Shown: piece by piece, positions 1-64,000 of the stretch
Numbering within the stretch: position 1 is the first letter of the stretch
Layout of the letters: each line of letters opens with the position of its first letter
Source: a virus
Taxonomy: Duplodnaviria; Heunggongvirae; Uroviricota; Caudoviricetes
Direction: 5' to 3' (one strand)
Virus record (IMG/VR): IMGVR_UViG_2875697941_000001
DNA length: 64,000 nt
Translations under genes and position numbers: made by a program
Notes under the pieces: model-generated
Told to the model about the DNA's origin: nothing
Databases searched by the model: none
The model's input: the letters and a program-made list of their open reading frames with translations, nothing else

Positions 1-211
<211 letters not shown>

Positions 212-250
212 TTGTCATTTGTGACAGTATGCTCGCAATCGTAGTGATTA

Positions 251-790
251 CTACCACCAACTGCTAGCTTTCTTCTCTCTAGCTTTTCCTTCGCTTTGCA
301 GTAAATCTTTACTTCCTGTAGAAATATTTCTATTTGCATCAGCCTCAGACTGAATTACATCTGTCTTAGCTGCTCTCTCCTTCAACTCCTGCTCTATAAA
401 ATCGTTTTCTCGCTGGACACGAGCCGCTTTTGCTTGCAGTTCGAGTTTCATGCTTTCGAGTTGCAGCTTGCGAAGCTCATCCTCATAAGCTTGATCTCGC
501 TTCTTGTCATTTGCTAGCTCGGCTTCTCGTTTCGCTCTACGTTCATTTTCTGCAGCAACACGCTGTTTTTCGCGTGCAGCAGCGGCAGATGCTGCTTTTT
601 CTCTTCTAATACGTTCAGCTTGTGCTTGTTGGCGAATAAGTTCTTTTCTGGCATCCTCAGCTTGCTGCTCTTTAGCTCGCCCTTCATTTTCCGCTTGAGC
701 AATAGCAGCAATTTGACTTTGCAACGAGTTAGCCAAGGCAGTGCCTACACTAAACGTAGAAAAGATTAGAAATAAAATAATTTTATTCAT
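251..790 (-). CDS. secreted coiled-coil protein (signal peptide, Ala/Glu/Arg/Lys-rich repeats)
   Basis: 179-aa ORF; N-terminal hydrophobic signal-like segment ending ALA; long charged helical repeat region. Confidence 0.55.
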   Translation of the reverse strand: MNKIILFLIFSTFSVGTALANSLQSQIAAIAQAENEGRAKEQQAEDARKELIRQQAQAERIRREKAASAAAAREKQRVAAENERRAKREAELANDKKRDQAYEDELRKLQLESMKLELQAKAARVQRENDFIEQELKERAAKTDVIQSEADANRNISTGSKDLLQSEGKAREKKASSWW

Positions 791-793
791 AAA

Positions 794-1306
794 TTATTTC
801 TTTTCTGGACAAGTAGCATTTGGCTGAATTCGAGTTTCATTATCTTTAGTTGAAATAAGCACAGCAAGCCCCGTTGTAAACTGGCATGCTTTACCAACTT
901 GAGTTGAAGTGAACACCTTAGTTCCTTCTTTATAAGTCAGTGAAACACCTTCAACAATTGTTTTATCACTAACCAAAGAACCAGCCGCTGCACCAAGAGC
1001 CGCACCACCAGTACCGCCAGCTACAGCACCCAGTGTCGATGTGCCTTTAACATTATAACCGGCAACGCCCCCAGCAACAGCTCCCAGTACCGCACCAAAT
1101 GTCTGTGCCGCTTCTTTATTAGCTTTATTATCAACTTTCACTTTAGCTGGAAGCACAGAGATAATATTGACTGTCTTTGTTTCCTGCTTCGAATTCAATT
1201 GAGCGGTATCATAAACATCGGCAGCATAATCAGCACCGCTAGATTGACACCCAGAAAGAAGAATTGCAGATACAACAAGAGCGCATAAAGTATACTTTTT
1301 AGACAT
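794..1306 (-). CDS. lipoprotein with glycine-zipper motif
   Basis: ORF 794..1315; probable start MSKKYTL; lipobox LLSGC; GAVLGAVAGGVAG...GAVAGGTGGAALGAAAG glycine-zipper stretch. Confidence 0.6.
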   Translation of the reverse strand: MSKKYTLCALVVSAILLSGCQSSGADYAADVYDTAQLNSKQETKTVNIISVLPAKVKVDNKANKEAAQTFGAVLGAVAGGVAGYNVKGTSTLGAVAGGTGGAALGAAAGSLVSDKTIVEGVSLTYKEGTKVFTSTQVGKACQFTTGLAVLISTKDNETRIQPNATCPEKK

Positions 1307-1596
1307 AAGAATCATCCCAGAAAAACAAAAACCGGCGAGAAGTTACCACGAGAACGGAAAGTAAACAAGAATACTCCCATTGACTTATATCAATTAATCA
1401 ACTTTTTATAAGCTATCCCTAACTTATTGTGTATAGCTGAAAAGTCAGAGACAAGTTCACCATCTGCATTATTTCTTAAGTTAATAGTTTATTGCTAACT
1501 TAATTTATGTATCGACTATTGATATCCATCTTAAAGTTACAATATCCCTCTGCATTATTTTTCATCACAAATAATATATCTATTGCACTACACTCA

Positions 1597-1613
1597 CCTG
1601 CTCTAATAAATTT
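1597..1613 (+). promoter_or_regulatory. P1 C1-repressor operator-like 17-mer (CCTGCTCTAATAAATTT), upstream of c4/icd/ant
   Basis: matches remembered C1 operator consensus ATTGCTCTAATAAATTT at 15/17; position equivalent to Op51. Confidence 0.5.
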
Positions 1614-1800
1614 GTATTTTTAAGTCACAAATGCTATCTTTTCGCATCATATTGACCTTTTAATCGTTCAGGCTTATAGTTCCGCCGTCGTAGCAAATTC
1701 TGCGACCGGGTTTAGCAGCCTGAATGATTGTGCGGACAGCCGCAGATATCCGATATTGCGGTATTTTTGTGTCCGTAAAACCGTGTTACGCCCAAATTAT

Positions 1801-1877
1801 GGTGGGGCGTGATGGGGAGGCTTCGGCCTGCTGGTTTCACAATCGCCAGTCTGCTAACCCCGTCACGTCCTGCCACC
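1801..1877 (+). ncRNA. c4: c4-like antisense RNA (immI), tRNA-like termini
   Basis: 77-nt segment with 5' GGTGGGGC pairing with 3' GCCACC; internal CACAATC (1837..1843) and CTGCTAA (1850..1856) complement the repeated target motifs TTTAGCAGC...ATTGTG found upstream (1711..1735) and at the icd ribosome-binding region (1880..1919). Confidence 0.45.
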
Positions 1878-1927
1878 TGTTTAGCAGCGGGTAGCAGGTT
1901 GTTAAACCTGATTGTGAGGCCGTAACT

Positions 1928-2149
1928 ATGGTTAATGCCAATCCTTGCGCACGCCAAGAATTCATCTGGCGTTTCTATTCCTGTAAAAAACACCACTATC
2001 ACTTCGTCATCGCAGCAACAGAAGACGAAGCACGCTCTCAATTGCCTGATGGCCCCTGCATTTTTACTGCCCGTTTTTCAACTAACTCGCGCAATTCACT
2101 TAGTTACTGGAACCTCCCCTTCTCTGCCGACGTTCAGGGGGATTTATGA
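1928..2149 (+). CDS. icd: icd-like small ORF translationally coupled to ant
   Basis: 73-aa ORF whose stop overlaps the ant ATG (ATGA at 2146..2149); c4 target motifs lie just upstream of its start. Confidence 0.4.
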   Translation: MVNANPCARQEFIWRFYSCKKHHYHFVIAATEDEARSQLPDGPCIFTARFSTNSRNSLSYWNLPFSADVQGDL

Positions 2150-3189
2150 AAAAACCTCTCGTCACCCGTAATGAAATAGCCGAAGCGATCGCCCTGCATA
2201 CAACCTGTATGCCGACACGGGAGATCCCCGGCGCAATTGCCAACTATTTCATGATAACCAGACGTTTTTATACCCGAACAGATAAGGCTGTGATCAACAA
2301 GCTACTGATAGCCGAGATCAGGGATTATTTGATTGAACAAGGACGTCTACGTTACGCAACAGTGGCAGCAGAAATGAGAAAGGAGGCGCGCAGAATGACC
2401 GGTAATAATTTGAATGTTGAAAAACCAGCACCTGTTGCTTCAGCTACGCCATCACCAGCTGTGAATGTTATCTCCAACACTGGAGACACAATCGACAGCC
2501 AGACACTGTTAAAGATGGTCAATGAAGCTCGTAAGTTATGTGGGGAACCAGAGGTTCGGAACAACAAATTCATCGAAAAAATACTCGACGAATTAGAAGG
2601 TGAGGACGGTTACACAAAAAGTGCAACCGTGCCGCCAGGTGGCGGTACGCCTATGGTTGTCATAACCATGACCTACAAACAAGCCCTGCGAGTCGCCGCA
2701 CGCGAATCAAAAGCCGTCCGCCGTTCGCTGATCGACAAACTGGAAGAATTGCAGCAGGCAAACTCCCCTGCCCCATCGATCCCCCAAACATTACCAGAAG
2801 CTCTACGCCTGGCTGCCGAGTTGGCAGAACAGAAAATGCAGCTGGAACAACAGCTGGTGGCCGCCGCTCCTAAAGTCGATTTTGCCGACCGGGTATCAGT
2901 GGCTAATGGAATCCTGATCGGGAACTTTGCAAAGGTCGTTGGACTTAAGCAAAACGCCCTTTTCTCATGGTTGCGCCAGAACGGCATTCTCATGGCTTTT
3001 GGTGCGCGCAAAAACGTACCGCGCCAACAGTACATCAACGCCGGGTATTTCACGGTGAAAGAAGTGGTGCTGGATGATGAAAATGGCTACCAGATACGGC
3101 TGACGCCCCAATTAACGGGTAAAGGCCAGCAGTGGTTAACTCGCAAGCTACTTGATGCTGGTTTGTTAAAACCAGTAGCAATAGGTTAA
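2146..3189 (+). CDS. ant: antirepressor Ant (KilAC C-terminal domain)
   Basis: 347-aa ORF; C-terminal ~110 aa share the same domain as the next gene's C-terminus (PEALRLAA(E/D)LAEQK...GKGQQWL). Confidence 0.75.
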   Translation: MKKPLVTRNEIAEAIALHTTCMPTREIPGAIANYFMITRRFYTRTDKAVINKLLIAEIRDYLIEQGRLRYATVAAEMRKEARRMTGNNLNVEKPAPVASATPSPAVNVISNTGDTIDSQTLLKMVNEARKLCGEPEVRNNKFIEKILDELEGEDGYTKSATVPPGGGTPMVVITMTYKQALRVAARESKAVRRSLIDKLEELQQANSPAPSIPQTLPEALRLAAELAEQKMQLEQQLVAAAPKVDFADRVSVANGILIGNFAKVVGLKQNALFSWLRQNGILMAFGARKNVPRQQYINAGYFTVKEVVLDDENGYQIRLTPQLTGKGQQWLTRKLLDAGLLKPVAIG

Positions 3190-3202
3190 CAAAAGAAAAA
3201 AA

Positions 3203-3228
3203 CCTGCCAGCAAACTGGCAGGTTTCTG
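3203..3228 (+). terminator. rho-independent terminator after ant
   Basis: CCTGCCAG-CAAA-CTGGCAGG hairpin followed by TTTCT. Confidence 0.5.
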
Positions 3229-3266
3229 AGCAGATCGACCAACCCGATCTGGATCGAGTTAGAAAA

Positions 3267-3284
3267 ATTTGCTCTAATAAATTT
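3267..3284 (+). promoter_or_regulatory. C1 operator-like site upstream of kilA-repL (ATTTGCTCTAATAAATTT)
   Basis: near-perfect match to C1 operator consensus. Confidence 0.55.
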
Positions 3285-3353
3285 CGTTTTCTAAGTGCAA
3301 AGAATCACCATTTCGAGCTGGTGATTGAAGGTTGATGCAAATTTGGAGAAAAA

Positions 3354-4154
3354 ATGCAACAAACATTCAATGCGGATATGAATATATCAAACCTTCATCA
3401 AAATGTCGATCCTTCAACCACTCTGCCTGTTATTTGTGGTGTTGAAATTACGACCGACCGCGCTGGCCGTTACAACCTTAATGCTCTACACAGAGCGAGC
3501 GGACTCGGTGCCCATAAAGCGCCAGCTCAATGGCTAAGAACGCTGTCAGCCAAACAGCTCATCGAAGAGCTTGAAAAAGAAACTATGCAGAATTGCATAG
3601 TTTCGTTCGAAGGCCGTGGCGGCGGCACTTTTGCCCATGAATTGCTCGCTGTGGAGTACGCAGGCTGGATTTCTCCCGCATTTCGGCTGAAGGTAAACCA
3701 GACATTTATCGACTATCGAGCCGGAAGATTACAACCAGCTATTCCGCAGAGTCTCCCTGAAGCTCTCCGTTTGGCTGCCGACCTGGCAGAGCAAAAGCAA
3801 CGGCTGGAGCAAAAAATGCTTATGGATGCACCTAAAGTCGAATTCGCCGAACGCGTTGCTACCGCTAGCGGGGTTCTAATCGGCAACTATGCCAAAGTGC
3901 TCGGCCTGGGCCAAAACTATCTCTTCACCTGGTTGCGTGATAACGGAATTCTGATCGCAACCGGTGAACGCAGGAACGTCCCCAAACAAGAATACATATC
4001 TCGTGGGTATTTCACCCTTAAAGAAACCGTGATCGATACAAGCAATGGAAGCAGGATTTCTTTCACGACTCGTATAACCGGCAAAGGTCAGCAGTGGCTG
4101 ATGAAGCGATTGCTTGATGCTGGTGTGCTGGTACCTGTCGCGGCAACGCGCTAA
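3354..4154 (+). CDS. kilA: KilA (KilA-N domain plus KilAC domain)
   Basis: 266-aa ORF; N-terminal KilA-N-like region; C-terminal domain paralogous to Ant C-terminus. Confidence 0.7.
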   Translation: MQQTFNADMNISNLHQNVDPSTTLPVICGVEITTDRAGRYNLNALHRASGLGAHKAPAQWLRTLSAKQLIEELEKETMQNCIVSFEGRGGGTFAHELLAVEYAGWISPAFRLKVNQTFIDYRAGRLQPAIPQSLPEALRLAADLAEQKQRLEQKMLMDAPKVEFAERVATASGVLIGNYAKVLGLGQNYLFTWLRDNGILIATGERRNVPKQEYISRGYFTLKETVIDTSNGSRISFTTRITGKGQQWLMKRLLDAGVLVPVAATR

Positions 4155-4183
4155 CAGACGTAGTAAGAACCACCAGCATTGTA

Positions 4184-5029
4184 ATGCTGGCTAAAGTCAC
4201 TTTCCTGAGCTGTATAACGATGAGCGATTTTACTTTTTCTGGCTATGAATTGGCCTGCTTTGTAACACACTCCGGCCTATCCCGTAGCGCCGGGCATATC
4301 CTGTCGCAATGTGCAAATCTCGCGGCAACAACCAGTGAATACTTCATTCACAAGCCTCACCGCCTGATCGCGGCAGAAACTGGTTATAGCCAATCAACCG
4401 TCGTTCGTGCATTCCGTGAAGCTGTAAACAAAGGAATTCTGTCTGTAGAGATTGTTATCGGCGATCACCGTGAACGTCGCGCTAACCTGTACCGGTTTAC
4501 ACCATCCTTTTTGGCCTTCGCACAACAAGCCAAAAATGCGCTGATAGAAAGCAAATTAAAGATCTCTTCAGCGGCAACCAAGGTTAAAGCTGTTCTCGCT
4601 AAGACATTGGCTTTATTTAATTTTTTATCCACACCCCCATGTCAAAATGATACCCCCTCCCCCTGTCAGGATGACGTGGCAATAAAGAATAAGAAGTCAC
4701 AAGTTAAAAAAACAAAAAGATCAGTTTCCGGCGGTGCCGGAACGACCAGCCTCAAAAAATTGACTTCATGGATCGCTAAGGCAAAAGCAAAGGCTGACAA
4801 TCTGCGGTTATCCAAAAAACGCACTCAAAAACATGAGTTCAAGCAGAAAGTAGAGGCGGCTGCGCGGAAATATGCTTACCTGAAGAACAAGCGTTCGCCT
4901 GATATTGGCGGGATATCAAACTTCGATAACCTACCGCATTGCATGACGGTAAACGAAGCTCTTAATGCGGTTTTAGCCAAAAATAAAGATAACGAACAAT
5001 GGGGTATACCGGCAGGATTCAGAGGGTAA
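4184..5029 (+). CDS. repL: RepL-like lytic replication protein (HTH-containing)
   Basis: 281-aa ORF directly downstream of kilA as in P1 kilA-repL operon; length matches my recollection of P1 RepL; identity not verified. Confidence 0.45.
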   Translation: MLAKVTFLSCITMSDFTFSGYELACFVTHSGLSRSAGHILSQCANLAATTSEYFIHKPHRLIAAETGYSQSTVVRAFREAVNKGILSVEIVIGDHRERRANLYRFTPSFLAFAQQAKNALIESKLKISSAATKVKAVLAKTLALFNFLSTPPCQNDTPSPCQDDVAIKNKKSQVKKTKRSVSGGAGTTSLKKLTSWIAKAKAKADNLRLSKKRTQKHEFKQKVEAAARKYAYLKNKRSPDIGGISNFDNLPHCMTVNEALNAVLAKNKDNEQWGIPAGFRG

Positions 5030-5042
5030 TGAATTGCTCTAA

Positions 5043-5059
5043 TTATAACCATGCATACT
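5043..5059 (+). promoter_or_regulatory. degenerate C1 operator-like 17-mer (ATTGCTCTAATTATAAC)
   Basis: 13/17 match to operator consensus; precedes the AT-rich DUF3800-like cassette. Confidence 0.3.
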
Positions 5060-5197
5060 TTCAACACCTCTAGTTTGCCATGAGGCAAACTCATAGGTGT
5101 CCTGGTAAGAGGACACTGTTGCCAAAACTGGACGCCCCATTATTGCAATTAATAAACAACTAACGGACAATTCTACCTAACAATAAGTGGAGTTAAC

Positions 5198-5902
5198 ATG
5201 TTGAACCGAAGAACATTTAATGTATTCTGCGATGAATCCTGTCACCTACTAAATGATCATAATAAAGTCATGGTATTGGGTGCGCTTTGGTGTCCCGGCA
5301 CTATCACAAAAAAAATTGCTAGAGACATCAAGGAATTAAAATTAAAACACAATCTAAAACCTGATTTCGAAATCAAGTGGACTAAAGTATCTGCGTCCAA
5401 AGTTGAATTTTACTTAGATGTCGTAGATTACTTCTTCAGCAACCCTGCATTGCGCTTTAGAGGTGTTGTTGTTCCTGATAAAGAGCAACTGGACCATGCT
5501 CGATTCCATCAAGATCATAATACTTTCTATTATAAGATGTTTTTTTATGTCTTAAAAAACATAATAGAAAGTAACAACACATACAATATCTACCTAGATA
5601 TAAAAGATACTTTAGGTATTGAAAAAATTGAGAAATTAAGAGGGGTTCTTCACAATGATCGCTATGATTACAATCATGAGTCGATAAACAGAATTCAACA
5701 TATACGATCTCATGAAGTGCAGCAATTGCAGCTAACGGATCTTTTCATTGGCGCGTTAGGCTACGTTCATCGAGGAATGAATAGCAACGCGGGAAAAATC
5801 CAAGTCATAAACAGAATAAAATCACATACAAACAGGGAGTTACTAAAAAGTACTCTTCCAACAGAAAGTAAATTTAATATTTTCGTGTGGGAGGCTCGCT
5901 GA
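5198..5902 (+). CDS. DUF3800-like protein (N-terminal FCDESCH motif)
   Basis: 234-aa ORF; DES motif near N-terminus typical of DUF3800; strongly AT-rich relative to flanks; could correspond to P1 rlfA (unverified). Confidence 0.55.
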   Translation: MLNRRTFNVFCDESCHLLNDHNKVMVLGALWCPGTITKKIARDIKELKLKHNLKPDFEIKWTKVSASKVEFYLDVVDYFFSNPALRFRGVVVPDKEQLDHARFHQDHNTFYYKMFFYVLKNIIESNNTYNIYLDIKDTLGIEKIEKLRGVLHNDRYDYNHESINRIQHIRSHEVQQLQLTDLFIGALGYVHRGMNSNAGKIQVINRIKSHTNRELLKSTLPTESKFNIFVWEAR

Positions 5903-6366
5903 TGCTTCAAATGCCAGATTTATTGTACTTCAATGGAAGTTGGCAAGAGTATATAGACGATGTATATGATGTTGTTAGAGAAGATATTTTAATATCTAAT
6001 ATAACGTTTAAGGGTCTCCCTGTTCGATTACGTTATTCACCGGAATATAATGGGAAAGAATTCGGATTTTGGCATTTAGTATCAGAGGGAAAAATAGAAG
6101 AAGAACGTATACCCGATCTTGAACGGTGCAAGCGAATTCGCTGGATCGCGCACATGATAAGGAATTATAACCATTGCGATATATCATGTTGGTCTGAAAG
6201 ACGAGGACCAACTGAAGAGTGGGTAATCTGGAATGAGTGTGAAAACTACGTTGTTGTGCTATCCGCACGTAGAGACTATTGGCTTCTCAAAACAGCCTAT
6301 GTTGTAACCTATGACAGTAAAATCAGAACACTCAAACAAAGCAGAAAAAGAGCACTTGGGACATAA
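5902..6366 (+). CDS. hypothetical protein, translationally coupled partner of DUF3800-like gene
   Basis: ATG shares one base with upstream TGA (TGATG at 5900..5904); 154 aa from MLQMPDLLYF; AT-rich; could correspond to P1 rlfB (unverified). Confidence 0.5.
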   Translation: MLQMPDLLYFNGSWQEYIDDVYDVVREDILISNITFKGLPVRLRYSPEYNGKEFGFWHLVSEGKIEEERIPDLERCKRIRWIAHMIRNYNHCDISCWSERRGPTEEWVIWNECENYVVVLSARRDYWLLKTAYVVTYDSKIRTLKQSRKRALGT

Positions 6367-6373
6367 AAAGCTG

Positions 6374-6405
6374 AACCCGACACATATTGCTATGTATCGG
6401 GTTCG
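6374..6405 (+). terminator. hairpin downstream of the two-gene cassette
   Basis: GAACCCGACACATA / TATGTATCGGGTTC near-perfect inverted repeat; T-rich but interrupted tail. Confidence 0.3.
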
Positions 6406-6531
6406 ATCGCTCTTTCTACACATGGTAGATGAGTAATGCAAATCTAACCGATCTACTTTAGCTTTTCAATAGCTAGCTATAACTTTCCGCACATATTCTT
6501 CTGATAATTCAGGGAGAGCGGTTGGGTTTTT

Positions 6532-6828
6532 TCATGCTTTTCTGCGCAGAGAAGCACACTTATTCAGCAATAATAAGTGCAATTCTTTGTTATCACTAAG
6601 TATTTCTACACACCAATATCGTAACGTGTTCACTTCAAGTGTAGCCAGCACCTTATGTCGAAAAGCCCCCTCCCCTACACATAACGATGGCTGACATTCT
6701 GCTAAGGCACATAACCATGTATTGGCATCATAGAGAATCCAATAATGCTCCTCGGAAATAGTTTTGCATCCAATTATTTCGAATCTTCGTTCTATCGTTT
6801 CAGGAGAGTATGAAAAATCAATTTCCAT
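6532..6828 (-). CDS. hypothetical protein (Cys-rich, 98 aa), convergent with cassette
   Basis: ORF in AT-rich DNA; sits between two hairpin terminators. Confidence 0.4.
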   Translation of the reverse strand: MEIDFSYSPETIERRFEIIGCKTISEEHYWILYDANTWLCALAECQPSLCVGEGAFRHKVLATLEVNTLRYWCVEILSDNKELHLLLLNKCASLRRKA

Positions 6829-6872
6829 AATATGCTCAAAATTTCGCTATATTGACATGATTTAAGCACAAA

Positions 6873-6893
6873 AAAGCTCCCGAAGGAGCTTTA
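6873..6893. terminator. bidirectional hairpin terminator
   Basis: AAAAAAGCTCC-CGAA-GGAGCTTTAAAAT; A-run and T-run on either side. Confidence 0.4.
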
Positions 6894-6911
6894 AAATACA
6901 AGGGATGACTC

Positions 6912-7421
6912 TTAATCCCACTCAATCCAGTTGTAGACGATACGAAGTGACGGGCGCACAGCGGCAGTCACATCTTCGGTACTAAAGTCGATTGCATCAC
7001 TGTAGATTTTGCAGTCCAACATTTCAATTGTTGTAGCAGCTTTTGTCACAGCGTTAACCCCGGAAGATTTGGATTCAGGGGTCGCAGCCATCGTGATATC
7101 AACATAGTCCTTCGCCGCAATGCGATCTTTAATGAACTGAAGAATATCGCCTTCGATAGTCTCCACGCACTGGACCTGGATTTCCCCAGAGTTTCGAATT
7201 GGACCGTGCTGGTTGAACTTCACACCATTCGGACCATAGTCCTCCACATCCTCGCGGGTCATTTCAGGAATTTGCGACGTGCGAACCAGTACGCTGATAT
7301 CTTCATGGCCTGCAAAAGTGAGCTGGAATTCAGAAGATACCAGTCGTTCGCCTTTGGCCGCGTTGGCAGTATAGCGGCCCTTAATAAATTTACGGTTTCC
7401 CTTAGTGTTATTGTGCCCCAT
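6912..7421 (-). CDS. phage tail/baseplate structural protein (P1 bplA/pmgG region equivalent)
   Basis: 169-aa ORF in structural operon downstream of sheath gene; assignment by position in P1-like gene order. Confidence 0.45.
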   Translation of the reverse strand: MGHNNTKGNRKFIKGRYTANAAKGERLVSSEFQLTFAGHEDISVLVRTSQIPEMTREDVEDYGPNGVKFNQHGPIRNSGEIQVQCVETIEGDILQFIKDRIAAKDYVDITMAATPESKSSGVNAVTKAATTIEMLDCKIYSDAIDFSTEDVTAAVRPSLRIVYNWIEWD

Positions 7422-7432
7422 ATAAAATCCTT

Positions 7433-8014
7433 TTACTGGAACGCCCGAACAATATCGGAGCTGTTATATATCGAAGAACCGGTCAACTGGAGGTTGACGG
7501 TGTTTTTCAGGAAATGCCCATTGCTGTCCCTGGGCGCATCGAGATCGAAACTTATGTCCTGGATAGCGACATCAATGATGTTGATCCGGCGACCAATGTT
7601 TAGCGTCACACGCTCCGGGATTCGACCACCAATGCTGGCATCTTTAAGTTCCGGGCTAATCATCGCTGACAATGCGGCGATAGCTCCTGAAACCTCAGTG
7701 AATGGGTCAAACAAAGCGATGAAAGTTACTGGCAGCGTGAAAGTCGGCGGTGTTCCCCCCTCCCAAACCATTAAGCTGTTCCAACGGGCCACCGACGTTG
7801 TTTCAGTACCAACCTGCGCAAAACCACTGAAAGCACCAGCAACAGACCCCATGGACATACCGGTAAACGGCGCTTCCCAATTCTGGGCCATGTTCATTGC
7901 TGCCCCCTGGCTGATATATCCGGTAACCTGGTACTGAGAGTTCGTTAAAGTAACTTTCAGAAATGGCGATACACCGTCAGCCTGGCTGTAAACCCCATAA
8001 GGTATAGGTGCCAT
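7433..8014 (-). CDS. phage structural protein (tail tube candidate)
   Basis: 193-aa ORF immediately downstream of sheath-like gene region; no recognised motif. Confidence 0.4.
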   Translation of the reverse strand: MAPIPYGVYSQADGVSPFLKVTLTNSQYQVTGYISQGAAMNMAQNWEAPFTGMSMGSVAGAFSGFAQVGTETTSVARWNSLMVWEGGTPPTFTLPVTFIALFDPFTEVSGAIAALSAMISPELKDASIGGRIPERVTLNIGRRINIIDVAIQDISFDLDAPRDSNGHFLKNTVNLQLTGSSIYNSSDIVRAFQ

Positions 8015-8049
8015 TCAAGTTAAAGGCCGGAGTTCTCCGGCCTCCTCCT

Positions 8050-8865
8050 TTAGCCAAGGCGCTTACGGCGCAGTTTCATTGACTTTTTGCGGGCAAGTTT
8101 TGCCGCGCCGGTCTGGGCTTTTCGACGCGCTTTTTTCAGCGCCGATTTTTGAGCCGCAGTCAGACGTTTTTTACGCAGGCGTTTACGGATGAGTTTGATC
8201 TCACCGTTACGAACAACCTTCTTAAATGCTTCAGTCAGCATTTCATCAGAAGTGCCAGCAACAACAAACGCCGCTTCCAGTTCGTCGCGGTCGTCGCTAT
8301 CTAAACCAGCGATAGAGGCACCAACATCAGCAGCTGCGTCGTCGTCTTCATCGTCAGCCAGTGCTTCGATCAGGTCATCATCTACACCGCATGCTGCGAG
8401 GAAGTCAGCAACATTTGCCCATGCTTCGTTATAGGCATCGTCCTGTTCTTCTGTAACTTCGGAGTCGTCGTCATCAGAGATACCAGCGATAGCCTGAACG
8501 AAACCATCAAGGGAGTCGAAAGTCAGATCACCGCTATCAGCCCAGGAGAAAACGGCGTCGGCCGCATCACTCAACGCATTCTGCATAGCACTTCGATTTG
8601 CAGCTTCCAGAATCATCTGGTGCGCCTGTTCGACGGTCCATTCTTTACCGTCTTTCCCTTCCAGGATTTGCTCTGGAGCCGGGGCAGATGGAACGTTATC
8701 GTTAGTCTGTGCCGCCGGTTCCGGATTATTATTAATAACCGGATCTGTTGGCGGTTCGGCGCTTGCTCGGGCAGACTCCATCAGCTGCACAGGATCAGAG
8801 TTCAAAGCGAAACGGGACAGTCCATTCCCCAAAAATGCCCCGGATTGAAAAAAGTTTTTGCTCAT
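8050..8865 (-). CDS. acidic phage structural/assembly protein (P1 gene 21 position)
   Basis: 271-aa ORF; long Asp/Glu-rich central region; basic C-terminal tail. Confidence 0.45.
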   Translation of the reverse strand: MSKNFFQSGAFLGNGLSRFALNSDPVQLMESARASAEPPTDPVINNNPEPAAQTNDNVPSAPAPEQILEGKDGKEWTVEQAHQMILEAANRSAMQNALSDAADAVFSWADSGDLTFDSLDGFVQAIAGISDDDDSEVTEEQDDAYNEAWANVADFLAACGVDDDLIEALADDEDDDAAADVGASIAGLDSDDRDELEAAFVVAGTSDEMLTEAFKKVVRNGEIKLIRKRLRKKRLTAAQKSALKKARRKAQTGAAKLARKKSMKLRRKRLG

Positions 8866-8874
8866 TGTATTCCC

Positions 8875-10464
8875 TTACTTAATAAGCAGCGGTACGCCCT
8901 GGATACGACGGGCTACGCCAGTCGGGCAGCAGGCCCAGACTACTTCCCATTTATCGAATTCCGCCTGCGTAACTTTCAGCACATACGGTTCTGTACCGTC
9001 AGCATCGGGATCACGAGGAGCCACCAGAGCGCCGGAGGCGACAAAGCGATCTAAAAGTTTGGTCATCCCTTTAGTCAGGCCAGCCGCAGTAATACCGTCC
9101 GGGCTATGCTTCATCTGTCGGGCTAACTGGACAAAGAAACGGCTGATTGCATTCATCAGGGATGGGACGTGCTGGAAGTGCAGATAGTTATCCTGCGTGC
9201 AGCAAGTTAAAGCATCGTCGATGATCATCTGGCCAGAGGTGCCAACAGATACTTTATTGAGACGGCCCTTGACCATTGCTTCTTCGTCCGGGGTATCTTC
9301 CGGATACAGCGGTTGAATTGACGCACGAGCAATGACGGCACGTTCTTCACCAGCCGGTGAGTAATGCCAACCGCCGACATCAGAGTTTTTCTTGACGCCA
9401 CGAGCTTTCGCCGCATACGCCGCGCCAGACAGACCGAAGACCACACGGGATTGGGTCCATTTGTCTTTGCAGGAGAACGGGTAGTGATAGACAGAACAGC
9501 TTACATAATCGGTACCAAGTAAACCGGTACCCTCAACAGCTGTTAGTGCTTCTGCGTACCTTAATGTCGGTTTGACATCAAAGAAGCCATCAATCAGGCG
9601 ATCTGCACAGATTTTACCTAATGCGGTGATAGCCGCATTGTCATAGCAGCCCAGGCCAAGAACAGCGGTGTACATGTACGGCGCATTGTTCAGCACTTTC
9701 ACCGCACGCAGGTACGCAGCGGTTGAGATTTTCGACTGATCACCGTTGGTACCACCAGTGAACGCCAACGATTTTTTGTTTGTTACTTTCGCTGTAGAAA
9801 TCAGATCTTCATTAACAACCGCGCGCAGATATTTAGAACGAGCTTCCAGAGCCGTAGGCAGATAACACAAGCGGCCCATGTCATCTTTCGCTTCTTCCGC
9901 CAAAGACACAGTGTGTGTCTCCAGGGTCGTTACCACACCAAGCGAAGTCGTCTGGGTCAGTTTTAAGATGAAGCGTTCATTACTTGCGCTGTCCGCTGTT
10001 GCCGTTTCGATGGTTAACTCACGGGTAGGTGAAATACACGGATCACCATCATCAACGTAGATAGCAAAGGCTTCGCCACTATCAAGTTCAATTTCAGAAC
10101 CGTATGGCAACGCACTGTAAGCCGGTTCGCCTGATTCATCGAACATAATAATCGGGAACTTCGCATCATCCGGAACAGCGCGAACAACGTAACCAGACGT
10201 TTGCTGAATAGCTTCGTATACATGGCGAATTGGTTCGAACTGTGAGCCGGAAGACGGCTTCAGCGGTTCGCCGAGAACATCTTCGTAATTGGACTCAGTA
10301 ACCGCAAGAACAGTAAACGGCTTGCCACGCGCAAATACGCCAATACCAGCCCACAAGCTGCTATTTAATGCAACACCGGTAGATAACGTCGCATCGGCAT
10401 TGATCGGGCTAACCGCGACGCCGGATGCATTACCTAATGACTGTTGAATTGAATATTGAGACAT
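8875..10464 (-). CDS. contractile tail sheath protein (P1 gp22-like)
   Basis: 529-aa ORF; size and position between major head gene and tube-like genes as in P1. Confidence 0.55.
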   Translation of the reverse strand: MSQYSIQQSLGNASGVAVSPINADATLSTGVALNSSLWAGIGVFARGKPFTVLAVTESNYEDVLGEPLKPSSGSQFEPIRHVYEAIQQTSGYVVRAVPDDAKFPIIMFDESGEPAYSALPYGSEIELDSGEAFAIYVDDGDPCISPTRELTIETATADSASNERFILKLTQTTSLGVVTTLETHTVSLAEEAKDDMGRLCYLPTALEARSKYLRAVVNEDLISTAKVTNKKSLAFTGGTNGDQSKISTAAYLRAVKVLNNAPYMYTAVLGLGCYDNAAITALGKICADRLIDGFFDVKPTLRYAEALTAVEGTGLLGTDYVSCSVYHYPFSCKDKWTQSRVVFGLSGAAYAAKARGVKKNSDVGGWHYSPAGEERAVIARASIQPLYPEDTPDEEAMVKGRLNKVSVGTSGQMIIDDALTCCTQDNYLHFQHVPSLMNAISRFFVQLARQMKHSPDGITAAGLTKGMTKLLDRFVASGALVAPRDPDADGTEPYVLKVTQAEFDKWEVVWACCPTGVARRIQGVPLLIK

Positions 10465-10524
10465 AACTTTCCCTGTTATGCGCCCCGCACGGGGGCGCTA
10501 TGTTAAACGGAGAACTTCCCCTGA

Positions 10525-12252
10525 TTACTCAGAGTCACCGGCATCAATCGTGTCGCCGCTAATGAAGTTAAGCCCGCCTTTTTTGGCCATTGTCAGCGTT
10601 ACACGAGTGAAGTAATCAGCGCCGTTGCGTGGGTGCATATCGTTGATAGCCGAACCCCACAGCGTGGTACGGTTGACCAGCGCCGGAGTGGTCGGATGCT
10701 GGAACGGGATGGCCGGGACAGCATCACCAGTCACGAAGCCTGCTTTACCCGGATTTTCATCACGGACGTAGCACAGCACATCCATCGAGCTGAACTGAAT
10801 GTTCTCTGTCGTTAAGTTCTTACAAATACCAGCAGGTACTTCGTACACTTTCACGTTACCGAACAGGGTACCGATGTAGTGAACATACGGAGTCTGGATA
10901 TAGTCTTCGGCTGGCTGGAAGAAATCCTTCGGCAACTGTTTGAAGAAAGATGCTGCATCAGCACCAGCAAACATCCCCATCGCACCAGAAGATTTAACGC
11001 GCTCAATAATGTCGCGATATACAGTCTGGAATTTGCCACGAATGATGGTTGCCCATACATCAAAGGACTGGTTAACCGGCAGAGCGATGTCAAAGGTGTC
11101 GGTCGCAAGAGTGCGCCAGATCATGATGCGAAGACGCAGCATATCCTGTTCATGAGACAGGTATTCCTTCAGGGTGCGGAACTGTAGGGAACCCAGGTCC
11201 AGACCAAATTCACGCTGTGCTTCATACGCCGCCTGTACCGTGTGCTCAGCCGCGATAACGAACTGACTTGGGAACAGGGTGTATTTCTTCATTTCGTGGT
11301 TGATCAGCGGGATCAGCTCAGGAGCGGCTTCAATATTGATTTCCGTCTCAATTGCGATCTCAGTGCCTTTATCCGGCGCTTTGGAGAACGACAGGGCAAT
11401 CTGACCAATGTTGTAGTTCAGAGAGCAGGTAACAGTGATTTGCTCACCAGCAGCATTAGTAAACGAGTGAAGTAGGCTGCCGGAACCGTTATCAACAACA
11501 GACTTAATACGGTTAACGTAGATGTTAGTGCGACCTTTTCGGATTGGTACATTCTGGCCTTCGAAGTCTTCCATCTTGAAGGTTGCGGTTTTGCTGGTGC
11601 CATCGGAGCTTGCCACCAGCACATAGCGGCGACGTAACTGGCTGTACACACCGACGGATTGCATGTCCAGAACATCACCAGCAGCATAAGAACCAAAAGA
11701 TGAACCTGCCACGTTAAAGACTTCATAGATGTCGGACTGGTCACGCGTAACCGGAATGAAGGTACACGCATCAGCGGTAGCTGCCCCCAACTGAACAGGC
11801 AGGATCATCGCGAGGAATAAAGGCAGACGCATAACACCGTCAGAAACGCTCATCATCTCTGCTGCGACAGATTCCAGCATCGCTTTATTAGTGGCATCCA
11901 TGCTATTGCGGGTGGACTCAATCAGGCAGTTTTCCAGCGTCTGGTGGCAGGAGGCCAGAATTTCCGGACGCGGCATAGATTTATGTGCTGCGGCGTAGTC
12001 AGCCAGTGCACTTGCCCACGCTGTAGCGATTTGAGCGGTGGCATTATCAGAGATACCCACAAAAACCGGGTCTTTACGTGCAGCTTCAAGGATAGATGCG
12101 GCACGCGCGGCATCATCTTTAATGAATTGGTTATCAGTACCGAACTGCGCAGTGCTTGCCCAGCCAAGCACAGCTTTAGAGCGTTTTGCGATATCTGCAA
12201 TACGATTCTGGTATTCGCGTAAGTTACTCAATTTACTCTTCCTTAAACACAA
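10525..12252 (-). CDS. major head protein (P1 gp23-like)
   Basis: 575-aa ORF immediately downstream of parS on same strand, the position of gene 23 in P1. Confidence 0.5.
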   Translation of the reverse strand: MCLRKSKLSNLREYQNRIADIAKRSKAVLGWASTAQFGTDNQFIKDDAARAASILEAARKDPVFVGISDNATAQIATAWASALADYAAAHKSMPRPEILASCHQTLENCLIESTRNSMDATNKAMLESVAAEMMSVSDGVMRLPLFLAMILPVQLGAATADACTFIPVTRDQSDIYEVFNVAGSSFGSYAAGDVLDMQSVGVYSQLRRRYVLVASSDGTSKTATFKMEDFEGQNVPIRKGRTNIYVNRIKSVVDNGSGSLLHSFTNAAGEQITVTCSLNYNIGQIALSFSKAPDKGTEIAIETEINIEAAPELIPLINHEMKKYTLFPSQFVIAAEHTVQAAYEAQREFGLDLGSLQFRTLKEYLSHEQDMLRLRIMIWRTLATDTFDIALPVNQSFDVWATIIRGKFQTVYRDIIERVKSSGAMGMFAGADAASFFKQLPKDFFQPAEDYIQTPYVHYIGTLFGNVKVYEVPAGICKNLTTENIQFSSMDVLCYVRDENPGKAGFVTGDAVPAIPFQHPTTPALVNRTTLWGSAINDMHPRNGADYFTRVTLTMAKKGGLNFISGDTIDAGDSE

Positions 12253-12365
12253 GGCACTTGTGTGAATCCCTTTTCGGAAGAGATTTTATTGAAAGTCACT
12301 TGTTGACTTTCTCGTGACAAGCAATTTTTTTATTTTTTTCGGGAGTAGGGGAGGAAGGTAAAATC

Positions 12366-12454
12366 CAAGGTGAAATCGTGGCGATTTCACCTTGAAATTT
12401 TAGATAGATTTACTTTAAAAACAGTAGGTTAATAGTGAAATTTGAATGGCGAAA
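12366..12454 (-). other. parS: parS centromere (ParB box A heptamers ATTTCAC/ATTTCAA and box B TCGCCA flanking an AT-rich IHF-type core)
   Basis: reverse complement reads TTCGCCATTCAAATTTCACTATTAAC...AAATTTCAAGGTGAAATCGCCACGATTTCACC, matching the P1 parS organisation. Confidence 0.65.
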
Positions 12455-12456
12455 GT

Positions 12457-13458
12457 TTAAGGCTTCGGCTTTTTATCGAGGCTCTTTCTAAGGATATGCC
12501 CAATCATCCTGTCGAGTTCTTCCTGTAACTCTTTTGAGAGTCGATTAAACTCATAAGAAAATGCACGGCCTTTCACGCGCTTCCTTGCAAAGCGATCCTT
12601 GTCCTCAAATTTCCATAATTCAGTAACTACGGACTTATCTTTAGAACCTTTATCCGTGAGTAGTGAGGCTTCCTTTGTTATCAAGCGCAGGATTTTATTT
12701 TTAACTTCATCTTCGGCCATTTCTTCAATGGATAAGATGTCGTTTATTTCCGGGGATATGTTTTGAATAAGCTGATCAAACTCTAAATTCTTGTTCCCCA
12801 TTTCGTCGCCAACAGCACAAAGCGTTTTGTAGTCCGAAAAGGTTAATTCCGACTGCACAGGGAAAAGGGCGACTAATTCTTCCGGAGCACTCGCTGCCTG
12901 GAGAGCACGCGTGACCTTCGCCTGAGACAGCCCTTCTTTGGCTGCAATATCCTTCTGACTCATCCCATCATTTTTCATTCGCATCAAACGCAGACCTATT
13001 TCTCGAATGCTGTGCTGCAATGCTGTCTGAACGTCTTTCGCTAAATTTTGCGCTTCCTGAACGCTGATCTCCTGGTCCGTGACTAAAACCCGCAACCCTA
13101 CGTTCTCTAAGATGGCAGAAGCTCGACGCCGGGAACCATCCAAAATTTCAATTTTCCCTGTAGCCCGTCTAACACCTATTGCAGGGTAAAATTGCTGATG
13201 CTTAATAGTGCTTCGGATACTTTTTAATGATTTTGGCGTAAGAGATGCCTGGTCACGCCCGTTGTTATGCTGATCAACAAAGGTATCGCTTTCTACCTGG
13301 TTCGGAGGTATTACCTCTTCAATAAATGTGGCCTGGCGACCAGTTGATAACTTGAATACCTGCTCGACTCGATCGCCAGAGGCTGAAGAACTATCAAATC
13401 CGCTTAATATTGAAGGATTAAGGGTTCGCCCAATTGTTGGTCTGTTTTTCTTTGACAT
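12457..13458 (-). CDS. parB: ParB partition protein (P1 type)
   Basis: 333-aa ORF; length, order and sequence character match P1 ParB; parS immediately downstream. Confidence 0.85.
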   Translation of the reverse strand: MSKKNRPTIGRTLNPSILSGFDSSSASGDRVEQVFKLSTGRQATFIEEVIPPNQVESDTFVDQHNNGRDQASLTPKSLKSIRSTIKHQQFYPAIGVRRATGKIEILDGSRRRASAILENVGLRVLVTDQEISVQEAQNLAKDVQTALQHSIREIGLRLMRMKNDGMSQKDIAAKEGLSQAKVTRALQAASAPEELVALFPVQSELTFSDYKTLCAVGDEMGNKNLEFDQLIQNISPEINDILSIEEMAEDEVKNKILRLITKEASLLTDKGSKDKSVVTELWKFEDKDRFARKRVKGRAFSYEFNRLSKELQEELDRMIGHILRKSLDKKPKP

Positions 13459-13474
13459 GGGGGTTTCTTACTCC

Positions 13475-14671
13475 TCAGTTAGATCTGATAAATTCAATAC
13501 GGTCAAAAACTGCTTTAGCAAAATCTTCCGCGGCAATTCGCGCGTTCTTCAATGCATCAGCACTACCAACATACGTTGCCGGGTTAGCTGAAATAACAGT
13601 GTCAAAAGACTCGCCACAGCGTTCAAAACCGTCAAGGCGAGGGAGGACGACATCGAGCATATCCCCACCGAACACTTCTTTAGCCAGGCTATGGCAATAC
13701 TTATGGTCTGCCTTGTTACTCAATTTGGACATAAAACCAATGTTAGTCGCAAGCTGGCACTCGCAGCCTTCATCCGAAATGAGTTTCACCAACTCAGGAA
13801 GGCGGGCAACGTATTTAAGCGATGAGTGGAAATCAACCGTTGCAGGCGGCAGAGGTGTAAACAGTATATTGGCCGAGGCCAAAGCATTTTTCAGGAAGGC
13901 GTCAAGGTGAGGACCACTATCAACGAGGATAAAGTCATAATCGCTCTTCAGCTTATCAATCACATTTTCTTTCAGGACAGCATGGATGTTCTGACCCGGT
14001 AGATGCTCATTGCACAGCTCTCTCCAATCGGATGCAATAAAGGCATCGTCAATCGACGCAGGCATAACGTCAACCCCAGGTACAACAGAAGGAACAATAA
14101 ACTCCTCTAACAGCTCTTCACGGCTTACATTCTGCAACATAGCCTGTGCAGATGTTGCGTTTACGATACCAATAGAGTGTTTATGGCTTAAAAACATCGT
14201 TGCTGAAGATTGCGGATCAAGGTCAATAACCAGAATCCTTAAATCCTCCATAAGAAGATGAGGGTGAGCACGCATTGCATGCGCCAGAGAAACCGTCGAT
14301 ACAGTTTTTGACACACCGCCTTTAAGATTGGAGATGAAAATCACATACGCTTCGCTGTAGCGATCCCGGTATTTTGGCACTCCGCGATGTTCATATATGT
14401 CAATGATGTTCTGAATTGACATCGCATATTTCATTGAAGAGCCAGCAGGGCGTTTATCGAAAACATAACCCTTTTCTTCCATTTCACTTACGGCATAGTC
14501 AACGTTCGCTCGAGTCAGTAGAGGCAATTTTGCCAGTGCCGCTTTCGCATAGACCTGGTAAAACTCGTTCGCGTGTAGCTCATCCTTTTGCAACTGTACT
14601 TGTTCAGTCAGAACATTGAGCATTCTGTTTGCTCTTTGAGCAACCTTGTGAAGCTGGCTGGAATCACTCAT
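13475..14671 (-). CDS. parA: ParA partition ATPase (P1 type, with N-terminal DNA-binding extension)
   Basis: 398-aa ORF; deviant Walker A KGGVSKT; upstream of parB. Confidence 0.85.
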   Translation of the reverse strand: MSDSSQLHKVAQRANRMLNVLTEQVQLQKDELHANEFYQVYAKAALAKLPLLTRANVDYAVSEMEEKGYVFDKRPAGSSMKYAMSIQNIIDIYEHRGVPKYRDRYSEAYVIFISNLKGGVSKTVSTVSLAHAMRAHPHLLMEDLRILVIDLDPQSSATMFLSHKHSIGIVNATSAQAMLQNVSREELLEEFIVPSVVPGVDVMPASIDDAFIASDWRELCNEHLPGQNIHAVLKENVIDKLKSDYDFILVDSGPHLDAFLKNALASANILFTPLPPATVDFHSSLKYVARLPELVKLISDEGCECQLATNIGFMSKLSNKADHKYCHSLAKEVFGGDMLDVVLPRLDGFERCGESFDTVISANPATYVGSADALKNARIAAEDFAKAVFDRIEFIRSN

Positions 14672-14812
14672 CGAAAGTCATCCTTTATGCTGTATTTTTG
14701 AATTTACTTAAAAATGCTGCATAAAATAATAATGTATGCACAGATGCTTGTACATAGCATTCTCTGCATGTTTGGTTCATTTTGCACGATTGAGAGTTAC
14801 AAGGAGGACACA

Positions 14813-14833
14813 AAAAAGCCCCGTTCAGGGGCA
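14813..14833 (-). terminator. rho-independent terminator of the GIY-YIG-like gene
   Basis: minus strand reads GCCCCTGAACGGGGC followed by TTTTTT, 7 nt after the ORF stop. Confidence 0.55.
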
Positions 14834-14839
14834 TCAGTG

Positions 14840-15649
14840 TTATTTGCTAAGAGCAGCGAATAATCGTTCGAAATCGATAGTATCTATAGCACGCGTAAGC
14901 GCCGGAAGTTCAGCCTCAAAGTACCCGTGTCGATCGTAAAAGAAGGGACCGAAGAGCGAGGCATGTTGGATTCTACTTCGCCCCAGCCCGGACACACAGT
15001 TAAGCCCATTACCGGCTAAAAGGCTAAAAAACTTCTCTGGATTATCGTGGTAAAGCTGGGAATCAATGGTGGCGGTTAACTCTTCCATAGGGAAGCACAC
15101 CCGCCTTGTCTCCCAGGGATATTTAGTCCGAAGCATAAACATTGCTTTCAGCAATTCACATTGAGCGCGGATCGCGTCCGGTTCATAGCCAGATATGGAG
15201 ACATAAGCCATGTCCCTCATTCCTGCGTCATCTTTGAAAGTCACGATAGAAGTAACATCCAGCTCTTTTTCGAAAGAGCGAGCAGCATCTACTGGACGCT
15301 GAAGTAAATCATTCGACTTAATGCGCTCGAGAATCCCTCCCCACATATCATTTAGATATTCGATATGAGCCAAAACCTTATCAAGACACTCTCGTGTAAA
15401 CCATTCAGTATGCCCGCCACCGGCGCTTTTCTCCCACGGCGCATTCCAGGGGAAAAAGGTTGCGTGTAAAGCCCGCTCAAGATTAACTATTGCCAATCGC
15501 GTACCACGATAGACCCGTGAAAGCGCAAAATCGGGACTCACTTGTAGCCCTTTAAACCGTGCCAATGGACCACATGAAATGCCGATTTTAAAAGTATCTC
15601 CATTCTCCGGCACCAGAACGTAGAGGTAGTGTTGTTTCTCTTCTTGCAT
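14840..15649 (-). CDS. GIY-YIG / T5orf172-like domain protein with uncharacterised C-terminal domain
   Basis: 269-aa ORF; N-terminus HYLYVLVPENGDTFKIGIS...R...E pattern typical of GIY-YIG-like nucleases; located between incA iterons and parA. Confidence 0.55.
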   Translation of the reverse strand: MQEEKQHYLYVLVPENGDTFKIGISCGPLARFKGLQVSPDFALSRVYRGTRLAIVNLERALHATFFPWNAPWEKSAGGGHTEWFTRECLDKVLAHIEYLNDMWGGILERIKSNDLLQRPVDAARSFEKELDVTSIVTFKDDAGMRDMAYVSISGYEPDAIRAQCELLKAMFMLRTKYPWETRRVCFPMEELTATIDSQLYHDNPEKFFSLLAGNGLNCVSGLGRSRIQHASLFGPFFYDRHGYFEAELPALTRAIDTIDFERLFAALSK

Positions 15650-15679
15650 ATCAATACCACTGCTTGATGAGAACCGCGC

Positions 15680-15945
15680 AAATGTTGACTATGCGCGAAA
15701 GTTAATGTGAATAGTTGACTATGCGCGATGTGACTACAGTCAAAAGTTGACTGTAGTCGATTTAACTCCACCAAAGATCGACTATGTAAGATATTGTCGG
15801 GAGAAACGTTGACTATACGCGATGAAATGACCCTAAAAGCCATCTCAATAGCGACTTGCAGAATATTGACGCCAGCAAAAATCCACCAGCGTCAACGAAT
15901 GTCGCCTATAGTCAACTTCTCGCTATCGCATATAGTCAATATTAT
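15680..15945. repeat. incA: incA-like iteron array (about 9 copies of GTTGACTATGCGCGA-type repeat, both orientations)
   Basis: repeats at 15683, 15713, 15746, 15777, 15808, 15866 (forward) and 15903, 15927 (inverted) read directly. Confidence 0.7.
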
Positions 15946-16883
15946 GGATTGCGCTTATGGATCTGGAAGCCGATTTTCCTGCCGTTTTTTATCTCTGAAA
16001 ATTTAAGATATTCAATAGCTTCCAAATCTTTCATGGCTTTTCTGATAACGCTATTTTGCACGCTAACGGATGATTTGAGATTAAGCCTTGCTCTAAGGCG
16101 CTCAATGCTGACAGGTGCCGGGTTGGCGGGTAGAGCCTCAAAGAATGTATACAGTACCTTGGCCGTCTCTTTGCGCCCGAGCTTATCCAGCATCTTCAGC
16201 TTCAGGATTCGCTTATAGTCAACATAGTAAAGTTCAGATAGCTGTTTCTGCGGCTGGATCTCGATAACATCAAGCTCGGTATTCAGGCTGCTATATGCCA
16301 ACAAGTTGACGTTAATGTTATTGAGATGACCTTTTGCTGCCGGGAAGCGGAATTTGACAACTGTCTGCTGAATGCGTGTCAGAGAGTCATCAATACTTTT
16401 ACGGAACGCCTTTGAAAGGCGCTTACGTGGATAGCCGCATCGATCGGCAAACTCGGAGAATGGCAGGGTGATTATGCCGTCATCATCAGGTGCGTAGTCA
16501 AACAACGCGGAGGTTATGCCCACCCACACCTTAAAATCAGTATCCATATCCAGGCGTGGACCATGAATTTCAATTCCCTCATAGCCTTCCTGCTCAACAA
16601 TTTTGAGGCTTGATAGTTCTTCGGTTGCGTTCGTTGTGTTTGTAGTAACTGACGATCCGCGACGTAGTGCCACATTGGTAGATTTTAAGGTTGGCACAAA
16701 CACACCTAAGCGCAACAAAGCGATGGGTTGTATAGTGCTATTGTTATTGGGTTTCAGGCTGTGGATTTCTCCTGTATTTCCTGCAACTTCTTCAACGCTA
16801 AGGAAGCCTTTATTTTCTTCCGGCATCGTGGTTTCTCCATATGTGGCGCGGCCTGGCGTCATCTGGATTGCAGTTATCAACAA
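15942..16883 (-). CDS. repA: RepA iteron-binding replication initiator (P1 RepA / RepFIB family)
   Basis: 313-aa ORF flanked by iteron arrays on both sides; true start may be internal (MPEENKG). Confidence 0.8.
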   Translation of the reverse strand: MLITAIQMTPGRATYGETTMPEENKGFLSVEEVAGNTGEIHSLKPNNNSTIQPIALLRLGVFVPTLKSTNVALRRGSSVTTNTTNATEELSSLKIVEQEGYEGIEIHGPRLDMDTDFKVWVGITSALFDYAPDDDGIITLPFSEFADRCGYPRKRLSKAFRKSIDDSLTRIQQTVVKFRFPAAKGHLNNINVNLLAYSSLNTELDVIEIQPQKQLSELYYVDYKRILKLKMLDKLGRKETAKVLYTFFEALPANPAPVSIERLRARLNLKSSVSVQNSVIRKAMKDLEAIEYLKFSEIKNGRKIGFQIHKRNP

Positions 16884-16904
16884 CTGTGAATAGTCAGGCT
16901 CTAA

Positions 16905-17120
16905 AATCGCGTACAGTCAATGTTTCTGTCGCGTATAGTCAACAATAAATCGCGTGCAGTCAACAATAAATCGTGCACAGTCAACATAAAATCGCGTATA
17001 GTCAATGTTGATCCCATTTCAGGCCAGAAATGGCGCGGCTTACAGCGATCCGGGATCTTCTTTGGATCTTCCTAGGTTCTCTTTGGGATCTGTTTATTGG
17101 ATCTATGCTGTGGATAAGTT
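16905..17120. other. incC: oriR-like origin: 5 evenly spaced iterons (incC) followed by a GATC-rich segment and DnaA box TGTGGATAA
   Basis: TCGCGTA(C/T)AGTCAA(T/C) repeats at about 21-bp spacing 16907..17006; at least five GATC sites 17010..17100; DnaA box at 17108..17116. Confidence 0.65.
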
Positions 17121-17160
17121 GAATAAACCGGCCAACAAAGCCGGTTGGAAGGAAGCCATA

Positions 17161-17553
17161 TTATTCTACGCTTTCGATGAGAAGACCATGTTCATAGCAT
17201 TTAAGCTCATCGCCCTCGTACAGGAATTGGTATCCAATACCACCATCTTCATGGACATTAGGGAATAACTCATCACTTACCGAAGAACAAATCACACCAA
17301 TGCAGCGATCAACGCCTTCTCGTTCTTCAGTGCTGAAAAAATCCTCTTCGGTAAGAACATGAGTACATTGCTCATCAGCATAGGTCGGAAATACATGCTC
17401 AATGCAATCCGGGTGTTTTAAACCAAGCTGATCGGCAAGCTCGAAAGCACGACGGTATTGTTCAGATCCTGGCTTGCCAACAGTGATTTGCTCAATTTTG
17501 TAGATTGAAGTCGCTTTGTTGATAGTTTGCTTTACTGTTACTTTATCAGACAT
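17161..17553 (-). CDS. hypothetical protein (P1 upfA position)
   Basis: 130-aa ORF downstream of origin. Confidence 0.45.
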   Translation of the reverse strand: MSDKVTVKQTINKATSIYKIEQITVGKPGSEQYRRAFELADQLGLKHPDCIEHVFPTYADEQCTHVLTEEDFFSTEEREGVDRCIGVICSSVSDELFPNVHEDGGIGYQFLYEGDELKCYEHGLLIESVE

Positions 17554-17564
17554 AAAAATCCCTT

Positions 17565-17816
17565 TTAGTTACCGCTAATAGCTCGGTTGTAATCATTAAC
17601 GTTGCGATTCTTCCTGTTAATCCCCATCAGCATCGTTTCTGTATCGAGGATATACGCTGGCAGATCATCAAAATATTCACTGCTAAACTCTGGCATCCTA
17701 CACATAAATGCACTTTTGGGGGCAGGGTGGTTAACCTTTGTCGGCGTCGGCGTTAAATTCGCTGATCGACTCCCGGAGCAACCGCTGAGTGTCAGCAGGA
17801 ATACGCTGGCGAACAT
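17565..17816 (-). CDS. o-spanin-like outer-membrane lipoprotein (Rz1 equivalent)
   Basis: lipobox LTLSGC, Pro/Thr-rich segment; overlaps the 3' end of the i-spanin-like gene in another frame; ORF-track start at 17897 probably too far upstream. Confidence 0.45.
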   Translation of the reverse strand: MFASVFLLTLSGCSGSRSANLTPTPTKVNHPAPKSAFMCRMPEFSSEYFDDLPAYILDTETMLMGINRKNRNVNDYNRAISGN

Positions 17817-18180
17817 TACCCGCCGCAACCAGTTGTTTCTGAACTTCAGCTTTTCGTTCCATTTGCCTGTCAGCATACTTGGCTTGTTCTGATTCATTTT
17901 TCACTTCCTGGCTGTGAAAATGTTGCTCTGCTTTGTTCATCGTCTCAATGGTCTGGTTAAGATCCATTATTGACTTATCACGTTCCTTAACAGCCTGATC
18001 AAGACTGCCAATTTTCTCTATGGCTTGCTTTAGCTGATGACGTTCCCATGCAAACCCAGCACCAACAAGTGCGCAAATCAGAACAAGAACACCAGTAGCA
18101 GCAAGTTTCTCCTTCAAAGACAAAGCTGTTTTTAACGTAGAAAAGAATGACATGTCTTCCTCCTGAAGAAAAATTATCAA
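17731..18180 (-). CDS. i-spanin-like protein (Rz equivalent): N-terminal TM helix plus periplasmic coiled coil
   Basis: 149-aa ORF; hydrophobic VLVLICALVGAGFAW near N-terminus; charged helical remainder. Confidence 0.45.
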   Translation of the reverse strand: MIIFLQEEDMSFFSTLKTALSLKEKLAATGVLVLICALVGAGFAWERHQLKQAIEKIGSLDQAVKERDKSIMDLNQTIETMNKAEQHFHSQEVKNESEQAKYADRQMERKAEVQKQLVAAGNVRQRIPADTQRLLRESISEFNADADKG

Positions 18181-18192
18181 TGAAGTCCTTTG

Positions 18193-29900: not shown

Positions 29901-30558
29901 CGGCGGCAGGCTACCCACCACCACCGAGGCCAGATACTGCGAGGTGGTTTTGCCCTTAATGGTGATGTCTTTTTCCGTCACCCAGCCACCATTACGCTGT
30001 ATCTGAACCAGCAGGCGGACTTCCGACGGATTCCGGTCCCCCTTTGAGGTGGTTTCCACCAGTGCCTGCACACCGAAGGTAAAGCGCAGACGGTCGATGT
30101 TTGCCTTTTTCCGTCACCCAGCCACCATTACGCTGTATCTGAACCAGCAGGCGGACTTCCGACGGATTCCGGTCCCCCTTTGAGGTGGTTTCCACCAGTG
30201 CCTGCACACCGAAGGTAAAGCGCAGACGGTCGATGTTTGCCGACGTGATGGTCCGGGTAATCGGCGTGTCGTACTTCACTTCCGTACCCAGCACCGTCTC
30301 GGAGCCGGAGGATTCAAATCCCTCCGGCGGTGTCTGCTCCTGCTCACCGGCCCGGAACACCACCGTGACGCCGGAGATGTTGGTATTCCCCTCACTGTCC
30401 AGCACTGGCGTACTGTTCAGCAGCACGCTTTTTAATCCATCCACCGGACCTTCAATCGGCCCTTCGCTGATGGCATCGATCACACTCAGCAACTGCGTGG
30501 ACTTCAGGTTGTCCTTCGCTTCGCGCGGAGTATGCCCCTTACTGCTGCCTTTACCCAT
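26995..30558 (-). pseudogene. J: tail tip/host specificity protein J, disrupted in this assembly (136-bp tandem duplication and ~70-bp deletion)
   Basis: three consecutive ORFs (188, 216, 806 aa) all matching lambda J; duplicated block 29970..30105 = 30106..30241; stop/frame change at 29416..29423 where about 25 codons of J are missing. Confidence 0.8.
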
Positions 30559-30617
30559 TCCTCACGCTCCATAAACGACAAAACCGCCCGGAGGCGGTTT
30601 CACATAAACGTTTTTCA

Positions 30618-31289
30618 TCAGCGACCAATCACCACAACCTGACCACCATCCCCTTCGTCTGCCGTGCTGATCTCCTGAGAAACCACGCGAGACCCCACGC
30701 GCATTTCCCCGTACAGAACAGGCAGAACATTGCCCTGGGCAACCATGTTATCCAGTGAGGAGAAATAGGTGTTCTGCTTACCGTTATCCGTTGTCTGTGT
30801 ACGGGGAGTTCTGGCTTTCGGTGCCAGCATCTGCGCCACACCACCGAGCACCATACTGGCACCGAGAGAAAACAGGATGCCGGTCATACCACCGGCCCCA
30901 ATGGCTGCCCCCCATGCTGCAAGGGTGGCTCCGGCAGTAAAGAATGATCCGGCAATGGCGGCAGCCCCCAGAACAATCTGGAATACGCCCCCTGACTTGG
31001 CCCCGGCGACTCTGGGAACAATATGAATCACAGCGCCGTCAGGCAGAGTCTCATGTAACTGCGCCGTTAACCCGGACGTGCTGACGTCCCGCCCGGCAAT
31101 CCGTACCTGATACCAGCCGTCGCTCAGTTTCTGACGAAACGCCGGGAGCTGTGTGGCCAGTGCGCGGATGGCTTCAGCCCCCGTTTTCACACGAAGGTCG
31201 ATGCGGCGGCCAAATCGTTGCAAATCCCCGTAAAGGCAGATGCGTGCCATTCCCGGTGACGCCAGAGGGAGTGTGTGCGTCGCTGCCAT
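30618..31289 (-). CDS. I: tail assembly protein I
   Basis: 223-aa ORF MAATHTLPLASPGMARICLYG matches lambda I. Confidence 0.9.
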   Translation of the reverse strand: MAATHTLPLASPGMARICLYGDLQRFGRRIDLRVKTGAEAIRALATQLPAFRQKLSDGWYQVRIAGRDVSTSGLTAQLHETLPDGAVIHIVPRVAGAKSGGVFQIVLGAAAIAGSFFTAGATLAAWGAAIGAGGMTGILFSLGASMVLGGVAQMLAPKARTPRTQTTDNGKQNTYFSSLDNMVAQGNVLPVLYGEMRVGSRVVSQEISTADEGDGGQVVVIGR

Positions 31290-32072
31290 TTGTCGGTGTA
31301 CCTCTCTCGTTTGCTCAGTTGTTCAGGAATATGGTGCAGCAGCTCGCTGTCACCACAGTAAATGGCGGCATGATTCGGCACCGATGAACCNNNNNNNNNN
31401 NNNNNNNNNNNGTCGCTGCCATTTGTCGGTGTACCTCTCTCGTTTGCTCAGTTGTTCAGGAATATGGTGCAGCAGCTCGCTGTCACCACAGTAAATGGCG
31501 GCATGATTCGGCACCGATGAACCAAAACAGCACAGCAGCACATCGCCCGGTTGTGCTGATGACAACGGCACCTGATACAGCCCTGTGGCCTCCAGATTAT
31601 CCAGATAGAGATTCTGACCGTGACGCCACCAGTCATCCTCGCGATGAAAATCCGGCATCTCAATCCCCGCCAGATGGTAAGCATCCCGGAACAGCGTGTA
31701 ACAGTCCGTCACCCCGTGCTCAAAGCGCCGCCCGGAAAGATGTGGCACACAGCGGAACTTGTGAATCGCCCCCCGGCAAACCAGCCACCACGGCAAATCA
31801 CTCTGCACCTGCAGCCGCCGGTCGGTCTCACTCAGCCAGGGCAGACCACCGGGGTGGCTGTGGACCAGCGCCACAATCTCACCCTGCATCTCTGCCCGCA
31901 GCCAGTCCTCCGGCGACATCCGGAAATACGCCTCCGGCTCACCGGAGATATTCACGCAGGGAAAATATCTTTCCCCCTCCGGTGTTCTCACCACGAAGCC
32001 GCACGACTCCGCTGGCGCACATCGCCGGGCGTGCGCCAGAATCGCTGATTCTGTCTCTGTCATGGGATTCAC
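31187..32072 (-). CDS. K: tail assembly protein K, interrupted by assembly gap
   Basis: N-terminus MNPMTETESAILAHARRC matches lambda K; ORF crosses N-run; removing gap plus one duplicate copy gives an intact 250-codon frame. Confidence 0.8.
31391..31411. other. assembly gap (21 N) flanked by an unmerged 112-bp direct duplication (31279..31390 and 31412..31523)
   Basis: N characters in sequence; identical flanks read directly. Confidence 0.95.
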
Positions 32073-32767
32073 TGCGAAAGTTTGTTAATGGAAAGGAAGC
32101 CGCCAAAGTTGCCGACGTTATTGCGAAACTTACAGCCGCTCAGGCATTTGCTGCATTTATCCTTCGTGATATCGGACGTCGGCTGATCATATTCATCCGC
32201 GACCGCCGGACCGTGATAACCGCACTCATCACCGCGATAGGTCCAGGTGCAGGTGTTGGCCAGCATGATACGTCCCGGAAAAACGGCACCGTCCGTTTCC
32301 GTCGGCGTGGACAGTACAAAAGAGGCACTGACCGCGCTCAGTTCGCTGCACTGCTCGATGCGCCAGCGGCTGATCACCTCCTGCTCCGGATCGGCGTCAC
32401 TGTTTCCGTTGACGAAGTTCACCGCATCCAGAAAACGGGCGTAAACCTTACGCCGGACCACCGTTCCGCCGACCAGACTCTGCATATCTTCCGCCATCCC
32501 GGTGACCATACCGTACAGGTTAGAAACCGTCAGCGTGGGGCGCGTACTGGTGCCTTTGCCATTCAGTTCAAAACCGCTCCCCTGAATGGGATACGGCTGA
32601 TACTGTCGCCCCTGCCAGGTGACCGGCTCACCTTTTTCGTTCTGCTCATTACAGAAAAAATAACGTTCTCCACCGACCTCTGTCAGGTCGATTTCCCAGA
32701 GCACCACGCTGGCCGACTGCTCCGCACGGGTGCATTCATTCAGTGTTTCCTGCCGGATATCCTGCAT
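32069..32767 (-). CDS. L: tail protein L
   Basis: 232-aa ORF MQDIRQETLNECTRAEQSASVVLWEIDL matches lambda L. Confidence 0.9.
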   Translation of the reverse strand: MQDIRQETLNECTRAEQSASVVLWEIDLTEVGGERYFFCNEQNEKGEPVTWQGRQYQPYPIQGSGFELNGKGTSTRPTLTVSNLYGMVTGMAEDMQSLVGGTVVRRKVYARFLDAVNFVNGNSDADPEQEVISRWRIEQCSELSAVSASFVLSTPTETDGAVFPGRIMLANTCTWTYRGDECGYHGPAVADEYDQPTSDITKDKCSKCLSGCKFRNNVGNFGGFLSINKLSQ

Positions 32768-33096
32768 CAGTTCACCACCTGTTCAAACTCTGCGCTGAAC
32801 TCAACACGCAACATACTGACCCGCGACGACCATTTTGCGCAGGTCACCTTTATCTGCCGCCACTCATAAGGCGGCGTCCACAGAAAGGATTTCCAGCCCC
32901 CGTGCTCTTCCAGAAACGACTCCAGTACCGTGGCCTCCTCACGGGGGACAGAAAGCGTCACGCTGTACGTTTTCAGGTTGGCATTCAGCCCGGCAGGCGC
33001 TCGCTGAGAATAGCCATCACCAAAGCGCACCTTTCTTACAGAAGGGACCGAAGCCACATCCATACCGGGTTTCACTTTCCAGCGGAAGGTCTTCAT
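32767..33096 (-). CDS. M: tail protein M
   Basis: 109-aa ORF MKTFRWKVKPGMDVASVPS matches lambda M. Confidence 0.9.
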   Translation of the reverse strand: MKTFRWKVKPGMDVASVPSVRKVRFGDGYSQRAPAGLNANLKTYSVTLSVPREEATVLESFLEEHGGWKSFLWTPPYEWRQIKVTCAKWSSRVSMLRVEFSAEFEQVVN

Positions 33097-35672
33097 CGTC
33101 CACCTCCGGAGAACAGGCCACCATCACGCATCTGTGTCTGAATTTCATCACGGGCACCCTTGCGGGCCATGTCATACACCGCCTTCAGAGCAGCCGGACC
33201 TATCTGACCGTTCGTGCCGTCGTTGTTAATCACCACATGGTTATTCTGCTCAAACGTCCCGGACGCCTGCGACCGGCTGTCTGCCATGCTGCCCGGTGTA
33301 CCGACATAACCGCCGGTGGCATAGCCGCGCATCAGCCGGTAAAGATTCCCCACGCCAATCCGGCTGGTTGCCTCCTTCGTGAAGACAAATTCACCACGGT
33401 GAACAATCCCCGCTGGCTCATATTTGCCGCCGGTTCCCGTAAATCCTCCGGTTGCAAAATGGAATTTCGCCGCAGCGGCCTGAATGGCTGTACCGCCTGA
33501 CGCGGATGCGCCGCCACCAACAGCCCCGCCAATGGCGCTGCCGATACTCCCGACAATCCCCACCATTGCCTGCTTAAGCAGAATTTCTGTCATCATGGAC
33601 AGCACGGAACGGGTGAAGCTGCGCCAGTTCTGCTCACTGCCGGTCAGCATCGCCGCCATATTCTGTGCAATACCATCAAAGGTCTGCGTGGCTGCACTTT
33701 TTACCTGCGACATACTGTCCGTGGCGCTCTCTTCCCACTCACTCCAGCCGGACTTCAGGCCTGCCATCCAGCTCCCGCGAAGCTGGTCTTCAGCCGCCCA
33801 GGTCTTTTTCTGCTCTGACATGACGTTATTCAGCGCCAGCGGATTATCGCCATACTGTTCCTTCAGGCGCTGTTCCGTGGCTTCCCGTTCTGCCTGCCGG
33901 TCAGTCAGCCCCCGGCTTTTCGCATCAATGGCGGCCCGTTTTGCCCGTTGCTGCTGTGCGAATTTATCCGCCTGCTGCGCCAGCGCGTTCAGGCGCTCCT
34001 GATACGTAACCTTGTCGCCAAGTGCAGCCAGCTGGCGTTTGTACTCCAGCGTCTCATCTTTATGCGCCAGCAGGGATTTCTCCTGTGCAGACAGCTGGCG
34101 ACGTTGCGCCGCCTCCTCCAGTACCGCAAACTGGCTCTCCGCCTTCCACAAATCCCGGCGCTGCTGGCTGATTTTCTCATTTGCTCCGGCATGCTTCTCC
34201 AGCGTCCGGAGTTCAGCCTGAAGCGTCAGCAGGGCAGCATGAGCACTGTCTTCCTGACGATCGCCCGCAGACACCTTCACGCCGGACTGTTTCGGCTTTT
34301 TCAGCGTCGCTTCATAATCCTTTTTCGCCGCCGCCATCAGCGTGTTGTAATCCGCCTGCAGGATTTTCCCGTCTTTCAGTGCCTTGTTCAGTTCTTCCTG
34401 ACGGGCGGTATATTTCTCCAGCGGCGTCTGCAGCCGTTCGTAAGCCTTCTGCGCCTCTTCGGTATATTTCAGCCGTGATGCCTCAGACTCGGCCCAGTCC
34501 TTTGCTGCCATCTCTCTGGCCTTTTCAAGATCGGCCTGCAACGTGGCGGCTGAAAGCCCAAGTTGCGCATTCGCTCTGTCCTCCCATGCTCCCCGGAGAT
34601 TGGCAAGAAATGCTGAGGTTTTACCGCGCCGGTGGCTCCGGCTCTGATACCACTGCCATTTTTTGTCCGCCTCATCAAAAGCCTTTTCTGCTTTCTCCAG
34701 CATTCCCTGGGCAGTGTCCGGGCGACCAATATCCAGCACCGAATCCCACATGGATTTGAATGCCCGTGCTGTCCTGTCTGCCCAGGTCTCCAGCGTGCCC
34801 ATGTTCTCTTTCAGGCGGCGGGTCTGGTCATCAAACCCTTTCGTTGCGGCCTCGTTCGCCGCCTGCAATGCCCCGGCTTCATCGCCGGAACGCTGCAACT
34901 GAGCAACATACGCAATCTGCTCCGCCGTCACGTTATGGAACTGACGTGCCATCGCTGTCAGTCCCGACGTCGGGTCTGTGGTCAGCTTCCCGAAGGCTTC
35001 AGCGACCTTGTCCACCTCCACGCCGGATGCAGAGGAGAAACGCGCCACACTCTGGCTGATCGCCTCAAACTGCTCACCACCACGCACACCGGCATTCACC
35101 AGCGCCGTCAGTGACTCGCTGGTCTGGTTAAACGTCAGCCCTGCCGCCTGCCCGGCTCTGGACAGGACCAGCATACGATCTGCCGTCAGTCCCGCCTGAT
35201 TGCCGGAAAGGACCAGCGTTTTGTTGAAATCGGACAGGGTTGAGTTGCCCTGATACCAGGCATACGCCAGCGCACCGGTCGCCACCGCCAGCGAGGTGGC
35301 CCCCACCATCGGCAGGGTGATCGCACCGGCAAGCCCCCTGAACATGGGGATCATCCCGCCGAAGGAGTCCTTAACCTGACCCCCCTGTTGCAGCAGGATC
35401 AGCCACGGGCTTTGCCCGCCTGCAAGCTGCGTGGCCACGTCGGTGAACTGTGCAGGCAGCATACGCATGGCGGCTTTATACTGCCCGACGGAAATCCCCG
35501 CTTTCTGTGCAGCCAGCGCCTGTCGGCTCAGCGACTGTTCAACGACTGCCGCTGTTTTTTTCGCATCAGTTTCCGTACCGGAAAAATGACGCCTGACTCT
35601 GGCCATCTGCTCGTCAAATCTGGCCGCATCCAGACTTAAATCAACGACCAGATCGCCTACCGGTTCAGCCAT
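33093..35672 (-). CDS. H: tail tape measure protein H
   Basis: 859-aa ORF MAEPVGDLVVDLSLDAARFDEQ matches lambda H. Confidence 0.9.
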   Translation of the reverse strand: MAEPVGDLVVDLSLDAARFDEQMARVRRHFSGTETDAKKTAAVVEQSLSRQALAAQKAGISVGQYKAAMRMLPAQFTDVATQLAGGQSPWLILLQQGGQVKDSFGGMIPMFRGLAGAITLPMVGATSLAVATGALAYAWYQGNSTLSDFNKTLVLSGNQAGLTADRMLVLSRAGQAAGLTFNQTSESLTALVNAGVRGGEQFEAISQSVARFSSASGVEVDKVAEAFGKLTTDPTSGLTAMARQFHNVTAEQIAYVAQLQRSGDEAGALQAANEAATKGFDDQTRRLKENMGTLETWADRTARAFKSMWDSVLDIGRPDTAQGMLEKAEKAFDEADKKWQWYQSRSHRRGKTSAFLANLRGAWEDRANAQLGLSAATLQADLEKAREMAAKDWAESEASRLKYTEEAQKAYERLQTPLEKYTARQEELNKALKDGKILQADYNTLMAAAKKDYEATLKKPKQSGVKVSAGDRQEDSAHAALLTLQAELRTLEKHAGANEKISQQRRDLWKAESQFAVLEEAAQRRQLSAQEKSLLAHKDETLEYKRQLAALGDKVTYQERLNALAQQADKFAQQQRAKRAAIDAKSRGLTDRQAEREATEQRLKEQYGDNPLALNNVMSEQKKTWAAEDQLRGSWMAGLKSGWSEWEESATDSMSQVKSAATQTFDGIAQNMAAMLTGSEQNWRSFTRSVLSMMTEILLKQAMVGIVGSIGSAIGGAVGGGASASGGTAIQAAAAKFHFATGGFTGTGGKYEPAGIVHRGEFVFTKEATSRIGVGNLYRLMRGYATGGYVGTPGSMADSRSQASGTFEQNNHVVINNDGTNGQIGPAALKAVYDMARKGARDEIQTQMRDGGLFSGGGR

Positions 35673-36503
35673 ACCGGACTCCTCCTGCGATCCCTTCTGA
35701 TACTGTCATCAGCATTACGTCATCCTCCGTCATGTCCGCCACATCCGGGGAAGCGGGGATAACTTCATTCCCGTCCGGGCCAAAGCGGACGCCTCCGGCA
35801 AGCCCTGCCGCTTTCTGCATCAGCACATCATCTTCAGGCTCTTCGTCAGCCTCACGCCGGTTCAGCAGACTGAAATCCAGCGGATGCATATCCGGATCGC
35901 TGAAAAACAGGCTGAGCACGGTGTACGTCAGCCCGGAAAAGTGCATATCCAGCAGAACATCATGAAAATAATGGGTACTGTAAAAGCGGTGCCAGTCGGC
36001 ATACTCCGTGGATGACATCCCGGCAAGCATGGCACGCCAGTCGGGTCGCCCCATCTCTCGCGCCAGTTTCAGGGCAAAACTCAGCTCACCATCGAACACT
36101 TTCCCGCAGAAACAGGCTCTGCAGGCCCGGCGTCCTCTGTCTGTTCAGGAGCATCATTCACCACAAACTCATACATACCGGACAGCCGGTACACCACGTT
36201 TTCAGCATGAGAAATTGCCTCCGTGGGCCAGGTGGTAAGCACTTCCTGCTCAATCTGTTTAACGGCTTCATTCATGGAAGGCAGCTTTGTCTTCTTCGGA
36301 TGGTTATGCCACAGGGACATCGCCACCAGAAACGCGCCGGTTCTGATGGCGTCTTCCACAGTAAACTTCCGGTTGCTGTCTGACTCCGCCTGTTCTGCCT
36401 GCCGTTTCATCAGGGCGAGATGCTCAATTCGCTGCAGGGCTGACAGTTCAGAAAGCGTGACGGTCACACCGTTATGTTCAAATGATTCGGTTTTCAGGAA
36501 CAT
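35665..36503 (-). CDS. T: tail assembly chaperone G-T fusion made by programmed -1 ribosomal frameshift
   Basis: T frame ORF 35665..36099 overlaps G 3' end; slippery heptamer GGGAAAG on minus strand at 36099..36105. Confidence 0.75.
36081..36503 (-). CDS. G: tail assembly chaperone G
   Basis: 140-aa ORF MFLKTESFEHNGVTVTLSELSALQRIEHL matches lambda G. Confidence 0.9.
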   Translation of the reverse strand: MFLKTESFEHNGVTVTLSELSALQRIEHLALMKRQAEQAESDSNRKFTVEDAIRTGAFLVAMSLWHNHPKKTKLPSMNEAVKQIEQEVLTTWPTEAISHAENVVYRLSGMYEFVVNDAPEQTEDAGPAEPVSAGKCSMVS

Positions 36504-36518
36504 CGCTGACTCCCCGGA

Positions 36519-37259
36519 TTAACTGGCGGTGACGGTGATTTCTGCAACCGCAGCAAGTTCACCATTACCGGATACGACCGGAATGTTGACCTTGCCTGCA
36601 GCAACACCTTTCACGGTGATGGTCATACCACTGACCGACACGGTGGCTTTTGTTTTATCCGCAGACACCGCACGGAAGCTCTTGTCGGTTGCGCCTTCCG
36701 GCTGGAATGCCACGGTCAGCGTGGTGCTCTGCCCTTTCACCACCGAGGTGCTGGCAGGCGTCACAGTCATGCCGGTTGTCGCCGTCACCGTGCTGCGATC
36801 TTCTGCCATCGACGGACGGCCCACGTTGGTGACTTTCACCGTGCGGGTGATCACTTCCTTCGCCGTCACCGCCTTACCGATACTGCTGACCCAGCCGCGG
36901 AACACATCGACCGTGCCGTTCGGGAAGCGGATTTTATAGGCTCGGGTATCCCCTTCATTAAACCACGCCAGCAGCGCCTGCTGCCCCTGCTCTCCGGGCA
37001 TCCACGCCAGCGTGAAGCTGGTATCTCCGGCAGATTTCTGCCCCTGCCCGGTCGCAGTCCAGTCTGCATCTTCATCATCGAGATAGCTGTCGTCATAGGA
37101 CTCAGCGGTCAGTTCGCCGGGCGTCAGGTCTTTAACTTTTGCCAGACGCGACCAGTCAACGTCTGAAAGCGGGTTCGCATAAGGGTCACCGTTCCCCTTA
37201 TAAACCCACAGGGTGGTCCCGGCCCCTTTCACCGGCATTACTGGATTTGGTACAGGCAT
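36519..37259 (-). CDS. V: major tail protein V
   Basis: 246 aa from [22 protein letters not shown]; Ig-like C-terminal domain as in lambda V. Confidence 0.9.
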
Positions 37260-37266
37260 AGCGTCC

Positions 37267-37662
37267 TCACATTTCATAGGTAATGACATAAGTCAGATCG
37301 GCTGAACTCCACAGGCCCGCATCATCGTCGCGCCGGTAGTCATAGCCGCTGGCCACCATACTGGTGATCAAATCTGACAGTGCCGGGATATCACTCATCA
37401 CCGGATAAATCCGGGACTCCATCCACGCATCCAGCTCTGAATCCGGCACCTGAGCAGGCAGGAAAACTTCAATATGCAGCTCCGCCTGCCATGTATCGCT
37501 GTCCAGCTCTTCGCCCGTGTATTCAGCGCCGGTGAGATAAACGGCAACTGCCGGAAAATCCGCCTCATCAAAAACAGCGGGGCGACCATCAAAAAACGTC
37601 GCCCCGGTGTCATGCTTCTCCAGTGCATCCAGTACGGCTGCACGGAGTTCAGTATGTTTCAT
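37267..37662 (-). CDS. U: tail terminator protein U
   Basis: 131-aa [34 protein letters not shown] matches lambda U. Confidence 0.9.
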
Positions 37663-38237
37663 CGCTTTATTACCATTCTCAGTTGATGCTGCAGCGCATA
37701 GCCCAGCTCTTTCGGAAGACGTTCACGCCGTATCCGTTCAATATTCTGTTTAAACGCCGTGGTCAGCGGCACCGCCATCGGGATTTTCACCACATCAATG
37801 GGGTAACGGTTTTTCCCGGCCACACGCTGCATGACATGCCAGCGGCCATTTTTCAGTTGCTGAATAAACGCGCCGGGAATACGACGGTTTCCCACCACAA
37901 GCACGCTGCCGCCACCTTTCAGGGATGAACGCTGCCCCTTTTTACGACGTCTGCGGCGGGAAAGGACAACCCGCGCGTTACCCAGCTTGATTACGGGCAA
38001 ATCCCCCCGGTTAACCCTGATTCTGGCCTGCGGATTTTTGACCGTGGCCCTTTTCAGCCTGGCCCTTTCCTTTACCAGTTTCCGGCGTACCTTTGTCTCA
38101 CGGGCAACCTGTGACGCCGACTGCGATATCGCGGATGACGCAACGCGGTTAATGGCCATTGCGGCGGCACCAGGCACCGCCGTTTTGCTGATACGGCTGA
38201 GGTTTTCAACGGCCTGCTCAAGACCTTTTATGGCCAT
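37659..38237 (-). CDS. Z: tail completion protein Z
   Basis: 192-aa ORF in lambda Z position between FII and U. Confidence 0.85.
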   Translation of the reverse strand: MAIKGLEQAVENLSRISKTAVPGAAAMAINRVASSAISQSASQVARETKVRRKLVKERARLKRATVKNPQARIRVNRGDLPVIKLGNARVVLSRRRRRKKGQRSSLKGGGSVLVVGNRRIPGAFIQQLKNGRWHVMQRVAGKNRYPIDVVKIPMAVPLTTAFKQNIERIRRERLPKELGYALQHQLRMVIKR

Positions 38238-38248
38238 ACATCCCCCTT

Positions 38249-38602
38249 TCAGCGGCGACGGTTAACGGCAGGCGGCACGCCACGCCCAAGCCAGAGATGA
38301 CAGCTTCCGCCATCATCCGGCGAAATCCGGTCCACCCAGAAGTTTTCCTCGCCGATGGTCAGTGTGTCTCCACGCCGCAGCTGCCGCACATCATCAGTCC
38401 GGACAAACAGGGACGGGCTGGAGCCTTCAACGCGCACGCCCTGTCCGGCATAGCTGATATTTTCAGGGTCATCAAAAACACCACGTATCACAGCACCGGA
38501 CAGCTCACCGGATGTCATGGTGGCTGACGTTCCCATGTACCCGCGTATCGTTTCATCGGCGCGGGCAATGGCAGCATCGAACAGGTTATCGGAATCAGCC
38601 AC
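38249..38602 (-). CDS. FII: head-tail joining protein FII
   Basis: 117-aa ORF MADSDNLFDAAIARADETIRGYMG matches lambda FII. Confidence 0.9.
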   Translation of the reverse strand: MADSDNLFDAAIARADETIRGYMGTSATMTSGELSGAVIRGVFDDPENISYAGQGVRVEGSSPSLFVRTDDVRQLRRGDTLTIGEENFWVDRISPDDGGSCHLWLGRGVPPAVNRRR

Positions 38603-38613
38603 AGCGCCTCCCG

Positions 38614-39012
38614 TTATTGCATTCTGGCCAGGCCATGTTCTGTCATTTCGGCTGCCACACCGGCAGAGACACGAAACGCCGTTCCCGGCAGCACAAATGC
38701 CACAGGCTCATCCCGCGTGGCGTGAAGTGCATCAGTATGCAGCGTCACCAGTGCCACGACCGTGACCAGAGCAGCCGTATCAATCACGGTATCCGGCTGC
38801 GCTGATACCACCTCATTTTCATGTCCGGTCAGCGCATTTTCCGGGCTGACAGATGTGTCCTGACCGGCAGCGTCATCCGTGTCATCAAGCTCCTCTTCCA
38901 GCTCTGCCACACGGAGCACCAGTTCTTCTTTCGTCCCCGTCAGGCTGACATCACGGTTCAGTTGCTCACCCAGCACCTGAAGACGGGCAATCAGTTCATC
39001 TTTCGTCATGGA
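38614..39012 (-). CDS. FI: DNA packaging protein FI
   Basis: 132 aa from MTKDELIARLQVLGEQLNRDVSLTG; lambda FI-like. Confidence 0.85.
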   Translation of the reverse strand, partial: SMTKDELIARLQVLGEQLNRDVSLTGTKEELVLRVAELEEELDDTDDAAGQDTSVSPENALTGHENEVVSAQPDTVIDTAALVTVVALVTLHTDALHATRDEPVAFVLPGTAFRVSAGVAAEMTEHGLARMQ

Positions 39013-39050
39013 CTCCTCCACAGAGAGAAAATGGCCCCGAAGGGCCATGA

Positions 39051-40076
39051 TTACGCCAGTTGTACGGACACGAACGCATCAGGATCAGCCAGCAGCATCA
39101 GCGGTGCTGACTGAATCATGGTGAACTCACGCGCCGGATCGCCGGTGGTCACCCAGTTTTTCGGGTAGCGGGCAGAGGCGTTAATACCTTCGCGCTGTGC
39201 GTCCGCATCCTGAATGCAGCCATAGGTGCGCAGACCGCGTGCCTGAGTGTTCCCCAGCACCATCGTGTTGTCCGGCAGGAAGTTCTTTTTGACGTCGTTT
39301 TCCACGTACTGTCCGGAATACACGACGATCGCCGTATCGCCATACATCCCCTTATAGGACACCGCTTCGCCCAGGTCTTTTACCGCTGTCTCCAGCTCGG
39401 AATGAGAGCCGCGACGGGTATCCAGCTTCTCCTTGACGGCTTTGAAGGAACGGAACAGCGCCCAGCCTTTCGGATCAAACACGATGATATTCACCACGCC
39501 GCTGGCGTTCAGCGCATAGGCTTCGATATCGTCGGTCGGGTCATACGTGGACTTGTCACGCTTGCTCCACTCCGTACCACCGGACTGTGTGATGTTGTTC
39601 GCCGCACTGCGGCCCATATCCACCTCAACCGGATCGAAGGCTTCACCGGTCATGGTGTATTTGCCCTTAAGCACAGCAGAAACGGCCTGCATCTCTTCGA
39701 CCTGAGCAATGGCCAGCTCTTCGTCTCGCATGTTCTGCAGGATGATGCGACGGCGGCGGTAAGCCGGGTCCGCCAGATTCTGCGGATCTTCATCCGGCAG
39801 GCGACGCAGGGTCATCTGCGGATTCACCTCATGCTTGGGTTTGACATATCCCGGCGTAAATTCAGAGGTGGAGCCGCCACGGGAACGGATAACCTCACCG
39901 GAAACAATCGGCGAAACGTACAGCGCCATGTTTACCAGTCCCGGAATTTGTGAGAGATAGACTTTCTCCGTGGTGAAGGGATAGCTCTCACGGAAAAAGA
40001 GACGCAGAAACAGCGGATCAAACTTAAATTTCTGCTCATTTGCCGCCAGCAGCTGGGCGGTTGTGTACATCGACAT
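39051..40076 (-). CDS. E: major capsid protein E
   Basis: 341 aa from MSMYTTAQLLAANEQKFKFDPLFLRLFFRESYPF matches lambda E. Confidence 0.95.
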   Translation of the reverse strand: MSMYTTAQLLAANEQKFKFDPLFLRLFFRESYPFTTEKVYLSQIPGLVNMALYVSPIVSGEVIRSRGGSTSEFTPGYVKPKHEVNPQMTLRRLPDEDPQNLADPAYRRRRIILQNMRDEELAIAQVEEMQAVSAVLKGKYTMTGEAFDPVEVDMGRSAANNITQSGGTEWSKRDKSTYDPTDDIEAYALNASGVVNIIVFDPKGWALFRSFKAVKEKLDTRRGSHSELETAVKDLGEAVSYKGMYGDTAIVVYSGQYVENDVKKNFLPDNTMVLGNTQARGLRTYGCIQDADAQREGINASARYPKNWVTTGDPAREFTMIQSAPLMLLADPDAFVSVQLA

Positions 40077-40131
40077 AAAAAAATCCCGTAAAAAAAGCCG
40101 CACAGGCGGCCTTTAGTGATGAAGGGTAAGG

Positions 40132-40464
40132 TTAAACGATGCTGATTGCCGTTCCGGCAAACGCGGTCCGTTTTTTCGTCTCGTCGCTGGCAGCCTCCGG
40201 CCAGAGCACATCCTCATAACGGAACGTGCCGGACTTGTAGAACGTCAGCGTGGTGCTGGTCTGGTCAGCATCAACCGCCAGAATGCCAACGGCAGTACCG
40301 TCGGTGGTGCCATCCCACGCAACCAGCTTACGGGTGGAGGTGTCCAGCATCAGCGGGGTCATTGCAGGCGCTTTCGCACTCAATCCGCCGGGCGCGGTTG
40401 CCGTATGTGCCGGGTCACTGTTGCCCAGCGGCTGGTAATGGGTAAAGGTTTCTTTGCTCGTCAT
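40132..40464 (-). CDS. D: head decoration protein D
   Basis: 110 aa from [27 protein letters not shown] matches lambda D. Confidence 0.95.
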
Positions 40465-40473
40465 AAACATCCC

Positions 40474-41773
40474 TTACACTGGTGTGTTCAGCAAATCGTT
40501 AACGGCATCAGATGCCGGGTTACCTGCAGCCAGTGGTGCCGGTGCCCCCTGCATCAGACGATCCAGCGCAGTGTCACTGCGCGCCTGTGCACTCTGTGGT
40601 GCAGCTGCCAGAATGCGGCGGGCCGTTTCCACGGTCATACCGGGGGTTTCGGCCAGCACACGTGCCTGTTCTTCGCGTCCGTGAGCTTCCTCACAGTTGA
40701 GGATCCCCATAATGCGGCTGTTTTCTGCCGCAACCGCAGCGGTGATCTGCGCGTTCACGTCCGGCTGCGCCGCGCTGGCGTTTTCGCCCTCCGTCGCTTG
40801 CACCACGTCAGTAACGTCAGCCTGCGAAGCAGTGGCTGAAACAGTTGTTGATTGAGTCTCTTTGGTCATTCGCCCTCCTGAGAGACGGGATTTACGTGCA
40901 TCCAGTGCATCACGCATAACAGTGATCGCATCGGTGCTGTTGACAAGTTCATCAGCCAGTCCGGCATCAATGGCCTCCTGACCGCTGTACACTGCAGCCT
41001 CGGTATCCAGCACAGCCTGCACGGACAGGCCGGTATATGCCGACACCTTCTGCGCAAACATCCGGCGGGTTGCATCCATCCGGGACTGCAGTGTCTCCCG
41101 GACATCACCCGGTAGATGGCTGTAGGGGTTGCCATCCACCTTATGGCTGCCGCTGTAAATCAGCGTGATTTCCACGCCCTGTTTCTCCAGCGCAGCACCG
41201 TAATTACTGTGAGCCATCATGACGCCGATGGAGCCTGTCCGGGCGGTCTGCGTGACCAGACGTCGGGAGGCGGCGCTGGCAAGCAACTGACCTGCACTGC
41301 AGTTCATGTCGTTGGCCAGCGCCCATACCGGCTTTATGTCACGCACACGGGCGATGATGTCAGCGCAGTCAAATGCCCCTGCCACCATCCCGCCTGGCGT
41401 ATCCATATCGAGCAGAATGCCGTCCACCATCGGGTCGCTGGCAGCCTGTTGCAGACGGGCGATAATGCCGTTGTAACCGGTCATCCCCGAATACGGCTGC
41501 AGCGCTCGCGTCCGGCTGACCAGCGTGCCGGACACCGGCAGCACGGCGATGCCGTTCATGACCTGATAACTGCGGGCCTGTCGTGGTCCGTCATCATCAC
41601 CGGATAACGCCAGCGCCGCGGGTGCCTCTCCGGCAGTCAGGCTGTCGCCGGATACTGCATCCGTCAGGCGACTGATCCCAAGCTGGCCTGCAAGCGCACA
41701 AAAGAAAACCCGCGCATAGGCGGGTTCAAGCATCAGCGGCTCATTAAAGGCCATGCTGGCAATATGCGGGAGA

Positions 41774-41793
<20 letters not shown>
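40474..41793 (-). CDS. C: capsid assembly protease C (scaffold Nu3 encoded in-frame in its 3' part)
   Basis: 439 aa from (V/M)TAELRNLPHIASMAFNEPLMLEPAYARVFF; overlaps B 3' end by 20 nt as in lambda. Confidence 0.9.
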
Positions 41794-45474
<3,681 letters not shown>

Positions 45475-45500
<26 letters not shown>

Positions 45501-46020
45501 TCAGCAACCCCGGTATCAGTTCATCCAGCGCGGCTGCTTTGTTCATGGCTTTGATGATATCCCGTTTCAGGAAATCAACATGTCGGTTTTCCAGTTCCGG
45601 AAAACGCCGCTGCACCGACAGGGGGATCCCGTCGAGAATACTGGCAATTTCACCTGCGATCCGCGACAGCACGAAAGTACAGAATGCGGTTTCCACCACT
45701 TCAGCGGAGTCTCTGGCATTTTTCAGCTCCTGTGCGTCGGCCTGCGCACGCGTAAGTCGATGGCGTTCGTACTCAATAGTCCCTGGCTGGAGATCTGTCT
45801 CGCTGGCCTGCCGCAGTTCTTCAACTTCCCGGCACAGCTTTTCGTTCTCAATTTCAGCATCCCTTTCGGCATACCATCTTATAACGGCGGCAGAGTCATA
45901 AAGCACCTCATTACCCTTGCCACCGCCTCGCAGAACGGGCATTCCCTGTTCCTGCCAGTTCTGAATGGTACGGATACTCGCACCGAAAATGTCAGCCAGC
46001 TGCTTTTTGTTGACTTCCAT
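45475..46020 (-). CDS. Nu1: terminase small subunit Nu1
   Basis: 181-aa ORF MEVNKKQLADIFGASIRTIQNWQEQGMPV matches lambda Nu1. Confidence 0.95.
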
Positions 46021-46099
46021 TGTTCATTCCACGGCCAAAAACAGAGAAAGGAAACGACAGAGGCCCAAAAGCTCGTTTTCAGCACCTGTCGTTTCCTTT

Positions 46100-46230
46100 C
46101 TTTTCAGGGGGTATTTTAAATAAAAACATTAAGTTACGACGAAGAAGAACGGAAATGCCTTAAACCGGAAAATTTTCATAAATAGCGAAAACCCGCGAGG
46201 TCGCCGCCCCGTAACCTGTCGGATCGCCGG
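46100..46230. other. cos: cos site (cosN cohesive-end sequence AGGTCGCCGCCC at 46198..46209, cosB toward Nu1)
   Basis: plus strand CGAAAACCCGCGAGGTCGCCGCCCC is the reverse complement of lambda cosN GGGCGGCGACCT with flanking sequence. Confidence 0.85.
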
Positions 46231-46408
46231 AAAGGACCCGAAAAATGATAATAATTATCATCTACATATCACAACGTGCATCTACGCCATCAAACCACGT
46301 CAAATAATCAATTATGACGCAGGTATCGTATTAATTGATCTGCATCAACTTAACGTAAAAACAACTTCAGACAATACAAATCAGCGACACTGAATACGGG
46401 GCAACCTC

Positions 46409-46603
46409 ATGTCAACTAAGAACAGAACCCGCAGAACAACAACCCGCAACATCCGCTTTCCTAACCAAATGATTGAACAAATTAACATCGCTCTTGAGCA
46501 AAAAGGGTCTGGGAATTTCTCAGCCTGGGTCATTGAAGCCTGCCGTCGGAGACTAACGTCAGAAAAGAGAGCATATACATCAATCCAAAGTGATGATGAA
46601 TAA
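46409..46603 (+). CDS. small basic protein (lambda late-region accessory ORF)
   Basis: 64-aa ORF MSTKNRTRRTTTRNIRFPNQMIEQINIALEQKG between cos and bor. Confidence 0.5.
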   Translation: MSTKNRTRRTTTRNIRFPNQMIEQINIALEQKGSGNFSAWVIEACRRRLTSEKRAYTSIQSDDE

Positions 46604-46965
46604 ACATCCCGGTTTCTTCCACCATCGCACCGGAAAAGCGACTATGAGGGTAACCCTGCGTCTGTCAGCACAGTAAAACCCGGTGTGCATCGTTTTTGAT
46701 TATTCCCGCACACTCACGCAGAAGGAATTCCCCGTCGGGCTACGGTCATGGTTAATGCGGGAATACGGCGACGATACAGCGCAGCTAAAAGGGTAATGGA
46801 CAGAAAGAGCGGTTTATTTCATTCCACAGGATTCTGAGTGCCCCCAACTTCCTCCAATAGTCTGAGCGTACACCTATATAGTTTTAATTTTCATCAATCC
46901 ATTTAACTATCGTTTAATTGTTGTCACATAGGATTCTGCCGTTTTTAACAATGCAGGATAATAAG

Positions 46966-47259
46966 ATGAAAAAAATGTTGTTTTCTGCCGCTCTGGCAAT
47001 GCTTATTACAGGATGTGCTCAACAGACGTTTACTGTTGGAAACAAACCGACAGCAGTAACACCAAAGGAAACCATCACCCATCACTTCTTCGTTTCGGGA
47101 ATTGGACAGGAGAAAACTGTTGATGCAGCCAAAATTTGTGGCGGCGCAGAAAATGTTGTTAAAACAGAAACCCAGCAAACATTCGTAAATGGATTGCTCG
47201 GTTTTATTACTTTAGGCATTTATACTCCGCTGGAAGCGCGTGTGTATTGCTCACAATAA
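46966..47259 (+). CDS. bor: Bor lipoprotein (serum-resistance lysogenic conversion protein)
   Basis: 97 aa from MKKMLFSAALAMLITGCAQQTFTV; lipobox; transcribed opposite to late genes as in lambda. Confidence 0.9.
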   Translation: MKKMLFSAALAMLITGCAQQTFTVGNKPTAVTPKETITHHFFVSGIGQEKTVDAAKICGGAENVVKTETQQTFVNGLLGFITLGIYTPLEARVYCSQ

Positions 47260-47290
47260 TTGCATGAGTTGCCCATCGATATGGGCAGCT

Positions 47291-47752
47291 CTATCTGCAC
47301 TGCTCATTAATATACTTCTGGGTTCCTTCCAGTTGTTTTTGCATAGTGATCAGCCTCTCTCTGAGGGTGAAATAATCCCGTTCAGCGGTGTCTGCCAGTC
47401 GGGGGGAGGCTGCATTATCCACGCCGGAGGCGGTGGTGGCTTCACGCACTGACTGACAGACTGCTTTGATGTGCAACCGACGACGACCAGCGGCAACATC
47501 ATCACGCAGAGCATCATTTTCAGCTTTCGCATCAGCTAACTCCTTCGTGTATTTTGCATCGAGCGCAGCAACATCACGCTGACGCATCTGCATGTCAGTA
47601 ATTGCCGCGTTCGCCAGCTTCAGTTCTCTGGCATTTTTGTCGCGCTGGGCTTTGTAGGTAATGGCGTTATCACGGTAATGATTAACAGCCCATGACAGGC
47701 AGACGATGATGCAGATAACCAGAGCGGAGATAATCGCGGTTACTCTGTTCAT
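47291..47752 (-). CDS. Rz: i-spanin Rz
   Basis: 153 aa from [38 protein letters not shown] matches lambda Rz. Confidence 0.9.
47350..47532 (-). CDS. Rz1: o-spanin Rz1 (lipoprotein embedded in Rz, +1 frame)
   Basis: 60-aa [41 protein letters not shown] matches lambda Rz1. Confidence 0.9.
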
Positions 47753-48243
47753 TGCTGACCCCACAAACAGATTTCACGCTCAATCTCACGACGAGTCATG
47801 AGACCTTTCCATTGCTTACCGCCAGCATATGTCCAGCGACGTAGCTGATCACATGCGCCTTTGATATCGCCCTGGTTTATTTTGCGAAGAAGCGTCGATG
47901 TTCTGAAATTGCCAGCACCCACGTTGTAAACGAATGAGTAAAGAGCGCCGCGCGTTGTTTCCGGTATATCGACTTCGATGTACGGGTTAATTTGTCTGGC
48001 GACAGTGGCAAGGTCTTTATTCAAGAGTGCTTTGCATTCTGCTTTGGTATACGTTTTACCGAGCATGATGTCTTTTCCTGTATGCCCGTGACATACAGTC
48101 CATACACCAACAATATCTTTGTATGGTATGTAGCTGACACCTTCCAGACCATCGTTACCACTTGGGCCAGTGATTAACACTGATGCTATAGCAATTGCTC
48201 CGCCACCAATAGCAGCAACGGCTTTTCGTAATGATGGAGGCAT
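47749..48243 (-). CDS. R: SAR endolysin (lysozyme), phage 21 R-type
   Basis: 164-aa ORF with N-terminal Gly/Ala-rich signal-anchor-release segment and lysozyme catalytic region; overlaps Rz start. Confidence 0.85.
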
Positions 48244-48458
48244 TATTCACCTCTCGCAGCCTTGCGCTTATCTTCTTTAATCTTGAAATAAAGGTTTGTC
48301 AGGTACGTCAGCAGGCCAAATACCAGGCTACCCAGCACACCTATTGCTGCCCACTGTGAGGGCGTGACTTTATCGAGCAGCTGTAAAAACCAGTAACCGG
48401 CACTACCTGCTGAGGTGCCATAGGCGACACCCGTTGTTAACTTATCCATGGATTTCAT
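48243..48458 (-). CDS. S: pinholin S (phage 21 type), dual-start motif
   Basis: [26 protein letters not shown]; two TM segments; ORF-track start further upstream likely spurious. Confidence 0.8.
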
Positions 48459-49046
48459 AACCCCACCTCGCAGACAAAGCGGGTGTAAATTGAGGGAATA
48501 CAACGTATCGCAAAAAAGCAGAAACGTAACAGACTCGGAGTCAGTGAATAACTCAGGTATTGAGTTATCAGCTAATATCGAGACTCAAAAAATGGAAAAA
48601 CCAGCTCGACGGCGGGTTTAAGCTGTGTGACGAAGTAACCACTCTTAACAGCATAACCAATTTTTTACGTACGTAAACCACTGAATGATATTTATGAGAA
48701 TGCTACCGAGTGTTCAAAACACCACCACAAATACATAAGAAAACCTCAACAAATAACCAATAAATAATTTCAGACGTTATTTTTAGTTGATTTAAATTAA
48801 ACTGCTGAATTATAGAACCTCCATAAATAACAACCATTAATATAAATTAGCTAATAGGTTTATTTTTGTTCAAATAAGAGCCATAAATAGGTTTCGATAG
48901 AAAAAGTTCAGATAAAAATAGAGATCTACTTCACAAATTAAATGAGAAACTAAAACTTACATCTTGAAATAATCACATTGATTAGATGAATATTTATCGC
49001 GCAGTGACATCATTTTTTAATAATAGTTCAAAAAAAAGGGCTCACG

Positions 49047-50144
49047 ATGAAAAAATTAACAGTGGCAATTTCTGCTGTAGCTGCATCAGTACTGATGGCG
49101 ATGTCTGCTCAGGCAGCTGAAATTTATAATAAAGACAGTAACAAGCTGGATCTGTACGGGAAAGTTAATGCCAAGCACTACTTCTCCTCTAATGATGCAG
49201 ATGATGGTGATACTACTTATGCCCGTCTTGGCTTCAAAGGTGAAACCCAAATCAACGATCAACTGACTGGTTTCGGTCAGTGGGAATATGAATTCAAAGG
49301 CAACCGCGCTGAATCTCAAGGTTCCTCCAAAGACAAAACCCGTCTTGCATTTGCAGGCCTGAAATTCGGTGACTACGGCTCAATCGATTACGGCCGTAAC
49401 TACGGTGTAGCATACGACATCGGTGCGTGGACTGACGTTCTGCCAGAATTCGGTGGCGATACCTGGACCCAAACAGATGTGTTCATGACTGGTCGCACCA
49501 CTGGTGTTGCAACCTATCGTAACAACGACTTCTTTGGTCTGGTTGATGGTCTGAACTTTGCTGCTCAGTACCAAGGCAAAAACGATCGTAGCGATTTCGA
49601 TAACTACACTGAAGGTAACGGTGATGGCTTCGGTTTCTCTGCTACCTATGAATACGAAGGATTCGGTATCGGTGCAACTTATGCGAAATCTGATCGTACC
49701 GACACTCAAGTTAATGCAGGGAAAGTTCTTCCTGAAGTATTTGCTTCCGGTAAAAATGCAGAAGTTTGGGCCGCAGGTCTGAAATATGACGCTAACAACA
49801 TTTACCTGGCCACTACCTATTCTGAAACCCAGAATATGACTGTATTTGCTGATCACTTCGTTGCTAATAAAGCCCAAAACTTCGAAGCTGTTGCACAATA
49901 TCAGTTCGATTTCGGTCTGCGTCCGTCCGTTGCTTACCTGCAATCTAAAGGTAAGGATCTTGGAGTATGGGGCGATCAGGACTTAGTCAAATATGTTGAT
50001 GTAGGTGCAACCTATTACTTCAACAAAAATATGTCTACTTTCGTTGATTACAAAATCAACCTGCTTGACAAAAATGACTTCACTAAAGCACTCGGTGTAA
50101 GCACTGATGACATCGTTGCTGTAGGTCTGGTTTACCAGTTCTAA
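49047..50144 (+). CDS. nmpC: general porin, NmpC/OmpD/Lc-like (prophage moron)
   Basis: 365-aa ORF with signal peptide [23 protein letters not shown], porin beta-barrel hallmarks and C-terminal YQF; transcribed opposite to late genes between Q and S. Confidence 0.85.
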
Positions 50145-50282
50145 TCTGATTACGAAAAAGATATGTTGCGGGAGGCGTTGCCTCCCCAACATATAAGTGG
50201 CTCCCTCAAGCCACTTCCTTTAGAAGCACAACCTTGCTTCTAACTATATAAACCTTCTGTTATATATTACCCTTTATTTTTG

Positions 50283-50311
50283 GGGGCGTCTCAACGCCCC
50301 ATTTTTAATAA
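50283..50311 (+). terminator. rho-independent terminator between nmpC and Q
   Basis: GGGGCG-TCTCAA-CGCCCC followed by ATTTTTAAT. Confidence 0.45.
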
Positions 50312-50333
50312 CTTTTAGTAAATAATTGGCATA

Positions 50334-50732
50334 TTAATTAGAGTTATTAACAACGATATCCATCTCTAACCGGATATCTAATGCCATTAACATCCCTTCA
50401 ATTATGCCCTCAGCCTTCTGTAACCTTTTCCCGATATAACCATCAGAGCAGCAATGCTTACCTGCCAGTGACATGAATGTCATACCGACTACATAATAAT
50501 CTACTAATAAATCATGCAAATCGCTGTTGTTCTTTTTCAGACGGGCCATGCACCCGCAAATGATCATCGCGTCATCGTCACAACATTGTGGGCGAGATTT
50601 TACTTTTGAAGGAATTAATCCCTTAAAACCGGCGGCAATGGACGACCAGGTCACATCTTCATGATTATTAGCCGCCCACGCTCCCCAACGCTCAAGAACC
50701 ATCTGAATATCACGCATCAACTTACTCCACAA
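50334..50732 (-). CDS. Q: late antiterminator Q (phage 21 / DLP12 QuuD-like)
   Basis: about 130-aa ORF immediately upstream of lysis cassette; Cys-rich zinc-binding region. Confidence 0.7.
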
Positions 50733-50939
50733 AACTCAGACCAGAACGCCAATTACAAGCAAAAATCAACAAAACAGTATTAGTTGATTGTTATCTCTGA
50801 CTTCATACTCCTGCTCCTGTCAGTGTTTTGGCGTAATTCTTCAGTATTCGGTAATCGGTCAAAACAGAACCGGGGAAACGATATAAGCGCAGGCGCATCC
50901 AGCGGTGGCGAAGAAGTTCTGCCATATAAAACTCAAACA

Positions 50940-51302
50940 TCATTCATCTCCCTGTTCAGTGATGGTCAGTTCCAGCTTTCCACCTTTGACAACCGGCATC
51001 TTCACAACGCGGTAATCAACGACCTGAGCATCATCCAGCCAGAAACCTGCTTTGGTGAGTGCGTCAAAAGCGGCCTTTTGTAGATTATCCAGGTCACGGC
51101 GACGGCGATCCGGCATGTGACACTCAATGCGGATTTTCACAGGCATAGCCAGGCCGATATCCAGCATTGCGTTTTTAATGATTCGGGCGACGTTTTCGCG
51201 GTATGCCTGCCCCTCTGCGCTGATGTGCGTGCGCCCGCGATTATGGCGGTAATAGCGATTATTGCTCGGCGGCCAGGGTAATGTGATATTGTAGGTATTC
51301 AC
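50940..51302 (-). CDS. rusA: Holliday junction resolvase RusA
   Basis: 120-aa [38 protein letters not shown] matches RusA. Confidence 0.9.
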
Positions 51303-51508
51303 GCCTTAATAACCCCCTCTTTCAGCCAGATAAACTGTGTTCTCGCCATACCTTCCAGCGCGCATTCTTTTGCATATGCAGCATCGACTTGCTTGGCATG
51401 CCCTTTACCGGCAATCTTCTGTATGCGCTAAACCTAGATAGAATCCACTCTGTGCACATTGAAGCCCGCTCTATGCTTCCTTTCAGGTATTGAAGGGATT
51501 GAGATGGG

Positions 51509-51853
51509 CTAAGCATTATTGGCCTCCTGCATCAGGAGAAAGACAATCATGGCGGCGCGGAGAGGTCTGGTATCAAATATTGGGCTTACGCCTTTTGCAT
51601 CCACACACCATTCAGTTAACTGGTCTAAGATAGAAATCCTGTATTTCTCAATAATCGGCCATGAAGCGCTCGGATCATTGCAGTAGTCAGGCAAATGATT
51701 TAATGGCTCAAAAGTTGTATCAGCATTTCCGTAATACCATTTGTTGGTGTTATTCCCTGATGTTTCCGGTTTACTTGCCCAAAGGCCTTTAAAAATTATG
51801 TCTCCTACCATTCTGTTAATTTCAAAATCACTTAACTGTGAATAATCCATTGT
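51509..51853 (-). CDS. hypothetical nin-region protein
   Basis: about 114 aa from [17 protein letters not shown]; start overlaps ninE stop (ATGA). Confidence 0.45.
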
Positions 51854-52029
51854 CATTTCCTCGCACGATATCTTAGCCACCGGATATCCCACAGGTGAGC
51901 TGTGTAATTGAAGGTTTTTACGTCAGATTCTTTTGGGATTGGCTTGCGTTTATTTCTGGAGCGTTTCGTTGGAAGGTATTTGCAGTTTTCGCAGATGATG
52001 TCGGTGAAACTTCGTCGCTGTCGCCTCAT
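51853..52029 (-). CDS. ninE: NinE
   Basis: [53 protein letters not shown] matches lambda NinE. Confidence 0.8.
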
Positions 52030-52553
52030 GCCGCCCTCCTGACGCCCTGCCCGATCGCCATCAATGCCGCTTTGGATACGGTAGTAAACATCCGTCGAGG
52101 ACTGATGAACGGTCGCCAAATCAGCAGCATGGAGCCTTTGCTGTTTCCCTTCTTCTCCAGCCCTGTCGATGGTTCGATAAAATTAATCCGTCCATCAGTG
52201 ATAATGCGAACTTCGTCGACACTCTCCAGAGCCTTGCTGAACCATCCGACTGACATATCCTCTGGCACAAGCATAACTACCGTCTGTCGCTGTTGTATGC
52301 ACTGCTCAGCAGCTTTTTCCACCCACGGCCTGATATTGCTGTACGGTGGGTTATTCCAGATTGCACCGTGGCTTACCCACTCAGAATTGAGCGCGTCGTC
52401 GGCCTCAGTTAGCCAGTGAGCACACAGAGCATTTTTGTCGCTCGCTGCCGAATCCAGCCAGAATCCAAACTCAATATCCAGTGCATCAAAAAGCCAAAGC
52501 GGCGTTTGCCAGCAGTCCTTGTCGTGTGCTGGCGTATTTGATTTGATAGTCAT
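52026..52553 (-). CDS. orphan phage DNA N6-adenine methyltransferase (Dam-like)
   Basis: [15 protein letters not shown]...NPPY motifs; occupies lambda ninC-ninD position; ATGA overlap with ninB stop. Confidence 0.7.
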
Positions 52554-52990
52554 GCAGCCCGATCTCCCCATCTCGCTTTCCACTCCAGAGCCAGTCTCGC
52601 TTCGTCTGACCACTTAACGCCACGCTCTGTACCGAATGCCTGTATAAGCTCTAATAGCTCCGCAAATTCGCCTACACGCATCCTGCTGGTTGACTGGCCT
52701 ATTACCACAAAGCCATTCCCGGCAAGGTTAGGAACAACATCCTGCTGCTTTAATGCTGCGGTAAACACACACTTCCAGCTTTCTGCATCCAGCCAGCGAC
52801 CATGCCATTCAACCTGACGAGAGACGTCACCTAAGCAGGCCCATAGCTTCCTGTTTTGGTCTAAGCTGCGGTTGCGTTCCTGAATGGTTACTACGATTGG
52901 TTTGGTTGGGTCTGGAAGGATTTGCTGTACTGCGTGAATAGCGTTTTGCTGATGTGCTGGAGATCGAATTTCAAAGGTTAGTTTTTTCAT
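52550..52990 (-). CDS. ninB: NinB (Orf-family recombination mediator)
   Basis: 146 aa from MKKLTFEIRSPAHQQNAIHAVQQILPDPTKPIVVTIQE matches lambda NinB. Confidence 0.9.
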   Translation of the reverse strand: MKKLTFEIRSPAHQQNAIHAVQQILPDPTKPIVVTIQERNRSLDQNRKLWACLGDVSRQVEWHGRWLDAESWKCVFTAALKQQDVVPNLAGNGFVVIGQSTSRMRVGEFAELLELIQAFGTERGVKWSDEARLALEWKARWGDRAA

Positions 52991-53063
52991 GACTTCCCTC
53001 TCCCCCAAATAAAAAGGCCTGCGATTACCAGCAGGCCTGTTATTAGCTCAGTAATGTAGATGG

Positions 53064-53354
53064 TCATCTTTTAACTCCATATACCGCCAATACCCGTTTC
53101 ATCGCGGCACTCTGGCGACACTCCTTAAAAATCAGGTTCGTGCTCATCTTTCCTTCCCGTTCTTCCCTGGTAGCAAACCGGTAATACACCGTTCGCCAGA
53201 CCTTACCTTCGATAACCAGAAGACCTGCCCGTGCCATTTTAGCCGCGGCCTGATTTATGCTGGTTACTGTTGCGCCTGTTAGCGCGGCAACGTCCGGCGC
53301 ACAGAAGCTATTATGCGTCCCCAGGTAATGAATAATTGCCTCTTTGCCCTTCAT
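53064..53354 (-). CDS. ren: Ren
   Basis: 96-aa ORF directly downstream of P as in lambda. Confidence 0.75.
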   Translation of the reverse strand: MKGKEAIIHYLGTHNSFCAPDVAALTGATVTSINQAAAKMARAGLLVIEGKVWRTVYYRFATREEREGKMSTNLIFKECRQSAAMKRVLAVYGVKR

Positions 53355-54052
53355 ACACTTGCTCCTTTCAGTCCGAACTTAGCTTTAATTTCTGCGATCT
53401 TCGCCAGAGCCTGTGCACGATTTAGAGGTCTACCGCCCATAACAGGAAGTTGTTTTACTGGTTCAGGTATCGTCTCACCACGGTTAATTCGCGCTGTCAT
53501 ACAGGTCAGTTCATCGGCAGCCTTGCGCCGTAATTCCGCATCAGTAAGCGCATTGGCCCGCATGTTCTGATACAGGTTGGTAACCAGCCAGTAGTGCGCG
53601 TTTGATTTCCACGGATAAGACTCCGCATCCGGATACAGGCCTCGCTTCCGGCAATACTCGTAAACCATATCAACCAGCTCGCTGACGTTTGGCAGTCCGG
53701 CGATAACGGATGCTTCTTCCCGGCACCATGCAACAAACTGCCCGGGTGATGGCAGAAATGGTCGATTCTGCCGACGGGCTACGCGCATTCCTGCGTTAAC
53801 CTGTTCCATCGTGGTGATCCCGTTTTCCCGAAAAGCCAGAACCCACTGGCGACGGATTTCGTTCAGTTCGTTCTGGTCACGGTTAGCCAGACTCGCCGGG
53901 AAAGTTGCCAGTAACTGGCTGAACACACCGTTGATGATCTGCGCTACCTGCTGTACCTGCGGCTTTTCGTCGTACTGTTCCGGCATGTTGTTGGCGATCC
54001 GACGCATCTGCTCACGGTCAAAGTCAACCATCTGTGCGGCGATGTTTTTCAT
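53351..54052 (-). CDS. P: replication protein P (DnaB helicase loader)
   Basis: 233-aa ORF MKNIAAQMVDFDREQMRRIANNMPEQYDEKPQVQQ matches lambda P. Confidence 0.95.
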   Translation of the reverse strand: MKNIAAQMVDFDREQMRRIANNMPEQYDEKPQVQQVAQIINGVFSQLLATFPASLANRDQNELNEIRRQWVLAFRENGITTMEQVNAGMRVARRQNRPFLPSPGQFVAWCREEASVIAGLPNVSELVDMVYEYCRKRGLYPDAESYPWKSNAHYWLVTNLYQNMRANALTDAELRRKAADELTCMTARINRGETIPEPVKQLPVMGGRPLNRAQALAKIAEIKAKFGLKGASV

Positions 54053-54948
54053 AGATCCACCCCGTAAATCCAGTCTGTGTTTGTCAGGTCGAGTTTTGGT
54101 TTGCTGGCTGTCACGACTGCCTGTTGCTTGTTACGGTTGATTTCGAGCTGGGTCCACTTGTCGCGGAGTTTGGCCGGGCTAAGCACGTTACCGGACCAGA
54201 AGTTGTCCTGGCATGCCCAGCGGAACAGTACACACATGTCGCGATGGTTACGTCCGTCACGTTCACGCATCAGGCGGATATCGTTAGCCCACCCAGCAAA
54301 ATTCGGTTTTCTGGCTGATGGTGCGATAGTCTTCACCATGTCAAACATCCACTCTGCGGCGGTCAGGTCTTCTGCTGTCCCCCACTTGCTGCCGCTCTGA
54401 ATTGCAGCATCCGGTTTCACCACAGAAAGGTCGTTTTCTGGCTGGTCAGAGGATTCGCCAGAATTCTCTGACGAATAATCTTTTCTTTTTTCTTTTGTAA
54501 TAGTGTCTTTTGTGTCCCCCTGTTTTGAGGGATAGCAATCCCCCAATTTGAGGGATGTTTTATCCCTCGTTTTAGGGGATTTTCCCTCGTTTTGAGGGAT
54601 ACACCATTCTGAGATGTTTTTATTTGGTCCAAACATGCCGCCTTGCTGCTTGATAATATTCATTCTGACGAGTTCTAACTTGGCTTCATTGCACCGTTTG
54701 ACGGGTAACTTTGTAATCTCGCTAAGTTGAGAATCGGTGATTCTGTCCATTGGTTTATTCCACCCATAGGTTTTACGCAGAATGGCAAGCAGCACTTTAA
54801 ACTGTCGCTTGGTCAGATCTGCGCCCGAATAAGCCTCAAGCAGCATATTTGATAGTCTGGCGTAACCATCATCGAGATCTGCCACATTACGCTCCTGTCC
54901 GGCAAAGTTACCTCTGCCGAAGTTGAGTATTTTTGCTGTGTTTGTCAT
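54049..54948 (-). CDS. O: replication initiator O
   Basis: 299-aa ORF MTNTAKILNFGRGNFAGQERNVADLDDGYARLSNML matches lambda O; contains ori iterons. Confidence 0.95.
   Translation of the reverse strand: MTNTAKILNFGRGNFAGQERNVADLDDGYARLSNMLLEAYSGADLTKRQFKVLLAILRKTYGWNKPMDRITDSQLSEITKLPVKRCNEAKLELVRMNIIKQQGGMFGPNKNISEWCIPQNEGKSPKTRDKTSLKLGDCYPSKQGDTKDTITKEKRKDYSSENSGESSDQPENDLSVVKPDAAIQSGSKWGTAEDLTAAEWMFDMVKTIAPSARKPNFAGWANDIRLMRERDGRNHRDMCVLFRWACQDNFWSGNVLSPAKLRDKWTQLEINRNKQQAVVTASKPKLDLTNTDWIYGVDL
54470..54610. other. ori: ori lambda: four iterons (TCCCTCAAAACGAGGGA-type) plus adjacent AT-rich segment, inside O
   Basis: repeated CCCTCAAA...GGGA units and a T-rich tract at 54480..54510 read directly. 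Confidence 0.8.
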
Positions 54949-54980
54949 AATGACTCCTGTTGATAGATCCAGTAATGACC

Positions 54981-55277
54981 TCAGAACTCCATCTGGATTT
55001 GTTCAGAACGCTCGGTTGCCGCCGGGCGTTTTTTATTGGTGATTTCATCAAGCGCATACTTAAAAGCTCTGCTAATCGGACTGAGGTCTGATGCCATGCC
55101 AAAAGCACACAAGACCGAAGCTATAAACCTCCAGTCTGTTCTGCTTATCTTCGATTCATGACAGCCAATCATCTTTGCCAGACCGCGCTGAGTAAGCGTT
55201 GACAGGTTGATAAGTAAATCTGTTTCTGCGCGATCAACGTCGCGCTGTGATAGTTTGCTGTAATTTGTTTGTTCCAT
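54981..55277 (-). CDS. cII: CII-like transcriptional activator
   Basis: 98-aa ORF; C-terminus TNKKRPAATERSEQIQMEF matches lambda CII C-terminus; N-terminal part diverged. Confidence 0.75.
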   Translation of the reverse strand: MEQTNYSKLSQRDVDRAETDLLINLSTLTQRGLAKMIGCHESKISRTDWRFIASVLCAFGMASDLSPISRAFKYALDEITNKKRPAATERSEQIQMEF

Positions 55278-55418
55278 TTCTTAAGATTTCCAATAGTGAA
55301 TAGTTAGTTGAAAGGTATGCGTGGAAACGCATATGGCCTTAGTTGGTCAGATATCTTGGGGCTCGCTTTTCAGCGACGTAGGACGAATGTCCGTTGTTAC
55401 AAAGAGCGGCTCCGCTTA

Positions 55419-55634
55419 TTAAGCGGCTTTGTGCTCCGGCGGGAACACGTCATCAAGACTTACTTTTGCGCCTAACTTGTTTAGACACGCAACAAGAGCA
55501 CGGCATGTTTTAAGGTCTGGGAAGCGACGACCAGATTCCCAATGTCCGATAGCTCCCTGTGTGCATCCAACTGCCTTAGCAAGTGTTGTTTGAGAGATAT
55601 TCAGTGACTCTCGATATTTTCGTAGGTTGCTCAT
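55419..55634 (-). CDS. cro: Cro-like repressor (HTH), non-lambda immunity
   Basis: 71 aa from MSNLRKYRESLNISQTTLAKAVGCTQGAIGHWESGRR; GGAGG RBS; divergent from cI. Confidence 0.75.
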   Translation of the reverse strand: MSNLRKYRESLNISQTTLAKAVGCTQGAIGHWESGRRFPDLKTCRALVACLNKLGAKVSLDDVFPPEHKAA

Positions 55635-55745
55635 ATGCCCTCCATAGTAACCATGAAGAAAAAAATACAATATGTACTTTTTTAATGCAAGCAAAAATAC
55701 ACATTGTGCATGGATGGTTGCAATACAGAGCGTAATAATAAGGAC
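55635..55745. promoter_or_regulatory. OR region: divergent PR/PRM promoters and operators between cro and cI
   Basis: 111-bp intergenic region between divergent starts; repeated ATACA(A/C)ATGT-like half-sites. Confidence 0.5.
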
Positions 55746-56405
55746 ATGAAAATGAAATGGTATGAACTGGCTAGATCCAGAATGAAAGAGCTCGGCATAA
55801 CTCAAGAGAAGTTAGCCGAAGAGCTAGGTATGACGCAGGGTGGAATTGGACACTGGTTGCGCGGATCTCGTCATCCATCTCTTAGTGATATTGGTGTGGT
55901 GTTTAAATACCTTGGTATTGATAACATATCATTCAACCACGACGGGACATTTTCACCTGTTGGCGAATACTCATCGGCCCCAGTTAAAAAACAATATGAG
56001 TACCCTGTTTTTTCTCATGTTCAGGCTGGGATGTTCTCTCCAGAACTCAGAACCTTTACCAAAGGCGATGCGGAGAGATTGGTAAGCACAACCAAAAAAG
56101 CCAGTGACTCTGCATTCTGGCTTGAGGTTGAAGGTAACTCGATGACCGCCCCAACAGGTTCCAAACCTAGTTTTCCTGACGGGATGTTAATTCTGGTTGA
56201 CCCTGAGCAGGCTGTTGAGCCAGGTGATTTCTGCATAGCCAGACTTGGTGGTGATGAGTTTACCTTCAAGAAACTGATCAGGGATAGCGGTCAGGTGTTT
56301 CTACAGCCACTAAACCCGCAATATCCAATGATCCCATGCAATGAGAGTTGTTCCGTTGTGGGGAAAGTTATCGCCAGCCAGTGGCCAGAAGAGACGTTTG
56401 GGTAA
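55746..56405 (+). CDS. cI: CI repressor (HTH N-terminal domain, LexA/S24-like autocleavage C-terminal domain)
   Basis: 219 aa from [11 protein letters not shown]; C-terminal domain matches lambda CI; N-terminal DNA-binding domain differs from lambda. Confidence 0.85.
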
Positions 56406-56577
56406 TTTCTCTGTTTGTTTTTTAAGCTATCAATCTCTGGCTTGTGGATAAGTTGGAAGGTATTCGCTGCTAATGTATTGACATTTACAAAATATAGGTA
56501 TTTTGGGGTTGTCTAAAATTACCTATAGGGTAAACTTCACTTAAGCTCCTACATGAGAGCTTCTGAGGAGAGATAAA

Positions 56578-56874
56578 ATGAAAACCTTACGTTGCATGGC
56601 CTACCAGCAGAACGGCGTTTACGTAGCTGCATGTTTAGACCTGTCATTGGCAGCGCAAGCAGATACTATGAAAGAAGCTGTAAACAAACTGGATGAGCAG
56701 ATTAAAGATTTTTTCACTGAAGCGCTATCAGAGCCGGAATATGCAAAACAACTACTAAGTCGGAAAGCACCTTTATCTATGTGGCTTAAGTATTGGGTAA
56801 TTGCATTTCAGGTTTTTGTCAGAAAACGAGGTGAAGCAAAACTCTTTGCTGAGCCTTGTGATGCTCATGCTTAG
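56578..56874 (+). CDS. HicB-like (UPF0150/DUF1902-type) antitoxin candidate
   Basis: 98-aa ORF; VYVAACLDLSLAAQADTMKEAVNKLDEQI resembles the HicB-family core; at the lambda rexA position. Confidence 0.5.
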   Translation: MKTLRCMAYQQNGVYVAACLDLSLAAQADTMKEAVNKLDEQIKDFFTEALSEPEYAKQLLSRKAPLSMWLKYWVIAFQVFVRKRGEAKLFAEPCDAHA

Positions 56875-56885
56875 GGTTACATTAC

Positions 56886-57170
56886 ATGTTCTTGAAAAAG
56901 CTTACTCCTTTGAAATACGACGAGGTAATCAGGGGACTTAAGAAAATGGGGTTTGAAATGAAACCTAAAACAGGAACCTCTCACGAACAGTGGGTTCTCA
57001 AGAACAGTAAAGGAAAATGGGTGGTTACAGTTGATAAGCATCACGCCCCATTCTCCAGAGATTTAATAAAATCCATGGCTAAGCAAGCTGGACTGAAAGC
57101 TCGTCACTTTCATGCGTTATGCAGAGGTGACGCAACGCTTGAGGATATAGGATTCCAAATCATTAGCTAA
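56886..57170 (+). CDS. HicA/YcfA-like toxin candidate
   Basis: 94-aa ORF; GTSHEQWVLKNSKGKWVVTVDKHH...IKSMAKQAGL matches the HicA-type motif; 11 nt after the preceding gene. Confidence 0.5.
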   Translation: MFLKKLTPLKYDEVIRGLKKMGFEMKPKTGTSHEQWVLKNSKGKWVVTVDKHHAPFSRDLIKSMAKQAGLKARHFHALCRGDATLEDIGFQIIS

Positions 57171-57197
57171 AACCCGGCCTCAGCGCCGGGTTTTCTT
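57171..57197 (+). terminator. rho-independent terminator after the toxin-like gene
   Basis: AACCCGGC-CTCAG-CGCCGGGTT followed by TTCTTT. Confidence 0.55.
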
Positions 57198-57383
57198 TGC
57201 CTCACGCCCCCACCTAAAGACACATAACCAAATGTATTTATTGAAAAATAAATAGATACAACTCACTAAACCACGCAATTCTGATCTCTCCTTACATCGC
57301 CGAGGCAATACACCCACGCTAAAAAACAACACTATTAAATACAAAGTGTTATAAAAAATCACCCCATTTTAGAACAAATCGTA

Positions 57384-57412
57384 TTGACCAAATAAAGTAC
57401 ATATCGTACTAT
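57384..57412 (+). promoter_or_regulatory. PL-like promoter (TTGACC-17 bp-TACTAT) with overlapping near-palindrome AGTACATATCGTACT (OL candidate)
   Basis: sigma-70 hexamers with 17-bp spacer read directly, about 190 bp upstream of N. Confidence 0.5.
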
Positions 57413-57602
57413 TTAACCGTCAGCAGGACGCTGGAAGCCAAACGGAACAGACTGGCAGGCTCTTTAAACAACGTCGAACTCTCGACTACGTGGCTGAAAA
57501 GCCAGATCACCCAACCACATGAGCTGTGGGATGCAATGCCGAAGCAACCGTCTCAGGAGGAGCTTCGAGATTGCATCGCCAAAGTTTATTCGGGAGGAAT
57601 CT

Positions 57603-57875
57603 ATGTCCAGAAAAACAGAATTTAAAGGCACCGCAGCTTCTCGCCGTAGAGCTCGTCGCGCAAATCTGCAAAGTCAGAAGGCGATCAGCTCCGACAAGCT
57701 ACACAGGCCAACCCCTTCACGAGTGGTCTTGCAATGCAAGCGCAAACCAGCAATGAGAGCAGAAGTAATAACACTGACAACGCTGACCAGAAAATATGAA
57801 GGCTCAACTTGTCTTCCAAACGTAGCTCTTTACGCGGCAGGCTACCGGAAATCCAAACAACTGACAGCAAGATGA
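57603..57875 (+). CDS. N: N-type antiterminator with arginine-rich motif (P22 gp24-like C-terminus)
   Basis: 90 aa from MSRKTEFKGTAASRRRARRANLQSQK; C-terminus LPNVALYAAGYRKSKQLTAR. Confidence 0.7.
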   Translation: MSRKTEFKGTAASRRRARRANLQSQKAISSDKLHRPTPSRVVLQCKRKPAMRAEVITLTTLTRKYEGSTCLPNVALYAAGYRKSKQLTAR

Positions 57876-57933
57876 CTTGTGTTGGTCGCCAGAAAATGAA
57901 ATTAGGCAGCAAACCACTTATTTGAGGTGAGAT

Positions 57934-58020
57934 ATGGAAGAAGAATTTGAAGAGTTCGAAGATCATCCTCAGGATGTGATGGAACAATACCAGGACTATC
58001 CGTATGACTACGACTATTGA
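57934..58020 (+). CDS. 28-aa highly acidic micro-ORF
   Basis: MEEEFEEFEDHPQDVMEQYQDYPYDYDY with GAGGTGA RBS; below ORF-track size cutoff; position and length suggest lambda orf28, not verified. Confidence 0.35.
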   Translation: MEEEFEEFEDHPQDVMEQYQDYPYDYDY

Positions 58021-58159
58021 TAAGAATCAATGGTGTAGACAATACGAACGACGACAATGATTGCCAGAGAACTTGGTAAACAGAACTACAAGGCTGCCTG
58101 ATGGTGGCCTTTATTTTTGTCCGTAAATAATTTCATGCTTATTACAATCAAGGTGATAT

Positions 58160-58609
58160 ATGGAAGAACAAGCAAACAAGATTCTCGTAGAACTACTGCA
58201 AAAAGCCAGTAATGGAATAGACGCGGCTGTTTCATTTAGCCAGGCACAGATTCCTGATGTTGTTCATCAGTTGCTGCTATGGAATATGGTTGACAGTCTG
58301 ATTAAAACATTAATGGCCATTCTAACAATCCCACTGGTTTTCTGGTTTATGAAGAAGCAGTGCCAAAGAGTTGAGACAGGTAAAATCGGTGATGAAGGAT
58401 ATTCATGGGAGAAAGGAAATCCCAAATACAGGCCGACAATGGTTTGGGATAGCAAAGGTGATATTAATCTTCTTATCATGCCATTGGTTGGAGTTTTGAC
58501 TCTGTGGGGGATTTTTATTATTGGTGTAGTAACCAATATGACTTGGTTAAAAATTTGGCTGGCCCCAAAGCTTTACCTTATCGAATATGCAGCATCATTG
58601 GTTAAGTAA
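58160..58609 (+). CDS. small inner-membrane protein (two predicted TM helices), superinfection-exclusion candidate
   Basis: 149-aa ORF with hydrophobic segments LMAILTIPLVFWFM and LLIMPLVGVLTLWGIFIIGVV; AAGGTGA RBS; lies where lambda carries ral/sieB. Confidence 0.5.
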   Translation: MEEQANKILVELLQKASNGIDAAVSFSQAQIPDVVHQLLLWNMVDSLIKTLMAILTIPLVFWFMKKQCQRVETGKIGDEGYSWEKGNPKYRPTMVWDSKGDINLLIMPLVGVLTLWGIFIIGVVTNMTWLKIWLAPKLYLIEYAASLVK

Positions 58610-58611
58610 TT

Positions 58612-58640
58612 TCAGGCCGCATAGTCGGCCTTTATTTTTG
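58612..58640 (+). terminator. hairpin terminator
   Basis: AGGCCG-CATAGT-CGGCCT followed by TTATTTTTGG. Confidence 0.45.
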
Positions 58641-58804
58641 GCATAAACAACAGAATAAACACTGCACTGTGTATTCATTCCAACGAGTGAATACACGGAG
58701 CAATGTCGCTCGTAACTAAACAGGAGCCGACTTGTTCTGATTATTGGAAATCTTCTTTGCCCTCCAGTGTGAAGGCGATTTTTTATCTATGAGGATATGA
58801 ATAG

Positions 58805-59173
58805 ATGTCAAACATCAAAAAATACATCATTGATTACGACTGGAAAGCATCAATAGAAATTGAAATCGACCATGACGTAATGACAGAGGAAAAACTTCAC
58901 CAGATTAATAATTTCTGGTCAGACTCTGAATACCGACTCAATAAACACGGCTCTTTATTAAATGCTGTATTAATCATGCTGGCGCAACATGCTCTGCTTA
59001 TAGCAATTTCGAAAGACTTAAATGCATATGGTGTTGTTTGTGAGTTCGACTGGGATGATGGAAATGGTCAGGAAGGATGGCCTCCAATGGATGGTAGTGA
59101 AGGAATAAGAATTACCGATATCGATACATCAGGAATATTTGATTCAGATGATATGACTATCAAGGCCGCCTGA
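58805..59173 (+). CDS. hypothetical protein, lambda Ea10 position
   Basis: 122-aa ORF between the membrane protein and cIII. Confidence 0.5.
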   Translation: MSNIKKYIIDYDWKASIEIEIDHDVMTEEKLHQINNFWSDSEYRLNKHGSLLNAVLIMLAQHALLIAISKDLNAYGVVCEFDWDDGNGQEGWPPMDGSEGIRITDIDTSGIFDSDDMTIKAA

Positions 59174-59245
59174 GTGCGGTTTTACCGCATACCAATAACG
59201 CTTCACTCGAGGCGTTTTTCGTTATGTATAAATAAGGAGCACACC

Positions 59246-59410
59246 ATGCAATATGCCATTGCAGGGTGGCCTGTTGCTGGCTGCCCTTCCGAATCTTTAC
59301 TTGAACGAATCACCCGTAAATTACGTGACGGATGGAAACGCCTTATCGACATGCTTAATCAGCCAGGAGTCCCAAAGAATGGATCAAACACTTATGGCTA
59401 TCCAGACTAA
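59246..59410 (+). CDS. cIII: CIII (FtsH inhibitor)
   Basis: [54 protein letters not shown] matches lambda CIII. Confidence 0.95.
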   Translation: MQYAIAGWPVAGCPSESLLERITRKLRDGWKRLIDMLNQPGVPKNGSNTYGYPD

Positions 59411-59522
59411 ATTCACTATCGCCACTTTTATTGGCGATGAAAAGATGTTTCGTGAAGCCGTCGACGCTTATAAAAAATGGATATTAATACTGAAACTGAG
59501 ATCAAGCAAAAGCATTCACTAA
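59379..59522 (+). CDS. kil: Kil (FtsZ inhibitor)
   Basis: 47 aa [47 protein letters not shown]; overlaps cIII 3' end as in lambda. Confidence 0.85.
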
Positions 59523-59595
59523 CCCCTTTCCTGTTTTCCTAATCAGCCCGGCATTTCGCGGGCGATATTTTCACAGCTATTTCAGGAGTTCAGCC

Positions 59596-59892
59596 ATGAA
59601 CGCTTATTACATTCAGGATCGTCTTGAGGCTCAGAGCTGGGCGCGTCACTACCAGCAGATCGCCCGTGAAGAGAAAGAGGCAGAACTGGCAGACGACATG
59701 GAAAAAGGCCTGCCCCAGCACCTGTTTGAATCACTCTGCATCGATCATTTACAACGCCACGGGGCCAGTAAAAAAGCCATTACCCGTGCGTTTGATGACG
59801 ATGTTGAGTTTCAGGAGCGCATGGCAGAACACATCCGGTACATGGTTGAAACCATTGCTCACCACCAGGTTGATATTGATTCAGAGGTATAA
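59596..59892 (+). CDS. gam: Gam (RecBCD inhibitor)
   Basis: 98 aa [38 protein letters not shown] matches lambda GamS. Confidence 0.95.
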
Positions 59893-59897
59893 AACGG

Positions 59898-60683
59898 ATG
59901 AGTACAGCACTCGCAACGCTGGCTGGGAAGCTGGCTGAACGTGTCGGCATGGATTCTGTCGACCCACAGGAACTGATCACCACTCTTCGCCAGACGGCAT
60001 TTAAAGGTGATGCCAGCGATGCGCAGTTCATCGCATTGTTGATCGTCGCCAACCAGTACGGCCTTAATCCGTGGACGAAAGAAATTTACGCCTTCCCTGA
60101 CAAGCAGAACGGCATCGTTCCGGTGGTGGGCGTTGATGGCTGGTCCCGTATCATCAATGAAAACCAGCAATTTGATGGCATGGACTTTGAGCAGGACAAT
60201 GAATCATGTACATGCCGGATTTACCGCAAGGACCGTAATCATCCGATCTGCGTTACCGAGTGGATGGATGAATGCCGCCGCGAACCATTCAAAACTCGCG
60301 AAGGCAGAGAAATCACGGGGCCGTGGCAGTCGCATCCCAAACGGATGTTACGGCATAAAGCTATGATTCAGTGTGCCCGTCTCGCCTTCGGATTTGCTGG
60401 TATCTATGACAAGGATGAAGCCGAGCGCATTGTCGAAAATACCGCATACACTGCAGAACGTCAGCCGGAACGCGACATCACTCCGGTTAACGATGAAACC
60501 ATGCAGGAGATTAACACTCTGCTGATCGCCCTGGATAAAACATGGGATGACGACTTATTGCCGCTCTGTTCCCAGATATTTCGCCGCGACATTCGCGCAT
60601 CGTCAGAACTGACACAGGCCGAAGCAGTGAAAGCTCTTGGATTCCTGAAACAGAAAGCCACTGAGCAGAAGGTGGCAGCATGA
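59898..60683 (+). CDS. bet: Bet (Red-beta single-strand annealing protein)
   Basis: 261-aa [46 protein letters not shown] matches lambda Bet. Confidence 0.95.
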
Positions 60684-61360
60684 TACCGGACATTATCCTG
60701 CAGCGTACCGGGATCGACGTGAGAGCTGTCGAACAGGGGGATGATGCATGGCACAAATTACGGCTCGGCGTCATCACCGCTTCAGAAGTTCACAACGTGA
60801 TAGCAAAGCCCCGCTCAGGAAAGAAGTGGCCTGACATGAAAATGTCCTACTTCCACACCCTGCTGGCTGAGGTTTGCACCGGTGTGGCTCCGGAAGTTAA
60901 TGCTAAGGCGCTGGCCTGGGGAAAACAGTACGAGAACGACGCCAGAACCCTGTTTGAATTCACTTCCGGCGTGAATATTACTGAATCCCCGATCATCTAT
61001 CGCGACGAAAGTATGCGCACCGCCTGCTCTCCCGATGGTTTATGCAGTGACGGCAACGGCCTGGAACTGAAATGCCCGTTTACCTCCCGGGATTTCATGA
61101 AATTCCGGCTCGGTGGTTTCGAGGCAATAAAATCGGCTTACATGGCCCAGGTGCAGTACAGCATGTGGGTGACGCGAAAAGATGCCTGGTACTTTGCCAA
61201 CTATGACCCGCGTATGAAGCGTGAAGGCCTGCATTATGTCGTGGTTGAGCGGGATGAAAAGTACATGGCGAGTTTTGACGAGATGGTGCCGGAGTTCATC
61301 GAAAAAATGGACGAGGCACTGGCTGAAATTGGTTTTGTATTTGGGGAGCAATGGCGATGA
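60680..61360 (+). CDS. exo: Exo (Red-alpha 5'-3' exonuclease)
   Basis: 226-aa [43 protein letters not shown] matches lambda Exo. Confidence 0.95.
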
Positions 61361-61539
61361 AGCATCCTCACGATAATATCCGGGTAGGTGCGATCACTTT
61401 CGTCTACTCCGTTACAAAGCGAGGCTGGGTATTTCCCGGCCTTTCTGTTATCAGAAATCCCCTGAAAGCACAGCGGCTGGCTGAGGAGATAAATAATAAA
61501 CGGGGGGCTGTATGCACAAAGCATCTCCTGTTGAGTTAA
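61351..61539 (+). CDS. small hypothetical protein (lambda b2-side early region)
   Basis: 62-aa ORF overlapping exo stop. Confidence 0.4.
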
Positions 61540-61703
61540 GAACGTGTATCGAGATGGCACATAGCCTCGCTCAAATTGGAGTCAGGTTTGTGCCAATACC
61601 AGTAGAAACAGACGAAGAATTTCATACGTTAGCCGCATCCCTTTCACAAAAGCTGGAAATGATGGTGGCGAAAGCAGAAGCAGATGAGAGAGACCAGGTA
61701 TGA
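61512..61703 (+). CDS. small hypothetical protein
   Basis: 63-aa ORF; stop overlaps next ATG. Confidence 0.4.
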   Translation: MHKASPVELRTCIEMAHSLAQIGVRFVPIPVETDEEFHTLAASLSQKLEMMVAKAEADERDQV

Positions 61704-61783
61704 CAACCACTGAATGCATTTTTCTGGCAGCGGGCTTCATATTCTGTGTGCTTATGCTTGCCGACATGGGACTTGTTCAATGA
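61700..61783 (+). CDS. 27-aa hydrophobic micro-ORF, translationally coupled on both sides
   Basis: MTTTECIFLAAGFIFCVLMLADMGLVQ; ATGA overlaps at 61700..61703 and 61780..61783; below ORF-track cutoff. Confidence 0.3.
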   Translation: MTTTECIFLAAGFIFCVLMLADMGLVQ

Positions 61784-61995
61784 CACCTCAGCAAGAAAAC
61801 GCCCTTCGCAGCATTGCCCGTCAGGCTAACTCTGAAATCAAAAAAGCCAGACAGCAGTTTCCGGATAAAAACGTCGATGACATTTGCCGTAGCGTACTGA
61901 AGAAGCACCGCGAAACGGTAACGCTGATGGGATTCACACCGACTCATTTAAGTCTGGCGATCGGCATGTTAAACGGCGTCTTTAAGGAGCGATGA
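61780..61995 (+). CDS. small hypothetical protein
   Basis: 71 aa from MTPQQENALRSIARQANSEIKKARQQF. Confidence 0.4.
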   Translation: MTPQQENALRSIARQANSEIKKARQQFPDKNVDDICRSVLKKHRETVTLMGFTPTHLSLAIGMLNGVFKER

Positions 61996-62093
61996 ACATG
62001 AAAAGCAAAATCATCAGGGAGCTACAGGCTCCTTTTTTATTATTCGCATTCACCCTCAAGCGTATTAACCAACAATTCAGGGATTAATGAAAG

Positions 62094-62312
62094 ATGGCAG
62101 ACATAATTGATTCAGCATCAGAAATCGAAGAATTACAGCGCAATACAGCAATAAAAATGCGTCGTCTGAACTACCAGACTGTATCTGCCACTCATTGTTG
62201 TGAGTGTGGCGATCCGATAGATGAGCGAAGACGCCTGGCTGTTCAGGGTTGTCGGACTTGTGCAAGTTGCCAGGAGGAGATCGAACTTAAGAACAAACAA
62301 TGGGGACTGTGA
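62094..62312 (+). CDS. TraR/DksA-type C4 zinc-finger protein
   Basis: 72-aa ORF with CxxC...CxxC (CCECGDPIDERRRLAVQGCRTCASC). Confidence 0.6.
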   Translation: MADIIDSASEIEELQRNTAIKMRRLNYQTVSATHCCECGDPIDERRRLAVQGCRTCASCQEEIELKNKQWGL

Positions 62313-62359
62313 TGGCCTCAAAGCAGCAAATTTCAACATCGTCCAACTGAGGTGTAAAA

Positions 62360-62638
62360 ATGTTCAGAATCATTTTTCCTAACACCTGGTACGTCGACCA
62401 CCACGGTACTCCCTGCAAAATCCTGCGTTCTACCCACAACAAAGTTCACTACATCCGAAAAGGCAGAACATGTATCGCCAGCATGTTCCGCTTTAATCAT
62501 GACTTTGAACCTGTGAATAAAGCTGATGCAGATCGGATAGCAGAAGAGATCGAAACGGCAGAACACATTAAGAAGTTACGTGACATGCGTTCAAAAAGCA
62601 GAGGTAACCATGGAATCATACAGCCTCACACTCGATGA
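62360..62638 (+). CDS. hypothetical protein
   Basis: 92-aa ORF upstream of xis. Confidence 0.4.
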   Translation: MFRIIFPNTWYVDHHGTPCKILRSTHNKVHYIRKGRTCIASMFRFNHDFEPVNKADADRIAEEIETAEHIKKLRDMRSKSRGNHGIIQPHTR

Positions 62639-62981
62639 GGCCTGTCAGTTTCTTAAGATATCCAGACCAACCGCCACCAACTGGATACGAACAGGCCGCC
62701 TACAGGCAACACGTAAAGATCCAACCAAGCCAAAATCTCCTTACCTCACAACACGGCAAGCCTGCATTGCGGCGCTTCAGTCTCCGCTGCATACTGTCCA
62801 GGTGAGCGCGGGTGATGGCATAACAGAGGAAAGAAAATGTCACTCTTCCGCAGAAATGAAATATGGTATGCCTCGTATTCGCTCCCGGGCGGGAAACGAA
62901 TTAAGGAATCTCTTGGCACAAAGGACAAGCGGCAAGCTCAGGAGTTGCACGACAAGCGAAAAGCAGAACTCTGGCGAGTAG
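62610..62981 (+). CDS. xis: excisionase-like protein (AlpA/Xis-type HTH), frame extends about 145 nt into int
   Basis: [38 protein letters not shown]; immediately upstream of int; unusually long C-terminal extension. Confidence 0.55.
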
Positions 62982-64000
62982 AAAAGCTAGGGGATTTACC
63001 TGATGTCACTTTTGAAGAGGCCTGCCTAAGATGGCTTGAGGAAAAAGCTGATAAAAAATCTCTCGATTCAGATAAAAGCCGGATTGAGTTCTGGCTTGAA
63101 CATTTTGAGGGTATAAGGCTTAAAGATATCTCGGAGGCAAAGATTTACTCTGCTGTAAGCAGAATGCATAACAGAAAGACGAAAGAAATATGGAAACAGA
63201 AAGTTCAGGCCGCCATCAGGAAAGGTAAAGAACCGCCTGTTTATGAACCAAAGCCAGTATCAACTCAGACAAAGGCAAAGCATCTTGCCATGATAAAGGC
63301 CATTCTCCGTGCTGCAGAACGCGACTGGAAGTGGCTGGAAAAAGCGCCTGTCATCAAGATACCAGCGGTCAGAAACAAGCGAGTCAGATGGCTGGAAAAG
63401 GAGGAAGCAAAACGCCTTATTGATGAGTGCCCCGAACCACTGAAATCTGTCGTCAAGTTTGCGCTGGCAACTGGTCTGAGAAAGTCGAACATCATAAATC
63501 TGGAATGGCAACAAATCGACATGCAGCGACGAGTTGCCTGGGTGAATCCAGAAGAGAGCAAATCAAACCGCGCCATTGGTGTGGCGCTGAACGATACCGC
63601 CTGTAAAGTGTTGCGTGATCAAATAGGCAAGCATCACAAATGGGTGTTTGTACATACCAAGGCGGCTAAGCGAGCAGATGGAACATCAACGCCTGCGGTC
63701 AGGAAGATGCGCATCGACAGCAAGACATCATGGCTATCAGCTTGTCGTCGTGCAGGAATTGAAGATTTCCGTTTCCATGACCTCAGACACACCTGGGCAA
63801 GCTGGCTGATTCAGTCAGGCGTCCCATTATCAGTGCTTCAGGAAATGGGCGGATGGGAGTCCATAGAAATGGTTCGTAGGTATGCTCACCTTGCGCCTAA
63901 TCATTTGACAGAGCATGCGAGGAAAATAGACGACATTTTTGGTGATAATGTCCCAAATATGTCCCACTCTGGAATTATGGAGGATATAAAGAAGGCGTAA
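62837..64000 (+). CDS. int: tyrosine integrase (lambdoid, DLP12 IntD-like)
   Basis: 387-aa [50 protein letters not shown]; C-terminal [10 protein letters not shown]...RYAHL catalytic motifs; stop at window end. Confidence 0.9.

What the first reader, a model, noticed from the sequence alone, without database searches (positions are those of the whole stretch)
5043..6893. AT-rich three-gene island: DUF3800-like protein, translationally coupled partner and convergent small Cys-rich gene
The 5198..5902 product starts with an FCDESCH motif typical of the uncharacterised DUF3800 family. Its stop overlaps the start of a 154-aa partner (TGATG). Both, plus a convergent 98-aa gene, lie in markedly AT-rich DNA bounded by hairpins and preceded by a degenerate C1-operator-like 17-mer. 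This may be the P1 rlfA/rlfB position downstream of repL, whose functions are unknown as far as I recall, so it is a compact candidate module.
Basis: partly seen in the sequence, partly recalled or inferred. Interest (0 to 1): 0.6.

Follow-up and report, generated by a model that had tools for sequence, protein, structure and literature searches.

The report
P1 rlfAB nuclease pair plus hidden sRNA
The AT-rich island is phage P1's rlfA-rlfB-pmgF cargo slot; rlfA and rlfB form a widely mobile two-nuclease candidate anti-phage module that always travels with a small antisense RNA gene, unannotated in the P1 and RefSeq records I checked, and many phages carry copies of that RNA alone.

Summary
Window 5044-6869 is 99.9% identical to phage P1 rlfA, rlfB and pmgF. 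It is a low-GC cargo slot between repL and bplB, filled in about one fifth of P1-like plasmids. RlfA is a DUF3800 protein with an RNase HII-like fold. RlfB is a coupled His/Arg-rich protein with a weak RelE/colicin-D-like fold. The pair equals PADLOC candidate PDC-M04. It sits in prophages and integrative elements, and in about a third of sampled bacterial loci inside type I restriction operons. CRISPRi shows it is dispensable for P1 growth, so the "replication-linked" name rests on position only. pmgF is not part of the module.

New here: a ~70-nt RNA gene (6434->6364, minus strand) with its own promoter, a near-invariant 5' hairpin and a terminator overlapping the rlfB stop. It follows rlfB in every rlfAB locus examined, shows strong covariation and matches no Rfam family. 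Most copies found in viral contigs are orphans, often in tRNA arrays.

Best model: a three-part toxin-antitoxin-like defence module in which the RNA restrains the nucleases. The mechanism is inferred, not shown.

The parts
5033..5049 (+). C1 operator Orlf (former Op55), degenerate. Its left 11 nt are P1 backbone and its right 6 nt are cargo.
   Evidence: GenBank annotation of AF234172 mapped to the window; backbone/cargo breakpoint at 5043/5044
5044..6869 (.). Variable cargo slot between repL and the bplB terminator. In P1 and P7 it holds rlfA, rlfB, the sRNA gene and pmgF, and it is low in GC.
   Evidence: PLSDB: repL in 516 plasmids, island in 101. Listed as variable region 5 in PMC9603915.
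5072..5117 (+). Two hairpins in the rlfA leader (5072-5091 and 5097-5117). They are not conserved in other rlfAB loci and their role is unknown.
   Evidence: leader fold z = -3.1; the upstream regions of 7 enterobacterial loci cannot be aligned
5143..5171 (+). Predicted sigma-70 promoter PrlfA (from the annotation only)
   Evidence: my consensus scan did not find it
5198..5902 (+). rlfA: DUF3800 protein with a predicted RNase HII-like nuclease fold. Invariant residues include D12, E13, D134, Q178 and D181.
5902..6366 (+). rlfB: translationally coupled partner of 154 aa. H58 is invariant; F56, W57, R69, R75, R78, W81 and W97 are nearly invariant. Weak RelE/colicin-D-like fold.
6364..6434 (-). 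Small RNA gene of ~70 nt, not annotated in the records checked. 5' hairpin CUCAUCUACCAUGUGUAGAAAGAG, linker, then an intrinsic terminator that overlaps the rlfB stop codon.
   Evidence: Covariance model hit 6365-6433(-), 74.6 bits, E 7.6e-15, the only hit in the window; covariation; fold z = -6.9; no feature in AF234172 and 'none' under all but 4 of the 12 listed RefSeq E. coli matches; no Rfam match
6441..6469 (-). Promoter of the sRNA: -35 TTGAAA, 17-nt spacer, -10 TAGATT, ending 7 nt before the RNA
   Evidence: Equivalent promoters scoring at least 9/12 with correct spacing occur in 45% of 75 loci, against 3.7% of shuffles.
6373..6404 (.). 14-bp hairpin shared by the converging transcripts. 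It is the terminator of the sRNA (and of pmgF read-through) on the minus strand and the probable 3' end of the rlfAB mRNA on the plus strand.
6532..6828 (-). pmgF: 98-aa Cys-rich protein restricted to the P1 lineage. It is not part of the rlfAB module and is probably a truncated allele of a ~198-aa gene.
   Evidence: non-essential
6873..6892 (-). bplB terminator hairpin; first backbone element to the right of the cargo

Best explanation
Window 5044-6869 is horizontally acquired cargo in a variable slot of the P1 genome. Its core is a self-contained three-part module.
1. RlfA is a DUF3800 enzyme with an RNase HII-like fold and a complete set of conserved acidic residues.
2. RlfB is a translationally coupled small protein with an invariant His and three near-invariant Arg, and a weak RelE/colicin-D-type RNase fold.
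3. A ~70-nt RNA is transcribed towards the two genes from its own promoter.

I propose that the module is a toxin-antitoxin-like, abortive-infection type anti-phage system carried by the P1 prophage. In this model the RNA binds and restrains one or both nucleases. Loss or titration of this presumably short-lived RNA during infection by another phage frees the nucleases to cut RNA (tRNA or mRNA) or RNA-DNA hybrids. Phages that carry the RNA alone would use it as a decoy.

Shown: gene identity, folds, obligate A-B-RNA linkage, RNA structure and strand, mobile and defence-island contexts, dispensability for P1, and orphan RNA copies in phages.
Inferred: anti-phage function, nuclease activity, which protein is the toxin, and the inhibitory role of the RNA.

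pmgF is a bystander.
For: Identity and dispensability:
- 99.9% identity to P1 rlfA/rlfB/pmgF.
- All three genes are non-essential by CRISPRi.
- The island is present in 101 of 516 repL-bearing plasmids. Other cargo replaces it in other P1-like phages: mokW, an IS605-family element, hypothetical genes.

Linkage and context:
- 79 of 80 bacterial rlfB loci from many phyla have rlfA immediately upstream. The exception is cut by a contig end.
- PADLOC assigns the pair to PDC-M04A/B, a candidate found by embedding in BREX/DISARM/RM systems.
- My own census of 30 loci found HsdS in 10, N6_Mtase in 9, HsdM_N in 8 and HSDR_N in 8. The usual order is hsdM-hsdS-[pair]-hsdR.
- Other copies sit beside integrases in an E. 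coli integrative element near a NACHT-domain gene, and in lambdoid prophages as morons.

Folds:

RNA:
- One strong covariance-model hit (33-79 bits) per intact rlfAB locus, adjacent to rlfB and antisense to it in every bacterial and P1-type locus. This includes loci not used to build the model. There are no strong hits (bit score >= 33) elsewhere in 1.39 Mb and none in P1-like phages that lack rlfAB.
- 96.3% of cells are paired, against 39-51% for slid controls. 15 of 19 pairs show double changes.
- 131 G-U cells against 16 A-C cells fix the strand.
- The promoter is conserved.
- The RNA is more conserved than the coding DNA.

Orphans:
- At least 120 viral contigs carry the 24-nt hairpin, but only 15 of the 80 fetched encode RlfA plus RlfB.
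- 27 of 60 orphan loci contain tRNA genes or arrays.
- SPbeta-like contigs carry two copies next to an Rfam DUF3800-VIII RNA.

Literature: DUF3800 genes are already known to associate with 11 unrelated terminator-bearing RNAs (PMC5737381), and DUF3800 serves as retron and CRISPR accessory.
Against: - No experiment shows anti-phage activity for PDC-M04 or for any DUF3800 protein. The validated candidates in the papers I read do not include it.
- Catalytic geometry in RlfA was judged only from residue positions along the predicted secondary structure.
- A C1 operator lies upstream. If C1 repressed rlfAB in lysogens, a role in protecting lysogens would be harder to sustain.
- The RNA could be a cofactor, guide or processing substrate rather than an inhibitor.
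- Orphan copies in tRNA arrays may have a function unrelated to RlfAB.
- In two viral loci the RNA is on the same strand as the genes.
- Some E. coli elements keep rlfA and the RNA with rlfB truncated or uncalled. That fits 'RlfB is the toxin' but is also ordinary decay.
Confidence: 0.5

Rival explanations
1. Lytic-replication accessory, the historical 'replication-linked function'. RlfA, as an RNase H-like enzyme, would process the transcript or R-loop that activates oriL inside repL, with RlfB assisting.
For: The genes lie directly downstream of repL/oriL and are annotated as 'possibly associated with lytic replication'. An RNase H-like fold could act on RNA-DNA hybrids. The genes are induced with repL early in P1vir infection.
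Against: They are non-essential for P1 plaque formation. They are absent from about 80% of repL-bearing P1-like plasmids. The same pair plus RNA occurs in many phyla with no repL nearby, inside type I RM operons, integrative elements and lambdoid prophages. The PHROG and RefSeq name 'replication protein' traces back to the P1 label only.
Confidence: 0.05
2. Plain addiction (toxin-antitoxin) module that stabilises the P1 plasmid prophage and other mobile elements, with no anti-phage role. RlfB would be the toxin, and RlfA and/or the sRNA the antitoxin.
For: The operon geometry resembles type II TA systems (coupled genes, small RelE-like product second). The convergent antisense RNA overlapping the 3' end resembles some type I systems. 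The module is carried on plasmids, prophages and integrative elements. In other P1-like phages the same slot holds a hok/mok-type gene.
Against: RlfA keeps an invariant enzyme-like active site, which is unusual for a simple antitoxin. Embedding inside RM operons on chromosomes is typical of defence genes rather than stabilisation. Orphan RNA copies in lytic-type phage tRNA arrays point to phage-host conflict. TA and abortive-infection roles are not mutually exclusive.
Confidence: 0.15
3. Selfish homing cassette. The nuclease pair would cut DNA at or near the conserved 24-nt sequence, so 'orphan' motifs would be empty target sites and rlfAB-linked motifs occupied ones.
For: The module is inserted at many unrelated places with a sharply conserved element at one end only. 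Orphan motifs lie in regions rich in HNH, GIY-YIG and other homing endonucleases. The RNase H-like fold is shared with some DNA-cutting enzymes.
Against: Compensatory changes with 131 G-U cells against 16 A-C cells show selection on an RNA of one strand. A promoter is conserved in front of the RNA. Loop insertions are tolerated. No second conserved end or target duplication was seen. The best structural matches are RNase HII/HIII, not transposases or homing enzymes.
Confidence: 0.08
4. The module serves the phage as counter-defence or RNA housekeeping. RlfAB plus the RNA would repair, process or protect tRNAs or other RNAs during infection, and the RNA would be a processed product of phage tRNA operons with its own function.
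For: The RNA is widespread in phage tRNA arrays, on the same strand as the tRNAs and next to ROOL RNAs. P1 itself is a phage. DUF3800 accompanies RNA-targeting CRISPR effectors.
Against: Most rlfAB copies lie in bacterial chromosomes inside RM operons, not in phages. The proteins are missing from most phages that carry the RNA. The module is dispensable for P1 growth on a laboratory host, although that host lacks most defences.
Confidence: 0.12

Closest known systems
PADLOC phage defence candidate PDC-M04 (cassette CAS_00034; Payne et al., bioRxiv 10.1101/2024.01.29.577857)
   Same: Both proteins match the A and B models (1e-95 and 1e-51), are adjacent and lie on the same strand. I reproduced the embedding in type I RM operons independently.
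   Different: PDC-M04 is defined by proteins only and was not validated in the papers I read. No paper I found links it to P1 rlfAB, and the RNA component is not part of its definition.
DUF3800-associated RNA motifs DUF3800-I to -XI (Weinberg et al. 2017, PMC5737381; Rfam RF02968, RF02969, RF03075 and others)
   Same: A small structured RNA, usually ending in an intrinsic terminator, encoded next to a DUF3800 gene on either strand. One of these motifs (DUF3800-VIII) lies beside orphan copies of the present RNA in SPbeta-like contigs.
   Different: No Rfam 15 model matches the present RNA, even at E <= 10. Its structure differs (a 24-nt near-invariant 5' hairpin plus a terminator). It is tied to the RlfB-containing subfamily. 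The function of all these RNAs is unknown.
Type III toxin-antitoxin / abortive infection systems (ToxIN), and their evasion by phage pseudo-ToxI RNA (own knowledge)
   Same: Works like: a protein nuclease proposed to be held in check by a cis-encoded small RNA, with phages carrying copies of that RNA alone.
   Different: Not a member. ToxI is a tandem repeat array upstream of toxN that the toxin itself processes. Here a single-copy RNA is convergent and downstream, two proteins are involved, and the folds differ (ToxN is Kid/MazF-like).
Retron type VII (RT + msDNA + DUF3800 effector; Mestre et al. 2020, PMC7736814)
   Same: A DUF3800 RNase H2-like protein as the presumed effector, combined with a structured nucleic acid encoded alongside.
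   Different: There is no reverse transcriptase or msDNA here. RlfA has the QxxD motif that the retron-linked DUF3800 proteins lack.
PrrC/RloC anticodon nucleases embedded in type I RM operons, and colicin D tRNase (own knowledge for PrrC/RloC)
   Same: The genomic position is the same (between hsdS and hsdR). The best fold match of RlfB is the colicin D tRNase domain. Phages with tRNA arrays are the usual counter-players of tRNA-cutting defences.

Membership tests
DUF3800 (Pfam PF12686) | Score above the Pfam gathering threshold | tested here: met
   54.2 bits against a cut-off of 21, E 3.5e-14, covering profile positions 1-148 of 149
DUF3800 (Pfam PF12686) | N-terminal DE motif and C-terminal QxxD motif (as described in PMC7736814) | tested here: met
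   D12-E13 (FCDESCH) and Q178-x-x-D181 are invariant in 44 sequences; motif definition
RNase H-like fold nucleases (RNase HII/H2 type) | Fold similarity to solved RNase HII/H2/HIII structures | tested here: met
RNase H-like fold nucleases (RNase HII/H2 type) | Four active-site carboxylates in catalytic geometry, and metal-dependent cleavage | tested here: inconclusive
   D12, E13, D134 and D181 are invariant. They fall at the end of beta-1, the end of a central strand and in a helix, as in RNase HII. No residue-level superposition was available, and activity cannot be tested with these tools.
PADLOC PDC-M04 | Both protein models matched, genes adjacent | tested here: met
   PDLC04353 at 1e-95 and PDLC04355 at 1.3e-51; the genes overlap by 1 nt
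PADLOC PDC-M04 | Protection against phage infection | not testable with these tools
   No experimental test was found in the source preprint or in later surveys
RelE/ParE / colicin D (BECR-type) RNase toxins | Significant fold or sequence similarity of RlfB | tested here: inconclusive
Type III toxin-antitoxin systems | Tandem repeats of antitoxin RNA upstream of the toxin gene, on the same strand | tested here: not met
   The RNA is single-copy, downstream and convergent. The resemblance is functional only.
Type I toxin-antitoxin systems with 3'-overlapping antisense RNA | Convergent antisense RNA overlapping the toxin mRNA 3' end, and a small hydrophobic toxin peptide | tested here: not met
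   The geometry is met, since the terminator overlaps the rlfB stop. The proteins are soluble enzyme-like products of 234 and 154 aa.
Rfam DUF3800-I to -XI RNA families | Match to one of the curated covariance models | tested here: not met
   Nothing matched at E <= 10 in P1 or L025. Nothing reached gathering score in 7 bacterial loci. In L140 only the neighbouring DUF3800-VIII is recognised.
DUF3800-associated small RNAs (as a class) | Structured RNA with covariation, linked to a DUF3800 gene, usually with a terminator | tested here: met
   Present in every intact rlfAB locus; 15 of 19 pairs show double changes and 96.3% of cells are paired; a U-tract follows the 3' hairpin
P1 C1-controlled operators | 17-bp asymmetric site close to ATTGCTCTAATAAATTT that binds C1 | tested here: inconclusive
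   12 of 17 positions match, all mismatches are in the right third, and the site is annotated as Orlf/Op55. Binding cannot be tested here, and the primary paper was not available.

The most novel reading that the evidence does not exclude
The ~70-nt RNA is the antidote (inhibitor) of a DUF3800-nuclease immune module. The many unrelated 'DUF3800 RNA motifs' known since 2017 would then be cognate antidotes of sister systems. Phages, especially those with tRNA arrays, would carry orphan copies, sometimes arrays of several classes, as RNA-mimicry anti-defence. On this reading phage P1 holds a genetically tractable example in E. coli.
Probability: 0.3. Interest if true: 0.85.

Novelty: new variant of a known kind. 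Interest (0 to 1): 0.68.

Why it matters
rlfA and rlfB have carried a placeholder "replication-linked" label in one of the best-studied phages since 2004. DUF3800 proteins and their eleven unexplained RNA partners have had no known function since 2017. This analysis shows that the P1 genes belong to a widespread candidate immune module. It also shows that the module has an obligatory RNA component, unannotated in the records checked, that phages carry on its own. Both questions therefore become testable with standard E. coli and P1 genetics.

If the RNA is an antidote, this would be a new RNA-controlled nuclease defence. It would also identify a new class of phage-encoded RNA decoys located in tRNA arrays. 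Even if the mechanism differs, database names should be corrected: RlfB is currently called "replication protein" or "oxidoreductase" without support. The RNA deserves a family entry.

Tried and rejected
- Rfam scans of P1 4800-7100, L025 and 22 other loci found no family for the RNA.
- Sequence-profile searches of PDB for RlfA and RlfB found nothing usable.
- Foldseek of RlfB against PDB was not significant.
- I looked for informative domain fusions of RlfB among 1763 clusters. The longer hits are mis-called N-terminal extensions.
- I looked for a conserved leader RNA upstream of rlfA. The upstream regions cannot be aligned and the two P1 hairpins are not conserved.
- pmgF as a module member was rejected.
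- I considered the RNA's hairpin as a simple terminator only. The near-invariant 5' hairpin, the promoter and the orphan copies rule this out.
- I considered the hairpin as an anticodon stem-loop mimic. The loop (C-CAUGU-G) lacks U33 and a purine at 37, so I dropped it as a specific claim.
- A search for the RNA sequence in the paper library gave no hits.
- The Lobocka 2004 P1 genome paper and the Weinberg 2017 supplement were not available. I therefore cannot fully exclude that the motif appears in a list that never entered Rfam.
Full report
**1. What is there**

They are 5198-5902 (+, 234 aa), 5902-6366 (+, 154 aa, ATG overlapping the TGA in TGATG) and 6532-6828 (-, 98 aa, six Cys). GC falls to 0.32-0.42 across 5100-6900, against 0.47-0.53 on both sides.

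Megablast shows that 4900-7000 is 99.9% identical to phage P1 (AF234172, NC_005856) and 97% identical to P7. The genes are rlfA, rlfB and pmgF, flanked by repL (4184-5029) and bplB (6912-7421).

P1's GenBank record annotates it as the C1 operator Orlf (former Op55).

Only about the first 22.7 kb of the window is P1-type DNA. The rest is lambdoid. This does not affect the finding.

**2. The island is a variable cargo slot**

P1-like phages that lack the three genes match the window only up to 5043 and again from 6870. The cargo is therefore 5044-6869. The left half of the operator (ATTGCTCTAAT) is backbone, and the hairpin at 6873-6892 is the bplB terminator.

Other P1-like phages carry different cargo in this slot:
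- a hok/mok-type gene (MH422554);
- an IS605-family element plus a 198-aa ORF (RCS47);
- other hypothetical genes (673R5, SJ46, Ro157c2YLVW).

In PLSDB, 516 plasmids carry P1-type repL but only 101 carry the island. Published comparisons already list rlfA-rlfB-pmgF as a low-GC variable region (PMC9603915, PMC6906374). A genome-wide CRISPRi screen scores all three genes as non-essential for P1 (PMC10695390). The label "possibly associated with lytic replication" is positional only.

**3. rlfA and rlfB are an obligate pair; pmgF is not part of it**

A pattern scan of one genome per GTDB species found 438 stretches that encode an RlfB relative. I examined the best 80, which come from Proteobacteria, Nitrospirota, Planctomycetota, Chloroflexota, Saccharibacteria, cyanobacteria and other phyla.

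In 79 of the 80, an RlfA homologue lies immediately upstream on the same strand. The exception is cut by a contig end. None of the 80 has a pmgF homologue.

PmgF has close relatives only in P1 and P7 elements. Its first 65 residues are 43% identical to the N-terminus of the ~198-aa protein that RCS47 and 673R5 carry next to bplB. It therefore looks like a truncated allele of a lineage-specific gene.

**4. What the proteins look like**

The database names "replication protein" (PHROG 16230, RefSeq) and "oxidoreductase" (NCBI) for RlfB have no support.

**5. Genomic company**

PADLOC-DB assigns the pair to PDC-M04A/B (1e-95 and 1e-51). This is one of 145 candidates proposed because they are found embedded in BREX, DISARM or RM systems (Payne et al., bioRxiv 2024). 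None of the papers I read reports an experimental test of it.

I checked this independently by taking the two nearest ORFs on each side in 30 loci. Type I RM domains were the most frequent families: Methylase_S in 10, N6_Mtase in 9, HsdM_N in 8, HSDR_N in 8 and ResIII in 11. The recurrent order is hsdM-hsdS-[pair]-hsdR. Other neighbours include YhcG/DUF1016, T5orf172, AAA_15, RhuM and a TOTE primase.

Enterobacterial copies sit in three other settings:
- next to the integrase of an E. coli integrative mobilisable element at guaA, near a NACHT-domain gene;
- at the integrase end of an Enterobacter lambdoid prophage;
- as an opposite-strand moron in a Serratia prophage.

These are the contexts expected of a mobile defence or toxin-antitoxin module, not of a replication factor.

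**6. A third component: a small RNA gene, unannotated in the records checked**

I aligned the flanks of seven enterobacterial loci that lie in unrelated contexts. The upstream regions could not be aligned. The ~75 nt after the rlfB stop were nearly identical, and more conserved than the proteins. The same element follows rlfB in essentially all 80 loci.

Read on the strand opposite to rlfAB, the element is a complete small gene:
- a -35/-10 promoter;
- 7-9 nt later, the sequence CUCAUCUACCAUGUGUAGAAGGAG, which forms a hairpin (CUC/GAG plus UCUAC/GUAGA) and carries loop insertions of 15-25 nt in some loci;
- a 4-5 nt linker;
- a GC-rich hairpin with a variable, covarying stem;
- AGCUUUUU.

In P1 the parts are as follows. 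The promoter is at 6469-6441 (TTGAAA, 17 nt, TAGATT). The RNA runs from about 6434 to 6364. The terminator hairpin is 6404-6373, and the 3' end overlaps the rlfB stop codon. The fold has a z-score of -6.9.

On a 73-sequence alignment:
- 96.3% of cells form pairs, against 39-51% when partners are slid by 1-3 columns;
- 15 of 19 pairs show changes on both sides;
- there are 169 compensatory cells, against 39 in shuffles (0 of 500 shuffles reach this).

There are 131 G-U cells and only 16 A-C cells. Pairing drops to 87.9% on the rlfAB strand, so the functional molecule is an RNA of the antisense strand. Promoters scoring at least 9/12 with correct spacing occur in 45% of loci, against 3.7% of shuffles.

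I built a covariance model from the alignment and searched 1.39 Mb on both strands. It finds one strong hit (33-79 bits) per intact rlfAB locus. L078 has two adjacent weak copies, and L056 is cut by the contig end. In all of these bacterial and P1-type loci the hit is antisense and adjacent to rlfB. This includes twelve loci that were not in the seed alignment. The model finds nothing in P1-like phages without rlfAB, and a single hit in the window (6365-6433, 74.6 bits, E 7.6e-15).

No Rfam 15 family matches the RNA, even at E <= 10. The P1 GenBank record has no feature there. In RefSeq E. coli genomes the RNA is found in 174 of 5426 genomes. Eight of the twelve listed matches have no annotated feature under them, and the other four overlap a neighbouring protein-coding gene. 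The RNA sequence does not occur in the paper library.

Weinberg et al. (2017) reported that DUF3800 genes are accompanied by eleven mutually unrelated RNA motifs. Many of these end in terminators, lie on either strand, and have unknown function. The present RNA fits that class but is a new structure. I could not check the Weinberg supplement.

**7. The RNA also occurs alone, in phages**

A scan of IMG/VR for the degenerate 24-mer returned at least 120 viral contigs. About 0.05 would be expected by chance, on my estimate. The model confirms the two-hairpin RNA in most of the 80 loci that were fetched.

Only 15 of the 80 encode RlfA and RlfB, and these always occur together. By tblastn, 12 of 75 testable loci have rlfB adjacent and convergent. 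In two of the 15 (L095, L147) the RNA lies on the same strand as the genes, about 85 nt downstream.

The remaining copies are orphans:
- They usually lie on the same strand as their neighbours, which are diverse: terminases, HNH and GIY-YIG endonucleases, exonucleases and methylases.
- 27 of 60 scanned loci contain tRNA genes, often arrays of 5-31 on the same strand, sometimes with ROOL RNAs.
- SPbeta-like contigs have two tandem copies followed about 60 nt later by an Rfam DUF3800-VIII RNA, which is structurally different.

The linkage is therefore asymmetric: rlfAB never occurs without the RNA, but the RNA often occurs without rlfAB.

**8. How it most likely works**

Shown:
- a mobile, dispensable, defence-island-type cassette;
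- two conserved enzyme-like proteins, one with an RNase HII-like fold;
- an obligatory, independently transcribed, structured antisense RNA;
- orphan copies in phages.

Inferred: the module is a toxin-antitoxin-like abortive-infection system. The RNA would bind and restrain the nuclease or nucleases. Infection would remove or titrate the RNA, for example through shut-off of host transcription. The freed enzymes would then cut RNA or RNA-DNA hybrids.

DUF3800 is the element shared by all the RNA-linked systems (retron type VII, the Cas12a2- and Cas13-associated proteins, and the Weinberg motifs). RlfA is therefore the more likely RNA partner. RlfB may be a second effector (a tRNase or mRNase) or an adaptor. 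Orphan RNAs in phages would be decoys, as pseudo-ToxI RNA is for ToxIN (own knowledge).

I put about 0.8 on [quoted passage not shown]. I put about 0.55 on an anti-phage role and about 0.35 on the RNA being the inhibitor.

The rivals are a replication accessory, a pure addiction module, a homing cassette that targets the motif, and a phage-serving RNA-processing function. They are weighed in the Rival explanations section of this report.

**9. Comparison with known systems and novelty**

The genes themselves are known P1 genes, and the protein pair is a listed but unvalidated PADLOC candidate. The following points are new as far as the papers and databases I could search show:
- the identification of P1 rlfAB as PDC-M04;
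- the fold-level description of both proteins;
- the removal of pmgF and of the replication label;
- above all, the conserved sRNA gene as an obligatory third component, with orphan copies in phage tRNA arrays.

The module works like a type III toxin-antitoxin system or a retron-type tripartite system. It fails the defining features of both: there are no RNA repeats upstream, and there is no reverse transcriptase. I therefore rate it a new variant of a known kind (DUF3800 plus partner RNA; candidate defence).

Noticed in passing
window 22,700-64,000: The window is composite. P1-type homology stops near 22.7 kb. Positions 22.8-24 kb match lambdoid side tail fibre/tfa genes, and 57.5-61.5 kb match lambdoid recT/exo/gam/kil/cIII. 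Rfam finds Lambda_thermo at 59233-59291 and an IS009 RNA at 22974-23172(-). This could be a P1-lambdoid hybrid element or a join of two replicons.
   Followed up: partly
window 6532-6828 (-); L004 7796-8392 (-); L003 2107-2622 (-): PmgF shares only its first 65 residues (43% identity) with a ~198-aa protein that other P1-like phages carry next to bplB. That longer protein has a weak GNAT acetyltransferase hit (E 0.04-0.06). pmgF looks like a truncated allele, and its 'morphogenetic' label is positional.
   Followed up: partly
window 6410-6433 (sRNA 5' hairpin): The near-invariant hairpin contains AAGGAG, a perfect Shine-Dalgarno sequence, on the RNA strand. On the rlfAB strand it reads CUCCUU, which resembles the anti-SD sequence. 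Whether this relates to ribosome or 16S rRNA mimicry is unknown.
   Followed up: no
L132, L140, L142, L173 (SPbeta-like viral contigs), e.g. L140 4126-4369: Two tandem copies of the new RNA are followed about 60 nt later by an Rfam DUF3800-VIII RNA, all on one strand. No DUF3800 protein is encoded in the fetched stretch. This looks like an array of different DUF3800-class RNAs.
   Followed up: partly
L095 8027-8092 and L147 7499-7564: In these two viral contigs the RNA lies on the same strand as the rlfA/rlfB homologues, about 85 nt downstream, rather than convergent.
   Followed up: no
L087 and L088 (E. coli integrative element at guaA), ~10,700-11,250: rlfA and the sRNA are intact, but rlfB is uncalled (L087) or truncated to 109 aa (L088). 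Loss of RlfB is therefore tolerated while RlfA stays.
   Followed up: no
window 5072-5117: Two stable hairpins lie in the rlfA leader inside the cargo, upstream of the predicted PrlfA. They are not conserved in other rlfAB loci and no terminator-type U-run follows them.
   Followed up: partly
L134, L139, L174 (viral contigs); L031 5400-5513: ROOL RNAs (about 570 nt) lie in the same phage tRNA arrays as the orphan sRNA copies. A LOOT RNA lies about 5 kb from a Saccharibacteria rlfAB locus.
   Followed up: no
L078 10450-10591; L010 10593-10664: A few bacterial loci have a second, weaker or degenerate copy of the RNA directly beside the first.
   Followed up: no
RlfB homologues in public databases: RlfB relatives are named 'oxidoreductase' by NCBI and 'replication protein' by PHROGs and RefSeq. 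Neither name has support from sequence, fold or context.
   Followed up: yes

What the first reader, a model, noticed from the sequence alone, without database searches (positions are those of the whole stretch)
14813..15649. GIY-YIG/T5orf172-like gene with its own terminator wedged between the incA iterons and parA
In the P1-type maintenance region the order repA - incA - parA - parB - parS is normally contiguous. Here an 810-bp ORF with a GIY-YIG-like N-terminus (HYLYVLVPENGDTFKIGIS...) and an uncharacterised ~180-aa C-terminal domain sits between the iteron array and parA, followed by a clean hairpin terminator (14813..14833). That looks like an acquired single-gene cargo (nuclease-based defence, anti-defence or homing-endonuclease-like) in a slot expressed in the plasmid prophage state.
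Basis: partly seen in the sequence, partly recalled or inferred. Interest (0 to 1): 0.7.

Follow-up and report, generated by a model that had tools for sequence, protein, structure and literature searches.

The report
Nuclease gene in swapped P1 replicon
A real, intact gene for a small DNA-cutting enzyme sits at the edge of the alternative 'p0111' replication cassette that about half of P1-like phage-plasmids carry instead of P1's own replicon; its function is untested, but its build and position point to a dispensable, selfish or competitive nuclease rather than a housekeeping gene or a recognised defence system.

Summary
ORF 14840-15649 (-) is intact at 269 aa, has a T5orf172/GIY-YIG N-terminus, and is followed by a hairpin terminator. 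The context needs correcting. The adjacent repA and iterons are not P1's. They belong to the 'p0111' Rep_3 replicon, which replaces P1 oriR-repA-incA between Ppar and the origin core.

The gene is the last gene of that cassette. It occurs about 1:1 with RepA' in roughly 400 plasmids. The JL22 paper already lists it as an unknown gene.

What appears new:
- In 1.8-5.8 billion proteins, the only full-length relatives (44%, 28%, 25% identity) occupy the same repA-iterons-[gene]-parA slot of three other P1-like elements. One of these has an IncY-like replicon. P1 itself has the slot empty.
- The nuclease motif is conserved. The C-terminal domain is an acidic orphan that evolves fast, and its predicted fold best matches the WH1 domain of iteron-plasmid initiators.
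- The gene is dispensable: 10 of 69 copies are defective, and piN/piS is 0.32 against 0.05 or less in its neighbours.

Best reading (confidence about 0.4) is a homing-endonuclease-like or Odn-like nuclease aimed at rival P1-like replicons. Population tests showed no directional drive. Known defence models do not match.

The parts
14840..15649 (-). Gene for a 269-aa two-domain protein (T5orf172/GIY-YIG nuclease plus orphan C-terminal domain), intact in this window
   Evidence: ORF. Pfam T5orf172 above its cut-off. PHROG 2876 (function unknown) matches full length. 100% identical copies occur in plasmids.
15335..15637 (-). N-terminal nuclease domain (aa 5-105) with the conserved motif Y10, K21-x-G23, R31, E58, H62, E82-W-F
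14843..15262 (-). C-terminal domain (aa ~130-269): acidic orphan with predicted winged-helix topology, best matching Rep WH1 domains
14808..14832 (-). Intrinsic terminator of the nuclease gene, which insulates the par operon
   Evidence: An equivalent hairpin plus T-run follows the L004 allele.
14726..14754 (-). Ppar (-35 TGTACA, -10 TATTAT), identical to P1. P1 homology begins or ends at ~14771.
   Evidence: Promoter scan. P1 annotation. Alignment.
15684..15939 (.). Control ('incA-like') iteron array of the p0111 replicon. Four copies sit at 15684, 15714, 15746 and 15808, and two inverted copies at 15902 and 15925. The last iteron is 35 bp upstream of the nuclease start codon.
15942..16826 (-). 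repA' (p0111, Rep_3 family initiator, 294 aa from the ATG that matches homologues)
   Evidence: Pfam Rep3_C and Rep3_N. Alignment with the L002 RepA. Identity to P1 RepA is 43%.
16902..17009 (.). Origin iterons: five copies at 21-bp spacing upstream of repA'
17010..17135 (.). Origin core (five GATC sites plus a DnaA box), about 75-80% homologous to P1 oriR. This is the far boundary of the swapped cassette.
   Evidence: with the P1 annotation.
13475..14671 (-). parA, P1-type (100% aa identity to P1 ParA), a conserved flank

Best explanation
Shown. The ORF encodes a two-domain protein. The N-terminus is a T5orf172/GIY-YIG nuclease domain with its catalytic motif intact. The C-terminus is an acidic, fast-evolving domain. 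The gene is the terminal gene of the p0111 replicon cassette: origin iterons, repA', control iterons, nuclease, terminator. In about half of P1-like phage-plasmids this cassette replaces P1's oriR-repA-incA between the conserved origin core and Ppar. The gene is dispensable for maintenance.

Inferred. The protein is a selfish or competitive nuclease of the homing-endonuclease / origin-directed-nuclease kind. It is probably made at a low level in the plasmid state, either by read-through from repA' or from a weak promoter buried in the iterons. I propose that its Rep-WH1-like domain directs it to the replicon region of rival P1-like plasmids, through DNA or, given its acidity, through the rival's Rep protein. 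The cut rival would then be either destroyed or repaired from the resident element, which would exchange the replicon cassette. Its terminator keeps read-through out of the autoregulated par operon.
For: - Cassette membership: P1 homology ends about 70 bp beyond the stop codon and resumes at the origin core. The gene occurs about 1:1 with RepA'.
- Slot fidelity: the only full-length relatives in 1.84e9 representatives and 5.8e9 clusters sit in the same repA-iterons-[gene]-parA slot of three other P1-like elements, which carry three different iteron types. P1 and other lineages have the slot empty. This presence/absence at one site is typical of free-standing homing endonucleases.
- A second, independent replicon swap: L002 and L003 have 96-99% identical flanks. 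The swap has the same boundaries, and the break lies 63 bp past the nuclease stop codon.
- Published work reports frequent IncY/p0111 switching, 17 changes in 193 elements (PMC11165635). I find at least 21 changes on the flank tree of 83 elements.
- T5orf172 nucleases sit at exchange boundaries in phages (PMC10448857). One of them, Odn, is fused to a Rep-derived domain, cuts a rival's origin iterons, and may drive replicon-module swapping (PMC8263062).
- The C-terminal model best matches Rep WH1 domains by two methods.
- The C-terminus diverges fast (31% identity) while own RepA (83%) and own iterons stay conserved, which argues for an external target.
- Degeneration: 10 of 69 copies are defective through at least 5 independent events, and piN/piS is 0.32 against 0.00-0.05 in repA', parA and parB.
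Against: - No activity or target has been demonstrated.
- There is no sequence similarity to either RepA.
- The C-terminal domain is acidic (pI 5.1-5.4), which is atypical for a sequence-specific DNA-binding domain.
- There is no directional bias toward gain of the nuclease-bearing cassette (Mk2 rates 121 vs 138, LRT 0.15).
- Both cassette junctions, not only the nuclease side, are in linkage equilibrium with their flanks. Exchange can therefore be explained by the generally rampant recombination of these elements.
- The p0111-type gene never appears alone next to an IncY replicon, so autonomous homing is not seen.
- No clear promoter was found.
Confidence: 0.4

Rival explanations
1. Anti-phage (or anti-plasmid) defence nuclease. 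A single-gene effector expressed from the plasmid prophage, whose variable C-terminal domain senses an invader and whose GIY-YIG domain degrades DNA, either the invader's or the host's (abortive infection).
For: The gene is a nuclease on a mobile element with a fast-evolving C-terminal domain. More distant N-terminal homologues lie in MGE or defence-island-like contexts, for example next to Mrr_cat and WYL genes, TA genes, or conjugative plasmid genes. It is dispensable and often inactivated.
Against: No PADLOC model matches, even at E<=1. The family is confined to one slot of one replicon cassette, whereas defence hotspots are typically filled by many unrelated systems. The slot holds either this family or nothing.
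Confidence: 0.2
2. Accessory factor of its own replicon. The WH1-like domain pairs with the cognate RepA', or binds its iterons. The protein modulates initiation, handcuffing or copy number, possibly by nicking.
For: Strict linkage to repA' and the control iterons, with the start codon 35 bp from the last iteron. WH1-like fold. In Rep proteins WH1 is the dimerisation domain (established knowledge of RepE and pPS10 RepA).
Against: Ten of 69 copies are defective, including the copy on a contig the size of SJ46. P1 IncY and several other P1-like replicons work without it. The C-terminus is only 31% identical between two cassettes whose RepA is 83% identical and whose iterons share the same consensus. 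piN/piS is far above that of repA'.
Confidence: 0.15
3. A decaying relic or domesticated non-catalytic protein. It is either a former homing endonuclease now drifting with no present activity, or one reused as a DNA- or protein-binding regulator, as CapR is in PLE.
For: Relaxed constraint and repeated inactivation. There is precedent for domesticated T5orf172 proteins (PMC10448857).
Against: The catalytic-motif residues are invariant across alleles that are only 25-44% identical overall, and 31 of 39 invariant positions lie in the nuclease domain. piN/piS of 0.32 is still well below 1. Eighty-six percent of copies are intact.
Confidence: 0.1

Closest known systems
The same gene in SJ46, RCS47, JL22 (gp57), vB_EcoM-Ro157c2YLVW, phi456 and about 400 p0111-type P1-like plasmids
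   Same: 97-100% identical protein in the same position. Annotated 'GIY-YIG nuclease family protein', 'T5orf172 domain-containing protein' or 'hypothetical'. The JL22 paper states that repA' (p0111) and an unknown gene gp57 replace repA (IncY) (PMC9603915).
   Different: Nothing differs in the sequence. No function, domain analysis or evolutionary analysis was found in the literature searched.
Odn (ICP1 Gp88), the origin-directed nuclease
   Same: A T5orf172 nuclease joined to a domain related to a replication initiator. It acts in a conflict between mobile elements, and its activity co-varies with replicon-module swapping (PMC8263062).
   Different: Odn has its Rep-like domain at the N-terminus, 42% identical in sequence to the target's RepA_N DNA-binding domain. 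Here the extra domain is C-terminal and has no sequence similarity to any Rep. It resembles Rep_3-type WH1 only at the level of predicted fold, and it is acidic. Odn's cleavage of iterons is demonstrated; nothing is demonstrated here.
Free-standing GIY-YIG / T5orf172 homing endonucleases (T4 Seg proteins, I-TevI, ICP1 and T5-like T5orf172 HEGs)
   Same: Size of about 250-300 aa and a nuclease-plus-second-domain build. Intergenic position next to essential genes and at the edge of an exchanged segment. Presence or absence at one site among colinear genomes, and frequent degeneration.
   Different: No NUMOD, HTH or CapR-type zinc-finger DNA-binding module. The nuclease is N-terminal, as in I-TevI but unlike ICP1 HEGs. 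No biased spread was detected. The gene travels with a 2.3-kb cassette rather than alone.
SLX1 / HIGLE GIY-YIG structure-specific endonucleases
   Different: 14-17% identity. SLX1 has a RING/PHD C-terminus and needs SLX4. The similarity is at fold level only.
WH1 domain of iteron-plasmid initiators (RepE of F, pPS10 RepA, MSBI1.176 Rep; Pfam Rep3_N)
   Different: No sequence or profile similarity. There is no WH2 domain. The scores are modest and rest on a model of medium confidence.

Membership tests
T5orf172 (PF10544) / GIY-YIG nuclease superfamily | Profile match above the curated threshold | tested here: met
   PF10544 at 26.8 bits against a cut-off of 20, aa 8-85. PHROG 681 'endonuclease' at E=1.1e-9.
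T5orf172 (PF10544) / GIY-YIG nuclease superfamily | Conserved catalytic-motif residues (Tyr of GIY, K/Y-x-G, Arg, Glu) | tested here: met
   Y10, K21, G23, R31, E58, H62 and E82 are at least 90% conserved in 68 homologues and invariant in the four slot alleles. Assigning them to catalytic roles rests on published GIY-YIG work, not on a test here.
T5orf172 (PF10544) / GIY-YIG nuclease superfamily | GIY-YIG alpha/beta fold | tested here: met
T5orf172 (PF10544) / GIY-YIG nuclease superfamily | Metal-dependent nuclease activity | not testable with these tools
   Needs biochemistry.
Free-standing homing endonuclease | Presence or absence at one site in otherwise colinear relatives | tested here: met
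   The slot is occupied in the window, L002, L003 and L004. It is empty in P1 and in 55 IncY and 8 or more diverged loci. No pair with near-identical replicons differing only by the gene was found.
Free-standing homing endonuclease | Lies at the boundary of a recombinationally exchanged segment | tested here: met
   The breakpoints lie 69 bp (window vs P1) and 63 bp (L003 vs L002) past the stop codon.
Free-standing homing endonuclease | Recognisable sequence-specific DNA-binding module (NUMOD/HTH, zinc finger, CapR-like) | tested here: not met
   No Pfam family matches aa 105-269. The domain is acidic, pI 5.1-5.4. Only a winged-helix-like predicted fold is seen.
Free-standing homing endonuclease | Super-Mendelian spread (gains exceed losses) | tested here: not met
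   On the flank tree of 83 elements there are 21 type changes, with rates IncY->p0111 of 121 and p0111->IncY of 138 and LRT 0.15. This is a crude test, confounded by recombination.
Free-standing homing endonuclease | Cleaves the cognate gene-less allele near the insertion point | not testable with these tools
   Needs cleavage assays on the P1 incA-Ppar interval.
Odn-like origin-directed nuclease | Targeting domain homologous in sequence to a replication initiator's DNA-binding domain | tested here: not met
   BLASTP against P1 RepA and RepA' gives E>4. hhalign probability is 0.2%.
Odn-like origin-directed nuclease | Targeting domain with an initiator-like fold | tested here: inconclusive
Odn-like origin-directed nuclease | Iteron-dependent cleavage of a rival origin | not testable with these tools
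   Needs biochemistry or genetics.
Known anti-phage defence systems (PADLOC-DB v2) | Match to any defence-protein model | tested here: not met
   0 families at E<=1.
P1 (IncY) plasmid-maintenance backbone | Present at this position in reference P1 | tested here: not met
   The P1 match ends at Ppar, and the P1 incA-Ppar interval has no gene.
p0111 replicon cassette of P1-like phage-plasmids | Constant co-occurrence and fixed order with RepA' and its iterons | tested here: met
   392 plasmids hold at least 80% of 14700-17200. The gene is in 402 plasmids and RepA' at 99% or more in 394. All 45 loci checked carry repA' upstream.

The most novel reading that the evidence does not exclude
The protein is a protein-guided origin-directed nuclease. 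Its acidic C-terminal domain mimics the WH1 dimerisation domain of iteron initiators and docks onto the Rep protein of a rival P1-like replicon while that Rep is bound to its iterons. The GIY-YIG domain then cuts the rival's replicon. This weapon, linked to the replicon cassette, both excludes competitors and, through break repair, causes the unusually frequent IncY/p0111 replicon switching seen in P1-like phage-plasmids.
Probability: 0.12. Interest if true: 0.85.

Novelty: new variant of a known kind. Interest (0 to 1): 0.5.

Why it matters
P1-like phage-plasmids are major carriers of resistance genes. They come in two replicon types, and published surveys show that these switch frequently, with no mechanism proposed. 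A conserved but dispensable nuclease sits exactly at the edge of the exchangeable replicon cassette, and its second domain looks like part of a replication initiator. That makes it a concrete, cheap-to-test candidate for a role in replicon competition or exchange. If confirmed, it would extend the Odn principle (a nuclease aimed at a rival's replication module) from a Vibrio phage-satellite conflict to plasmid-plasmid conflict in Enterobacteria. It would also bear on incompatibility typing and on the use of P1-derived vectors. If it has no such role, it is still a well-defined orphan nuclease family restricted to one genomic slot.

Tried and rejected
- **Simple insertion into a P1 replicon:** rejected, because the whole replicon differs.
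- **Known defence system:** no PADLOC hit and no NCBIfam hit.
- **Sequence homology of the C-terminal domain to P1 RepA or RepA':** none by BLASTP or hhalign. A profile search against PDB sequences gave nothing. The full-family profile against PDB gave only an insignificant Hpy188I motif match.
- **Apparent truncated or intermediate alleles:** these turned out to be artefacts. P0003 is a contig start. P0008 and P0028 look frameshifted. P0005 is a chimera.
- **More alleles:** scans of GTDB genomes, IMG/VR and JGI/ENA metagenomes, plus a second profile search, found only the p0111-type copies.
- **A close pair differing only by the gene:** L135 looked promising but is only 77-85% identical to L003.
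- **Directional drive:** no asymmetry.
- **Recombination hotspot specific to the nuclease-side junction:** both junctions are equally unlinked from their flanks.
- **Structured RNA in the region:** nothing near any Rfam threshold.
- **Clear sigma-70 promoter for the gene:** none passed the scan. By eye, the only candidate is a weak one overlapping the last iteron (TTCACA-18-CAACAT).
- **The afdb50 fold library** was unavailable.

Full report
**1. Observation**

The minus-strand ORF 14840..15649 is real. It has an ATG start, encodes 269 aa and has no internal stops. Its N-terminus reads MQEEKQHYLYVLVPENGDTFKIGIS and matches Pfam T5orf172 (PF10544), a GIY-YIG clan family, above the gathering score (26.8 vs 20 bits, aa 8-85).

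Seven bases after the stop codon lies a GC-rich hairpin followed by a T-run. On the minus strand this is GCCCC-TGAAC-GGGGC TTTTTT at 14832..14808. It folds at -14.1 kcal/mol, z = -2.4 against shuffles. The hairpin sits between the gene and the par promoter. That promoter (-35 at 14754-14749, -10 at 14731-14726) is identical to the annotated P1 Ppar.

**2. Context: a different replicon, not P1's**

- The RepA upstream (15942-16826) is a Rep_3-type initiator (Rep3_C and Rep3_N) and is only 43% identical to P1 RepA.
- The iterons are GTTGACTATGCGCGA-like, not the P1 19-mers. Five copies at 21-bp spacing lie upstream of repA' (16902-17009). Six lie between repA' and the nuclease gene (15684-15939). 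One lies inside repA'.
- Megablast of 12400-17000 finds SJ46, RCS47, JL22, Ro157c2YLVW, phi456 and others at 98.8-99.1% over the whole stretch. Reference P1 matches only the parB-parA-Ppar half, at 99.4%.
- Pairwise alignment puts the break at window ~14771, about 69 bp beyond the nuclease stop codon.
- On the other side the iterons are unrelated, but the GATC cluster and DnaA box of the origin (window ~17010-17135) are 75-80% homologous to P1 oriR. Near-identity resumes before upfA.

The unit that differs from P1 is thus a 2.3-kb cassette: origin iterons, repA', control iterons, nuclease, terminator.

**3. Already in the databases and the literature**

- 392 PLSDB plasmids hold at least 80% of 14700-17200. 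Most are non-mobilizable E. coli or Salmonella plasmids of about 90-100 kb.
- tblastn finds the protein in 402 plasmids, all at 90% identity or more except one unrelated N-terminal match. RepA' at 99% identity or more is in 394 plasmids.
- RefSeq names the protein 'GIY-YIG nuclease family protein'.
[quoted passage not shown] It counts IncY in 31 and p0111 in 24 of 55 P1-like elements (PMC9603915).
- No paper in the searchable library discusses the gene's function.

**4. An extremely narrow family, tied to one slot**

An exhaustive HMMER scan of 1.84 billion representatives found 83 hits at E<=1e-3. Apart from fragments of the query's own cluster, only P0004 aligns over its full length. P0010 and P0011 match in the nuclease domain there (E 7e-21 and 1.5e-17), and their C-termini align in MAFFT. 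A profile search of 5.8 billion clusters with all four alleles added nothing.

All three relatives lie in P1-like elements in the same place, repA - iterons - [gene] - parA - parB:

| Locus | Iteron / replicon type | RepA identity | Gene identity to the window's |
|---|---|---|---|
| L002 | p0111-like iterons | 83% to the window's | 44% |
| L003 (Salmonella enterica by the source's name) | P1-type incA 19-mers | 83% to P1's | 28% |
| L004 | a third iteron type | 43-49% to the others | 25% (MAFFT; 30% by pairwise alignment) |

Sources for the table.

Aligning L003 with P1 shows that P1 simply lacks about 900 bp between the last incA iteron and Ppar. None of 55 IncY loci with P1-identical RepA has the gene, and neither do diverged loci L134-L151. 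More distant N-terminal homologues (P0012, P0013, P0017) lie in unrelated mobile-element contexts.

L002 and L003 have 96-99% identical flanks but different replicons plus nuclease alleles. Their breakpoints fall 63 bp past the nuclease stop codon and about 158 bp upstream of repA. So the same cassette has been exchanged in a second lineage, with the same edges.

**5. The protein**

*C-terminal domain (aa ~106-269).*
- It has no Pfam match.
- It is 31% identical between the window and L002, and 19-23% identical to L003 and L004.
- It is acidic in all four alleles, pI 5.1-5.4.
- Modelled alone, it gives pLDDT 71 and pTM 0.72 from only a 7-row alignment.
- It has a winged-helix order of elements preceded by a beta-hairpin.
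- Foldseek gives the same order: 6h24 at E 9e-3 and probability 0.96, then 1hkq, 2z9o and 5tbf.

These scores are low in absolute terms. There is no sequence or profile similarity to P1 RepA or RepA'. 'Rep-WH1-like' is therefore a lead from two concordant rankings, not an established homology.

**6. Population data**

*Intactness.* I examined 73 p0111-type loci from GTDB, IMG/VR and metagenomes. Of these, 69 can be assessed: 59 copies are intact and 10 are defective. The defects are S112* in five copies (two distinct sequences), Q228* in two (one on a contig of SJ46's length), W68* in one, a 1-bp deletion in one, and an IS200/IS605-type insertion in one.

*Constraint.* In 44 copies piN/piS is 0.32, against 0.02 for repA', 0.00 for parA and 0.05 for parB. 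The gene is under some constraint but is clearly dispensable.

*Replicon switching.* Replicon type is nearly uncoupled from the flanks. Mean flank distance is 0.0205 for p0111-p0111 pairs, 0.0262 for IncY-IncY and 0.0248 between types. A flank tree of 83 non-redundant elements needs at least 21 type changes. This agrees with the 17 changes in 193 Salmonella elements reported in PMC11165635.

*Two tests for a nuclease-driven process came out negative.*
- The two-rate model shows no bias toward gaining the nuclease-bearing cassette (121 vs 138, LRT 0.15).
- Cassette type is in linkage equilibrium with SNPs 8-400 bp away at both junctions, not only the nuclease side. r2 is at most 0.13 on the par side and at most 0.24 on the origin side, while neighbouring flank SNPs average r2 0.6-0.7.

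Both tests are crude, but they do not single out the nuclease.

**7. Interpretation**

The facts to explain are these:
- A catalytically intact-looking GIY-YIG nuclease.
- A family found only in one intergenic slot of P1-like replicon cassettes, where it is either present or absent.
- A rapidly diverging second domain whose divergence does not track its own RepA or iterons.
- Dispensability and repeated decay.
- A position exactly at the edge of a frequently exchanged segment.

This pattern is the one described for free-standing GIY-YIG and T5orf172 homing endonucleases, which 'occupy boundaries of genetic exchange' in phages (PMC10448857). The initiator-like second domain recalls Odn, a T5orf172 nuclease with a Rep-derived domain that cuts a rival element's origin iterons and may drive replicon-module swapping in its target (PMC8263062).

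I therefore favour a selfish or competitive nuclease directed at rival P1-like replicons, at confidence about 0.4. The acidic charge of the second domain makes direct sequence-specific DNA binding doubtful. It leaves open recruitment through a rival's Rep protein, which is the most novel reading (about 0.12).

The rivals are:
- an unrecognised anti-phage defence nuclease (0.2);
- an accessory factor of its own replicon (0.15), disfavoured by dispensability and by C-terminal divergence against conserved RepA and iterons;
- a decaying or domesticated relic (0.1), disfavoured by the invariant catalytic motif.

*Expression.* The last iteron ends 35 bp before the start codon, and no good promoter or Shine-Dalgarno sequence is present. 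Transcription is probably read-through from repA' or from a weak promoter overlapped by an iteron. The terminator then shields the autoregulated par operon. This step is inferred.

**8. Verdict**

It needs correcting on one point, because the gene is not an insertion into a P1 replicon but part of the widespread p0111 replicon cassette and is already present in hundreds of records.

The functional question is open and easy to test. The slot-restricted family and the initiator-like domain are, as far as I could find, undescribed. I rate it a new variant of a known kind, with moderate interest (0.5).

Noticed in passing
window 16209-16223: A well-matched iteron copy (TCGCTTATAGTCAAC) lies inside the repA' coding sequence, in addition to the arrays on either side of the gene.
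   Followed up: no
window 17010-17135 vs P1 oriR (L001 ~7880-7990): The GATC cluster and DnaA box of the origin are 75-80% homologous between the p0111 and IncY replicons although their iterons are unrelated. The two replicons are therefore diverged versions of one design, and this core is the far edge of the swapped cassette.
   Followed up: partly
L084-L149 (IncY loci from IMG/VR): Elements with P1-identical RepA fall into two repA-to-parA spacing classes: about 410 bp (30 loci) and about 560 bp as in P1 (22 loci). About half carry a par operon that megablast does not match to P1 par, so par type also varies independently of replicon type.
   Followed up: no
L051:5295-7057 (IMGVR_UViG_2645727563_000002): The nuclease gene is interrupted by an IS200/IS605-type element encoding a TnpB-like protein (389 aa) and a Y1 transposase (141 aa). 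About 230 bp of the gene is lost.
   Followed up: partly
P0005 (E. coli plasmid, 108-kb contig): A 197-aa ORF joins an unrelated 78-aa N-terminus to residues 105-223 of the protein, that is, the C-terminal domain without the nuclease. Whether this is a rearrangement scar or a functional fusion is unknown.
   Followed up: no
L016, L017, L021, L023, L025 (gene at 5001-5807 of each): The commonest defective allele, S112*, leaves exactly the nuclease domain (aa 1-111) without the C-terminal domain. It occurs as two distinct sequences.
   Followed up: no
window 14840-15649 vs 12457-14671 and 15942-16826, across 44 loci: Synonymous diversity of the nuclease gene (piS 0.026) is about half that of repA', parA and parB on either side (0.049-0.059). 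This is unexplained. It could reflect a more recent common ancestry of this gene.
   Followed up: no
PLSDB NZ_MG825383.1 120044-120698 (192-kb E. coli plasmid): Only Ppar, the terminator and the 3' two-thirds of the nuclease gene are present, without repA'. This is apparently a truncated remnant in a larger plasmid.
   Followed up: no
L003:6883-6945: Downstream of the L003 allele, just before Ppar, there is a stretch (CACACAGCACATCCTCCCT) that resembles a P1-type iteron. It may be chance or a displaced iteron.
   Followed up: no

Follow-up and report, generated by a model that had tools for sequence, protein, structure and literature searches.

A pair of genes encoding a predicted HicB antitoxin and a predicted HicA toxin lies directly behind the cI repressor gene of a lambdoid prophage, at the position that is occupied by rexA-rexB in phage lambda. 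The window analyzed here is a stretch of 64,000 nucleotides from a tailed virus record (IMGVR_UViG_2875697941_000001), and comparison with related prophages showed that the pair and its leader form a mobile, moron-type cassette, which is found repeatedly, although not exclusively, behind repressor genes. Taken together, the toxin-antitoxin identity of the pair, its nature as a cassette and the general mechanism proposed below are considered quite probable, a judgment that does not extend to any particular role. The pair is real, represents a known kind in a fairly ordinary form, and has a putative benefit for the lysogen. The hotspot between cI and N, the class of toxin-antitoxin system and the placement of such systems behind cI are all already known, and both genes carry names in RefSeq; no paper describing hicBA in the cI-N slot was found in the literature.

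Organization of the immunity region

Read in lambda's leftward direction, the region is ordered cro, cI, hicB-hicA, terminator, OL-PL and N (Table 1). Since this layout equals that of lambda (cro, cI, rexA-rexB, timm, OL-PL and N), the hicBA pair occupies the rexAB position. The sequence-only reading had described two genes just 3' of cI and co-oriented with it, encoding 98 and 94 amino acids, separated by 11 nt and followed by a terminator. This description was borne out in all respects: both ORFs were recovered at the same positions on the + strand, in the orientation of cI and with the 11-nt gap, and OL/PL and N follow further on. Regarding cI itself, the start codon is uncertain and lies either at 55710 (PGAP) or at 55746.

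The terminator at 57169 was not picked up by a simple pattern scan, unlike by RNA folding, which gave a centroid of -16.3 kcal/mol for the hairpin and its T-tract (to 57194). The structure begins within the hicA stop codon. The segment from about 57167 to 57250 showed 92-96% identity in 104 phage records, is labelled 'terminator' in mEp332, and thus represents a terminator common to many lambdoid phages.

Positions 35400..64000 of the window are 100% identical to E. coli MB49, in which the corresponding element is a complete-looking lambdoid prophage adjoining tRNA-Arg and carrying an intD-type integrase. The host element of the cassette is taken to be complete and to be integrated at argU/DLP12.

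Table 1. Features of the immunity region and its cargo (positions are those of the window)
Feature	Position	Strand	Evidence and remarks
cro-like HTH regulator	55419..55634	-	Pfam HTH_3 4.2e-12; HTH regulator in the RefSeq annotation; divergent from cI
OR operator-like sequence	55660..55683		Inverted repeat, 24 nt, 83% complementary to 57391-57414 (OL copy)
cI-type repressor, HTH + S24 autopeptidase	55710..56405	+	Pfam Peptidase_S24 1.1e-28, HTH_3 1.9e-10; phrog_4 repressor 9e-61
Cassette leader	56406..56577	+	172 nt between cI stop and hicB
hicB, 98 aa	56578..56874	+	ATG start; GAGGAG Shine-Dalgarno 7 nt upstream; HicB N-terminal domain alone
hicA, 94 aa	56886..57170	+	ATG start; HicA-family RNase toxin by Pfam; domain residues ~8-80; putative catalytic His33
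Intrinsic terminator of the immunity-region transcript	57169..57199	+	10-bp GC-rich stem, 6-nt loop, T-tract
PL-like promoter overlapping the OL operator copy	57384..57414	+	Promoter scan TTGACC-17-TACTAT (57384-57412); operator repeat 57391-57414
N antiterminator gene	57603..57875	+	Pfam N_peptide 5.5e-32; far-side marker of the slot

The two gene products

Judging from its sequence, the product of the second gene is a HicA toxin, as had been proposed. The profile search gave a match to Pfam HicA_toxin (PF07927) of 42.3 bits for a gathering score of 27 (E 8.4e-11), in which residues 12-70 covered profile positions 2-58 of 58. The protein also matched phrog_353 'toxin' (2.5e-18), and PGAP names it 'type II toxin-antitoxin system HicA family toxin'. 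His33, within the motif GTSHEQW, was invariant across 27 aligned homologs and stands in register with the His found in structure 1whz, a HicA-like protein (T. thermophilus TTHA1913); the equivalent residue (His23/24/28/36) is the catalytic or toxicity residue of characterized HicAs (PMC11594946). An AF2 model (pLDDT 80) gave an alpha-beta-beta-beta-alpha order, compatible with the dsRBD-like HicA fold, with one extra short helix. Its elements are a helix at 11-21, a two-residue strand at 24-25 that is shorter than the 3-residue listing cut-off, strands at 33-40 and 43-50, a helix at 58-67 and the extra helix at 72-80. A Foldseek search of this model against the PDB returned no HicA among its matches and nothing significant, presumably because the domain is so small. 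The C-terminal 14 residues are variable among homologs and were modeled with low confidence, so that an extra domain in the tail, in the style of Gerdes Classes 6 and 8, was ruled out.

Neither HicA nor HicB was matched in the NCBIfam scan or in the PADLOC scan (E up to 1). As generic toxin-antitoxin pairs are absent from the models of both collections, these results are uninformative rather than contrary.

The claim that the first gene is HicB-like was upheld by its fold and by its adjacency to hicA, but not by sequence models, as all thresholds were missed: among Pfam models, DUF1902 reached 16.4 bits where 22 are needed (E 0.01) and PHD_like 14 where 27 are needed. Profile searches against the PDB yielded best E values of only 0.8-1.2, to TTHA1013 and TTHA1756, while PGAP still labels the protein 'DUF1902 domain-containing protein'. 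At the structural level, the model showed the N-terminal fold of HicB (partial RNase H/dsRBD-like), its top three Foldseek matches were HicB-like, and 77 of the 98 residues aligned to the HicB N-domain. With so much of the protein taken up by this fold, and with no HTH or RHH found by Pfam, this HicB lacks a DNA-binding domain; ORF1 is the HicB N-terminal domain and nothing further. A helical insertion (residues 53-81) is placed between the alpha-helix and the final strand. The hydrophobic helix at residues 66-81 belongs to the fold and does not represent a membrane segment.

Limits of the cassette and exchange of cargo

The cassette extends over 765 bp (56406..57170), from the cI stop codon to the terminator. 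These limits were given by the prophages of O157 strain 472 and CFT073, of which the cro/cI segments are 96-98% identical to those of the window: homology was lost at 56405 and 56403 and came back at 57171 and 57168, that is, at the terminator. Behind near-identical cro/cI segments, other cargos were found instead, one being an orphan protein of 173 aa and another a pair of DUF6978-like and DUF1828 proteins that matches the PADLOC candidate system PDC-M24 A/B. In strain N39, of which cro/cI is 94% identical, the slot held no cargo gene. Lambda carries rexAB at this place, and its cI matches that of the window over the C-terminal half alone (93%).

Identical cargo was likewise found behind dissimilar repressors. 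A 787-bp hicBA module, 100% identical among its copies, lies directly behind four cI alleles with mutual identities of only 22-67%. When loci L019 and L020 were compared, this module was the longest shared segment and the sole one spanning the interval from cI to N, the other shared pieces measuring 55-370 bp. Two further alleles, with 75-77% DNA identity, are located behind other cI genes, and a pair that is 39-55% identical follows cI in Pseudomonas phage Medea1. Captures at the slot involve six dissimilar enterobacterial cI alleles as well as Medea1. Among sequenced phage genomes, no near-identical DNA of the cassette was detected, the terminator/OL segment alone being common.

The exact junctions document the cI-to-terminator interval of lambdoid prophages as a plug-in slot. 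This slot, which holds BstA in BTP1-like phages, has been described as a 'hotspot of mosaic diversity' (Owen et al.). Given the alternative cargos observed (rexAB, the PDC-M24-like pair and the 173-aa orphan), this slot is a reasonable place to seek uncharacterized exclusion genes.

Conservation and distribution of the pair

Dozens of full-length homologs were retrieved for each protein, from Enterobacterales, Pasteurellaceae, Neisseria, Xanthomonadaceae and Methylococcales. Comparisons with diverged alleles gave non-synonymous divergences of 0.08-0.25 per site, for synonymous sites that are saturated (0.73-0.93). Both hicB and hicA are, on this sequence evidence, under strong purifying selection, and the substitution pattern together with the full-length homologs indicates that the ORFs are not due to chance. 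The two genes also behave as a unit: among 39 species-representative loci, 33 had a hicA gene directly downstream of hicB and co-oriented with it, and the adjacency recurred in all 15 other related loci (L002-L004, L008, L012 and L019-L023 from the same hmmsearch, and L005-L007, L009-L011 and L013-L015 from contig listings).

Within E. coli, the pair was present in 20 of the 5,426 complete genomes in RefSeq, always on the chromosome and with at least 99.7% identity. Outside this species, placement right after a repressor gene was observed in Escherichia-type, Pseudomonas, Stenotrophomonas and Moraxellaceae elements. Other surroundings were found as well: in Klebsiella and Arsenophonus prophages the family sits just 5' of tape-measure genes, and in Atlantibacter it is located at a non-phage chromosomal site. 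As the family occurs in chromosomal loci and tail-gene modules, the cI slot is not needed for its function. On plasmids, a near-identical HicA was encountered on a 362-kb element of Enterobacter hormaechei, and two Pseudomonas plasmid or phage-plasmid records also carry a HicA match.

Leader and expression

Because homology with the sibling prophages sharing the same cI ends at 56405, the leader belongs to the cassette. It contains two candidate promoter elements (TTGACA at 56478-56483, and TTGTCT at 56509-56514 separated by 16 nt from TAAACT at 56531-56536), a hairpin or palindrome AGCTC-N8-GAGCT (56544-56561) and the GAGGAG Shine-Dalgarno sequence of hicB (56565-56570). Between alleles of which the synonymous sites are saturated, the leader is still 69% identical, and loci L019-L023 have kept the TTGAC(A/T) hexamer, the TTGnnn-16 nt-TA(A/C)ACT element, the hairpin and GAGGAG; the 5-bp hairpin or palindrome displays one compensatory change from A:T to G:C. 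These features are the basis for hypothesizing a weak private promoter in the conserved leader, although a promoter scan of the leader gave none at threshold.

Conservation of the leader was restricted to the lambdoid, cI-linked alleles. The possibility that it extends to all contexts was rejected, since unrelated DNA lies upstream of the copies found in Klebsiella, Atlantibacter, Arsenophonus and Photorhabdus. An inverted repeat at 56493-56527 was also considered as a conserved operator and dismissed; it is not kept in the L019 or L023 alleles and is specific to the window.

Between cI and hicB (56406-56577), no terminator-like site was revealed. As the common terminator is located only behind hicA, transcripts from the cI promoters are expected to read through. 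The Shine-Dalgarno sequence of hicA is weak (AGGG), which is consistent with a possible excess of antitoxin.

Proposed mechanism and possible roles

The identity, conservation and position of the genes, the fold of HicB, and the limits and modular exchange of the cassette were shown above, while toxicity, neutralization, the pattern of transcription and the biological role are inferred, as follows. HicA would act as a ribosome-independent RNase with His33 as its catalytic residue, and HicB would presumably neutralize it by covering this active site; in solved HicAB complexes, HicB masks the conserved catalytic His. Lacking a DNA-binding domain, HicB would not repress its own promoter, so that the pair would depend on external transcription in the lysogen. 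The first source of expression may be read-through of the cI transcript, and a likely second one is a weak promoter in the conserved leader of the cassette. An interruption in the supply of HicB, whether through transcriptional shut-off by an invading phage or through loss or replacement of the prophage or of its immunity region, would leave HicA free to cleave mRNA, and the cell would be arrested. The same mechanism offers two possible pay-offs of about equal likelihood, exclusion and addiction, the remainder being mainly accounted for by a selfish passenger with no measurable phenotype.

As the foremost candidate, to be held tentatively, the selected function may be a rex-like abortive infection or superinfection exclusion, with HicBA expressed together with cI in lysogens. 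An invader that blocks host or prophage transcription, or that degrades HicB, would free HicA, and the cell would halt before the cycle of the invader is completed. The tenants of the slot, a recognized hotspot (Owen et al.), are suggestive in this respect: lambda has rexAB there and BTP1-like phages have BstA, an alternative cargo behind the same cI matches PDC-M24, and hicBA itself has been captured repeatedly, behind the six dissimilar enterobacterial cI alleles and in Medea1. A defense role of HicA has also been inferred from genomic context by Gerdes (PMC10865869). However, reviews report no experimental case of HicAB-mediated phage defense, the HicAB2 system of a P. putida prophage and Adephagia gp90/91 did not protect against the phages with which they were challenged, neither HicA nor HicB has a matching PADLOC model, and many family members are found outside prophage immunity regions. 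It is somewhat doubtful that cI-linked hicBA is a genuine rex-like abortive-infection or exclusion module; if so, this would be the first demonstrated case of phage defense by a HicA RNase. The toxin would then be armed whenever an invader shuts off transcription in the lysogen, with an antitoxin supplied by the repressor transcript and a weak private promoter, and the repeated capture of this 0.77-0.79 kb module behind unrelated repressors among enterobacterial and Pseudomonas phages would reflect selection for such wiring. Addiction is another possible pay-off, to which we give rather limited credence. By killing or arresting cells that lose the prophage, or in which the immunity region has been swapped by heteroimmune recombination, HicBA would preserve both the cassette and the linked cI allele. 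A precedent exists in paaA2-parE2, placed behind the cI-like PaaR2, which is addictive and has been suggested to restrain rearrangements in the immunity region (PMC8630535), and the slot examined here is flanked by recombination-prone conserved sequence, with cargo and cI alleles visibly shuffled. Yet this very shuffling, with the same cassette behind different cI genes and the same cI in front of different cargos, makes clear that replacement is not prevented by the cassette. Moreover, HicAB2 of the P. putida prophage had no effect on prophage stability, and a single-copy chromosomal prophage is seldom lost.

Alternatively, the cassette could be a mobile hitchhiker in a permissive, recombination-prone and non-essential slot, without measurable benefit to phage or host. 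Its rarity among E. coli genomes, the near-identity of the copies found there, the presence of family members in surroundings as different as tail modules and intergenic sites of chromosomes, and the many toxin-antitoxin systems without a deletion phenotype (PMC8630535) would all agree with a selfish passenger. This explanation is nevertheless unlikely in view of the strong purifying selection to which the two genes and the leader have been subject over a long divergence, and of the independent placement after repressors in Escherichia-type, Pseudomonas, Stenotrophomonas and Moraxellaceae elements. Very improbable is a part in the phage's own lytic program, in which cleavage of cI would stop the cI transcript, HicB would decay and HicA would degrade host mRNA, either to the benefit of phage gene expression or to set the time of lysis. 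If the pair depended on the cI transcript, the supply of HicB would indeed be tied to the lysogenic state, and Adephagia deprived of its HicB-like gene is impaired in lytic growth, an unneutralized toxin being active in lytic development. On the other hand, the conserved promoter-like leader of the cassette would sustain HicB after induction, the cassette is absent from sibling prophages that have the same switch, and HicA has no known preference for host over phage mRNA.

If functional, the pair would be a compact, tractable case for two questions posed in the HicAB literature, namely how Class 2 operons with an antitoxin devoid of a DNA-binding domain are regulated, control possibly being outsourced to the prophage switch, and whether phage defense is a function of any HicA toxin. 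The main value of the locus lies in this use as a test case and in the clarity with which it illustrates the modular exchange of cargo at the junctions with cI and the terminator.

Comparison with known systems

The pair fits Class 2 hicBA as defined by Gerdes (mBio 2024, PMC10865869), the commonest bicistronic arrangement of HicA, which has not yet been analyzed experimentally. It shares with this class the leading hicB gene of 98 codons (63-103 in the class), the lack of a DNA-binding domain and the short intergenic distance of 11 nt. HicA, however, is longer than usual, with 94 aa instead of the typical 60-85, owing to its variable, low-confidence tail of 14 residues, and HicB departs from the class by its helical insertion. 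The antitoxin-first order, which the sequence-only reading had pointed out as reversed relative to canonical hicAB, is real; as the norm of the commonest HicA context, it is nonetheless unremarkable.

With canonical hicAB systems (E. coli K-12, Y. pestis HicA3B3 and B. pseudomallei; Classes 3/4), the pair has in common the toxin family and the N-terminal fold of the antitoxin, and the insertion at residues 53-81 of HicB resembles the N-domain of B. pseudomallei HicB. It differs by its gene order and by a HicB without a C-terminal HTH or RHH, hence without autoregulation. Assignment to Classes 3/4 was ruled out by the hicB-first order and by the absence of HTH or RHH from the 98-aa HicB. At the sequence level, HicA is nearest to T. 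thermophilus TTHA1913 (1whz) and not to the E. coli or Yersinia HicA.

Lambda rexA-rexB resembles the pair in its slot (cI stop to terminator), its orientation and its status as non-essential cargo, and both are flanked by the C-terminal part of cI and by the terminator. There is no kinship in sequence or fold: RexAB combines a sensor with a membrane effector, whereas HicBA would combine an RNase with a protein inhibitor. Identification with RexAB or with a catalogued defense system was accordingly set aside, as only the position is shared and no PADLOC match was obtained.

Adephagia gp90/gp91 and HicAB2 of P. putida prophage P1 are, like the pair described here, prophage-borne and of the HicAB type. 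Both are functional toxin-antitoxin systems, and the HicB-like gene of Adephagia is expressed in the lysogen. Unlike the present pair, neither has been reported in the slot downstream of cI, and they are not close sequence relatives of it.

A direct parallel in architecture is paaR2-paaA2-parE2 of CP-933P, a cryptic lambdoid prophage of E. coli O157:H7 (Jurenas et al., mBio 2021, PMC8630535). The differences concern the components: the toxin is a ParE gyrase poison there and a HicA RNase here, PaaA2 is unrelated to HicB, and PaaR2 lacks the S24 autopeptidase domain that is present in the repressor of the window. Additionally, the pair described here is spaced from cI by 172 nt that include promoter-like elements. 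The position, the orientation and the lack of an intervening terminator fit the paaR2 type; co-transcription is putative, and an independent promoter may be present in the leader. In both cases, a type II pair of which the antitoxin has no DNA-binding domain is located in a lambdoid immunity region, directly 3' of the repressor in the cI position and co-oriented with it; in paaR2-paaA2-parE2, which is addictive by experiment, transcription is controlled by the phage switch and not by the antitoxin.

Exchangeable cargo and hicBA beside repressor genes

In two E. coli prophages with cro/cI regions close to that of the window, the interval between the cI stop codon and the shared terminator was occupied by cargo other than hicBA. 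The pair found at this position in strain CFT073 encodes a DUF6978-like protein of 185 aa and a DUF1828 protein of 250 aa, which matched the A and B components of PDC-M24, a candidate defence system of the PADLOC models (E-values 4.8e-4 and 4.7e-10, respectively). No mention of PDC-M24 was found in the literature searched. The single slot ORF of strain 472 was without match in Pfam or PADLOC and can be regarded as an orphan candidate for a repressor-linked function; some 500 nt upstream of it carry no annotation.

Association of hicBA with repressor genes was also found outside E. coli. Both genes of Pseudomonas phage Medea1 were recognized by hmmsearch on the plus strand (E-values 1e-29 for hicB and 1e-35 for hicA). 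The GenBank entry places a hypothetical protein of 187 aa across them on the minus strand, and the strand assigned there is probably incorrect. In the Stenotrophomonas and Moraxellaceae loci, the S24-family repressor-like gene lies on the opposite strand just past hicA, at distances of 44 and 417 nt, respectively. Here again the hicBA cassette borders a repressor gene on that gene's 3' side, in this case in convergent orientation.

Features of the window and of compared loci
Feature	Location	Strand	Context
iss, bor-like serum-survival lipoprotein	window 46966-47259	+
Porin gene, 365 aa	window 49047-50144	+	between Q and lysis genes
Frameshifted hypothetical ORF (PGAP)	window 57403-57625	+	overlaps PL-to-N leader
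Inverted repeat, 16 nt, 88% complementary, spacer 16 nt	window 57530-57577	+	N leader
ral antirestriction gene remnant, 19 codons only (PGAP)	window 58042-58101	+
149-aa ORF	window 58160-58609	+	between N/ral and cIII
hicB-hicA pair, opposite the 187-aa GenBank ORF	L003:4629-5192	+	Pseudomonas phage Medea1, MW862109.1; directly after cI
Lone 173-aa slot ORF	L016:1808-2329		E. coli strain 472, O157-type prophage; cro/cI 98% identical to window's
Two-gene slot unit	L017:1353-2659		E. coli CFT073, NC_004431.1; prophage cro/cI 96% identical to window's
hicBA + S24-family repressor-like gene	L041:5331-6408		Stenotrophomonas sp.
hicBA + S24-family repressor-like gene	L052:5267-6801		Moraxellaceae MAG

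hicBA in other genomic settings

Prophage tail modules of Klebsiella and relatives (L004-L007) and of Arsenophonus (L012-L015) carried inserted, co-oriented hicBA copies of the window's family, 3' of the tail assembly genes and little upstream of the tape-measure gene. This site is a second recurrent moron position for the family. A HicA 97.9% identical to that of the window was encoded on a non-mobilisable 362-kb plasmid of Enterobacter hormaechei (NZ_CP056156.1, 269397-269678), an element which may be a phage-plasmid or contain an integrated prophage. Copies from Photorhabdus spp. (L024, L025, L028, L029) possessed their own conserved leader about 60 nt upstream of hicB, unrelated to that of the lambdoid alleles and containing a TTTGCTTA(G/A) motif followed by a palindrome-like ATAC(G/A)GTCTGTAT, which could be the operator of some regulator.

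Organization of the host prophage

The prophage adjoins tRNA-Arg, the DLP12 site, and has an intD-type integrase; iss and the porin gene are two further morons of lysogenic-conversion type. Minor decay of the early-left operon is suggested by the frameshifted ORF and the ral remnant, the prophage being otherwise complete-looking. Immediately 5' of the N start codon, the inverted repeat presumably resembles the processing hairpin of the lambda N leader. The 149-aa ORF, with two strongly hydrophobic segments (residues ~43-65 and ~100-130), matched no Pfam family but phrog_3054, of unknown function (4e-64). It may encode a small membrane protein of the early-left region, which in other lambdoids is the site of sieB-type exclusion genes.
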